DNA from: Squalus acanthias
Taxonomy: Eukaryota
DNA: 64,000 nt
NCBI GenBank assembly: GCA_030390025.1
Contig: CM059432.1
Span: 91,266,001 to 91,330,000, forward strand
Reading direction: 5' to 3'
In this document: positions 1 to 64,000 of the stretch, piece after piece
Layout: every line of letters begins with the position of its first letter
How positions within the stretch are numbered: the first letter of the stretch is position 1
Made by a program: the position numbers and the translations under genes
Notes under the pieces: model-generated
Told to the model about the DNA's origin: nothing
Database searches by the model: none
The model's input: the letters and a program-made list of their open reading frames with translations, nothing else

Positions 1-1347
1 ATTCTGTTTTTCTATTCTTCCTACCAAAGTGAATAACCTCACATTTCCCCACATTATACTCCATCTGCCACCTTATTGCCCACTCACTTAACCTGTCTAT
101 ATCCCTTTGTAGGCTCTTTGTGTCCTCCTCACAGCTGACTTTCCGACCTAGCTTTGCATCATCAGCAAATTTGGATACATTGCACACGGTCCCTTCATCT
201 AAGTCACTAATATAGATTGTAAATAGCTGAGGCCCAAGCACTGATACTTGCGACACCCCACTAGTTACAGCCTGCCAACCTGAAAATGATCTGTTTATCC
301 CTACTCCCTGTTTTCTGTCCGTTAACCAATCCTCTATCCATGCTAATATATTACCCCCAACCCCATGAGCCCTTATCTTGCATAGCAACCTTTTATATGG
401 CACCTTATCGAATGTCTTTTGGAAATCCAAATATACTACATCCACTGGTTCTCCTTTATCTACCCTGTTAGTTACATCCTCAAAAAACTCTAATAAATTT
501 GTTAAACACATTTTCCCTTTCATAAAACCATGTTGACTCTGCCTAATCATACTATGATTTTCTAAGCGCCCTGTTACCACTTCCTTAACAATGGATTCCA
601 GCATTTTCCCGACAACTGATGTCAGGCTAACTGGCCTGTAGTTCCCTGTTTTCTCTCTCCCTCCTTTCTTGAATAGCGGGGTTACATTTGTTACCTTCCT
701 ATCCGCTGGGACCATTCTACAATCTAGGGAATTTTGGAAGATCACAACCAATGCATCCACTATCCCTGCAGCCACCTCTTTTAGAACCCTAGGATGTTCA
801 GGGGATTTGTCGGCTTTTAGTTCCATTAGTTTCTCAAGTACTTTTTCTCTACTGATATTAATTACTTTAAGTTCCTCACTCTTATTTGCCCCTTGGTTCC
901 CCACTATTTTTGGTATGCTTTTTGTGTCTTCTACTGTGAGGACAGATACAAAATAGTTATTTAAAGTCTCTGCCATTTCCTACTCCCCATTATAATTTCA
1001 ACTGTCTCAGCCTCTAAGGGACCAACGCTTACTTTTGCTACTCTCTTCCTTTTTACATACTTGTAGAAGCTGTTACAAGCGACATGAGGAAACATCTTTT
1101 AACACAGCGAGTTGTTGTGATCTGGAATGAGCTGCCTGAAAGGGTGGTGGAAGGAGATTCAATAGTAACTTTCAAAAGCGAATTGGATATTATTTCTCAA
1201 TGAAATGTATATTTGTTGTGAATTTTGGAATATTTCTTTAAATGTTTGCCATTGCTTATTTACCATCATATCTTTTAATCTAATTTCCCAATCTATCTTA
1301 GCTAACTTGCCCTTCATACCTATGTAATTGGCTTTATTTAAGTTTAA

Positions 1348-2241
1348 GGGGGAAAAATTTAGTTGGTTGCACCTCCTGTTAGCGCCTTAAGAGGGTGCTA
1401 ATGGGGCGCAAATCATCTAGCGCCCAGGCACGGCGATATTTGCGCCACTCGCGAAATTAACTAGACATTTTGCGGCGACGCTAAACACTACCGCCACGAT
1501 CTCCTGCGCCGGCAGATCGTGACGTCAGTCAAGTGCGCAACGCCCCGGTATCGCCACGGAGCGGATATTGAGTGGCGCCCCCTGCCTTACCGCCTGACGC
1601 TAGCAACGACAGGTTGAGGGGAGCGTTTTGCAGTCATGAAGGGGCTGAGGGAGCGCTATTTAAAGGCGACCGCTGCCTGCCTTTTATTGTTGGTGCCATT
1701 TTTGAACCACGCATTCTGAGAGAGAGGGAGAGAGACTTCTGGAGAGATTCAACGCTGTGTGAAGGAGTTTTGGGTACTGAGCAGCACTTTGCAGGTTCAT
1801 TTTGATTTGCCCTTCCTTGTATCAATTTAGAAGAGGCTGTGGGGGCTGCACTCTGAGCTCTTTCCCTGGTACTCTCCATTGTTCTTTCCAGCAGATTTGA
1901 TGTACAGGTCTCTCCAGGCCAAGATTCAAGGCTGCAATGAGCAGGATGTGGATGGAAAGCAAGATCAACCATTCCCCTTTAAGAACTGGTCCATGCCATT
2001 GTGTGTGTGTTCCATTGCTGACTGACATCACATGAGCTTCGCCAGCGCTCTGAGGTAGCACCTCGCTCCTCGGTCTTTGCACCTTAAGAAAGGTGTGAAG
2101 CGCCTGATTTAGCGCTCCAATCACCTCCAGGGGCAATAAAAGTCAAGTTTGCAGTCGGTGGCGATAATTAGCGCCAGGCGCTAATCTTTGCGCCCGGCCG
2201 ATAATTGCGCCCCAAATGGGGCGATACTGAATTTCTCCCCC
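1348..2241 (+). mobile_element. Non-autonomous PIF/Harbinger element (894 bp), copy A
   Basis: TIRs GGGGGAAAAATTTAGT / ACTGAATTTCTCCCCC. TAA target-site duplication at 1345-1347 and 2242-2244. Near-identical copy at 59068-59962. Confidence 0.92.
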
Positions 2242-2732
2242 TAAGACTCTTATTTCTGACTGAAGTATTTCACTCTCAAACTCAATGTGAAATTTTTGTC
2301 ATATAATGATCACTCTTCCCCAGAAGATCCTTTACTATAAGATTACTAATTAACCCTATCTGATTACATAATATAAGATGAAAGAAAGCCTGATACCTGG
2401 TTGGTTCCATGATGTATTGTTCCAGGAAACTGTCTCGAATGCATTCCATGAACTCGTCCTCCAGACTAGCTTTGCGAATTTGATTTGTCAGTCTATATGA
2501 AGATTAAAGTCCCCCATGATTATTGTATTACCTTTTTACAAGCTCATGCTATATGTTGATTAATACTCTGTCCAACAATATAGCTACTGTTTGGCGGCCA
2601 ATAAACTACTTCCACCAGTGTTTTCTGCCCCTTGTTATTTCATATCTCCGCCCACACTGATTCTACTTCCTGATCTTCTGAAACAAGATCCTTTCTCACT
2701 TCTGTCCTTATGTCATCATTTATTGTCAGGGC

Positions 2733-4016
2733 TGAAGGGATAATTACTAGTCCTAGCCCCTTTAGGGCTACCCCGGATCAGGCGTATTCCCCAGACGTTC
2801 ACTTTCAACTAAAGTTTGAGGTAGCCGAATCCTAAAGACGCTTAATTGGGTCTAAAGGTCCAGACTATCTCTCCCTAAAGGAAAGGAACAACCTGAAGAT
2901 GTTACTGTCCTCCAGATAGCACTTTTAATAAGTTTAGCTAGACTGTAACGTTCCGGATATTATGAGTGTCCGGATAACTCCCCCAGAATTCTGCAACTCC
3001 TCTCCAAAGAGCGTACAGAGATTGAGTTCGGGAGTTTGATACAGAAGTCTTATGTGAGACAATTCTAAAAATATATAGATTTATTAAAGAACTGACATGT
3101 AATTTACAGTTGGTGATTCAATCGCAACATTAACAGTTCCAAAAACAGAAATCTTACAATTCTATTATCAGAGATCCTTATTCTCAAATATTAACTTCGT
3201 TACATTTTTACAGTTCTTAGTCTTATTCCAGATAGCCACCAAAATCAAATACAATACAATACCTTGATCCCTGAGGTACAAAGAGTTGTAGACTTACAGA
3301 GCTTGCCTCTGAAGCCTGAGAATCACTTTGCCCCTTTACAGCGAATCTATCATCCCATTTGAAAGTTCAATATTTATATCCTTTTTCAGTGGTATGTCCT
3401 TTGAAGTTTTCTGCTGATGTAAGCTAATTATCTCTAGTCATTTTTCTGCTGACCCCTGCTATTCTTACAGTCAGTTCAGCTGGTAGCAATGCAGACTCAT
3501 GTCTCCTGTGTAGGTGTCTCAAGCTTAACTCAAAAACTGTGTAACAGCAGGTGCATCTATTTGATGTCATTCTTACCAAGGTCTTCTGTTTGTGTCTTTT
3601 TACGATGTGTAACTTAACACACCTCAACCAGGGTGATCTATGCAATTCTTAGTTACCTCAGCTGTTTGCAACACAGAAACATGTCTCCTGTGTTTCATTT
3701 GATGTCATTTTTATGAAGGCATATGTTTCTCAACTTTCTGTGTTTCTTTCTGAAGTGTAATTTTGGACACCTTAACAGGGTGTACCATTGTGTTCTTTCC
3801 AAAGCTTCAGACTTCAGGAGCTTCCAACCTCCTGTTTCAATAAGGTTATTGATTCAGTGTCAACAACCTATCTTATCCCAATAGCCTGAATGCTGTTAAC
3901 AATACAGCTTTTCATAGCCAGGTTTCTAGATTTCCAGACCTAGTTTGTCATGTTTTAATAAGGCTAGAATTCTTTCATAGAATGGTGTATTTTTCTGAAT
4001 ATGGCTTATTCCTTCA
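2733..4016 (-). mobile_element. Solo LTR (1284 bp) of an endogenous retrovirus or LTR retrotransposon
   Basis: TG...CA ends with an 11-bp terminal inverted repeat (TGAAGGGATAA / TTATTCCTTCA). Flanking 6-bp repeat cagggc/tagggc. On the minus strand: TATAAA at 3378-3373 and AATAAA at ~3085-3080. Degenerate tandem repeats at ~3500-3790. Confidence 0.7.
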
Positions 4017-4679
4017 TAGGGCTACCCCCCTCCTTTTCCATTCTGCCTGTCTTTTCTAAACATCAAGTACCCTGGAATATTTAGTTCCCAACCTTGGACA
4101 CCTTGCAACCACGGGGGCGATTTTCCCAGCCCCAAGGAGGCGGGTTTGGAGGCAGGACAGTTGGCAAAATGGCAAAAACGGAAGGCGGATTCGGAACCCG
4201 CCTCCAACCCGCCTTTACGCAATTTTGCCGGAGGTGGGTTTGATAGGTGTGATTCGGTCCTGCCTCCATCAGTCGGGAGAGGTAGTTAAGACCCTTAAAT
4301 AGTAGTTAAGGGCCTCTATAATCCTATTTTGACAGGCCTTTGTTATTTTGCCACATTTTGTCCATGTTGCACGACCCTCCTAAACCACGCCAGCTAATCC
4401 TGGCGGTTGACAAGTGGGTGGCCTCCTCACAGCTGCAGCTCCACCATTAAAACGGAGCTTTCATCAGGGATCAGTTGCAGGTGGCAGAACTTTTGTTCCA
4501 CAGGTCTTTCAGCACTTTTAGCAGGCCTACCAAAGTCAGAGGTGCTGCAGCTTCTATCTCTCAACTGTGGGACCTCCTTGGAAGACCCTCTCCCCGCTTG
4601 ACTGAGCGCTTCCCCAACGGAGCTATCTGCCAGAAACCTGGGACCATTTATTTCCTTTCACCATGGATCTCAGATTCGG

Positions 4680-5833
4680 ATGAGGAGCAAGCCACGGCAG
4701 CAGCAGAACCAGGCAGCTCAGCAGCAACAGCAGCAGGAGCCCCAACCTCCTGCTCAGCCACCTGATGCTGCACAGGGCAGAAGGCGCCAGCGCATGGAAG
4801 CACGTCGCCGCAGGAGATACCCCCCCTCTCAGGGTTTACAGACAGAGGATGAGCTACCTCAACATGAGTGAGCAGCAGTGCCAAAGGAGGCTGAGACTTT
4901 CGCGACTGGTTGTCGGAGACATCTGCGCACTACTGCACCAACACCTGGAGCCCAGAGGAGCGGGTGGACACCCCTTACCAGTGGCTGTCAAGCTCACCAC
5001 TGCACTCAACTTTTTTGCCTCAGGCTCCTTCCAGGGATCATCAGCAGACATCAGCGGCATCTCCCAGTCGGCCACCCACAGTTGCATCATGCAGGTTACC
5101 GACGCCCTTTTCGCAAAGGCACACAATTACATCCATTTCTCAAAGGATCAAGCAAGTGAAACCGCGCGTTCAGTTGGCTTTGCAAATATGGCAGGCTTGC
5201 CAATGGTGCAGGGCGTCATAGACTGTACACATGTGGCCCTTAGGACACCCCATCAAAACCCAGCTATCTTTGTCAACCGCAAGGGCTTCCACTCCCTCAA
5301 CGTACAGCTGGTGCATAACCACAAGAAGTTCTGTGGTAGTTGCCATGACTCTTTCATCCTGCGGAACTCTAGTGTTCCTCCGCTCTTCAATCTGCCAAAC
5401 CAACTTAACAGATGGCTCCTTGGTGACAAGGCTACCCCCTGAAGAAGTGGCTAATGACACCGATCAGGAGGCCTGCTAACGAGGCTGAAGAGCGCTACAA
5501 CGCCAGCCACATTTCGACCAGGTCCATCATCGAGCAAACCATTGGCTTGCTGAAGATGCGATTCCGATGCCTTGACAGATCAGGTGGAGCCCTGCAGTAT
5601 TCAGCAGCCAGGATCTCCAGAATGGTCGTGGTCTGCTGTGCACTGCACAACATGGCACAGCATCGTGGCTTGCAGCTTCCTGATGAGCAGTGGCTCAGTT
5701 CATAGCCTCCTCAGATGAGGAGGAGGAGGAGGAGGACTGAGCGGTGGCATATCTACCAGCAGCAGCAGCAGCACGCGAGCACATGGCTGCCCGTGATGCA
5801 AGGGATGCACTCATCCTGGCCAGATTTGCATAG
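4680..5833 (+). pseudogene. HARBI1-like Harbinger DDE transposase, frameshifted
   Basis: ORFs 4765-5442 and 5454-5705 contain [45 protein letters not shown] and [22 protein letters not shown]. Several frameshifts; an acidic tail ends at TAG 5831-5833. Confidence 0.92.
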
Positions 5834-6074
5834 GTTACCCATTGTGGCACATGTGCTTGGCTCCTTCTTAACACATGATAGACAATGGACATGACTCGCT
5901 GGCCTCCTTTCACTCTGACCACCAATCTGACCACGCAAGTGTCGCGGAGCCCACAATGTGGAGCTGCCTAAACCGAAATAACAGATGCCATCACGCCAAC
6001 AGTTTGCCATCTCCTAATTTTAATACATTCACACAGGAATGGCATTTCATCAATAAACAGAAACAATCACCCAA

Positions 6075-6260
6075 TCTGCACACAGATCTGGAGGTTATAT
6101 CCCTTGCCAGCTGGACCCACACAGCCTTGGTTTCTTTGGGAGGCCTCTTCCTCCCAAATGAGGGGAAGAGCACCTCCCTGCTAGCTCTCACCCCCTCAAA
6201 CAGCATACCCAGTGCCTCATCCAAGAACCTCGGGGAGACCCTTGCCTTGGAGCTGGCCAT
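6075..6260 (-). pseudogene. Truncated Myb/SANT-like DNA-binding protein gene of Harbinger C
   Basis: MASSKARVSPRFLDEALGMLFEGVRASREVLFPSFGRKRPPKETKAVWVQLARDI. Homologous to the other Myb-like ORFs in this window; cut by an internal deletion. Confidence 0.85.
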
Positions 6261-7659
6261 TCTTCAATCAGATAAAAGTTTGGAGGTGGTGCACCATCGA
6301 CCAAAAACCAATGGAAGAGCCAAGGCAGCAAGCAGCCCTTAAATGAAGCTGGATAAGTGACGTCAGCAGAGGCGAGTTTCAGTCCCAAAACACTAATTGG
6401 CCCGGGGTACCCACACCTCTGAAATCAACTGGCCAATTAGGGGAAAATCGCAAATTTTTCCCACCTGACAGTGGAGGCGGGTTTGGAACCCACCCAAACC
6501 GAAACCCGCCTCCAACCCGCCTCCATTGGGAAAATCGCGCCCCACGTCTCTGTAATGGCTATTAGATCAAAGCCATTTATCTCTATTTGTGTCATTAATT
6601 CATCTATCTTGTTACGAATGCTTCATGCATTCAGATAATGAGCCTTTAATTTTAACTTTTTATCATTATTCCCTGCTTTCACCTTATTCGCTGATGCACT
6701 TTTACCATTAAACTCCCAGTCCCTTCCTGTCACACTCTGCTTATCTTTACTATAATCGCTACACTGCTCCATTGCTTGACTTTTCTCTTTAGATTTCTAA
6801 ATTTCCCTTCACCTGACACCTCCCCACTTTTTTAGTTTAAAGCCCTCTCTACAGCCCTAGTTACTCGATTCGCCAGGACACTGGTCTCAGCCCGGTTTAA
6901 GTGGAGACCGTCCCAACGGAACAGCTCCCTCTTTCCCTAGTACTGGTGCCAGTGCCCCATGAATAGACGTTTGAGTTTGGATGTAATGTCCTCCCCTGGT
7001 TGAACAGCGTGCCAATAGTCATTTCCTAAGGCTACAGATGTAGAATGGTCACTTGGGCAAAGTGAGGAAGGCAACCAATACCCCAGCAAGGAGTCAATGC
7101 TTTCAAAAGGGGAGATAATTAGCAAAAAAAGGAAGGGAAAAAGCAAATAAAGGGAAGAAAGAAAACAAATCAGGTGCATAAGATCATAAATTTATGACAA
7201 AAAATGCTTACAATTTTCCAAAAAGGATATGAAAGAAAAGGTGTTCTTGTAGGTGTGTGCAGGGTGGGAGGCAGAGTAGCACTTGAGCCCAAGAATCTGG
7301 CCTCCTAGATTTTAACTGGAAGGCTGATGCTTGATGTAGGCCCATGGGACTGCTACCTGCCAATCATATTGCAATAACATGCTATTTCAAAAATGACTGA
7401 AAACACTGAAGACGCTTGACTGCCTTTAGTATTTAGATACTTTGGTACATTATTAAATGCACCTTATATCAATGTATTGTAAATTGTCATATTGTAAATG
7501 CAATACTCAATGAGGCCAGCAGGAACAATATTGAATTTCCCGAATTTGTAAGATCTCCATCTGTTACTTTTTCTCATTCTATATTATCTATTTCTACCTA
7601 CAATGAATATTCATATAGCAGGATTACCTGACATTATAATTACTTAGAAGTTAAGCGCA

Positions 7660-9804
7660 GAACAGGTCAACTGAACTATGCTGGTGTTTATGCGCCACAC
7701 GAGCCTCCTCCCACCCTTTATCATCTCGCCTATCAGCATATCCTTCTATTTCTTTCTCCCTCATGTACTTAACTAGTTACATCGTATTTACAGCACAGAA
7801 ACAGGCCATTCGGCCCAACAGGTCCATTGCCAGTGTTTATGCTCCACATGGTCTCGTCCCATCCTTCTTCATCTAACCTCTTCCACAAATCCTTCTATTT
7901 CTTTCTCCCTCAAGTGTTTATTTAGCTTCCCTTTGAATGCATCTATGCTATGCACCTCAACTACTCCTCGTGGTAGCGAGTTCCACATTCTAACCACTCT
8001 CTGGGTAAATAAGTTTCTCCTGAATTCTCTATTGGATTTATTAGTGACTATCTTATATTTATGGCCCCTAGTTCTGATCTCACCTGCAAGTGGAAACATC
8101 TTCTCTATGTCTACCCTATCAAACCTTTCATAATCTTAAAGACCTCTATCAGGACACCCATCAGTCTTCTCTTTTCTAGAGAAAAGAGCCCCAGCCTGTT
8201 CAATCTTTCCTGATAGGTATAACCTCTCAGTTCCAGTACAATTCTAGGAAATCTTTTTTGCACCTTCTCCAGTGCCTCTATATCCTTTTTATAATTTGGA
8301 GACACAATACTGCAAGTGTGGTCTAACCAGGTTCTATACAAGTTTAATATAACTTCTCTGCTTTTCAGTTCTATCCCTCTAGAAATGAACCCCAGTGCTT
8401 TTTGTTTGCTTTTTTTAATGGCCTTATTAACCTGTGTCACTACTTTTAGTGATTTGTGTATTTGTACCACCAGGTCCCTCAGCTCCTTTACCCCATTTAG
8501 GCACTTCGGGCTGGATTTTGCCAATGGGGAGCTTTTGGAGGTGGGACTCCCACTTGTCAGGTTTCAGTCCCGCTTCCATCAACTTCTGGCCAACCCACGC
8601 TATTTTTCCTTGATTGACCTTGTGACGCCCGCCCAGTGGGCTTAGCAGGCCAATTAAGGGAAAGCCGGTTACAGAGAACGTCAACGTATGACGTTTCATC
8701 TGTCAAAATTTTTTGACAGATGAATTGTCATCGTTTGACAGCTCTGTGAAGCTGTCAAACACTGACATTCTCTGTAGTTTGATGAGGTCTTGAATTCAAG
8801 ACCTCATCAAACATCTTTCTTTTGCAGAAATGAGATGGTTGTTGCATTGGAGAATGCAACGGCCATCTGTCATCTCTGCCGCAGAGGTGCGAGACTCTCC
8901 GCATACCCACCGATTGAAGCCTGCAGGAAGAAACAAAGATAAGTACACTTTTTCTAACACTTTCCATTACCTCAGATACTCACCTCTCCACACTTGTACC
9001 CATCACTCACCTCCACAGCACATTTTTGGACCCTGCAGACTCACTACTCGCCTCGGTGACCCAGGTGGGTTTCGGAGCCTTCGGGAAGCCTGCACTTGTG
9101 TGGGCAAAATGGGGATAATCCTATTTTCTGCCTGTTAATTACCTGTTAACAGGCAGTTAAGTGGCTGTAATCCCTTGCCGCCTCCTAGGAGATGGGACCC
9201 GGCGCGGGACAGCTTCCCGCCTCCTGGCAAGATGGCACAGAGGCGGGTTGGGGGCAGGTTGGGCACCCGCCCCCAAATTCTGCCATTTTCCCGGCAGTCC
9301 CACCTCCAAACCCGCCTCCCCAGGGCTGGCAAAATCCAGCCCTTATTTTCTGAGGAGCATGGGCCTCCTTATTCTGCCTACCGAAATGTACCACCTCACA
9401 CTGAGCTATATTGAAGTACATTTGCCAATTACACACCCATTCTGTAAGTTTATTAATGTCTTCCTTTATTTTGTCGGAGTCCTCCTCTGTATTAACTCCC
9501 CCCCCCCCCCCCCCCAAATTTGATGTTGTCTGCAAATTTTGAAATTGTACTTCCAATTCACAAGTCCAAATTGCTTATGTAAATGGTGAACAACAGTGGT
9601 TCTAGCACTGATCCCTGTGGAACACCACTTCCCACCTTTTGCCAATCTGAGTAACTACCTTTAACCCCTACTCTCAGTTTTCTGTTTTGTAGCCAGCTTG
9701 CTCTCCATTCTGCTACTTGTCTCCTAACTCCACATGTTCTGACCTTCATCATGAGTCTACTATGCAGTACCTTATTGAAGGCCTTTTGGAAATCCAAATA
9801 TATT
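7660..9804 (-). mobile_element. CR1-type LINE 3' portion (RT C-terminus and 3' tail), interrupted by element D
   Basis: ORFs 9558-9899 (YLDFQKAFNKV...GVPQGSVL), 8111-8524 (LEKVQKRF...LGLFSLEKRRL) and 7869-8099 (RTRGHKYK...FTQRVVRMWNSLP). Confidence 0.9.
8508..9342. mobile_element. Non-autonomous Harbinger-like element D (835 bp)
   Basis: Perfect 16-bp TIR GGGCTGGATTTTGCCA / TGGCAAAATCCAGCCC. Flanks ttc/tta. Subterminal GGAGGCGGG motifs shared with element C. Confidence 0.85.
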
Positions 9805-10607
9805 GGGCTGAATTTTCTCAGCCCTGAGGAGGCGGACATGGAGGCAGGACTGCCAGTAAAGTAGCAGAAAGTGGGGGCGGATGGCAAACCTGCCCCCATC
9901 CCGCCTCCGTGCCCTTTTGCCAGGAGGTGGGAAGATGTGCTGCTTCAGGTCCCGTCTCCTAGAGGCGGGAAAGGGATTAAATCCTTTTAACTGCCTGTTA
10001 ACAGGTAGTTAACAGGCAGAAAAAAGGATTAGTGCCATTTTACCTTCTCAGGTGAAGGCTTCCCGACCTCGGAGAACCCTGTCGGGTTGGAGGAGACGTG
10101 AAGGAGGTCTGCGAGGGTTGGAGGCACCTGAAAGTAAGATGTAGAGGTGAGTGATGGGTGCAAGTGTGGAGTGGTAAGTATGGAAGGTGAGTGTTAAGAG
10201 TTAAAAAATGTTCACTTACCTTGTTTTCTGCCTACAGCCTTCATTCACCCTGGATCGGGAGACCTGACATCTTCCTTGTCGATTTCACAGACTGGCTGTT
10301 GGATCCTCCGACCCAACAGCCATCTGAAATCTACAAAGTTGAAAGGTTTGATGAGTCCTGAACACAAGGACTCATCAAACTACACAGAATGTCAGTGTTT
10401 GACAGCTTCACAGAGCTGTCAAATGCTGACATTTCTTCTTTCAAGAAGTCTTGACAGATAGCACGTCAGACGTTGACGTGCTCTGTCAGTGACTTCCCCC
10501 CTAATTGGCCTGCTGAGCCCGCAGGGCGGGCTTAACAAGGTCAATCAGAGGAAAATCCCTCTGGTTGGTCAGAAGATGATGGAGGCGGGACATAGACCCG
10601 ACAAGTG
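9805..10607. mobile_element. Element E, an inverted relative of D lacking its last ~45 bp
   Basis: Begins GGGCTGAATTTTCTCAGCCC and aligns along its length with the reverse complement of D. Homology stops at ...gacccgacaagtg (~10606). Confidence 0.8.
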
Positions 10608-10917
10608 AGTGTGCAACGCTCAATTAACGCACGATCTACAATTTTTGCGTTTGCACTCCACTTACCGGCCTGTGTTAATCACAACCAGCTGACCAAGCGT
10701 TCGCTAGCAGGACGGAGCCTCCAGCAGCGCTATTTAATCATCAACAACTCACAGCTGACATGGTTTCTCAGTTTGATTGGCTCTGTGTAACTTTCTGCAA
10801 CTCTTGCAACTTTCTAAATTTGTTTAAAGTTCTGGAGGTGACAGGGCGTGTTGGTGCAAGTGGAGAATGCCTTCATTCTTATTTAAAGGCTTCTGCTCAC
10901 AATACTTGCTCACAGTC

Positions 10918-12085
10918 ATGGGGGCTCTACTGGCAGTCCTGCTCATGCTCGAGTAACATAGGGAGAGGGAGCAGAGACAGCGAAGAAGAGGAGACGATGC
11001 TCACAAAGGGAGGAGGTAGAGGGCCAGGAGAGCTCTCAACAGAAGGCTTTACCCACTTAGGGTCTTCAGAGAGCACTTCTCCTACCTCCACTTAAGCGAG
11101 GAGCAGTGTATTAGGAGGCTCCGCTTCACCAAGGAGGTGGTCACAGAACTCTGCCACCTTCTGCAACCAGACCTCCAGCCTCGGAGCACGGTGAACATGG
11201 CTCTCCCAGTAGCCCTCAAGGTCACCGTGGCCCTCAATTTCTTCGCCAGTGGATCCTTCCAGTCTGCAGCACGAGACATAGCTATCATCTCATAGTTCGT
11301 CATCCATTGCTGCAGCCGGGAGGTCACAGAGGCTCTCTAAACCAGGAGAAGGAACTTCATTGTCTTCTCTCTGAACAGAGAGAAGCAGGAGGAGTGGCAT
11401 GTGGCTTTGCCAGGATATTGGGCTTCCCCATGGCGCAGGGCGCCAGCGACTGCACCCACGTGGCTTTGCGGGCACCGTATACCAATCCTGAGATCTTCCG
11501 TAACCGCAAAGGTTACCACTCACTTAATGTGAAATTGTTGTGTGACCACACCCAGCGCTTCCTGATGGTCAATGCCTGCTATCCTAGCAGCAGCCATGAT
11601 GCCTTCATCCTGCGTCAGTCCAGTATGCCAGCAATCTTCCAGCCAGTGCGTCAAACCATAGTGGGGGCTGATCGGAGACAAGGGCTTTCTGCTCTCCACC
11701 TGGCTCATGACTCCCCTACGCAACCCCACCACACCCGCCCAGCACTCATATAATGACAGCATGCTGCCACCAGGAACATCATTGAGCAGACCATTGGTTT
11801 CTGACGGAACGGTTCCGCTGCCTTGACTGCTCGAGAGGAGCCCTCCAGTACTTGCCGGAGTGGGTGTCTCATTTCGAGGTGGTCCGCTGCATGCGTCACA
11901 ACTTGGCCATCACGTGGGCACAGCCCTTGCCATCAGGGATTGTGGGACCACCTTATGAGGAGGACAAGGGGGAGGAAGAGGAAGATGAAGAGAAGGCGGA
12001 CGAGGAGGAAGAGAAGAGGCAGGCAGCAAATCCCCCTTCTGGGCGGGCTGTCCGTGAACACCTCATCAGATGCCGATTCGAGTGA
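10918..12085 (+). pseudogene. HARBI1-like transposase of Harbinger F (stops and frameshifts)
   Basis: ATG at 10918. Motifs [74 protein letters not shown]; acidic tail; stop at 12085. Confidence 0.9.
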
Positions 12086-13232
12086 ATGAAACCCCAGATC
12101 CCTGTTGCTCACCACGTCCCCATCATACCGTCCCTCTGTCACAGGCATCACAGCACCCTTCGGGACACAAAGCTGACATGAGAGCCACAACAAAACAAAC
12201 ATTCCAAACAAAATGAATAAATTTATCAGTATTCAATTAACATTACAATATGAACTAATCATCCTTGTGCAATCCCTTAGTGCCTGTCGTTCATGTGCCT
12301 TTTCCTACTCTAGTGCTCCCGCAGTGACTGCAGCATGGTTGGTGGAAGGTTGCTGAGTTCCCGTGGGGGAGACTACAGATGACCTTGCAGGATGACCTCG
12401 AGCTGCTCTGGACCTGGAAGGCCCGGCTGTAGACTGCACCACCTCGGCATGGGTGACCGCAGTCTGGGCTGGCTGGCTGACGGGCAGCGGCAAGGGCAAT
12501 GCCGGAGTGGCAGTGGTGGGAACAGGAATGCTGTCATCCTGAGAGAGGACAGCAGGGTCCTGCTCCACAGACACACTGCCACTCCCCCAGTGCAGCGCCT
12601 CAGCATTCCTAGCGATCTGTTGGAGCAGAGATTGCTGGCCTGCTACGATACCTTGCAAACCCCTTTCGACACTGGTAAATCCAGCTGCAATTCCAGCAGT
12701 CTGAGCTTGGGTGTCAGCAAGCTGAGCCTGCAGGAGAGCAGTCTGAGCTTTCACTGTAGCACTGAGACGTTGGGCCGTTGCCGCCTGTGCTGCAATGGAA
12801 GCCGTGACATCGCCCATCACACGCAGTATCATGGCTGAGTTCACAAGGTCTCTCCTGGAGTTGTCCATCATTTCCAGCCTGGAAATCATGGGCTCCAGGC
12901 TCTGCGCAAAGGCCCGTCCAATGTTGGTGCTGGACTCCTCCATCCTTCTTGCCATTGCCAAGAGACTCTCTGCCAGGCTTGCTATTGCACCTAGTATTTT
13001 GGTGTGATGGCCGCCCCATCGAGGTATCATCTGAGTCGTGTGTAGCAGAACTCATGCGCGAACTCGCCCTCCAGGGAGCTGGCACCCGAGCTACCCTTTC
13101 CCCCTGGCCTTGCTGCAGTCCACTCGTGCCCGGTGCCTCACCCTGTGCAGATCCTGCCTCTTTACCACCCTCTACGCTCTGCGCAATGTCAGCTTCTGAG
13201 CTGGTGTCTGCAGTGTTAGATGCAGTGACGGT

Positions 13233-13395
13233 TAATGTTTTATTTTTTGGATGCGTAGCCCCTTTAAGGGGCTGCGTGACCCATTCACAAGTTTTGCACA
13301 TGAAACTAACATTAAAAAAGCTTTAAGGGGCTGTGCGGGACTGGCAGAGAACTGCGCATCTATGTGACCGCGCAGCTTATAAGGAACATTCATTG
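13233..13395. mobile_element. hAT-like MITE (~163 bp) inserted in Myb exon 3
   Basis: 8-bp TSD gtgacggt (13225-13232) / gtgatggt (13396-13403). Decayed CAATGTT...AACATTG-type ends. Related copy at 57581-57742. Confidence 0.65.
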
Positions 13396-13568
13396 GTGAT
13401 GGTGTGTCTTCTTTCCCACTCTCCTCCATCACTTCGGGGACAGGCTCGCCTGCTGGCAGTTCTTGGTTATCTGAAAGCAGAAAGGCACAAGAGTTGGGTT
13501 GTGGTGAGGGGAGGGGGGGCGGGGGGGAAAGCAAGATGTCCATGCATACAGCATCAGCAGCTTATAAG

Positions 13569-14718
13569 TTTTTTTTTTATTCGTTCATGGGATGTGGGTG
13601 TTGCTGGCAAGGCCAGCATTTATTGCCCATCCCTAATTGCCCTTGAGAAAGTGGTGGTGAGCAGCCTTCTTGAACCGCTGCAGTCCGTGTGGTGAAGGTA
13701 CTCCCACAGGGCTGTTAGGTAGGGAGTTCCAGGATTTTGACCCAGCGACGATGAAGGAACAGCGATATATTTCCAAGTCAGGATGGTGTGTGACTTTAAG
13801 GGGAACTTGGAGGTGATGGTGTTCCCATGTGCCTGCTGCCCTTGTCCTTCTAGGTGGAAGAGGTCGCGGGTTTGGGAGGTGCTGCCGAAGAAGCCTTGGC
13901 GGGTTGTTGCAGTGCATCTTGTAGATGGTACACACTGCAGCCATGGTACGCCGGTGGTGGAGGGAGTGAATGTTTAAGGTGGTGGATGGTGTGCCAATCA
14001 AGCGGGCTGCTTTGTCCTGGATGGTGTCGAGCTTCTTGAGTGTTGTTGGGGTTGCACTCATCCAGGCAAGTGGAGAGTATTCCATCACACTACTTACTTG
14101 TGCCTTGTAGATGGTGGAAAGTTCTTTGGGGAGTCAGGAGGTGAGACACTCGCCGCAGAATACCTAGCCTCTGACCTGCTCTTGTTGTCACAGTATTTAT
14201 GTGGCTGGTCCAGTTAAGTTTCTGGTCAATGGTGACCCCCAGGATGTTGCTAGTGGGGGATTCAGCGATGGTAATGCCGTTGAATATCAAGGGGAGATGG
14301 TTAGACTCTCGCTTGTTGGAGATAATCATTGCCTAGCACTTGTGTGGCGCGAATGTTACCTGCCACTTATCAGCCCAAGCCTGAACGTCGTCCGGGTCTT
14401 GTTGCATGCGGGCATGGACTGCTTCATTATCTGAGGAGTTGTGAATGGCGCTGAACACTGTGCAGTCATCAACGAACATCCCATTTCTGACCTTATGTTG
14501 GAGGGAAGGTCATTGATGAAGCAGCTGAAGATGGTTGGGCCTAGGACACTGCCCTGAGGAACTCCTGCAGCGATGTCCTGGGGTTATGATGATTGACTTT
14601 CAACCACCACAACCATCTTCCTTTGTGCGAGGTATGACTCCAGCCAGTGGAGCGTTTTCCCCCCGATTCCCATTGACTTCAGTTTTACTAGGGCTCCTTG
14701 ATGCCACACTCGGTCAAA
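13569..14718 (-). mobile_element. 5'-truncated CR1/L2-supergroup LINE with A-rich tail, in Myb intron 2
   Basis: ORFs 14090-14329 and 13633-14088 (ILGVTIDQKLNWTSHI, MEYSPLAWMS, LDTIQDKAARLI). T-run at 13569-13578 is the minus-strand A tail. Confidence 0.9.
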
Positions 14719-16624
14719 AGTGAGAAGAGATTGTGGGATGAGGGGGAAGTGGGATGTATGACCATACCATTATTGTCATCAAGGGCTTCACCTTCGCCTG
14801 TTGTCATGACCTCAGTTACTTCCCCTCCAATGATGTTGAGCACGGACTCCTCCAGTTGGCTCAAGGTCTGAACAGCGGCTTGGCCACTTCCCATCTGCCG
14901 TTGTTCATGGCAGTTCTGAGCCACTTTTGCCTGCAAGAGAAAGGGAAGTGTGTCAGTGAGTGTGGTGCAATGTGTTTGGGTGATGTGCCTGCCATAGTTG
15001 AATAGCTGTCAGTGTGTGCAAGGTGTGAGATGTGGGTGTGAGTGTTGCAGCAGTGTGTGAGGCTTGTGGTGCAGATGGTGGGATATGGCATTTGCTGAAG
15101 CCTTCACTCACCTTGACCTGACGTGTGAGGTCATTAAACTTCTTTCAGCACTGGTTCCACATCCTTGGCACGACACAGTTGGCTGTGACATAGGTAGCTA
15201 TCGCCTGCCAGAGCCTTCTACTGGTAGCCTTTGATGGCCTCCTGCCACCCTGCGGGAACAGGACACCCCACCTTATCTCAACTACGATGACCAAGGCCTG
15301 GAGTGCAGCATCCGTAAACCTTTTGGCTCTTTCTCTGGGTTGTTGTTGCTGTGCCATGGTTTTAGACAATGAGGTGCTGCTGCATCAAAGCTCTTCCCCT
15401 TTAAGTAGTGGAGAGCGCCTAGGCCAAACATTATTGGCCATTAGATTGCACCTGATATTGGCCCACCCGTGAGCGCTAAGCCAATCAACATCGTGTTTAG
15501 CGCTGAGATCAGTGCTCCAATCATTATAATGAGCAGGCAGCATGAATTACCTATGAAATCCTATGTAAATTTTGCATGCTGTCTGGACCACTTTCAACAG
15601 GTGCAGGCAAATAGCGCTGGCCCTTGACACTGCCCGTTTTCAGTCTAATCCAATTTCTAGGCCAGAATTTTTATTTTAGGTTTCCTTGTGGGCCAGGAGG
15701 AGCAAGAGTGCTTCTAGGTCTCTTTAGAACTTACCTATTCAATGTGCCTACGCCATCTTCCCCAACTCTCCTTCCTAATCCTACCTAGGTCTGACTTCCA
15801 CTTTAGGAAATGTTTTGGGCCATTTTGCTGCATTAAAGCTGCTGTCTAAGTGCAAGTACCCATTGCCATGAGTAAATACTATAAAAATGGAGGGATTACT
15901 TGCCACTCCCTTGCTAAGGATTTAAAGAAGGGAGAAAAATAACACATGAAGGAAGTTAGAGTAATCGTTTGAAGTTGTTTAAAATTTGGGATATCACAAG
16001 AACCAAATTGTCACATTGCGACAATGTAAAAATTACTGGCAAAATTGAGAATGTTACAATAAAATCATAATAGCTGGTTTACAGGTTTGTGTTTAACAGT
16101 AAGTGCTGATTAGATCATGGGATGGAGAGGAATGAACAGGAGGAGCTGCTTAACTCAGCGGTGTGAGTGAATTGAACTGACAGGAGTAGATTCAGATATT
16201 AAATCCAGGTGCCTCAGCAAGCTTACCATATAAATTGCACATGACGGATAATTATACGAATTCGCGCCACCAGGAGTGCACAATGTGGGTGCGTGCTTTC
16301 CAACACAGATTCATAAAATTATCCCTATGAATTTAACTTCTTAGCATTTCATCTTCTAGTCATGTGGCAGAATATCAGTGTTTTATTTGCCGTAGAATAA
16401 TTTTTAAAATCAAGGCCTTTTTGACCCTGTAATGACAGTAATGTACATAACTAATGATGGCTCCTTTTTAAACTATCCTCCCTGAACTCAATCTCTACTA
16501 TAGCATCCATTTATTGAAACTAATGTTACTTTAATAGAAAAAAGATGAAAACTTTGCTCTTGGTTTGCTATCACTCCACTGTGTAGAGTGACCAGCCAAA
16601 CTCCACCCTGGATTCAACAGCTGA

Positions 16625-17087
16625 AATGTGGGCGTCACTGGCAAGGCCAACATTTATTGCCCATTCCTAATTGCCGTTGAGAAGGTGGTGGTGAGCCGCC
16701 TTTTTGAACAGCTGCAGTCCGTGTGGTGAAGGTATTGTTTTTCATAGCGGTTTGTTACAACTGAGTGGCTTGCTAGGCCATTTCAGAGGGCAGTAAAGCG
16801 TCAACCACATTGCTGTGGGTCTGGAGTCACATATAGACCAGACCAGGTAAGGTAAGGACGGCAGATTTCCTTCCCTAAAGGACATTAGTGAACCAGATGG
16901 GTTTTTACGACAATCCGGTAGTTTCATGGTCACCAGTACTGATACGAGCTTTTTAATTCCAGATTTATTTAATTAACTGAATTTAAATTCCCCAGCTGCC
17001 ATGGTGGGATTTGAACTCACGTCTCTGGATCATTAATCCAGACGTCTGGAATACTAATCCAGTAGTATAACTACTATGCTATTGTAC
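16625..17087 (-). mobile_element. tRNA-derived SINE with a 3' tail homologous to the LINE family at 13569
   Basis: Minus strand shows an A-box-like TAGCATAGTAG and a B-box GAGTTCAAATCC. Segment 16625-16735 matches the LINE 3' end at ~13593-13700. Confidence 0.75.
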
Positions 17088-19402
17088 ACACACACACCTC
17101 CCCGCCCACCCCCCCCCCCCCCCACCCAATTAGGGAGGGGGCATCAGGCAAGTGGGCAGAGGTGCCTGATTTTTTTTGAAAACTTTAAATTGTGACCTCC
17201 CTTTCAATACCTGTTCTAAATGTCTGGAACACTGCTCACAATAACCCTCTGCATTATGGGTTGGCTGCCTTAATTAAATTGAACTGGAGATGGGGGCCTG
17301 AAAAGCTTGTGCACAGGCTCCCAGCTCCTTTTGTACCTGTCACCTTCATTGGGGCATGCTGGGCACCTAGGGCACATTGTAGGCCTTCAGCCTCTGTGCC
17401 TGATTTTCCAGAGAGTGCCTGCCACTGTATGAACAGCCTCTTTCTACTAATACAAAGGTATTTCTATTTCTGTCTTAATTCACACTCTACTTGAGTCTGC
17501 CCTGGCTCTTGACTGGCTTTTCAGTCACTGTTCTGCACACTAACTGCTCATCTATACCGCTGACCAAATTGATTTCCCACAGAATCTTTTAGTCTCCCAC
17601 ATGTTTTATATGTATGCAGAGCTCATGATATCTTCCAATTGTTACACAGTAGTTTACATAGCATCAATTTGCACTTAACAGAATAAATCATCTTGTTCCC
17701 ACAGCTACATAATGAGACTTGATAGTTTACAGAAAAATAAACCATTAAGTGAATCTAGTCTACATAACTCATGAGACCAGTATGTGCCCAATGTCATTCA
17801 CTGGTCATTTTTACAGAAGCCACTGAGTCCCCCAAGGATACTCTGTTACTGCTCTAAGCCAATTCCCTCCAATGATGCCGTCAGGTATTTCTCTTTAAAC
17901 ATTTATTTTAAATTAACAACCAAAACCAGAAAGATGTTTAAGAAGGGGTACTGATGCAGAAGCACTGTCTTCAAGTCCTTTGAACAAGGTATATGGCTTT
18001 CTCTGTGAAATATTTTGCATTAGGTTAACAATATGCTTTTAAGATGTAAGCAGTGCACTCTTCACATAAATTATTCTGGTGATCACTGAACTCTTCACAT
18101 TCAGTTCAAAACAAACATATGCCTGTAATGTTTCCCATAATAAGACCATCTCAACATACGCTGAACATATGTAGTAAGACATGATCCAGACAATGTGGCT
18201 ATGTGATTCACACTGGAATGTTGAGTTAGAGAATATGAATCAAATTAACCAGTAATTTTCTACTATACACAGCACACTGCTCTGGAGCTCCCTCTGGTTC
18301 AGTGATATCTTATTTGTGTCACATGATTGCAGATAATATACCTATTTTCAGCTAGCGTGGACATCCTATTTTATGTTTAAATAATTTTAATCCACCTAGC
18401 TTTTTAAAATGTGCTCCAGTGTGTGTGTATACGTAGAGAAAATATACAATTTCACTTGTTATTATCTGATACAAACTCACTTTGCTATGGCAGCAAAATG
18501 AATTTTGTCCTTCCAGCCATTTAGGTTTGAAGTGGTGAATAGACTATATTTGTACAAGCTTGCTACACAACCTTACCCAATGCTTTCCCGTTCTATATGC
18601 CACAACTTGGGAAATACATTAATGAGATACCGCACTTCTAATGGATCAGATTTAATCCATTTAATGATTTCTAAACCATATTTCAAGCAGAAACATACAA
18701 ACAAGCAAGGCATCTTCAGCATTATCAACGGCAAACAGAAAAACAATGTTGATTTTGTTAGTTGCCATGAATTAGCAACCAGATTAAAGTAAGTAAGCAT
18801 TCTGAATGGTCTAATTAACAGGAATTAATGTGTGTTCAATTAATTTAGATCAGAGCAGGGCACACAATTTCTCCTTCTCCAAGCACCATCACATTGTATG
18901 AGCAAATCTGTACATTGACCTGTCTGCTAATGCTTATGATGAATGCGCCAGTGAGTTTCATGCTGGCACTGGGGGCACATAGTTTATTAAGGGAGCTAAG
19001 TGTGATTATTTTTTAAACTTATTTACTTCTAAAATGGAAATTTTCATTCATTATGGAAGCATTTTTTTGAATATGTATTTTTTATTTTGTCAGTTAAGGA
19101 ATTGGTTCTCAAATTCAGCCAAACACACATTGTTCCAAGATCAGTGGAGTGATGGACGCGCTAGTGACCCAGCGGAGTCTTGTTCATATCCAACCTTGGC
19201 TGAAACACCCAAACTGGAGTCTCCCCATTCCTTGCATCTGAAAAATAGCACTCCCGGTAGGGCAGCTGGCATAATTTCTTAAATCTGCTCTTTTAAATTA
19301 TGTATTATTATTTTACAAATTACCAATGATAGATTTTAATGTTAGTAATTCTCTCAGTAACCATGATGATTTTTATAACCACACTCCTTCAATCAACTCT
19401 AT

Positions 19403-20156
19403 GGGGGAGAAATTCGGCTGCTTTGCATCCCCCATTAGCGCCTGGGGGGCGCGGTAATGGGGCGCTAAGGGGTTAGCGACTGGGCGTGGCGAATTCAGCG
19501 ACGCTCGTGAACTTCCCTGCCGGTTTAGCACTGGCGCTAACACTTACCACCTCGCCCTCTAGCGCCTCGCAAATCGTGACGTCATAAAGTGTGCAGCGTC
19601 CCGTTACCGCCCTGGATGTGAAATTGCTTCCTGCCCCCTGCTGTATCGCCGGGCGTCAGCAACGGCAGGAAGAGGAGGCATTGTCACATTGGCTGGCCAC
19701 TTGGGGAGCGCGAATTAAAGGCAGTGGTTTTCAGGTCGGTCAAACTTTATTCTTTGCACCAGTCTGGTGCCTGCTGAAAGTTTTCGATACTTTGTTGCTG
19801 CGAGATGTCCAAGCCCCCCACTCTCTGACAGTGTTTGAGGCTGTAATGGCAGTCGCGCAGGTCGCCTGGCAACACAGCACTGAGCAGAAGTATGTTGTGC
19901 ACCATCATTGGCCCTTCCCTTTAAGCGAGGGAAGCAGCCTCCGATGCTCGACATTGTTCAGCGCTCTGCTGCTACCACCCCGCTCTCGCATTTTAGCGCC
20001 CTAAGAGAAGTGGTTAGCGTTTGATTTAGTGTTCCACTTCCCACTTGGAGCGCTAAAGCTCAATTTCCTGGGAGCAGAAAATGATTATCGCCTGGCGATA
20101 CCTTTCTGAGATTTCAATTTATCGCCCCAAATGGGGCGCTATGGAATTTCTAGCCC
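19403..20156 (+). mobile_element. Non-autonomous Harbinger-like element B related to A and M
   Basis: TIRs GGGGGAGAAATTC / GAATTTCTAGCCC. Subterminal TAGCGCC repeats and TGACGTCA as in copy A. Flanked by AT/AT. Confidence 0.85.
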
Positions 20157-22354
20157 ATTGTCTTCTACTCCACAATCAGATTTGAACGGTCATTAGAATC
20201 AGTAAGGAAAAAATGTATTTAAATAGGTTGAAAGTTCAGTGATGACTGAAAATAGTGCCACAACACAAATTCTTCAAGTAAATTAGGTAAACAAGAACAC
20301 AATGCTGTAAGTATGAAATAAAAGCTGGAAATGCACACTAGGATCAACCAGCATCCGAAGAAAACTGATGGATTAATATTTTGGGTGAGTCTATTGGTAT
20401 GATAATTGTTATTGGTTAAATAAAAAAATTCATTTTAGCTTGTACAGTAGGCTGTGACTTCAGATATCCAATTTGTAAATAAAATTCTATCCTTAAAATG
20501 TAGTAACAGATAAACAAATAAGATTTTTATAGTTAATGTCTCTGATTTCTTTGAAGTAACTAGCAAAAGAAGCTGCTGTTTTACAACGTCAGATGTTGGA
20601 TGAGAAACATGCCATACCGGACAGGAGGAGCTGGCACATATCTCATCAGCAAAACATGAGAAGGTACTTGAGTAGAAAATCACAATCTGTTTGCCACAGG
20701 CTATTTTCCAGTGCTTCATGCAATATGCTGTGCACGCATCTTTTTCTTCTCCTTTTGAAAATTAAATGAGATACTCCCAACCAATGACTTGGTGCTGTTG
20801 TCAGCATGTACAAACATCATGCTCAAATTTCTTCATGTTTCTGAGGGAATATGTAAACGAGGAAGTTGTCTAGGTCTGATTAGAATTTAGTTTATTTAAG
20901 GCTACAGATGGAACACCATCTTTTTAATGTTATATACGAGTAGCAATGGAGCAGATGAAAATTGACATTCAAATACAAATGTGAGACTTCCTTGAACCTA
21001 CTGGTGATTAGATTTATAAATAGAGAAAACCTTGCATAAGTATTTGTACGTTCATTTAAAGATTGCAACAGCATCTCTGAGTAAATTAAGTCAGCAAAGC
21101 AAGTGTGATTTTCATTCGTTTATTGTAGCAGACATATTTCCTTTTCAAAAGATTTTAAAAGGTTTTAATTGAACACTGTTAACAATTTCAAAAATAAAAA
21201 CAGAAAAGGCTGTGATATGGAGAATAAGCAGGAATGCATCTTTCTCTTTTAAGTATTGACCAATCTGCCGCACTGCCAACTTTTTCTGTCCTAATTCCAA
21301 ATATCCAATATTAACCGTTTGCTTTTTATCTCTAGCAATTTGTGAATGCTGGATCAGCTCACTGTTTTGATGGAAACATATTATGGTTTAAAGAAATGTT
21401 TTCTTCTGGTGATGAGCCAAAAAGCAGTAACCCATTTAAAAATGAAATGTATATGTGAAGCAGACAATAGCTCCAACTGTTCAGAAGTGCAAGTGATTTC
21501 GCCAAAAATATGTGCCTGGTTAGTGGTATCCACTAAATTAAAAGCTGGTTATTCATGAACATGCTTATAATGGTGCTGTTGTCACACAAGGCAGTGGCCC
21601 CATCTGCTCTGAGTTGAACAAACAATAGATCACCATATTTGTGATGCTTAACCTACAAGCTCTGTTCATTTTCCTCTGGGTGGAATAAAATGTAGATCAT
21701 CATGGTTTAAAATAAAACAGTTGCTGTGCATTCTCTTGAGTCGTAGCTGGCAGCCTGCGCTTTAAAAAAAATTCCCTATGTCAGGATCTTAAGTCACAAT
21801 GTAGCAATAATTCACAGGATTCATTCCCCCTATTTTTAAATGTTTTCCAATGCAGCTATTTTATAGGTGATACAAATTGCACTTTAATGACCGAACAGGA
21901 AATGAAATTCACATTTCTCTAGTGTATAGTGACCTTCAAGCTATTTAGACTCTTGACTAGGAGAGAACAGAAGGACTGACCCATGAACGCAGAGTGAACT
22001 GTGCCTAAGCTCTTCTCCGTATTAAGTGACAGGCTTTACTGTTCCACAGGGATTTGGAGACTGTGAGGTCTCAGTGAGACAAATCATTTGAATTTACCAC
22101 CATTCAGACCAGTACGGAGTTGATTTGAGTGGGCGATCCTTTTGAAATAATGGGATAGCACGTAGAGGAAGGAACTTTTCTTTCCTTTTGTGCTTCTGCA
22201 TGTATGAGTCCCTATTTCACACACTCCACTGAGAATTTATGCTAAAGCAGGTGGGTGTCTTTTGTTCTTTGTTGGCGGTTTAGTGGCAAACTTCTGATTC
22301 AATTGGCTTTCCTGCTAAGTGTCCACTTTACTACTATGTTTAATGATCTCGATG

Positions 22355-22646
22355 GGGTCGATTTTGACTTTGTCTGATGTTTCGGTGTCCAGTGGGCAGG
22401 GTGATCAGGCTGCTCACTTGATGAAATGTGTGAGAGGCTCCAACTATTTTGACCGTCCGGCCTCATTCGCCTGTGATTAGCGAACCGCCCACAAGCTTTC
22501 AGGCACTGATTTGGTAGCTCGCCATTGAGAAGAGTGGGATTTCCGGCGGGCCCGGCACCTATTTAAAGGCAGGTTGCACCTCTTAAAGCCAAATCACCTC
22601 TGCTACCACCCCATTTACAACAGGAGGGCTGAGGGAAAATCGGCCC
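22355..22646. mobile_element. Harbinger-like MITE
   Basis: TIRs GGGTCGATTTT / AAAATCGGCCC and an internal CTATTTAAAGG. Confidence 0.6.
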
Positions 22647-23518
22647 TGTTTTTCATTTACATTTATTAGATTTGCAGGTGTTTTACCTGTTGGGAAAATG
22701 GTGATCCCTTGCAGTCTAGTAGGAGAGCATATACATCTTGTCATGTAAGTAGGCATATTTTGTTTTTTAACTGATTTATTAATCACAGAGCTGCCCAATA
22801 TTTTAATTGCAGCTTTAGATGAGACCAGTGCAGAGACTTTTTCTACGTCAATGGTATCTCTACCCTCTGCAACCTTTATCACAAAGAAACACAAGATCAG
22901 CAAGAATCTGGGAACACCATCTCTTACAAGTTCCCCTCCAAGTAACACAGCATCCTGACTTGGACACACACCACTGTTCATTTACCATTGGTGTATTATC
23001 ACCACAATGACTGTGGGTCATCTTCTCAGGACAAGTAGGAATAAACAATAATAATGCAGCCTTACCAGAATTGCTTACATCCCGAGAACAAATAAAACAA
23101 AAATTCCTCAATACACATTCTTTTCTCTGTCGCACAATTCTCTTAAAGAGGAAATAAAAACATAAAATGCTGGAAACACTCATAAGGCCAGGCAGCATCT
23201 GTGGAGAGAGAAACAGAACTAATGTTTCAAGTTGATGACATCTGTGCCACAAAGTCAGATCTAAGGTGCCCATCAGACCCATGCTAGAAAGACCAGCACA
23301 ACTAGCTTGGGTTGCAGGGTCTCCCTCACCCCCAAACAAAACTTAGGTGCCCTTTGTCAGGAGGCCACATTTAATTATTGAACAAAAAATTGCAGAATCT
23401 TTCCTTCAAGGTTCCAAGCCATAATCCCAGCCTGGACCAGGTAAACCCCACTTAGACTGATGGTTTCCAATGCTACCCCAGGTCCTTCTGAGGAATAGAG
23501 ACATGTAGGGAGTCCACA

Positions 23519-23584
23519 CATCACCTCAGGTATCACCCTATTATGCCCATCACCTCAAGTATCACCCTATTATGCCAATCACCT
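23519..23584. repeat. 29-bp tandem duplication (~2.3 copies)
   Basis: catcacctcaggtatcaccctattatgcc repeated directly. Confidence 0.85.
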
Positions 23585-23939
23585 TGTTTGGTGCATGCAA
23601 AACCATCCCATAATTCCTGAAGTCTGGGTACTGGTATATCTGAGTTCCGGCCTAATTTCACAACTAATTTCCAGCCCTTCCAGCAAACTCACGTCAAATT
23701 TATGGTGTGTGTCTTTTGTCTCCTTTATCTCTGATAATCGTGCTGAGATATCTTTTCATTCTCCCAACACTTCATCAACTCCTAATGTCCCTGCTCAATT
23801 CTGTCAAGAAATTTCCTCCTTACTATAGGAGGGATTGCAGTCTTGTGCTGATGCACTAATATCATTCATTACTAAGAACTCTTCTTGTATGCTACAATAT
23901 TCATTCAATTCAACAGCTGATATTGTAAAAGGTTCCCTC

Positions 23940-25361
23940 TCCTCAAATACTTACCCCTTCCCTTTGAAAACCATTTTTATTGCTCTCCCAACCTCATAAA
24001 AACCCACCCATGAACCCTCTGTCCTTGCAAAGTAACGCCCCATCTCCAGTCACTCTCTCCTCTCCAGATCCTTGAATGTGCTGTCACCTTATAAATCCAT
24101 GTTTGAGCCTTTCTGGAATTAGGTTCCCATCCCTGCCACATCACCAAAATAGCCCTAATCAAAGTCAGAAATGACATCCTCTGTGATTGTGACCATGGTG
24201 CATTATCATTCTTCATCTTCCTTACTTCTCTGCAGCCCATGATATGGTCGACCACACCGTCCTCCTCCTAAGCCTCTCCTCTGACATCCAGCACAGTGGG
24301 TCTGCACTTGCTTTGTTTCACTACCTATTTGATCATAGCCAGACCATTTCCTGTCTCCACACCATTACCTCCAGAGTTCCCCAAGAATCTATCCATGACC
24401 CCTCCTCATTCACATCTACATGCTGCCTCTTGACAACATTATCCACAGGCATGGGCTCAGATTCCCCATATACACTGACATCACTCAGCTCTACTTCTCC
24501 ACCACCTCTCTCAACCTCTCTACTGCATTTGTGTTCCAGTCTTAAATGAGCCACAATTTCTCCAGTTAAACTGTGGGAAGGCTGAAACCATTGTCTTTGA
24601 TCCCTGCCACAAACTCTGTACTCTTGCCGCTGATCCTCCTTCCCAGTCAATGTCTCAGGCTGAACCAGTCTGTTCACAACCTCAGCGCCTATTCAACACC
24701 AAGATGAGTTTCTTATCCCATATCCTTTTCATCACAAAGATCTCCTACTTCCACCTCTATAACTTTGCCCATCTCCACCCCTACTTCAGCCCATCTGTTG
24801 CTGAAATCCTCATCCGTTCCTTTGTCACCTCCAGACTCAACCATTCCATTGCACTCCTAGTTGGCGTCCCATCCTCCACTCTCCATAAACTTTAACTCAT
24901 CCAAGCTCTGCTGCCCATAACTTATCCTGCACCATGTCCCACTCACCCATCACCCCATCCTTGCTGACTTACATTGGCTTCCAGTCCCCAGTGCCTTTGA
25001 TTTATAATGATTATCCTTGTGTTTAAATCCCTTCACGGCTTCACCCTTTCCTATCTCTTTAACTTCCTCCAGCCCTACAATTCTCCCAAAGTCTCCATTC
25101 CTCCAGCTCTGATCTTTAAGTGCATCCCTCCCTTCGGCCATGCCCTCAACTGCTCAGTCCCCATGCTCTGGAATTACCTGCCTAACCCTCTCCACCTTCT
25201 TTTTCTACTTTAAGACCCACCTGAAACCACATCTCTTTGGCCCTGCCTCATAAATCTCCTTCTTTGGCTTGGCATCCATATATTTTTGATTATGCCTCTG
25301 TGAGGTGTATTGGAATTTGTTTACATTACAGGTGCTACATAAATGCAAGTTGTTGTTGTTG
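23940..25361 (+). mobile_element. Decayed L2 LINE, RT domain to 3' end
   Basis: Remnants ALIKVRNDILCDCD, VDHTVLL, VPQESI, EILIRSFVTSRL. Ends ...gctacataaatgcaag(ttg)n. Confidence 0.85.
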
Positions 25362-27302
25362 CACCACTCACAAGTGAGGAAGAACATTTCTCTGCTGTAT
25401 AGGCAAAGGATTGGTGCTCTTCTAGGCCTGTCTTCAGACTGAAGTTAAAGCAGTTGTAACAAATGGCTTCATTACATCTTTTGAGTCTGCAGTGGCTGAC
25501 AGACAATGTTCAGCAGTGTACTTCCAACATCACTGCAATCATACATTAGGAATTTATTTAAATTCAGATTTTCATGGCCATCCACAAGGAATAGAGGTAA
25601 GGCCCAGTTTCTCTCACCAATGTTGTATCTGCTGTAACTGACACCTTGGAGACTTATAAAAGTCTGTTACTGTTGGATTTGACAGATTGGAGCATCGGGT
25701 GGAATCAGCCATGATGGCAAGTTTCACCTGTATTGAAGAGACTCTATAGACTGCTCTCATTAATTTTTTCTGGTCATCTAGCAGTGGGGTGGGGAAGAAA
25801 CACATGGGGGCATGACAGGAGACAAGGCAGATCACACTCTACCCAGCCTCTTCAAAGAATTGATATAAGAGCCTTCTGTGAATTGGAGCCTAAAGTGTCA
25901 AAAGTGGTACAGTATTGCAAGAAAAGCTGCATCTGGCCTCTGTCTTTGGGAGTTCTCCTGAAGGACCCCGTGCAGTTGTGACTATGATGCTGGTAGGTTT
26001 CCCAAAGCTACACGGATGCTGAAACAGCACTGCTGCATGTCCCCTGCCATCCCATGTGGGGAGCTTTGAAGATTGTCAAAGGACTATGTGAAGAGCTTCT
26101 GCTGATTAATGAGTGCTGCTTGGTATGACGCCCCTGTAAGGTATGAATCCAAAGGGCCCACAGCATCTGTTTATTTGGTCCTAATGTTCCCTTCCTCCTG
26201 ATACCAGTTGCATTGGCTCCTCCTCACTGGTGCTTGTGCTTCACCCTGTGCTCCCTCCTGATTCCTGTATCTAGTTCCCCTAAAGTAGATGTTTCTGGGG
26301 TGGTGCCTACAGGTGCTGATATGATGGGGCTGTTTCTTCCTCCTCTCTTGGCAGAGCCCTACATAAAGAAAAGGGAACATGTTAACAGAGATTATGCAAT
26401 TAATGGCAGCGATCACAGTAGCAAGGCCTAAAGAATTCCTTGCAGCAGAGTGGCAGTGGTGGCACTTAGTCACTGAATGTGTGTAAAATGTTAGCACGAA
26501 GAGGAAGTTGGAGCGAGGCCTTACTTCGTTGGACTGGCACAAAGCAAATACATTTTCCCTTGCCCACTCCCCAATGGCCTCCACACCAGTTGTAAGTTAA
26601 TCTGTGGTTCTTCACTTTTATCTGAGGAAATTCATGGTGCCTCTGTCATTTGAGTCTGATGAAAATAAAATCAAGATTGACTGCTCAGTGATCAGGGTAT
26701 CTCTGTAGAGCTATCACGCAGGACACTTTTCAGACAGCTGCAAACATCAGTGGAGTACAGGTACAATGAAATACATGAAACTATGAGCATTACAATAAAT
26801 CACACAATAGACGTGTTTGAGAAGTACTTCAGATGCCTTGGCGAGTCAGGGGCACATGCCAATAAAGTCCAGGGAGAGTGTCATTTGAGTGAAATTGCGG
26901 GAGGGTTCTAAGAGACAAAACCTTCATCCACAGCAACTCACACCATGCCCTGTTGCTGGACGCTGCCTCACCATGTTGACTGATCAGCCTGACTTGATGG
27001 CACCAATGAGATTTGTGAAGCCCTGACTTTCTAAAGGTTTTCACGATGCAATCCCTAAGCTTATGGAAACTGAAGGAGAGAGCTGCTTCATATTGGAACC
27101 CAAAGCCCATGTATTCACGAGAGATACTGCAACTGCCCTGCAAACTTCTGCCAGTGGGAGTTCTGCTGCAGATATCTGTAGACTTACCACAGACTCCATA
27201 GTGGACTGCAGTGCTGTACAGACTGGGCCACTTGGGCCTGGCACTGCTTCCTGTAGCAGACCTAGAGAACAAAAGTAATTTACAATAAAAGACAGAAGAA
27301 AG

Positions 27303-27755
27303 AAAGCACTTGCATTTATATAAAACCTTTCATGACCTCAGGACATCCCAAAGTGCTCCACAGCCAAGTACTTTTTGAGGTGTAGTCAGTGTTGCAATGT
27401 AGGAAACATAGCAGCCAATTTGCACAAAGCGAGGTCTCACAAACAGCAATGGGATAATTGCCAGATAATCTTTTTTAGGGCTTTTGGTTGATGAATAAAT
27501 ATTGGCCAGGACACTGGTGAGAACTCCCCAACTCTCTTTGAATAGTACCATGGCATCTTTTGCGTCCACCTGAAAGGGCAGAAGGGACCTTGATTTTAAC
27601 GTCTCATCCAAAAGACGGCCACTCTGACAAAGCAGACTCACAGAGTACTGCACTGGAGTTGTCAGCCTAGATTATGTGCTCAAGTCTCTGGAGTGGGACT
27701 TGAACCCACAATCTTCTGACTCAGAGATGTGAGTGCTACCACTGAGCCATGGCTA
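27303..27755 (-). mobile_element. tRNA-derived Deu-domain-type SINE (SacSINE1-like) with L2-type tail
   Basis: Minus-strand A box TGGCTCAGTGG and B box GGGTTCAAGTCC. 3' end ...tatataaatgcaagt is shared with the L2 tail. Second copy at 51672-52098. Confidence 0.8.
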
Positions 27756-29114
27756 ACATCAATGTGGCGATCATGACAACCTTTCAAATATAAGTTATAA
27801 CAGAAATAGTCAGATTGTTTCTGAGGCCTGTAGCAGTGATATTCCTCCTCCCCAGAGGCAGGCTCCCTGGTGTAGTAGGAAATCCTGCCGGAAGACCATC
27901 CACCAGTAGTTAAATTAGCTGACTCAGGAATATCCTTCTGGCTCGACGTTGGGAGCCAAGGACAGGCCTCGTCACTTTCTCAGTGGGATTACCGCCATGG
28001 AGGACAATCGAGGTCGAGAAGATTAAGTTGTCAGAAGGACATACAGTAGCAGTCAAATGTTATGGTGCAACCTATTGCAGGTATGATTAAATGCAAATAC
28101 ATAATGTGCATATATTGCCATAACAGGATTTTTGGGGGATGAATCCCTTTAAGAATGTGAGTGAAGGAAGAGTTAAGTTGCTGGTGCAAAGTATGTCCTG
28201 CATGGCCATGCATGGTAAGTATTCCAAGAACTGTAGGAAACACTTTGTCCTATTCGTAGATTGGACAGCTACATCATATTAATTACTGGTGGTTTGTCCC
28301 ACCTTGGTTGGCCTGATGAGAGCACTAAATTTCTTCCTGACTTGCAGCCAACTTGTTTGTGTGTTGCATTCTGCAATTATGTGCATTGCCATCTCTTGCA
28401 AAGCATTCTGTGCTAGTCTGTGGTGTGGACATTATCCTAGGGTTGCAAAGAGAGTGATCCTCTTCTGCTTCACTTACTTCAACTAAACCTCCATTGGAAA
28501 TTATGGTGCACATCAGGTACAAAAGAAACCTTGAAGTAATTTTTGTCGCTGCCTACATAAAAATGTTGTAGCTTCCCATTAAGATGGTTCTACAGACTTT
28601 AAATCCCCACAACCCAGTACGTTCCCAGTGACATTGTGTATGCCAGGAGCTCATTGGGAAAGTTCTAATGAGAATGACCCAGAAGTACCAGGGGGTGGAA
28701 CCAACACAGGGGTTGCTGTGCTCATCTCCCGTCTGGTCTGCACTTAGAGCAGAAAATTCTTGCTAATGTCTTAAGACGATGAAGGGAGAAAATTGATGAG
28801 AAAAAGAAAAAATAACTACAAATAGTAAAAATGGTAAAAGTTATTTGAGAGATAGAGCTCATACAATGTCATGTCCATGTTCATTGCTGTGATAATAACA
28901 AATGTTTTAAAATCAGATTTTACTATTTAAGTGTCAGCTGCATGTTGAACTAGGTCTTATCTTTACAGTATGTTAAACAAAATTAATAAGCATGCTCAGT
29001 GGTCAACCTGAACAATAGAATCTTGGTAAATTCTCACAGCTACATTAGATAAGTGTAGGCTTTCAATAGGGGGCCCTTCCTGATTGGTTGAGAATGTGTG
29101 TAAATTGACTCAAT

Positions 29115-29260
29115 GGGGTAGAAATACGTCTTGGGCGGTAGCAGAAAGTTGGAGGAATTGCATGGACTGCCTGTTATATGGCCCGCCTGATATTCAGTTC
29201 CATTGAGGTCAATGTGGTGTTGCCCATCTTACATTACCATCCAAGATAAATTTCTAACCC
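29115..29260. mobile_element. 146-bp MITE
   Basis: TIRs GGGGTAGAAAT / ATTTCTAACCC, extending imperfectly inward. Flanks caat / attg. Confidence 0.7.
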
Positions 29261-31231
29261 ATTGTCTTTCCTACTTACCACCTTGCTCTCAAGTTCAGAG
29301 CACTTGGAGAATTTGTTTATATTTTTGAGCATAAGGGCCTTCATCCAGATAGACTAACTGAAATCACTGTGATCAGTACATTGTAAGATTAGATAGCAAC
29401 GTTTAGTGATGACGGCAAGGAAATCAGGAATACTAGATTTAAGATGGAAGTAAAAACATAGGTTCTGCAACATTGCTCAAGATTTACCAATGTTTACAGG
29501 GTGGAATACATTAGTGGTGTCTATAGTTGTCATGACCTGTTTGAAATATTTTATTATATGAATCCTGCATAAGTAGAGATAAGATAAGTTTCCTGAAATG
29601 TTAATGAAATAAACAATGTTCAATCTGGCTGAAAGACTGGTACATTGGCTTAATGTAGGTCTGTGGCCTTCTAGTTTTCTTTGGTTATTTGTCCTCAGCT
29701 TTATAGTCGGATTCCAGAGCTGCTGATGGACTCCGAATGACTCCAAATTGAAACTAAAGAAAAGTGTAGCAAAATAAAAAACAACTCAGTGGAGACTGAC
29801 AGAATTCTGTGCCTTCAGGTGACTACAATGGAAAGACCTCATGCTCTGACTCAGGAGTCTTCAGCACCAGTTATATATTTTCCACAAATTCAGTGAAGCC
29901 AGCAATCCAGTGATGCAGGAAATAAGAGTGGGATTCAAGTGATAACATAACTACAACACTTAAAAAAAAAACATTGCTTCATGAAGAGAAACATGTTTGA
30001 GCAATAACAAGAAAAATCAATGTAAGGGTAAGGTAACATGCTCATATATACTGTTATTGATATATTTTCACACCCAGGTGCCTTATTGGATATTGGGTTC
30101 ACCTGATGATTGAACAGTGCTTTGTATTTATAATCCATGATGATAAAATGAGGTGGTTGTGGAGAAGTAATGTCCAGAATTGAATACGTGGCCACCTTAA
30201 ATGGTGTACACAATACTTTTCCAGAAAGTAAATGGATAATCATTTTGTACATTGCAAATGAAAGATTTGTATGTGTTCCAGTTTAAATATCATTCTCTGC
30301 ATTGTTTTTGAATTACAGCTGATATCACCTTTTTCAGATGTTTTAAAAATGATTTTAGCTTGCAATAATATTCAGTAGTACAGTATTCCATTAACATGTT
30401 AAATTCTACTTCATGGTATATGTACTACGAAGGAAATACTACATATTGTGTAATGCAGGTGAAGTCTAAAGGACAGTGGAAAAATTGAAACTAAGCTGCC
30501 CCAATGATTTCTTTTCCCCGTACTAAATGAATTTTCATTGGTCTTGAATCCCTCTGCGTCTCAGCTGCTAGAAAGGTTAAAGAGCACATTACTTTTTTAA
30601 TTGCTTAGGTGTCTGTATTGTCAGTTGAATGAGCTTTGGTTCTTGCACTCTTGCTGGCTGGAAGGAGCTCAAATAACAGGCATCTTTGAATCACGCACAT
30701 TTTTAAGAAAAGTACTTAAATTATAAAATGATGTTCTATTTATATTAACTCATTAAAATTTACATTGAATTAAAATAATTTCTGTCATTAATTGCAGATA
30801 TGAAAATAGACTTTTGGTTTTTTTAATTTATGAAGAAAAATAACAATCACCTGCAGAAGATATACATCTTGGGAAAAATTTACATATTTTATGTGTAACA
30901 TTAAACATATTTATTACAATATTTGGTCAGTTTTCAAGAAAGAATGAATTCTGCCCTGTACATCAAATGTTCTGCCACTATTTGAATGCTGATTTCAATG
31001 GTGAGTTTATTAATGCTTGTCATGTCCAAACAAGGAAATGAAAGTTCAGAAGGAGGCAAACCAAAATGTTCGTGACAAAGATTTGCTGCTAAATTTGATG
31101 AAAATATAGGCATATTTGTCAATAATTATCAGCAACTCTTATGGAATAACTGATGATTTTTGACATTCTTGCTGTCAATCATATGATTTCGATAGGGTGG
31201 AGGGGAAAATCATCAACATGAGCATGTACCA

Positions 31232-31604
31232 GTGTGTGGGCTTGACAGGGTAGATGCAGGGAGGATGTTTCCCCTGGCTGGGGAGTCTAGACTGAGTCAC
31301 AGTCTCAGGATAAGGGGTCAGCCTTTTAGGACTGAGATGAAGAGAAATTTCTTCACTCAGAGGGTGGTGAATCTTTGGAATTCTCTACCCCAGAGGGCAG
31401 TGGAGGCTCAGTCATTGAGTATATTCAAGACAGAGATCGATAGATTTTTGGATATTAAGGGAATCTAGGGATATGGGGATTGGGCAGGAAAGTGGAGTTG
31501 AGGTCGAAGATCAGCCATGATCATATTGAATGGCGGAGCAGGCTCGAGGGGCCGAATGGCCTACTCCTGCTCCTATTTCTTATGTTCTTTCTTATGTTCT
31601 TATG
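31232..31604 (+). mobile_element. CR1-type LINE 3' end
   Basis: ORF GLDRVDAGRMFPLAGESR...FFTQRVVNLWNSLPQ, followed by a 3' UTR and a (TTCTTATG)n tail. Confidence 0.92.
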
Positions 31605-34600
31605 TGCTATTTGAACTGTCAGCTGGGGGGAAAGGGGCAGAAGATATGACATAAGCCAGTGGTTAATGTGGGAATGAGCGATGAGGATGCAGAGCAATAT
31701 ACTAGTTTAGCTCTACTAGGATCTTTTGTACTTTTCAGGTTTGTTCATCTTTTGATTACAAGTTTAGATTTTAGACAGGTTGACTTAATAATGAAGTAAA
31801 CATCAAGGAGGCCCTCGAAGATAGGCTTCATTGAGAAATGAATGGATAAACAGAAAGGAAAATCAAAATGAAATTACATTAGCAATTCTATATTGCATTA
31901 CTGAGGGTAATGTATCAAGGTCAATATATTGCAATTGTGAACATTCCTGTACTGGTTATTGGTCCTGTAAAGAAAGATATAAACCAAACAGCAAACACTA
32001 CACTACAATTACAGTCATTATTCTTCCCTTCCTAATTTTAGTATCTGCCCAGCCAGATGGAATGTGCAGACATTAAGAAACATTAGAAAAAGCCCACTGT
32101 ACCATTGTCATTTATTCTACTTAGCCCAAAGCACTTCTTATCAAAAAAAGACAGATATTTCCTTTCACAGTACAATAGCCCAACCAAGTGGTGACAAACC
32201 ATATTGCAAGTCAATGTCAAACAGCAAAACAGGTTGGTAGAGCATGAAAAAAAGGTTTGCATATACCGGACTCCAATAGATGCCTTCCTAAATGAACTCC
32301 AATATAGAGAATAACAGATCTCTGCGATTGTGCTAAATACAGCATTACACAGTTAGTCGATGTATTACAAGGTAGGAACACACTGAGCGTTTGACATCAT
32401 CAACCATGAAAGTGAAGCTCAAACGTTTATTATTATCACCTCAACCCTGAGACATATTATTACCTTGACAGGGTGTCATGATGGGCAGTGATAGACGGGA
32501 GGCTGCGGCAATCAAATTACATGATTTAACAAGTGATGGTACTATACCATTTATTTAACAGGTAACAATAGTAGACTAGCACAGATATCAAGATTTCTTT
32601 CAGTGACTTACGTAGGAGAATATAGCATGTACACATTATAAAGCTGCAACACATTTCCAGTGTTCCAAGAACATTATAATCCCCAAAAGTAAAGCTTGAA
32701 TGGATTTATACATTATTCAAACCCAAGAGCCTGCATTTTATCTTTCAACACACTTACAACTGTCTTTTATTTATTTTCATACACACAGTTTTTGCTGTTG
32801 CAGTTTGTATCTTTCATTATATCAGGGATTTTTCTTTCCTGTTGTTGTAGTGACTGTCAATTTTGTCATGTAGCTTCACATATGTGACAGAAAGGGCAGG
32901 GAATTAACAAGATTAATAACTAAACCAGGATTTTATTGCTGTCTGCTGGCAAGGTGAGGGATTTGTTGAAAAATTAATTTTAAAAACATCAAACACTATT
33001 TTTTTGGGTGGAGATGAGATTTTCTCTAAGGATATCAATGTAAGGGAACAGAATATTGTTCGATTTTTGACATTTAGCATCAGCCGCAAACATATTCATT
33101 GGCTTTGGGACATCCTGCGAATGTGAAAGGCAGTATATAAATGCAAGGGGGGTAATGATGGCTGACAGTTCGCCATCATTACCCACCACAAAATCCGGGC
33201 CATCGTAATTTATATGTTAGTGCTCCATTTTCATAATTTTTATATATGGTATAAATAAAATATATTTTATTGGAGAACACAGATCTGTTTAAGTTCTGTC
33301 TTGGTGACTCATTCAATATAAGCCTATATTTTCCAGTCACCGTGTAGAAAAGGAAGGAGTAGAGCACAGTGACACTTGCACAAATCATGCAGGGCAGACC
33401 CTACCAGATCTTGAGATCAGTAAGATCTGGCAATAGGCACAGAAGAAGCTGCCAAGGTAAGACTATGTAACAGCACCACTTAACATGAAGTTGCCACAAA
33501 GTTGCTTTTTACATTTATGGTTGGCTATGGTAAGCCCTCACATGACTTTACAGCTCTTTCATTTTTTATCATGTATATCTGTGCTCCAGCAGGGCATACA
33601 TTCAAGCTGTAATTTACAAATCTTCAAAGTGTTTTGCACATAAAATCATTATAACACAACCTAGCTATATAATGCATTGTCACTTATTGACACACAAGAT
33701 GGGCTACAGGTTAGGCACATGTCTGTCACTGTTTATGTGCCCTTTCAACTTACAATATCTCAAGATCTATGCTTATATGACAAGTTGACACAAAATACAA
33801 GGGAACAGACCTGAACTGGAGGAAACCTCAGAAATTACAAGCTCTTCACTATCTCCAATAGGCCATCCTGCAGATCCTTTATTATAAGAGCATAGGGGGA
33901 CTAGAGAAAGGTGAAGTCACAAGGCTCCCACATACTCAGACTACTGTTCTAATGTCTTCTCTCTCTTCTCACTGATTACCACACAGCCACACAAATATCA
34001 TACTCACTGGCAGGCAAATTCTATTTTAACATGTGCCCCGGAGCCAACATTGCTCCTTTTCTGGCATTGTAGGTTTGGAAGAGCAACCTGCTGGTGCTGT
34101 CAATGACTTAGAATCCTGCATATCCCTCACCAACGTCAGCAAGCACCAGCACTGGCAGACATTGGAGAAAGCAGTTAGTGAGCTTGAAGAAGTAGCACCA
34201 AATGAGTCACAGTACACAGCTGAGGAGGAGCAGAAACCAGATGCCAGGATATCTACAACCAGTGACCCCTTGTATATTGTGAAATGGAGCAATGTGGTGA
34301 CATTGAGCAGCTGTATCCTGTTTCTGGTGCTATTCAGTGGAAAAGAGCTGTCTTCCTGGAGGTGGGAGATAAGCAGGGTGTCTTTGGAGTCAAGGTGGTT
34401 CCAAGATGAAAAGTCTGCTGCTGGAAGTTTAAAACCAAGTCAAACTTCTATTCTAGGCTTGATGATCTGATATCTGAACCAGACAGGCCTGCAGCAGTCC
34501 AGGGCACATGTTAGTAATTGACCAACCAGCCTGGCTCACTAATAGAATCTGGATGGTTAGACCCATCATTTAGGGCCTGGATTCTTTCCATTCAGCTACA

Positions 34601-35256
34601 AATAACTGTGCAAACCAATGCTCTAATGTGTAAAGTGGTTCTAGCTGGATAAGCAGTGGAAAATTACCATTGCTCAATGCTGGTAGACTGTGTGCTCTTA
34701 GCTAGTTAAACTCTGGCAGTACTCCTGTGCACATTTGAGGGTCCCTAAGCCTTAGGTCGTCTAATCTGCACCTAAGCTCCCTGAATGTAAGTAAGTGGGG
34801 TGTGCTCCTCCATGCAGTTCCATATTGGGCAAACAGAAACTCTACGGTGGCAGTTATATGAATGCGTGCACCTGGCATAAAACCTCACTCACCGCCAGCG
34901 CAGAGCGGGAAATAATGGGTATGCTGCCCATGATTTTACATCCATTCATTTTAATGGATGTAAAATCATGTGAACTCCACTGCTTTTATTTCATATTTGA
35001 CCATGTGAGAACTAGAATGTTTAGTTAAAAAAGGATAATGTTTATAACCATCCCCTGCATGGCACAACAGCTCCCTGGTCTCAAAACTCAGAGAGGGTGC
35101 ACAACCAAATGTGATCATAATGACATTCCTGAACTTCCCAGCAAAAATCTATTGGCTGGTCTTGCATCTCTGTTTTGTGAATCTCTTGCCAAATTTATTA
35201 TGTCAGTGTCAGGAATTTGACCATGTACAGGAACCCATTAAGGGTTTAAATATTAG

Positions 35257-36120
35257 GGCCTAGAAATTGGGGAACGTTGGAAATCTGCCGGTAACATTGG
35301 CGGCCAAAGATAACGGCCACCGGCCGAGAGAGCACAGGCTGTACTGGCATTTTGGTACTGCCTGCTTATTATCATCAGTGTGGCGGTGATTTGCTCCTGC
35401 AACGCGCTCTTTGCAGTGCTAATCTCAGAAGGAGGCCAAAGGTCACCTCAGTCTCCCGCTCAGAGTGTAGGGGAGCGGGGAAGAAAGGAGCGACCCAAAC
35501 AGTTGCCGTATGTGCTCCAAAAAAATTAGCTGCCACCCGATGTTTATTGATTTATTTGTTTGTTTATGACATGAATGCAGATAAAAGAGGTTTTATCACA
35601 GATCATCTTCAATCGTTGCAATGGAGTTCACCCATTGATTTACTGACACACAAACACTGTAGGCCTCCAGAAAAGGTGCCAAAAAATGCACCCCCCCCAC
35701 CCCCCACCCGCCACTGATGGGCAAAAAATGAAGTTTAAAAGAAGAACCTTGGCAAAGGAGGTGTTTTGAAGTTCCAGCGTCTATCCTCATAAGTCCTGCC
35801 GGACTCCTCATGGCCATTAACGCTGCTGAAAGACCTTTTAGTGGCAGCAAATACTGGTATGATTTAGCGTGGGCAGCAATGTGAGCAGAGAACTCCAAAA
35901 TGGATGAGCTTGGTGTCAACTCGCCGTTGCACACCGATTGACGTCACGCTCCACCTCATTAAAATACTTTCGCCAATAGCAGGTAACAGCAGTGCTGCCG
36001 ACCTGCCCAAAATAACGGCCGCTGCGGTAGCTGCCACCAGCTGGGAGAAGAGCGCTGCTGCCGTTTATTTGCCATTTCATGGCGCTAACGAGTGTCACAA
36101 ACCACCCGAATTTCTAGGCC
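35257..36120. mobile_element. Non-autonomous Harbinger-like element H
   Basis: Perfect 12-bp TIR GGCCTAGAAATT / AATTTCTAGGCC. Flanks tag/taa. TGACGTCA at 35939. Confidence 0.8.
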
Positions 36121-37955
36121 TAAATATCCAGTTTATGCAGATTTAAATGGAAGGAGCAAACACTCTACAGATTCTCAGACCACTGTGAATTCCCTATGCA
36201 AGACAGGTACATTCCTAAACTCCCCTCAAACTAAACACACCATTGGGCCCAGGTTGATCTTCATGTTGATCCTGAAAATATGACTATGGGTATTGTAAGT
36301 TTTTCCTTAATTAGTTGAGTGGGGTGTTTGTATTTGGGTATGGGTTACTCCTTATTATTAACTTGATATGTAACAGTTTGGATTTGAATCCATACGCAGG
36401 GAAGAAAGTTTTACACCTCTCTTATTGCTTCAGATACCCTCTTCCCTCCATATTCAAAAGGAGCCTTCTTTCTCAGACAATGCCCTGTGAATGGAACAGG
36501 CCAAAGAAAGAGCTGGGAATCCTACACATTGTGCAGGCCCAATAGTGATCCTTCCTAAAAGAGAATGGAGGACCACAACTGTCAATGACTCCTCAGAGTC
36601 AGGGCTGATAGCAGGCGGGAGGGGATGTTGAGAGCTTTCCAAAAATACCTTCATGAGGCGCTGCTCATGAGGGGAGGGAAGGGTCTGTTTTGGAGTGCCA
36701 GTTGGTCTCTGCCTTGCAAAATCAAGTAGTGTTGCACTTGTGATGCAGGGGTAACTCATTCTCCTCACTTTCACAAGTAGTTAATGAAGATTTCCAGGCA
36801 ATTTGCTCAGCCCTCTGTAGGAAAATTGCAAGAAATATTTTACTATAGTGTTAACACCTTCATGTCATATTGTTACCAAAAGTCTAAGTGACATTTGAAC
36901 TCTACTTGAATCCTAGATAGCAGTAATGAGTAAACAAGTACAAACCAGATATGGGAAGGGGGAGGAGCATCTCTTTCCTGCTCTCACGGTGAAACAATAT
37001 CAGGCATTTAAATTCTTCAGGCATTTTTTATCAGCAGCATAAAGCAACTTTGCTAGCTTTTTAATTCAGTATACATGTAGTGAATGTTATGGTGGTAAAG
37101 TGAAATGAATAGTATATTTAAGAATATATTGTACAGCTTTAATTGGATATGGTTACCTTAATGAAGAGTTGTCACTGGTCAGACTTTGTGAAGTAATGCT
37201 GCACTTGTGACCATTTAAAGTATTAGTGCAGCATGCATTAAAAGTTAAAGGATGTAAAAATAAAACAAGTGAAAGGAAACATGAAGAAAAATGGAAAGAG
37301 AACACAAGTAGATAGATAAGCATGAACTGCTAAGAAGGGAAGATTTGATAAGTAAAGAAGAGACGTAATGGAAAATGCAAACAATTTGCTGCAGATGCAA
37401 TTCTGAGGCTGGGATCAGTGGGCAGACTGACTGTCACCACTATAGACAGACCCTACTGCTTCTATGCATCTGTTTATCTGTCATCTGATCAAAAAGGTCA
37501 TATATATTTCTATTAATGTCATCCAATTTATAGAATTAATGCTGAAAGCAGACAATTTTTTCCTTGCTATATAGACTACAAACTTGCTGCAGACTACACT
37601 TGCAGGGCAAGTATTGATTACAAATACCAATTGAGGTTCCATTGTCAAAATGGAAATAAAGTTTTGCAGTAATGCTACAATAATTTGATCACAGCTAATA
37701 CTGTGCTACTGGAGACTGAGTTTTATTATTGTCTGTGATTATTATGTTGACAATTATATTATCTGCATGCATAGATGCAGTTAAATAAAGTAATGGTTAG
37801 TACACTGAAGTGAGCCTTGTGCATGTTTTGATGTCTCTGGTGAGCTCAGAGTTAGTTGGTATTCCATTGCTGCACTCAACTCATGTTGATCGGCTTCCTA
37901 TAGCTCTGTCTTTTATTTAAATTAGGTTATGTAGGATGACTCCATTGCTGAAATT

Positions 37956-38652
37956 AGGGGGAATTTTAACATAGGTGAGCAGGTGGGAGTGGGTGCGGGT
38001 GGGGGGTTAAATGAGCCGAATTCCGGGTTTTACCCGAGGCTGGACAAGGGGCGGGCAACCAAACCACTCCCAGGAGGCGTGTTGGCATTTCTAATATGTT
38101 AATGAGGCTGGAAGCCTCAGATTTAACCTGCTTTTCAGGTTTACTGTGGCTGCCGGGTTTCTCGGGCCTCAGAAAATCCGGTAGCTGCAGCAAGGTGAGG
38201 ACAGCCTCAGGGAGCACTCTTTGTAGGCCAGGAAGAGCAGGAGTACTTCCTTCCGGCCCCCCAAGCTCCCCCACCATCAGCCCCCCCCCCATACAAACCG
38301 TCCCCCGTCCCCCACAACCCAGGATCACACCCCCCCACCCCAGGGTCGGAGATTGGACCCCCGCGGGATTGGACTCCCCTGGGTCGGGGATCGGGCACCC
38401 CTTCAGGTAGGAGCCCCCTGTCCCCCCTCCCCCCTCCCCGGGGTCAAGGATCGGACCTACCTGGCTCCCCGCCCGACTGGAACCCAGGCCTGTCAATCAG
38501 GCTGACTTCTGGTGGGGAACCTGTCACAGCCAAAAGTCACATGCTATGGTTAAAACTCCACAGCCTGCGGGGAAACTCAGAATTCTGGGTTTTGCATCCA
38601 AAACTCTGCCCCTCCTCCACCTATAAAACCCACCCCAGTGAATATCCAGCCC
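37956..38652. mobile_element. GC-rich decayed MITE-like element
   Basis: GC-rich island in an AT-rich context, with degenerate ends agggggaattttaac / gtgaatatccagccc. Confidence 0.5.
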
Positions 38653-38829
38653 AAGGAGTCTAAATAAAACCCTAAATATGAAAATAAAGCCTACGTAATT
38701 TGTCCTACTTCTCTAATAATTAGAATCCCCAATTCCATGTCATAAAATTTGGAATCTTCACAAAAGCGACCTCTCTCACCCCTGGATGTGACTAATAGAG
38801 CCCTTTTTAGTGCTGCATTTTATCATATT

Positions 38830-40419
38830 GGCCCAGAATTTGCTGGGAAAATAACAGAGGGCTAAAAGTTCGGGGGCTTTATGCCACCCATTACTGTCAA
38901 AAAATCACGAAACGAGGGTGGCTATCACTCTTTCGTCAGCTGATGGTGGGTTCAGCGGTGTCCTCCATTTTCCCAGGTCCGGCAGCACTGCTAGTAAGAT
39001 ATATCGCCCTGCAAAGTAAAATAAAGAAGTGGTGACGTCAGTTGGCGTGCAATTGGACGTTTGCGCTGGGTCCTAAGCACGCCAGGTAAACACAGCGTGC
39101 AGCAGACTCACGGAGGCGCTGTTAACACCTATTAAAGGGGCACACACATCTTTCAGGTAAGTTTGCATTTAAGCTTTGAAACTTTTTTGGATTTTACTGA
39201 AGTAGTGGCTTGCTGCAATAGATGTTAAACATTTTTCAAATGTATAGGGAGTGCTGTTGGGTGCTTGCAAGGCCTCAGATGGTAAAGGAAGGCCTCTGAG
39301 AAGACAGAAAAAGCTGCGAATACTCAGCAGATCAGGCAACAGAGAAAAACAGAGTTCACGTCTCAGGTCAAGATGCTACCTGACTTGCTGAGTATTTCCA
39401 GCATTTTATGCTTTTATTTCAGATTTATAGCATCTGCTCACAGAGGGAAGAGGAAGATGCAGAAGAGGAAGAGACTGAAGAGGAGGAAGCAGAAGAGGAG
39501 GAAGCAGAAGGATGTAACACAGATAGCCCCTTTCTGGCCGGTTACAGATTGTGGTGGAATACAATTCTGCTGCTGCTGATGGCCCACAGCGCCTCATGGA
39601 TGCCCAGTTTTGAGCTGCTAGATCTGTTCTGAATCTATCCCATTTAGCACGGTGGTAGTGCCATACAACACGATGGAGGGTGTCCTCAATGCGAAGACAG
39701 GACTTCATCTCCACAATGACTGTGCGGTGGTCACTGCTACCAATGCTGTCATGGACAGATGCATCTGCGACAGGTAAATTGGTGTGGACAAGGTCAAGTA
39801 GGTGTTTCCCTCGTGTTGGTTCTCTCACCACCTGTCGCAGGCCCAGACTGGCAGCTATGTCCTTCAGGACTCGGCCAGCTCGGTCAGTAGTGGTGCTACT
39901 GAGCCACTCTTGGTGATGGACATTGAAGTCCCCCACCCAGAGTAAATTCTGTGCCCTTGCTACTCTGTGCCCTTGCTACTCTCAGTGCTTCTTCCAAGTG
40001 GTGTTCAACATGGAGGAGTACTGATTCATCAGCTGAGGGAGGGCGGTAGGTGGTAATCAGCAGAAGGTTTCCTTGCCCATGCTTGACCTGAAGCCATGAG
40101 ACTTCATGGGGTCCGAAGTCAGTGTTGAGGACTCCCAGGGTCACTCCTTCCCGACTGTATACCACTGTGCCGCCACCCCTGGTGGGTTTGTCCTGCCTGT
40201 GGGACAGGACACACACAGGGGTGGTGATGGAGGAGTCTGGGACATTGGATGAAAGGTGTGATTCTGTGGGTATGACTATGTCGGGCTGTTGCTTGACTAG
40301 TCTGTGGGACAGCTCTCCCAATTTTGGCACAAGTCACCAGATGTTGCTGAAGGATGAGGTAAAAAAATCCAACTCACAGGGCATGCTGTGAGCTGCTCTG
40401 CTCCAGCAAATTGTGGGCC
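38830..40419 (+). mobile_element. Deleted Harbinger J with acidic transposase-tail remnant and nested LINE/Penelope pieces
   Basis: TIRs GGCCCAGAATTTGCTGG / CCAGCAAATTGTGGGCC (16/17). TGACGTCA at 39033. Glu-rich remnant at ~39440-39535. Confidence 0.75.
39538..40345 (-). mobile_element. LINE apurinic-endonuclease domain fragment (probably the same family as 13569-14718)
   Basis: ORFs 39896-40330 and 39406-39936: PDIVIPTESHL, RGGGTVVY, YRPP, GDFNVHH, PTRGKHLLDLV, SDH. Confidence 0.9.
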
Positions 40420-40425
40420 AATAAT

Positions 40426-41168
40426 GGGCCAAAAATTGATCCCGCTGCGCGAGAGTACGCACTGCGTACTCTCGCGTATTCTCTCTCCAATTGCCGGTTT
40501 TCTGCATGCCCTGCGCATGCGCTGAAAACCGGTAATTGGTCTTTTGAAAAGGGGGCGGTTCCTCGGTGCATCGCGTGCGCGCTACAGGCTGCGCGCACGC
40601 TGTGCACTTCATGCTTTGGACGCGCAGGTAAGTACGGAAGATTTTAGAAATGGAAAAAGGAGGAGTAAGACCCACTTTTAACAAGGTAAGTAGTGAATTA
40701 AGTATTTTTTTGAATTTTTTTTAACAGGTATATCTTTTTTAGAGACTTTAAAGACAGGTAAGTTTATTTTTATAACTTTTTAAAAGATTTTAAATTTTTT
40801 CAAAAATTTTATTTTTTATTTAAAATGGCTAATTTATTTAACTATACTTATTTTATTAATGTGATGGTTTTTTTTTAAATTTAATTGAGGTTTAGCTGTT
40901 ATTTTGGGGGGGTGTAAGATTCATAGATTTCACAGCACGTATGTGAAACTTATGAATGGAAGATGGTGTGCTGCCATTGGCTCTAACTGAGTCACGTGAT
41001 CCCACAGCTCGCACGAATTCACTACGCCGGTGGGATACGCAAGCACTGCCCAGCTGATGTCTGGAACATCAAGTTCGTGCGAGCTGGATCTGAAAAAGCA
41101 CAAGCGGAGTGAGAGATCGCGGGGAAGCCTTACCCCCGCGGGAACAGAGCGAGATCAATTTCTGGGCC
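40426..41168. mobile_element. Non-autonomous TIR element K abutting J
   Basis: TIRs GGGCCAAAAATTGATCCCGCT / AGCGAGATCAATTTCTGGGCC (18/21). Flanks ataat / attat. Confidence 0.85.
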
Positions 41169-43989
41169 ATTATCTTTCTTTTATAAGAAAAAATTCAGGT
41201 CCCCCAAAAGCTCATCTAATTAATGCAGGCTAGGATTAGTGCTTTTGGGTGACACAGGTGAAAATTGCCAAAGTGATCATTTTTGATCACTATTCAATAA
41301 TCTGTACTAGAAATTAACATGTGTGAATGTTGGATTGGGCTTAACTGAAATGCCTCTAGCCTGGACACTTAAGGGGCACTCCTCTATTAAGGTCCAGATA
41401 GCGTGCATACAGAACTTCAGTTCCTGTTTTTTGATCAAATATTACATGACAGTCATAAAATTGTAAAGGCCTATCACCACCAACAGGTATAGCAAGTACT
41501 GCAGGTACACAGTGACACTTTTAAAAAGCATTTTTCCATAAAGATCGGGTTACATAGGAGTTTTCAATGCATTTTGAAATGGAACATTGTGATCCATCCA
41601 GCAATTTAAGTTTATAGTATAATAGATACATATATATTTTCAAAATGCATTGCTGCAACGCTAATTTCCTGCCATTATTTGTGCAAAATTTTGCTTTGGT
41701 TTTTCAACAATGCTTTGTTTTCTTTGTTTACTTTTAGTGCAGCTCCTAAAAGTGTGTTGCCATTGGCACCAAGGCTGAAATGTTACACTGAATCTACTGT
41801 AATATGATCTGAAAAAAAGCTAGGCTTTATTTGAAACATATGTTCCCTATGATAGTTTGTCCTCAATTATAGACGATATTCTATGTTGTACAGAGGAATT
41901 AAAGTTCAGGCATGGTCATGCTCTGAAAGTACAAAAATGGTGTTCACTAAACAATTCTGTACCATTTAATGTACAATTCTGTAAGCACATAGATGCTGAT
42001 TGCAACTTTATTTAGTCTATAAGTGTACTTTAAATAATAATGTGGTTGTCATTTTACTCCATGGTACAAATCCTTGCTTCCCCATGTTGGAGCAGTTAGG
42101 GATATCCAAATGAAATATATAAAGTATGATCTAGTCTGTATTTGGTCTCATGCAGTAATACCAACTTTATTCCAAATTGTCACTATCCACAAATCTAAAA
42201 GATATATAAACAGGACGAGTCCCCCCATAAGATCTATCATGGCATAACTGAAACTAGGCAGAATCATTATGGCAACGGGAAAGACAGGAAGCCATGCACA
42301 ATCTGCTTTCCATTTAAACATTGTGAGACAATGTAATGATCTGCTTTCAGAAAATAATTGCTGTCTTGTCCCTTTGGGGTAAATATTCACAGACAGAAAA
42401 AGTACTCTGCCTCTAAAGAGACATTTTGTCTGTTATTATACACAGACATACCCATCATAGGATTTAATGTAATTTTGATATTACTGCTATCTGGTTCACG
42501 CCTATATAATTAAAATGAAAATTTAATTTCTCAGATTGCTTTTTGTGCAGATATAGTTTCAATACTCAATTTCTATGGCTTGCTGGTATTTGCTGCTTGT
42601 AGCAATACCAACTTTATGTGCCAGTACAACTACTTCTTTAATTATTCACAGCCTCATTTTATATTTACTGCTGGCTTCCATAAACAATCCCATTTATCAG
42701 CATCTGGTTCACGGATTCTGTGTGCTTAGTAAAATGATTGAACAGATAATTGTAATGTTTTACATTAATTTTATGACATGGTGTGCTGTGACACATAGGA
42801 TGAATATTTTATGTAAATTTATATATCTATATATTTATATCTTTGCAATGCTTAATTTTCAATTTTGATATCAAGAATGATTTTTAAGCTTGATTCATAT
42901 TTAGATTTTATTCTGCCCTCCTATGCCTTGGCTGAGGTGAAGACAATGGAAGAGTACTACTGTCATGATTTACATCTTAGAAGATATGTATTAAATAATA
43001 TTTTAAATCAAAATCTTAGATTTTGATATAAATGCAATATAAAACCTGTAATAATAATCAAAGACTCAGATTCTAAATTGATCTACGCTAGTCAAACTCT
43101 CTGAATTCAGGACAGGACAAAATGAAAAAGAAGCAGATTAGTTATAAAAATTGGATGTCAGAGACATTTAGAAAAGTGGTGTGGTATAATATTATTATGC
43201 AAAACAAAATTGCACCCACAGTAATGGACTGCCATAAAACTGTATTTTTCTGCAAATAGCAAAGACTCTACAATAATTATATCTTGTTAGTGTCTGCATC
43301 CTTCTATTTGTGATTTATGCTTTACTGCACAGATGACAAGTAAGCATGAAAAACTGACATACTGAGTGCTAATAAATGTGTCTAATATTTGAATCTGCCT
43401 GAAAATACTTTACACTCCAAACTTAAATCAAAGCATTCATCACTTTGGTTGCATATTGCCACATATTTCAGTATTGAAGCGAAAAGCGATTTGTTTTTCC
43501 AAAGTAATAACTGGCACATTGGAAGCATTCTTTTTTTTTACTGAACTCCAGTAATGGTAAAATGTCATTCTTGGATAGAATAGCTGGTTAATGTCAATAG
43601 CAACCTATGAGAACTTGCTTGTATAACAAAATAATTATGGATAAAATAGAGGAAAATATAATTTTACTTTTTTCATATTAATCTTCAGTTTACTTTAATT
43701 CATTCAAGATTTTTATCGTCCACATGAATATTACTTTTTTTAAATATGCAAAAGTATTTACTTGTTTAAAATCTCCTCCTCTTTTTGATTCCTACAAGCA
43801 ACCATCTCCCAAATCTTCCTCCATTAGATGGGGGCGGGGCAGGGGTGAGGACATTTTGAGCTGCTTTTACAGATGCTCTGCATCAACCAACAGAAGGTTC
43901 AGTTAGACAGGATGTGCTTGAGCTGAGCAGTTTTTCCTTCTCCTGGCATTATAGCCCCAAAACGAAAAACATCTCTGTCAGTCTGGACA

Positions 43990-44113
43990 AGATGTGGAGA
44001 TGCCGGCGTTGGACTGGGGTGGACAGAAATGAGAAGTCGCACAACACCAGGTTATAGTCCAACAGATTTATTTAAAATTACAAGCTTTCGGAGCTGTCGC
44101 CCCTTCCTCAGGT
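43990..44113 (-). mobile_element. Penelope-like element terminus with minimal hammerhead ribozyme core
   Basis: Minus strand CTGAGGA-A-GGGGC-GACA-GCTCC-GAAA (44111-44086). Near-identical copy at 61232-61320. Confidence 0.65.
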
Positions 44114-44792
44114 AGAGTAGCTGTGAGAGAATCTCCCAGAATTCACAATATAAACACAGCAAAAATGTATTCAAATCTTTCCCTACATCAAAGACACACT
44201 AAGAGCACAGCCAAGACAATGAGATGTGTCCAAGAGTTACCTGTACTTGGCATGTGAGGACTGCCGAGTCTGAATTCAATCCCTGTTGTTGACATCATAA
44301 CATTCTACTGTCAGTTCTTGAGACACAAGTATATCGGGTACAATTTTGAAAGGCTCTGTTTAAATAAGTCCACCATCGATACTCATTCAAAAATTCAGGA
44401 AATAAATACATTGATCATAACTATCATATTGATGAAAAGGATTTTTCTCCAGTTGAGTATTGTAAAGCACTTTGGCCTAGAAATTTAGCTTCGTAGTGCC
44501 CGATTTTTCGGCGCTGTTGGTGCTGTTTTGTGTCAAAAATGGTGTCTCCGCCACCGTGCACACTTCTGGTGCGGGCCGCACCGGGCACCATTTTGGTGAA
44601 GTCATTTGCGTCGGTGCAGGGAGCGTGCAGGGAAGGTTGCAAAATACGCAGATCGTGACGTCTATAACGCTGATTTAACGCCAGCGCTGCCATTTCTGAC
44701 CTCAACGCTGGAGCTACGCCCTCACTTAACCTCCCACAGCTGAACATGCAGCAGGAAGGACTCACCACCAGCGCTATTTAAAGGGATCATCA

Positions 44793-45620
44793 TTTTTCTT
44801 TTTAATTCATTCATGGGATGTGGGCGTCGCTGGCAACGCCAGCAATTATTGCCCCTCCCTAATTGCCCTTGAGAAGGTGGTGGTGAGCCGCCTTCTTGAA
44901 CCGCTGCAGTCCTTGTGGTGAAGGTACTCCCACAGTGCTGTTAGGGAGGGAGTTCCAGGATTTTGACCCAGTGATAATGAAGGAACAGCGATATATTTCC
45001 AAGTCAGAATGGTGTGTGACTTGGAGGGGAACTTGGAGGTGGTGGTGGTCCCATGTGCCTGCTGCCCTTGTCCTTCTAGGTGGTAGAGGTCACGGGTTGG
45101 GAGGTGCTGTCGAAGAAGCCTTGGCGAGTTGCTATAGTGCATCTTGTAGATGGTACACACTGCAGCCACGGTACTCCGGTGGTGGAGGGAGTGAATATTT
45201 AAGGTGGTGGATGGGGTGCCAATCAAGCGGGCTGCTTTGTCTTGGATGGTGTTGAGCTTCTTGAGTGTTGTTGGAGCTGCACTCATCCAGGCAAGTGGAG
45301 AGTATTCCATCACACTCCTGACTTGTGCCTTGTAGATGGTGGAAAGGCTTTGGGGAGTCAGGAGGTGAGACACTCGCTACAGAATACCCAGCCTCTGACC
45401 TGCTCTTGTTGCCACAGTATTTATGTGGCTGGTCCAGTTAAGTTTCTGGTCAATGGTGACCCCCAGGATATTGATGGTGGGGGATTCGGCGATGATAATG
45501 CCGTTGAATGTGGTTAGACGCTCGCTTGTTGGAGATAGTCATTGCCTGGCACTTGTGGGGCGCGAATGTTACCTGCCACTTATCAGCCCTGAATATTGTC
45601 CTGGTCTTGCTGCATGCGGG
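44793..45620 (-). mobile_element. 5'-truncated LINE (family of 13569-14718)
   Basis: ORF 44846-45373 YKAQVRSVMEYSPLAWMSAAPTTLKKL; T-rich tail at 44793-44803. Confidence 0.9.
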
Positions 45621-46376
45621 CTTTCTGGTTAGATGCTGATTGATTTCTATTGGCTCTTGGTGAGTTTGTAGAGGTGTTTCTTGGTTTGGTGTCTTATTTG
45701 AAGTGACTGAAACCTCAGGGGAGTGGTGTGGCAGGTTATTCAAGGCTTCTGCTTAGACCAGTTGCTCCCAGACATGGGTCGGTGCAGGAGCGTGCGCTGG
45801 AAGTTTGCAGAGTACGCAGTTCATGACATCAATAACGCTGATTTGATGCCAGCGCTGCCATTTTTGACCTCAACGCTGGAGCTAATACCCTCTCTTAACC
45901 TCCCACAGCTGAACATGCGTTCAGCAGCAAAAAGGGCTCCCCACCAACGCTATTTAAAGGGATCATCACCTGCTTTCAGGTTAGATGCTGATTGATTTCT
46001 ACTGGCTCTTGGTGAGTTTGTAGAGGTGTTTCTTGCTTTGGGGGGAAAAATTCAGTATCGACCATTTTGGGGTGCTAACATTGCCCGGGTGCAAACTTTA
46101 GCGCTGGCAACCGTAAAATTGAGTTTTAGTGCCCCAAGAGGGAAGTGGGGCGCTAAATCAAGCGCTACACTTATCTTAGGGCGCTAACGTCGGGGAGCCG
46201 GGCGCTACTGCAGAGCGCTAATCAAGTTCAGGCGCTGTCAATTACAAGTACTCAGAAAGACTGGCGCCTTCCAGTTCTTAAAGGGGAGGTTCAATCATGC
46301 TGCACAGCCTCACTCTGATCATTGCTGCTTGTGACCTGGGCCTGCAAGGAGGTGCAATCCATCAACTACAAATCTC

Positions 46377-48256
46377 ATGGCTGATCAGAGGCCCAAGGAG
46401 AGAGCTCGCCGGTTCAGCGACCAGGCATTGGAGGCTCTGGTTGCGGCTGTGGGACGCCGGCGGGCAGTGCTGTTCCCAGACACTGGCAGGAGGCCATTGC
46501 CGCAGGAGTTCAGAAGGATGTGGCGGGAGGTGGCCCAGTACATCTCGGTCAGAAGCGTGGTCCACAAGACTCAAACCCAGTGCTGCAAGAAGTTCAACGA
46601 CCTCAGTCGGGTGGTCAGGCTGAGTACATGCTTCAAAAACCTCTACATCCCACCATCTCAACCTCACTCTGTGCACAGATGGTATAAACCACCAAATCCC
46701 CCAAACTATGCCCATCTACTAAAAGTCACATCCACATCTCACGCCTTGCATATATTAACAGCTATTCAACTATGGTAGGCACATCTTCCAAACACATGGC
46801 TGCACATTCACTCACATGCTGTCCTTTTTCTTCCAGACCAAGCTTGCTCATAACAAGAGGGAGCAGCAATGCACGGGAGGAGGTCAGGTGGAGCTGCTCC
46901 CCCTTACACAGCTGGAGGTGCGCGTGCACAGCATCATCGTGGCCCAGGTTGTGGGCGCTGTGGCAGTTGGAGAGGTCCACCCCCTTGGGGACAACAACGG
47001 TATGTTCATCAGCTCTCCCTCTTCTCTCATACCACTTCCCCCTCACAACACAAGCCCTTCCCACTTTCTATCCAAGTGTACTGTCTCCATTCCTTGCTCT
47101 CTTCCTGCCCCCCTCCCTTGATGTTAAACCCACTCTTGTGCCTTTATGCTTTCAGATAATCAGCCACCATCTGACCAGCCTGTCCCTCAGCCTCCTAGTG
47201 GTAGCGATGCGGGAGAGGAGGAGGAACACCAAGCCGGAGCCTCACTGCCTGTGTCTCCCGAGGGCGAGACATCCGATAATGGGACCACGCGGTTGCTGGA
47301 GGGGAGCAGAGGAAATGGCTCTGATGTGGGTGAAGCTCCAGGACCCAGCGGGCTGCAGCAATGCCATCGGGAAAGGGAAGCTCGGGGGCCATCTCCCTGG
47401 AGGATGACTGTGCACACGAGTTCTGCTGCACAGGACTCAGATGAGGACCTTGGTGTCGAGGCCATGACCACACAGGCAATGAGCCTGCATACTGAGCTCA
47501 TGGGTGCAATAGCAAGGGTGCCCGAGAGCATGGATGCACTGGTTAGGAGCGTGGAGGAGTCTGCCTCCAGCATTGTTCTCATCTCTGCACAAACCTTCGA
47601 GCCCATCCTTGGCACTTTGCAGAGGATGGCTGACTCGCAGAGACCTCATGCCGCGTGTCATGGGTGAGGTGGCAGCAGCTATTGCAGCACAGGCTGAGGC
47701 AACGCAACGGCTTAGTGCTATAATGGAGTCAGTGGTTGGTGGCATTCAATCTCAGACTGCTCTCATGCAGTCTCAGATTGATGCCACGCAAGCGCTGACT
47801 GCTGCCATCATTGCTGGGTCGCCCACAGTCCACCGGGGACCTCATGGTGCTGCAGCAGGCCAGCAATCTGTGCTCGAGCAGATTGCTCCAGATGCTGAGG
47901 TTCTACTCCGGGGGAGTGGCAGTGTGTTGGACGAGCAGGAAGGTGCTGTCCTCTCTCAGGATGACAGCATTCCTGCTCCCACCACTGCCACTGCGCCATT
48001 GCACTTGCCGCAGCCTGTAACCCAGCCATCCCAAGCTGCTGCCGACCATGCTGAGGTGGTGCAGTCTACAGCCGGGCCTTCCAGGCCTAGAGTTGGTTGA
48101 GGTCGTCCTGCAAGGCCATCTGCAGTCCCTGGCTCCCAGACTCAGCAGCCTTCCGCCAGTCTTGCTGCAGCTACTGGGGCCACATTACGGAGGAGCAGTA
48201 GGGTTGGGAGGGGGGAATTGCAAAGGGGAGGGAAATCATTGAGGAAGGCCCAGTAA
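46377..48256 (+). pseudogene. Three-exon Myb/SANT-like (NAIF1-type) partner gene of Harbinger M
   Basis: Exon 1, 46377-46619 (RERARRFSDQALEALV...WREVA...QCCKKFNDL), has its donor mutated to CTGAGT. Exon 2 is 46837-46999. Exon 3 starts at 47156, with a frameshift at ~47645 and TGA at 48098-48100. TAA at 48254-48256 is followed by AATAAA. Confidence 0.88.
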
Positions 48257-48557
48257 ATAAAATGTTAATAACAAATGGGGGAGTGTGTGTACAAAAGTTG
48301 ATGTGTTTGTAAATATATTGTTCAGTTTGGTAAGAAATAGTTCCGTTTGCTAAGAACCAGTTGTGTTTGTTCATAAATTGTTGTGTTTGTTTATTATTGG
48401 TTGTGTTTGATAAGAGAGAGTTGTGCAGAATAATAAATGTTTATTTCGACGTAGCAAATTTTGTGATGTTTCTCATTTGAGCTTTGCCCGGTGATAGGGG
48501 CTGCGAGCTGGCTGTAATGATGCGGTTGTTCTGCGCAAATGCCATGTGCTGTCTCAT

Positions 48558-49722
48558 TTATTGGAAGCGCTGTATAATGAGGCGATCACGAACAGCCCTT
48601 GCAGAAGCAACATTGATTAGCTCCCTCCTACGTTGGTGCTGCTCCTCCCCTCTTCTTCCTCCTCCTCCTCCTCCTGTCCCTCTTCCTCCTCCTGAGGTGG
48701 ACCTGCAATCCCTGGTGGCAATGGCTGGGCCCTCAGAATGGCCGGGTTGTGCAGCATGCAGCACACAACAATGAAAAGGGAGACTCGATCAGGGGAGTAC
48801 TGCAGGGCTCCTCCAGAGTGGTCAAGACAGTGGAACCGTTGCTTTAGCACGCTGATAGTCTGTTCAATCAGGTTCCTGGTGGTGCTATGGCTCTCATTGT
48901 ATGTGTGCTGAGCAGGAGTGTTGGGGTTGCGGAGGGGTGTCATCAGCCAGGTGGCAAGCGGATAACCCTTGTTGCTGAGCAGCCAGCCGCGAGCTTCATG
49001 TGGTGGTTGGAACAGTGCTGGGACACCAGTCTGTCGCAGGATGAATGCAACGTGGCTGCTGCCAGGATAGCGGGCATTGACGGCGAGGATGCGCTGTCTG
49101 TGGTCGCACACCAACTGCATGTTCAGAGAGTGGTAGCCTTTGCGGTTACGGAACTCCTCTGCATTGTGATGTGGTGCCCGCAATGCCCCGTGGGTGCAGT
49201 CAGTGGCGCCCTGAACCATGGGGAAGCCTGCTATCCTTGCAAAGCCACATGAGCGTTCATGCTGTTTGTCTCTGGTCATGGGGAATGAGATGTACTCCCT
49301 TCTCCTTCTGTAGAGAGCGTCTGTTACCTCCTGGATGCAGCAATGGACGGCGAACTGTGAAATGTTTGCAATATCCCCTGTTGAAGCTTGGAAGGAGCCA
49401 CTGGCATAGAAATTGAGAGCGACTGTGACCTTCACTGCCATTGATACGTCCTGGTCCTGAGCTGAAGCTGGAGCTCTGGCTGCAGGAGGTGGCAGAGCTC
49501 TGTGACCACCTCCTTACTGAAGCAGAGCTTTCTAAGGCACTGCTCCTCTGACAGATGAATGTAGGAGAAGTGATCCCGGAATACGCTGGGAGGGTAAGGC
49601 CTCCTGTTGAGAGCCCTGTTGGCCCTCCTCCCTCTGGCCACGTTTTCCAATCTTTCTCTCTGCCTCCGCTGCCTCCGACGGTGAAGCTGGAGGGTGAGGT
49701 CCTGTGCCAGTACAGCCCCCAT
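48558..49722 (-). pseudogene. HARBI1-like transposase of Harbinger M
   Basis: ORFs 49432-49749, 48617-49441 and 48558-48764 join by two frameshifts. Motifs VALNFYASGSFQ, GATDCTH, NRKGYHSLNMQLV, LLSNKGYPL (second catalytic D appears as N), IEQTI, CCMLHN. Confidence 0.93.
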
Positions 49723-50454
49723 TAAGTGTTGGAAATGTTGCAATATCAAAAGTAAGACAAATGAACCTGATAAATTTTTGTCAGGAGCAAAACTCCTTCA
49801 AGCAGGAAAACCTCAATTGGGTCAAAACGCCTGTCAGCTTCTGTCAAAGTGACGAGGCAGCATTGTTTGCCGACAAAAAAAACAGGAAGTTCACACCTTT
49901 AAATAGCGCTCCTGCAGCTCCCAGCCGACTGCAAACTGCCTCCTCTACCTGTTGTACCTAACGACAGGCGCTGAGGCAGGGGGCAAAAATGGATTTCCAG
50001 TCCGGGTTACTACCGAGGCGATGCGCGGCTGGATGACGTCACGATCTCCGGACGCAGGAGATTGTGGCAGTAGTGCTTAGCACCACCGCAAACCGTCAGG
50101 TGAATTTCGCCGGCAGTGCTAACATCACCACGCCCGGGCGGTAAGTCATTAGCGCCCCCCAGAGGGACTAATGGGAGGTGCTAACCAACCAAATTTCTCC
50201 CCCTTGGTGTCTTATTGAAGTTGCTGAAGTCTCAAGGGAGTGGTGTGGCAGGTTAATCAAGGCTTCTGCTCAGACCAGTTGCTCCCAGACATGGTGCTGT
50301 AGTTTGTATCCCCCTTTGCCTGCAGCATGATAGGGATAATGAGCAGAGGTGACACAAAGGAGGACAAGCTGCTTGAAGAGGGAGGAGTAGGAGGGGGAGA
50401 AGTGACCCCAACAGGAGGCGATATCCACCCAGGGTCTTCAGGGAGCAATTCGCC

Positions 50455-51371
50455 CGTGCAAAGTTGGTGCTGGACTCCTGCACGCTCCTTGACATTGCAC
50501 TTTCTGGCAGGCCTGCCAACACACAAAGCATTTCATTGTGCATATGCATCAGCCTTCATCTGTAGGCCGTCCCATCAAAGTCCTCATATGAGTCCTCTGC
50601 AGCAGAACTTGTGTACGACCTCGCTCTCCAGGGAGCTGGCATGTGCGCTACCTATGGATGTGAGAAGGAGAATCAGGTATGAGGATACCGTCATCTTGGA
50701 TTGTTTCATCCTCATTTCTGGCTACAGGCTCAGTGATGGCCGCTCCAATTACCTCCAGCACAGTCTTCTCCATGGGGGTTAGGCCATGCAGGCATGCTTA
50801 TTTCCCTGCGGGGAGCCCCTGCTGCCTCCGGTTATGAGCCACATAGCCCTGCAAGAGGAAGGGAAGTGTGTCAGTGAGTGTGGTGCAATGTGTTTGGGTG
50901 ATGTGGCTGTCATGGTTGAATAGCTGGCAGTGTGTGCATGCTGTGAGATGTGGGTGAGGCTTGCAGTAGTGGTAAGTGTGTGAGGGTGAGGTGAAGCTAT
51001 GATTGTGAGGGATGAGTTGCGTTTGATAGAGATTGATGGTACGTGAGTGATGGGGCTGTGGTGCACTGCGCAGTTTGTGAGGCTAGTGGTGCAGATGGTG
51101 GGATATGGCATTTGAAGATGAAGTCACTGACCTTGACCATTCGTGTGAGGTCATTGAACTTCTTCCTACACTGCATCCAGGTCCTCGTGGCTACACTGCT
51201 TTCATTGACAGCGACGGCTATCTGCTCCCATTCCCTTCTCAGCATCTGTCTGGAGGGCCTCCTGGCCCCCTGTGGATAGAGGACACCTCTCCTCCTGTCC
51301 ATCTCCTGCACCAGAGCCTCGAGTGCTGCATCAGAAAATCTAGTAACTCTCTTTCTGCCATATTGTGCCAT
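50455..51371 (-). pseudogene. Myb/SANT-like gene remnant of Harbinger L
   Basis: MAQYGRKRVTRFSDAALEALVQEMDRRRGVLYP...WEQIA...RTWMQCRKKFNDLTRMVK, then an intron and deleted exons 2-3. Confidence 0.88.
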
Positions 51372-51671
51372 CTTTATACTTCCTGTAGCTCACACACTCC
51401 TATACAACAACTTCCAGCACCTGCTGCAGCCAGAATCCACCTCCCCTTTAAGAGTATAAAGGCTGGCTATAAGAAGTGCTGGCTAGCTTTAATTGGTGCA
51501 CAAACTTGGGTCCCCTGCTGAAGCATGTAGCCATTCAACAGTGTGTTTAGCGTAGGGCTGTATGCTGCAGTTTTTTAAATTAGCAAGCAGCATTGGAAAC
51601 AACGGGCACGGGGTAGTCGCGCATCACGGTACCCGCGCCTGTTTTCGGGCCTTATCCAATTACTCGGCCCC

Positions 51672-52098
51672 AGCATTTATATAGCACCTTTTATGACCTC
51701 AGGACGTCCTAAAGCGCTTCACAGCCAATGAAGTACTTTTGAAATGCAGTAATGTAGGGAAATGCGGCAGGCAATTTGCACACGGCAAGGTCCCACAAAC
51801 AGCAATGAGATAATGACCAGATAATCTTTTTAGTGATGTTGGTTGAGGGATTAATATTGTCCAAGACAGCTATAGAACTCCCTGCTCTTCTTCAAATAGT
51901 GTCATGGGATCTTTTATGTCCATCTGAGAGGGTGAACAGGGCCTCTTTTTTAACATCTCAGCCGAAAGACGGCACCTCCAACAGTGCAGCACTCCCTCAG
52001 TACTACACAGAAGTGGCAGCCCAGATTATGTGCTCAAGTCTCTGCAGTGGAAATTGAACCTACAACTTTCTGACTCAGAGACGAGACTGCTACCACTT
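51672..52098 (-). mobile_element. Deu-domain-type tRNA SINE (SacSINE1-like), second copy
   Basis: Colinear with 27303-27755. Confidence 0.8.
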
Positions 52099-52763
52099 AG
52101 GGTATATAGTGGGATGAATGGAAACTGCCATGGTGGCTGTGTCTCAAAAATGATGTTTTTCTGGAAGGTGATTATGCAAGGATTGTTTTGTAACGTTGTT
52201 TTAGTGGAATGTGATTATGGAGAAAATTGAAATTGCGAATGATGGGTAAATAACAAAAGTAGAAATAATTAACCGATAAGCAAGAACATTGGCAGTTAGA
52301 TATCACAGTCACAATGTAGAAAACAGACTCAAAAGACACAAGAAATTTTGCTGTAAAGATGATTTGCTTCATTGTTTAGATTGCCGTATCACTTTTTTAT
52401 ATCACATGTATATTTTCAATTTTTGCTGCCCACAAAACAAGATTTCAATATCTTCCCTGTAATATTTTCTATAAATACTGGGAAATAATTGAGAAATTAC
52501 TAATTTAACATTTAATAATCTCGTTAGTAGCATCCAAATTAACCCACACATACTCCAGGGCTATGCAAATACTAAACAGCAATCGGGATAAGAGGAGGCT
52601 TATTTTGTGTTTATCTAGGTGAACAATGTTAGCACTGGGGTATAGAGTAATGCCTCATTTTGAGCACTCAGTAGCAATATCAAATACTCTCAGATACAAA
52701 CAGAAAATGCTGGAAATACTCAGCAGGTCAGGCAGCATCTGTGGAGAGAGAAACAGAGTTAAT

Positions 52764-54143
52764 GGCTGCGATTTCGCCGGCCGAGGCGGGTTCAGTCGTT
52801 GTCGGCATACGGTCCCACTGCCTACTGAAGCCCGCCGAAAAAAAGGATTTTATGTAAATGGGCCTTGTTAAGCCCGCCCGTCGCATTCCCCGACCCTATT
52901 AGAAAGTGCGGGTCAGGTGACGTCAACGCTGACGCTTCCCTTGCCGGTTTATTTAAAGGGCCCATAGCCCCACTTCATTCAACTTCCTGAATTTGAAACG
53001 AGCATTGCTGAGATAGCTTGTTCAACCCAAAAATGAGCTCACAAAGGTAGAGGGCTGCACCTCGATTCACTAATGACTCCCTCCATGTTCTTGTGGAGGG
53101 AGTCAGAGCACGCAGGGAGTTTCTCTTCCCTGCCAATGGTCGGAAGAGACCTCCCCAGGAGACCAAGGCAGCCTGGCTGCAAATAGTTGAGGAGGACACA
53201 AGCAGGGATGTCGTCAGGAGGACCAGGCTGCAGTGTGCAGTGGCGCAAACCTTTCAATGATCTCAGTAGATCACGAAACGTTACTGCAAAGCCACTCATC
53301 ACATCCCCATCACTCTGCCTTCCCTACCCTACTCCTGCACATCCTTACTCACACCAACTTACCTTGCACCTCCACCCATCCCTCTGTATCTACATTATCA
53401 CTTCTCCATCTCACTAGCCACCCCTCACACTCACCCTCATCCTAGTCCAATCATACCAACTAACAACACACAAAGGTAGGCACTTGGGTGGTTTAGCCAA
53501 TGTTCATGTAAAGTTTCTGGTAATGTGCTGTCAAACATTGAAATCTTTATTTTCAACACTTTGCATTCTTGGACAGATTTGTGTGCACCTTTGGAAGTGG
53601 CTTAGTGAGTTGCAGTGAATGGTGAGACATAACGGTACCCCCCGTAATGGTGATGAGTGTGAAAGGAATGGCTTGGGCATTGTAGGGATGCTTTATGGTG
53701 TTGGTGTGGGGTGGTGCCAACCTGGCGCATTATGTGGCAACCAGGGTGTAGAGCGTACATGGGAAGGGAAGAGGACCTCCCTGCGTGCTGTGACTCCCTC
53801 CATAAGCATATGGAGGGAGTCATGGGAGAGCCTGGGTGCAGCCGTGCACCTCTGTGCAGTGTTTGTCAGTGTTTGCAGCACCTCAATGCTGTAGAACACT
53901 GACAGCACAAATATTAAAATAAAGTTGGCCATGGTCCCTTTAAGGAAATCGGTTGATGATACGTCATCAAATGATGTCACCAGACCCGCTTCCTCTAATT
54001 GGCTGGGAAATGCGCTGGGCGGGCTTAACAAGCCCAATCAGGGGAAAATCATTTCAGAGGCCGGGATGGAGCCAGCAGCGGGGTCGGGACCCGCCACTGA
54101 TGTCGCCCGTCACGGACCTGCTGAGGTTCGTAAAATCCAGCCC
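52764..54143. mobile_element. Harbinger-derived element N with two inward-facing Myb 5' fragments and no transposase
   Basis: Plus-strand Myb from ATG 53033 (RAAPRFTNDSLHVLVEGVRARREFLFP) and minus-strand Myb at ~53870-53760 (AAPRLSHDSLHMLMEGVTARREVLFP). Right end GTAAAATCCAGCCC; left end degenerate. Confidence 0.75.
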
Positions 54144-54347
54144 CATCACCTCCAAATTCCCTCCCAATTCACACACCATTATGACTTGGACATAGATCAC
54201 TGTTCCTTCATCGTCACTGGGTCAAAACCATACAGACTGCAGCAATTCAAGAAGAAAGCCCACCGCCACCTTCTCAGGACGACTAGGGATGAACAATAAA
54301 TGCTGCCCCTGCCAGTGACACCCACATCCTGAGAATGAATTAAAAAA
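54144..54347 (+). mobile_element. 3' end of the A-tailed LINE family
   Basis: HHLQIPSQFTHH...QQFKKKAHRHLL, then aataaatgctg...gaatgaattaaaaaaa. Confidence 0.8.
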
Positions 54348-55444
54348 ATGAAAAGTACCATTGGCAGAAAAGTTATTGTGCACCTGCTGTCTAAGTTGTG
54401 CTGTAAGAGAATCCTTTGCTATGTGAGCTCTGCAGTTTTGCTACAAGACATTCCAATATATTGTACTACAATAGTATTTGCAACAATATCAACTCCAATG
54501 TTCTACTTTCCTAGAACATACAATAAGCAACAGGGTTTAATAAATAATGTTTATAATATTCTAGCTACTATATACTTCCACAGATAAATTGAGAGCGGGA
54601 CAACATTAAATACAAAAATCACAAGCATTCCTAATTTGGACTTTCACTGCTGATCCTACTCAAGGCAGAAATCAGAAACATAATCTGATTACGTCTATTA
54701 ACAATATATGTACCAGTGTTGAAACTCACTATTGCATCTGTCAACTTTAAATTGATAGGACATTATTAACAGACTATATTGACTTTTTTTTTACAATATT
54801 TGTAGTTAAATTCAAGTATCTTTATGATAATGACATGGAATAATGAGTAAGCTATAACAATATTGCTATTCAATGATCTAAAAGCATTGGAATGAGTAAT
54901 AATAGTCTTTATATTTTATTGCATTATATATTGGGTAACAATAACATCATTTCAGGAGGCATTATGGTTATTACAGACCCTGAGGGGATTACTACAGACC
55001 TGAGCAAAGCTAGGGTAGGTAATAAGAACCTCACAACTAGTAATGGCCATAATGACTAAATACGATTATCAATCTATGTGATCGTTTTCACAATTTCTGT
55101 ATTTGGTTTATAATTTTCTGTATGTGTCAATGCTGGTATATTTATTGCTACTTCACTGGGCCTCACAAATAACTGAATGTTTAGTCCTCACAATTGAGGA
55201 TCACCTGATTTCTGTCAGCTGTCCAACCAGCTGGTTACCCATTGTTAAACTATTAGCTTCTGCAATTATTCTCCGTTAACAACTGACACAAATTCTTTGG
55301 CCACAATGAATAACATAGATTGAAAATTCACATTTCATTTAGATTAGTGTAAAATTGTTATTTACGAAGATATGCTTCAGGAAGTATCTCGGGGTGAGAA
55401 AATAACTCCTTTTCCATGCTGTTATCTCCTGCTTCACTTCATTC

Positions 55445-55598
55445 TTAGTTTATGCGTTCTTCAAAATCATCTTGCTTGGAAAGAACCAGGGGAGCCAAAA
55501 GTGTCCAGATGTAAAGGGAACTGCAGACCCAGCTGGAGGCAATCTTCATCCATACCGCAATCCAACTGCTTGATACACTTTTAAAATCAGGAGTATGA
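55445..55598 (-). CDS. SERINC: Serine incorporator family protein, last coding exon
   Basis: AG acceptor at 55600-55599, phase 2. Translates (S)HTPDFKSVSSSWIAVWMKIASSWVCSSLYIWTLLAPLVLSKQDDFEERIN*, matching the SERINC motif W.AVWVKI.SSW....LY.WTL.AP. Not in the supplied ORF track. Confidence 0.93.
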
Positions 55599-56495
55599 CT
55601 GTATATGGAATGCAAGAAAGCTACTATCAGTTACCTTAAACCTTCTAGAATTTGATCAGAAATAATGGTTTTATCACTAGGAACTAAAGTAAAATGAGAT
55701 TTAAAAAAAAATCTTTGAGCTCCACTATAAAGTACAGCCCTGAAATGATTCTATGGGATAATTGCATATAAATGCTTAGCACTTTTGTCTGAAATTTTAG
55801 CAGAGTCATTAATCTATTTAAAATAAAGCAGTTATCATCTCTGCTAAAATAAAGAGGAATTTTAGCCAAACACATTAGGTAAGCCAATATCCCACTTTGT
55901 AATCTCAGGGCCTTTTTTGTAATCCATAAACAAAACAGAGAAAAACTAAATTTTTGAATCTGTCCCCCAAGAAGATTTTTTTTAAATTTCATTAGTGCAA
56001 GCTCAGTGTGTAAGAATAGGCAATTGTGGTTGTACATTCCCGGATCATCAATATACAAAGATACAACGTGTTCTTGAAAAGTCATTAAACTGGGTCCAAA
56101 AAAGCGGCAACTTCAGCTGAATCATGATGAAAGGTATTCTTTGGAATCCATGCCATGGTATCATTTGCCTCCTATATCATTTTGGAAATTTTGAATGAAT
56201 TTATAGCATTATAATTTTAATAATCGTGTTAAAAATGACCACATATGTTTTAGAAATTGCTAAGCACTGTGGATGCAATTCAGAAAACAGGTCAGAGCTC
56301 TGACGAGCAAGTTACCTGTCTAACCCTATTGTCTACCTTTTTACCACATATATCATCGATAATATTGATATTCCTCCTTAATACTTTGATAGCATTCATC
56401 AATTTATTGCATTAAAGCTATCATATCCATTTGGAAGCCTGATACAAATAATCTACAACAGCAAACAATCAAATTATCTCTCATTAGACTCTCTG

Positions 56496-56625
56496 GGGGT
56501 AATTTTCAACATCGCTGCTTGGGAGTGGAGTGTGTCCGTTGCAGAACCCGCCTGTTTTTTGTTCCATGGGTGGTCGATGCGTTCTGCCAGATTACCACAC
56601 AGGTGGTGAAGTTGAAAATGACCCC
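56496..56625. mobile_element. 130-bp MITE in the last SERINC intron
   Basis: TIRs GGGGTAATTTTCAAC / GTTGAAAATGACCCC (14/15); tctg on both flanks. Confidence 0.7.
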
Positions 56626-57580
56626 TCTGGCTCTGCGTGTCACTTTTTTTTCTATGGGAACAATTTTCAGGGCCTCTGCTCAGCAGGAACAGGGCGGTAG
56701 CGAGCTGAAAATGGCAGTGCACCACTTACCGCCCTGTTCTCATTCCAGATACAACCTCTGCCATTTCTATCAATGGTACATGTAGGCAAAAATGGAATGT
56801 TAGAAAGTAAATTGTTGACAAAAGAAACCTCTTTTTGTGGAATGTTTTTGTTACAAAGGTTTTGAAGGTATTACATTCAAAATCTTACCAATGGGAGGTT
56901 GTGACCACCTGCTTGCAATATAAAGACTATCTGTGCTGTAGTCCTGTCGGAAGTGTTAATAACCAGCCTGATTTGCTACCTTGTCTACAGCAAGTGGTTG
57001 ATGGATAAATGATGTCAGGAAAGAAATTCCAATATACATGGTGGTAGATATGTTTACATGATATAAAATATTTACAATCCACGTGGAATTTCTCTAGTTT
57101 GAGTCAGCAACAGTAAGTTGTAACAGTGGCTACACTTCAAAAGTATTTAATTGGCTGTGAAGCACTTTGGGAAGTCCTGAGGATGTGAAAGATACTATAC
57201 AACTGAAATTCCTTTACTTTATTTATAAGTTAACACCTCCATTAAAAAATAGAAGAAACAAACAGATGTTTTAAGTGTTTATCTGCCAATCTTGTAATAG
57301 TGATTTCTAGCCTTAAATATGATGGCCTGACATTTTGAGTTGTAATTCTGAAGCCTTAGTAGGAATCTTCGTTTTGAATTTCTAATTATGAATCAGTAAG
57401 AAGTACTCACAAGAACTAATTTAACTCGGAGGAGAGTCGATAATCAGAAATATTCTGCTTTGTTGTAAATTGCAAACAAAATTTTTGCAAAGAAAACTAG
57501 TTTGTTACAATGGAAAACACTTGCATTGTATTTACTAAATAAGTGTATGCCAATTACAAGATATTTGAGTCATTTGTAAA

Positions 57581-57742
57581 CAATATTCCCTCTAATTTTT
57601 TTGTGTGCGTGGTCCCCTTAACTGTTTGCACGGCCCATTCAAATTTTCGCACATACGTGGTTTCTTCCATGTAAAAGTCAGTGAACAGCCTGCGTGGGAC
57701 CTCCAGACTGCAGCACGGCCACGCAGCCTTGTGGAAACATTG
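57581..57742. mobile_element. hAT-like MITE related to 13233-13395
   Basis: Ends CAATATTCC...GGAAACATTG; similar length and internal sequence to the other copy. No TSD recognisable. Confidence 0.55.
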
Positions 57743-57938
57743 CTTTAAGTGAACAGGAAACACCTTGGGGGGGAAAAATGCCAGTTGGAATTCTATATAG
57801 CTGTCAGTGAGAAATAAATATCTATCAGTCAGTGATCTAGTGATCAATGAACTTGGTTTCTAAAATGAGATCATATTCAAGTTAGCGGATGTTAATTCAT
57901 TCAGAGAACATAAACTCCCAAAGAAAAATGGGGAGTAG

Positions 57939-58520
57939 GGCCCCGAATTTTGGAGTCCCTACTCTGCAACTGAAAATGCAGCAGAGCGGGACTTCCAGCC
58001 GCTTGAAACCAAGGACATGGAATCCATCCCAAATCACATATTGTATACTTGCGATGGGAGGCCCACATCTGTACAGGTACAACAGAGGTGCCCGTCCTGA
58101 CTGTCATTTGAAAAATTGGAGCAGCATCATGCCACTCCAATATCAGAGCGCGTGGCCCTTATGGGGCCCAATTGAAAATGCCTCATTTCGTTTTCTTTTC
58201 CATGAAGGGAAATGTTTCCGTTCATTTTTAAGGTAATTAAACTCTTGGGATCAATTACCTATGCCTGGACAAAGTTTGGTGCCTTCTGAAGGCCAACTGT
58301 CAAACTCAGTCTGCTGTCAACTAGGGTGACTTCCACTGAGCTTACTGAGAGTATAATTCCTGGGGTAACCCGAGAACCCCCCAGAAATACTACCAAAACA
58401 GTCCTAGAACATGGGGGTAGGCGGGCGAAAGAGTCATCCAGGTTCTATCCCAAATTGTGCCCCTTCCCATGGGCAATTCACCTGGACTATACCCTCCCGG
58501 ACTCCCGAAATTTTGGGGCC
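57939..58520. mobile_element. Decayed TIR element in a SERINC intron
   Basis: GGCCCCGAATTTTGGAGTCC / GGACTCCCGAAATTTTGGGGCC inverted ends. Confidence 0.6.
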
Positions 58521-58584
58521 TTCATTTTTAATGTTAAGATTGTGCCTTAAGATGGTTCAGCAATGGTATTGTTTTACCTCTTAC

Positions 58585-58800
58585 CTGTGCCAGTTAGTTA
58601 GTGTCATCATAACGTACATAGAGGCCAGAAAAAGTATAAAGTGGAAAAAAGAATAGCTGTAATGAACCCCTTCCTTTTCATTGTCCTGAAATCGATGCAC
58701 TTCTTCACAGCCTTCCTGAATTGATACATTTTCCAAAGATCCAGCATCTGGATTATTGATGGAGTGGCTATGCCTCTGTGTGCAGCTGGACTTCCTAATG
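58585..58800 (-). CDS. SERINC: Serine incorporator family protein, penultimate coding exon (216 bp)
   Basis: AG at 58802-58801 and GT at 58584-58583, phase 2/2. ...[32 protein letters not shown] is the SERINC signature. Confidence 0.95.
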
Positions 58801-59067
58801 CTGACAAAACGCAACATCAATAGAATTAGTTTAAAAATCAATGGTACTCAGTTTCAATAAACTGTGACTTTAAAATCTATCAATCGGGGCTTAGGAACAT
58901 AAGAAAGTGCAGGATTGGGAAAGAATGCAGTCCACCTGGCTAGCCCCCTACATTTCAATCCTCCATACCCTCATATATCTTTCCAATTTTCCTTTAACCT
59001 TTTCCATACTGTCTCCCTCGCTGGCAATCTGTTGCCCACATTCACTGCCATCTACATAAAACACTTA

Positions 59068-59962
59068 GGGGGAAAAATTCAGTTGGTTGCGCCTCCCGTT
59101 AGCGCCTTAAGAGGGCGCCAATGGGGCGCAAAGCAACTAGCGCCCGGGCGCGGCGATGTTTGCGCCACTCGCGAAATTAACTAGACATTTTGCGGTGGCG
59201 CTAAACACTACCGCCACGATCTCCTGCGCCGGCAGATCGTGACGTCAGTCGAGTGCGCAACGTCCCTGTAGCGCCCCGGAGCGGATATTGAGTGGCGCCC
59301 CCTGCCTTACCGCCTACCGCTAGCAACGACAGGTTGAGGGGAGCGTTTTGCAGTCAGGAAGGGACTGGGGGAGCGCTATTTAAAGGCGACCGCTTCCTGC
59401 CTTTTATTGTTGGTGACATTTTTGAACCATGCATTCTGAGAGAGAGAGAGAGAGAGACTTCTGAAGAGATTCAACGCTGTGTGAAGGAGTTTTGGGTACT
59501 GAGCAGCACTTTGCAGGTTCATTTTGATTTGCCCTTCCTTGTATCGATTTAGAAGAGATTGTGGGGGCTGCACTCTGAGCTCTTTCCCTGGGCCTCTCCA
59601 TTGTTCTTTCCAGCAGATTTGATGTACAGGTCTCTCCAGGCCGAGATTCAAGGCTGCAATGAGCAGGATGTGGATGGAAAGCAAGATCAACCCTCCCCTT
59701 TAAGAACTGGCCGGCGCCATTGTGTGTGTGTTCCATTGCTGACTGACATCACATGAGCTTCGCCAGCGCTCTGAGGTAGCGCCTCACTCCTCGGCCTTTG
59801 CGCCTTAAGACAGGTGTGAAGCGCCTGATTTAGCGCTCCAATCACCTCCAGGGTCGATAAAAGTCAAGTTTGCAGTCGGAGGCGATAATTAGCGCCAGGC
59901 GCTAATCTTTGCGCCCGGCCGATAATTGCGCCCCAAATGGGGCGATACTGAATTTCTCCCCC
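59068..59962 (+). mobile_element. Non-autonomous PIF/Harbinger element (895 bp), copy A-prime, in a SERINC intron
   Basis: TIRs GGGGGAAAAATTCAGT / ACTGAATTTCTCCCCC. TTA TSD at 59065-59067 and 59963-59965. Confidence 0.93.
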
Positions 59963-60359
59963 TTATAATCTAAACTGTCTACTCATCTTCCCTCTTCCAA
60001 GCATGAGTCTGTATGCCCTGGTTTTACAGTTTGATTGGGGTTCAATTTATCTATTCCTTTAAGAATCTTGAATACTTGAATAACATTTCCCCTGAGTCTT
60101 CTCTTCTCCAAAATAAACAATGTCAGTCTCTTCAAGCTCTCCTCTTAAGCGGGTTTTCAGTTTGGTTACCCTTTTCTGTGCTGCCTCCAGTGCCTGGATA
60201 TCCTTGCTATAACACGGCGACCAGAATTGTACACAGTAGTCAAGGTGTGGCCACTCCTGAGTCTTGTCACCTCCGAGGTTACACTATAGATATTGGTCTG
60301 AGACTGTTACCTGTAGAGTGTGCTGCTAAGTTAGAAATCAAAATTATAGACTCATCTGA

Positions 60360-61585
60360 TGCTAGCTCATTAATCATTTTAAATCAGAGATTGATAGATT
60401 TTTACTAGCCAAGGGTATTAAGGGATATGGATCCAAGGCGGGTGGATGGAGTTAGGATACAAATGAGCCAGCATCTCACTGAATGGGAAACAGGCTTGAG
60501 GGGCTTAATGGCCAACTCCTGTTCCTATGTTCCTCTCGTCTTCCCAGTAAGAATGGAACTCTGCTCACACTAGCTTCCACAAATGGGCTGTATTGCATTT
60601 TAACATTTTACAGTTAGGAGCGTGCTCTCGCTCCTAATGTTAAAAATTGTTTGCAGCTGGCTGGATTTATACTACATTTGCTGCAAAATCCAAGTGGTGT
60701 GAGATTATCTACTGGAGATTGGTCACACCTTTTGGCTTCAGTTCAATAAGGTGAAGTGCAACAGTGGTAATCTAGGAACTGTGGAAGAGAGATTTAGGGG
60801 TCCAAGTACAGAAATCAATAAAAGCTAGTGGACAGGTTCAAAAAATAATTTAAAAGGCTAATGGAATGTTAGTCTTTATCTCAAAAGGGCTGGAATAAAA
60901 AGAGGTACAAGTTATGCTACAGTTGTATAAAACTCTGGTGAGACCATATCTGGAGCACTGCGTTTAGTTCTGGGCACTGCACCTCAGAAAAGATATACTG
61001 GCCTTGGAGGGGGTTCAGCACAGATTCACCAGAATGATACTGGGGCTAAAAGTGTTAAGTTATGAGGACAGGTTGCATAGACTAGGTTTGTATTCCCTTG
61101 AGTATAGAAGATTAAAGGATGATCTAATTGAAGTGTTTTAAGATGATTAAAGGATTATATAGGGTAGATAGGGAGAAACTTTTCCTCTGTTGGGGAGTCC
61201 AGAAAGATTGTTCCTTTACAACCTTAAAATTATGAGAAGTCGCACAACACCAGGTTATAGTCCAACAGATTTATTTAAAATTACAAGCTTTCGGAGCTGT
61301 CGCCCCTTCGTCAGGTAAAGGTACAAAATTATAGTTAGGCCATTCTGGGATGATAACAGGAAGCCCTTCTTCACACAAAGGGTAGTGGTAATCTGGAACT
61401 CTCTCCCCCAATGTCAATTGTAAATTTCAGAACTGACATTGATAGATTTTTATTCGGTCAGGGTATTAAGGGATAAGGAGCCAAGGCGTGTAAATGGAGT
61501 TGAGATACAGATCAGCCATGATCTAACTGAATGGTGGTACAGGCTTGAGGGGCTGAATGGCCTCATCCTGTTCATACGTTCCTAA
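60360..61585 (+). mobile_element. CR1-type LINE 3' fragments in a SERINC intron
   Basis: LYKTLVRPYLEHCV, LEGVQHRFTRMI and CR1 3' UTR sequence; interrupted by a Penelope end at 61232-61320. Confidence 0.85.
61232..61320 (-). mobile_element. Penelope-like terminus with minimal hammerhead core
   Basis: Minus strand CTGACGA-A-GGGGC-GACA-GCTCC-GAAA-GCTTGTA (core 61314-61289). Confidence 0.65.
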
Positions 61586-61744
61586 TAAGGTCAGTCTGAC
61601 TCCGTGACAATGCTCGTTGCACTGCTGCTTTTGTGTCTAAAATGACACCAAAGGGGTGGTATAATAGCACAGAATAATAAAAGTATGAGCATAGCAGCTG
61701 TACAGTGGTAATAAAATACTGAACAGACTAATATTCATGATTAC

Positions 61745-61913
61745 CTCAAATATAAGATGCAAATAAGGAATAACACCAATCCTGCAATGCTCTGGCTATC
61801 CCACTTCAATCCTGCGTCTAAAGCATCGATTGTGTTTAGGGTGTTGTTGTCAAAGTCAGTGCTGGGAAATGTCTGCTCAAAAAAACTCATCATATTGGGA
61901 TTACACTTATCAT
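61745..61913 (-). CDS. SERINC: Serine incorporator family protein, internal exon (169 bp)
   Basis: AG at 61915-61914 and GT at 61744-61743. DKCNPNMMSFF...WDSQSIAGLVLFLICILYL(S) splices in phase to the 58800 exon. CNPN.MSF resembles SERINC3. Confidence 0.92.
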
Positions 61914-62432
61914 CTGAAAGCAAAATACAAATTAAGAAGGTTTATTATTACTGTGTAGTAAAATATAACTTAATCTTCATCAAAAATAAATTATTTCATG
62001 CAGGTACATCATTCCATAATTAATGCATTCTATCCAGAAGCATGTCTTGGTACAGAGTTTATTGTAGTACTATTCGTACAGCAATAAATCTCTCTTCCAG
62101 CTTCAAACCCAAGGTCATAGCCAAAGAGGCCAGAATGCATTTGTAAAGTGCTTAATTACAAATAATAACTTCTTATTGAGAATATTTTTTACTGCAATTA
62201 TATCCCTCAGAAAATGATTTGCTTATTATTATGCATTAGAACATTACTCCTGACTAATCAAGAGTGTTCATTAAAAAAAGTAATTTCCTTTTTGACATGC
62301 AAACAAATTCCAGTGTTCTACGTAACTAGTTTCTAAAAAGGTCAGTATCTTAATATAATTGTGACAAAAATGACAACAGTTTTATCTCTTTTAGTCTGCT
62401 AGATATTCCTTTAATTTCAGACACCATACATA

Positions 62433-64000
62433 GGCCAGAAAACCAAAAGAGCCTGGCTGGATATAGCTGAGGAGGTCAGCAGCAGGGATGTGGTGAGGAG
62501 GACCTGGATACGGTGCAGGAAACGATTCAATGATCTGATAAGATCAGGAAAGGTGAGTGCAATGCCACACCCACACTCACCTTCATCCTGATGTGCCTGT
62601 CAACACATCCCCATCACTCTGCCTTCCCAAGCCTACTCCTGCACATCATTCCTCAACACCAACATACCTTGCACGCCACCCATCCCTCTCTCTCTACGTA
62701 CATACTCACATCCCCACCTGACTAACCACCCCTCACACACACCCTCACCCTAATGCAATCATAGCAAGTAACACCACAGAAAGAGGCCATTTGGCATTGT
62801 CACCCCACTCCCTCATAGTCACCCTCTACATATGTAATCTATCCATTCCTTACACTCGTTCCATCACTCTCACTCAAACTTCTCTTCTTTCCCTCTTTGC
62901 AGGAGAAAACAGCCCAGAACACACGGGAGAGACAGAGAACTGGAGGTGGCCCTTCAGTCTTCACCCAACTAACAGCAGGAGAAGAGGGGGCTCTGGAGAT
63001 TTCGGGAGTTTGAGAGACACTGGCGGTGGGAGAGGAAAGAGGGGGACATCCCAGCAACCTGGTGACAGAATCACATCTCATACAACAGTCACTCACATGG
63101 TGATTGATGTTAGCAACCAGTGAAATGCCATCATGTACATAATGATAACATTACCCATTCTTATTATAACACTTCTAATTCATCTCTTTACTCTCCCACA
63201 GGTCCATCAACTGCTCCCCCCGCCGCCCCCTCCACTGTCCAGCCGGAGGAGAAAGACAACTCCTCAGAGGAACCTCCAGCCTCTGAGTGTGCAGCGTCAG
63301 CAGACCCAAGCGCACCCAGCACCAGCGCAGATACACACACTTCGGTGGGTCCTTTGCACCATAGAGGTGTCTCACAATTTCACAAGTGAGCAAGAGCAGG
63401 TGGCGTTGACAGGGACAGCAGTGGAGACTCCTCGCCGGAGGGCGCAGGACACTCCAAGCTCTGCTGAGCTGTATGCTGAGCCTCCGTGGCCATCCAGAAA
63501 GAGGGTGATCTTGGAGGGGGCAGCAACAATTGCATGAGGCTCTGACATCTTTTGCAGCTGTGATGTCTGCAAATGTTCAGAGAATGGAGGAGTCCATCTC
63601 CAACATGAGCATCACCATGTCGCAGGCGATGGCGATGATGTGCTGTTCCATGGAAAGGATGGCCACCTGCATGGAGCAGCAAATGCACCACTCACGAGAT
63701 GTCATTCTGTCACATGCTAGCTGTGGACAACAGATGGCAGGTGCTCATAGACCTCCTCTCAAGGAGGGATGTAACCGGAGACTTGGGCGTTCATTGCCCC
63801 ACTGCTGTGCAGCAAGTACGGGTGGTCCATGAGAGGGATGATAGTGAGAGGGGTCATGGAAGTGGGGGCTCTTCTCAAAGTGCTCCCCCATTGCCTCCCC
63901 CTCAGTCAGAGCCCCACATGCTTCCTCGAATCCTGATGGCTGAGTCTGCACAGTTGCAGGGGGAGCAGACTTTGGCGGGCCATCACAGGCTCCAAAACCC
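62433..64000 (+). pseudogene. Harbinger Myb/SANT-like gene remnant (three exons), antisense within a SERINC intron and running off the window
   Basis: KTKRAWLDIAEEVSSRDVVRRTWIRCRKRFNDLIRSGK|GTGAGT (exon ends 62552). Exon 2 is 62903-63061 (EKTAQNTRERQRTGGG). Exon 3 starts at 63202. Confidence 0.85.

Follow-up and report, generated by a model that had tools for sequence, protein, structure and literature searches.

The window analysed here, 64,000 nucleotides of the Squalus acanthias genome, contains a complete PIF/Harbinger element, M, lying among other Harbinger remains (Table 1). M carries two convergent genes, one for a DDE transposase and one, in three exons, for a Myb/SANT-like protein. 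It has the features of the PHIS elements: a DDE_Tnp_4 transposase, a Myb/SANT gene, short TIRs that start with G, and a 3-bp duplication. With both domains, the TIRs and the duplication in place, the original prediction that M is a two-component Harbinger is upheld.

Table 1. Features of element M and of the other Harbinger elements in the window
Feature	Position	Strand	Details and basis
Element M	46041..50203		Complete PIF/Harbinger copy; TIRs, duplication, two genes
Left target-site duplication, TTG	46038..46040	+	Single TTG in empty-site paralogue
Right target-site duplication, TTG	50204..50206	+
Left TIR of M, Myb-gene end	46041..46052	+	11/12 bases match right TIR
Right TIR of M, transposase end	50192..50203	-
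Empty-site paralogue of the M insertion point	45620..45777	+	Tandem duplication in host element L
TATA-like motif ahead of Myb-like gene	46277..46286	+	Putative promoter
Myb-like gene, exon 1	46377..46619	+	81 codons, Myb/SANT domain; Pfam PF13873, E=1.1e-5
Intron 1	46620..46836	+	Donor CT, GT in C and L; comparison with C and L
Myb-like gene, exon 2	46837..46999	+	tblastn, C/L splice sites, 554-aa homologue
Intron 2	47000..47155	+	GT..AG intact
Myb-like gene, exon 3	47156..48256	+	Terminal TAA 48254-48256
A+T-rich spacer between convergent genes	48256..48562		AATAAA on both strands, presumed signals
DDE transposase gene	48558..49722	-	Pfam PF13359 (DDE_Tnp_4), E=5.7e-34
TATA-like TATTTAAA ahead of transposase	49898..49905	-	Putative function
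Host element L	44474..51669		Older, internally deleted Harbinger; right end estimated
Element C	10650..15663		Decayed two-gene Harbinger of another family, LINE piece within; left end estimated
Element F	4113..6490		Transposase 4777-5681 (+), Myb remnant 6230-6057 (-); ends estimated
Element N	52858..54143		Fold-back, Myb remnant 53057-53239; ends estimated
Myb remnant related to N	62430..62806	+
MITE A	1348..2241		894 bases, TAA duplication; probable deletion derivative of sister family
MITE A'	59068..59962		895 bases, TTA duplication; first Myb-like gene codons kept
MITE B	19403..20156		Probable third family; no clean 3-bp duplication

The ends of M read GGGGGA(A/G)AAATT, the left and right TIR differing at one of 12 bases. 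An older Harbinger, element L, contains a short tandem duplication whose second unit holds M and whose first unit does not. This first unit, the empty-site paralogue, contains a single TTG, with a left flank that is 66/69 identical and a right flank that is about 91% identical over 92 bases. Because it joins the same flanks over one TTG, the TTG found on both sides of M is a true target-site duplication; both the TIRs and the exact duplication had been predicted. Contigs from three of four sequencing runs connect the two flanks directly, without M (joints from 46031 to 50215), and loose contig ends at 46040, 46041 and 50205 reveal M-type ends at other insertion sites. In a scan for TIRs, at least 12/14 matches combined with a 3-bp duplication occurred only in the MITEs A and A', against none in 10 Markov controls. 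M scored 11/14, a level that the Markov controls reached as well, and its identification is therefore based on the empty site and the genes rather than on the TIR score.

Both genes of M had been predicted and both were recovered, the transposase through its DDE_Tnp_4 match and the second gene through a match to Myb_DNA-bind_5 that is above the cut-off. The three-exon structure of the latter is supported by splice sites that coincide with those of elements C and L, and by a 554-aa protein of the shark Pristiophorus japonicus that is colinear with exons 1, 2 and 3, spanning the frameshift and the TGA described below. With exon 1 and a part of exon 3 of the Myb-like gene as queries, word-indexed protein searches returned no match; a full HMMER scan with the Myb-like protein returned 35. 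By sequence, no solved structure matched the transposase (best E=0.21), and Rfam had no match anywhere in the window. The TATA-like motifs ahead of the two genes each recur in A, A', C and L. Two runs were presumed to be RNA: their short contigs lie over introns as well as exons, and the 15 joints listed, of 109, include none that fits a predicted intron of M.

The reading frames of M are broken. The transposase gene has frameshifts near 49445-49460 and 48630-48650, exon 3 of the Myb-like gene has a frameshift near 47640-47660 and a premature TGA at 48098-48100, and the intron 1 donor at 46620 is CT for GT. Among the conserved transposase residues, Asp is kept at 49201 and Glu at 48865, Asp has become Asn at 48973, and Asp has become Val at 49051. 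The last site lies in an S-H-D motif where 67/103 homologues have Asp, and at the base concerned more than 99% of the depth in run X1 carries another letter than M. The second catalytic Asp is placed according to PIF/Harbinger alignments; both candidate Asp residues are altered in M. Every lesion listed in the original prediction (three frameshifts, TGA, CT donor, Asp to Asn) is thus present, but the damage goes well beyond the handful that was claimed. At 277 of 4721 places (5.9%, flanks included) the majority letter among related copies in run X1 is not that of M, although these copies come from a different organism and pool all subfamilies within 85%, so that differences between subfamilies may account for some of the 5.9%. 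In the transposase, 11/146 conserved columns are changed.

How did these differences arise? Their direction is skewed, A>G/T>C changes (128) being far more frequent than G>A/C>T changes (42; p=3e-11), which is the bias expected had M lost methylated cytosines; only 6 of the 19 A>G/T>C changes listed lie in a CpG context. Among the coding differences listed between M and X1, 18/24 are non-synonymous, in line with the 75.6% expected under neutral evolution (p=0.001 under a dN/dS of 0.24), in a test that drew on the 40 best supported of 487 differing places; the TGA, donor and Asp-to-Asn sites are absent from these 40. The older divergence between M and C has a dN/dS of 0.24 over 232 codons. M thus appears to have decayed neutrally, by about 6% since its insertion. 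The proportion of 31-mers found agrees roughly, with 0.45 expected at 5.9% divergence and saturating copy number and 0.43 observed. Scaled to 2672 coding bases, the decay would amount to about 157 substitutions, about 120 of which would alter an amino acid, the Asp to Val at 49051 among them. Over the 70 columns of highest conservation M shows less damage than 87/94 annotated shark-type homologues, a comparison biased by the use of M as the query. An active copy would have both ORFs and the DDE triad intact; M has neither. M serves well as an example of a dead, once-autonomous family member, and is not close to activity; to regard it as a few repairs from activity was an overstatement, given the number of amino-acid changes expected.

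The occurrence of both genes together, and the label 'putative nuclease HARBI1' that sources give to homologues, could also suggest a transposase/Myb pair domesticated in the manner of HARBI1/NAIF1. We regard this as extremely improbable in view of the three frameshifts, the stop, the dead donor and the neutral decay, as well as the retained TIRs and duplication, the very many related copies and the L-type contigs that have no M. A domesticated pair would be single copy, with intact frames under purifying selection; the broken frames of M refute this, unless they are assembly errors.

Homologues of the transposase are numerous (103 matches, nearly all named HARBI1-like), and the best of them are shark and ray gene models, those of P. 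japonicus being up to 72% identical. In a tree built by a quick method from 45 of the 103 homologues together with M and F, C being too short for inclusion, M falls among P. japonicus proteins within a clade of 35 rows that is exclusively elasmobranch and has a support of 99. Words sampled from M were found in 16 DNA-type runs from 8 organism codes, at fractions of 0.24-0.43; the best run gave 0.43 and none reached half. Run X1 alone placed 34,592 contigs on the 4721-base M stretch; their summed depth cannot be read as a copy number. Among 10 million raw reads from a ninth organism, 29 matched M in part. Since the 8 organism codes and the X1 contigs are rich in matches to M and the ninth organism is nearly devoid of them, the family of M is both very abundant and lineage-restricted. 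With so many copies, the rebuilding of a family consensus is plausible.

M is not alone in the window. Fourteen segments could be delimited, several of their ends being estimated; the 22,384 bases that they cover, or 35% of the window, include M and two nested LINE pieces. The host element L has its transposase start at 50293-50484 (+) and its Myb gene from about 51368 (-), and M is inserted upstream of this transposase. The transposase DNA of C is 74% identical to that of M. Of the predicted gene remnants, those of C, F, L and N and the one near position 62430 were all recovered by tblastn. A loose terminus scan gave 34 matches, against 9-22 in 5 controls, and for this reason unpaired termini were left uncounted as elements. 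The earlier figure of about 17 elements is plausible, given the 14 segments, M and several unpaired termini. That several distinct families have expanded here holds good.

What, then, is the parentage of the MITEs? A and A' are close to each other, with 847/893 aligned bases identical (94.8%, K2P 0.054). The first 500 bases of A track the transposase end of M to about the start codon, and the last 400 track its Myb end, with about nine Myb-like codons retained. Because its two parts track opposite ends of M, A is a classic internal deletion derivative of a two-gene Harbinger. Alignments of A to the ends of M score 783-990, whereas those to 11 other candidate ends score 124-236 and 30 shuffles never exceed 200. 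A is therefore related to M, as predicted, and M is by far its best match within the window.

Is M the master copy from which A, A' and B were derived by deletion, as was originally proposed? Among the autonomous elements of the window M is by a wide margin the one nearest to A, and it is of full length, with both TIRs, an exact duplication, and the first Asp and the Glu of the triad. However, a MITE is assigned to the family of an autonomous partner at 80% identity or more to its ends, and A, A' and B all fall short of this, at 72-74% ungapped and 57-67% gapped. Descent of A from the family of M predicts about 91% identity (5.9% decay plus half the A-A' distance, 0.027), against the 72-74% seen (K2P 0.32-0.36); corrected for decay, the distance between the A and M consensus would be about 0.24 substitutions per site by arithmetic estimate. 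For B, the K2P distance to A (0.36) is much the same as that to M (0.32-0.35). The claim that all three MITEs have M-type ends is correct for A and A'; B has the M-type motif at one end only, the other end being GGGCTAGAAATT, and lies between TAT and ATT with no duplication. Because A and M are only 72-74% identical, B is equally far from both, and one end of B is of another type, the three appear to represent three related families. The contigs of the sequencing runs agree with this, as depth over M peaks inside the genes with no increase towards the ends, and the 15 joints listed, of 109, include none between the two ends of M; therefore no abundant MITE within 85% of the ends of M is seen. 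In run X18 an A-type contig agrees with M over about 32 bases and then diverges, with a loose end at 46072. The master-copy proposal, which has also to accommodate some 120 expected amino-acid changes in M, is largely refuted by the end distances, and we consider it improbable. We prefer the reading, to which we give a probability of about 80%, that M is a dead copy of a high-copy shark PIF/Harbinger family and that A and A' derive by deletion from a family that is related to it but separate.

The flanks of the insertions were compared in eight paired elements, picked by their termini and not by their flanks; the likeness was first spotted at M, A and A'. Among the 16 half-sites, A is found at -4 in 13 (p=1e-5) and a pyrimidine at -1 in 14 (p=0.002). 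The flanks of M and A share 8/10 bases on one side, but the motif is common to all families here and does not tie A to M. The TWA duplication is seen in A (TAA) and A' (TTA) and not in M (TTG), one copy of which cannot set a family consensus, and a CWG duplication is found in 0/8 of the paired elements. In the available descriptions of zebrafish Harbinger3_DR, its target consensus, AAACACCWGGTCTTT, resembles the window motif outside the central triplet. It matches AAACAC to the left of A' and, to the right, GTGTCTT (M), GTCTTC (B) and GTCTTT (an element at 29115). The central triplets here are TTG, TAA and TTA, in contrast to the CWG of Harbinger3_DR.

Could A, although of sister-family descent, have been amplified in trans by proteins of the M family? 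A and M have their 12-bp termini in common, their first 32 bases at the Myb end are alike, and the one-sided flank likeness fits. In rice (PMC2836001), mPing likewise arose as a MITE by internal deletion of a two-gene element of the Ping/mPing/Pong group, in which relatives cross-mobilise; cross-mobilisation is documented there at 62% and 77% protein identity. A and A' are, however, about half as diverged as M, which calls for a younger source, and the flank motif, present in every family of the window, does not single out M. Amplification in trans, comparable to that of mPing by Pong, is a possibility that we consider rather unlikely. Under the preferred reading of a distinct parent family, A differs from mPing, for which a parent is at hand, in that its own parent is not in the window.

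Among the closest known systems is the zebrafish pair Harbinger3_DR/Harbinger3N_DR (Sinzelle et al. 2008, as cited), for which PMC2836001, PMC3016246 and PMC9392472 give a two-protein mechanism, a 3-bp duplication, an extended target and reconstruction from a consensus. By description, M resembles it in its transposase, Myb-like gene and 3-bp duplication, and the window as a whole in its non-autonomous derivatives and extended target preference. PHIS groups are set apart by duplication type (PMC4482050, available portions). As described there, PIF/Harbinger, NuwaI and NuwaII all have, like M, two ORFs, DDE and Myb/SANT proteins, a length of about 4.1-4.5 kb and short TIRs, and NuwaI shares the GGG start. 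The TTG of M fits none of TWA, CWG and C|TNA|G exactly, whereas A and A' agree with TWA and, in part, with C|TNA|G, which they half-fit. The activity of Ping falls strongly when a single residue of the triad is lost (PMC2836001). Harbinger-Snek of sea kraits (PMC8437027) has likewise expanded heavily in a lineage-specific manner, and includes solo-ORF variants as well as short non-autonomous ones; it differs in having intact copies, 269 in one species.

By analogy with Harbinger3_DR and Ping/Pong, the Myb-like protein would have bound the ends and recruited the DDE transposase, which would have cut out the element and inserted it at a W-rich triplet, flanked by A-N-N-Y / R-N-N-T, with duplication of 3 bases. 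M would in this way have entered upstream of the transposase of the older Harbinger L, as the empty site and the duplicated TTG bear out, and then decayed neutrally by some 6%, as judged from the copies of another organism. A and A' would stem from a related but separate autonomous family that is absent from the window, through loss of the interior between roughly codon 10 of the Myb-like gene and the beginning, approximately, of the transposase; their distances suggest that they moved later than M.

The presence of Harbingers in shark genomes and the reconstruction of a zebrafish Harbinger are already known. The consulted portion of a 2022 survey reports no Harbingers in the elephant shark and urges a further check of cartilaginous fish (PMC9179366). 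The available sections of later or parallel shark genome papers (PMC8455134, PMC12498223) have Harbingers in repeat tables only: they are listed for the whale shark, and in the grey reef shark are the commonest DNA transposons, which make up 1.58% in all. We found no paper devoted to shark Harbinger families in the literature covered, which excludes Repbase Reports, most subscription papers and the supplements of the shark genome papers, whose repeat tables may include such families.

Look-alike ends do not place a MITE in the family of a neighbouring autonomous element. A single decayed copy such as M is of minor importance in itself and is useful chiefly as a marker. The window shows several families, one of them in at least 8 organism codes yet nearly absent from a ninth, with a target motif like that of the zebrafish element. 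It is conceivable, though less likely than not, that a rebuilt member of the M family would be a second working vertebrate Harbinger, with a zebrafish-type flank, a choice of several triplets and the ability to move sister MITEs such as A, and that this clade may also be the source of several domesticated transposases in sharks and rays beyond HARBI1.

The transposase tree, a quick tree of 45 of the 103 homologues of M (the decayed two-gene Harbinger copy) with M itself and the related F, contains four small, short-branched clades in which each species is represented once, spanning sharks and rays (see table). Three of these clades have lost the last acidic residue in every member. All four look like candidate elasmobranch domesticated Harbinger transposases, additional to HARBI1. 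The passages of PMC9392472 consulted do not mention them.

Features of the window and transposase clades
Feature	Position	Details
Transposase clade 1		Pristis, Scyliorhinus canicula, Stegostoma, Chiloscyllium; 82-90% identity
Transposase clade 2		S. torazame, Rhincodon; 89% identity
Transposase clade 3		Heptranchias, Carcharodon, Narcine, Mobula; 70-85% identity
Transposase clade 4		Mobula, Narcine; 84% identity
LINE 3' piece, presumed	13569-14413	intron 2, Myb-like gene of C
LINE 3' piece, presumed	44795-45621	first unit of L's tandem duplication
L tandem duplication	44607-45777, 45775-50294	~350 bases around TATA-like box of L's transposase
Non-coding Harbinger-type pair	8508-9342, 9805-10620	76% identity
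MITE B	19403-20156	3-bp flanks TAT/ATT, mismatched
AT-flanked element	29115-29260	3-bp flanks AAT/ATT, mismatched
AT-flanked element	40426-41168	3-bp flanks AAT/ATT, mismatched
Open frames	34026-34470, 63124-63576	130-146 codons, beyond recognised repeats

Elements C (a Harbinger of another family) and L (the older Harbinger that hosts M) carry insertions. Two pieces that we take to be LINE 3' ends, judging by their reading frames, share 91% identity and each sits in a Harbinger; Pfam gave no match for either. One of these pieces entered one unit of L's duplication and M the other. The non-coding pair is inverted with 462 bases between, forming a long fold-back. The two open frames could be host exons.

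AT immediately adjoins both ends of all three elements with mismatched flanks. A 2-bp AT duplication would explain this, as would identical drift on three separate occasions.

In single contigs of X1, a DNA run from another organism, joints 47244-49586 and 47247-49596 skip ~2.3 kb of M's interior. They may represent deletion derivatives that belong to M's family itself, with a structure like that of L.

Among the Myb-like homologues (proteins P0109 and P0123), identity exceeds 90% among the rays Hypanus, Mobula and Hemitrygon, and also between Rhincodon and Stegostoma. These homologues are candidate domesticated partners.
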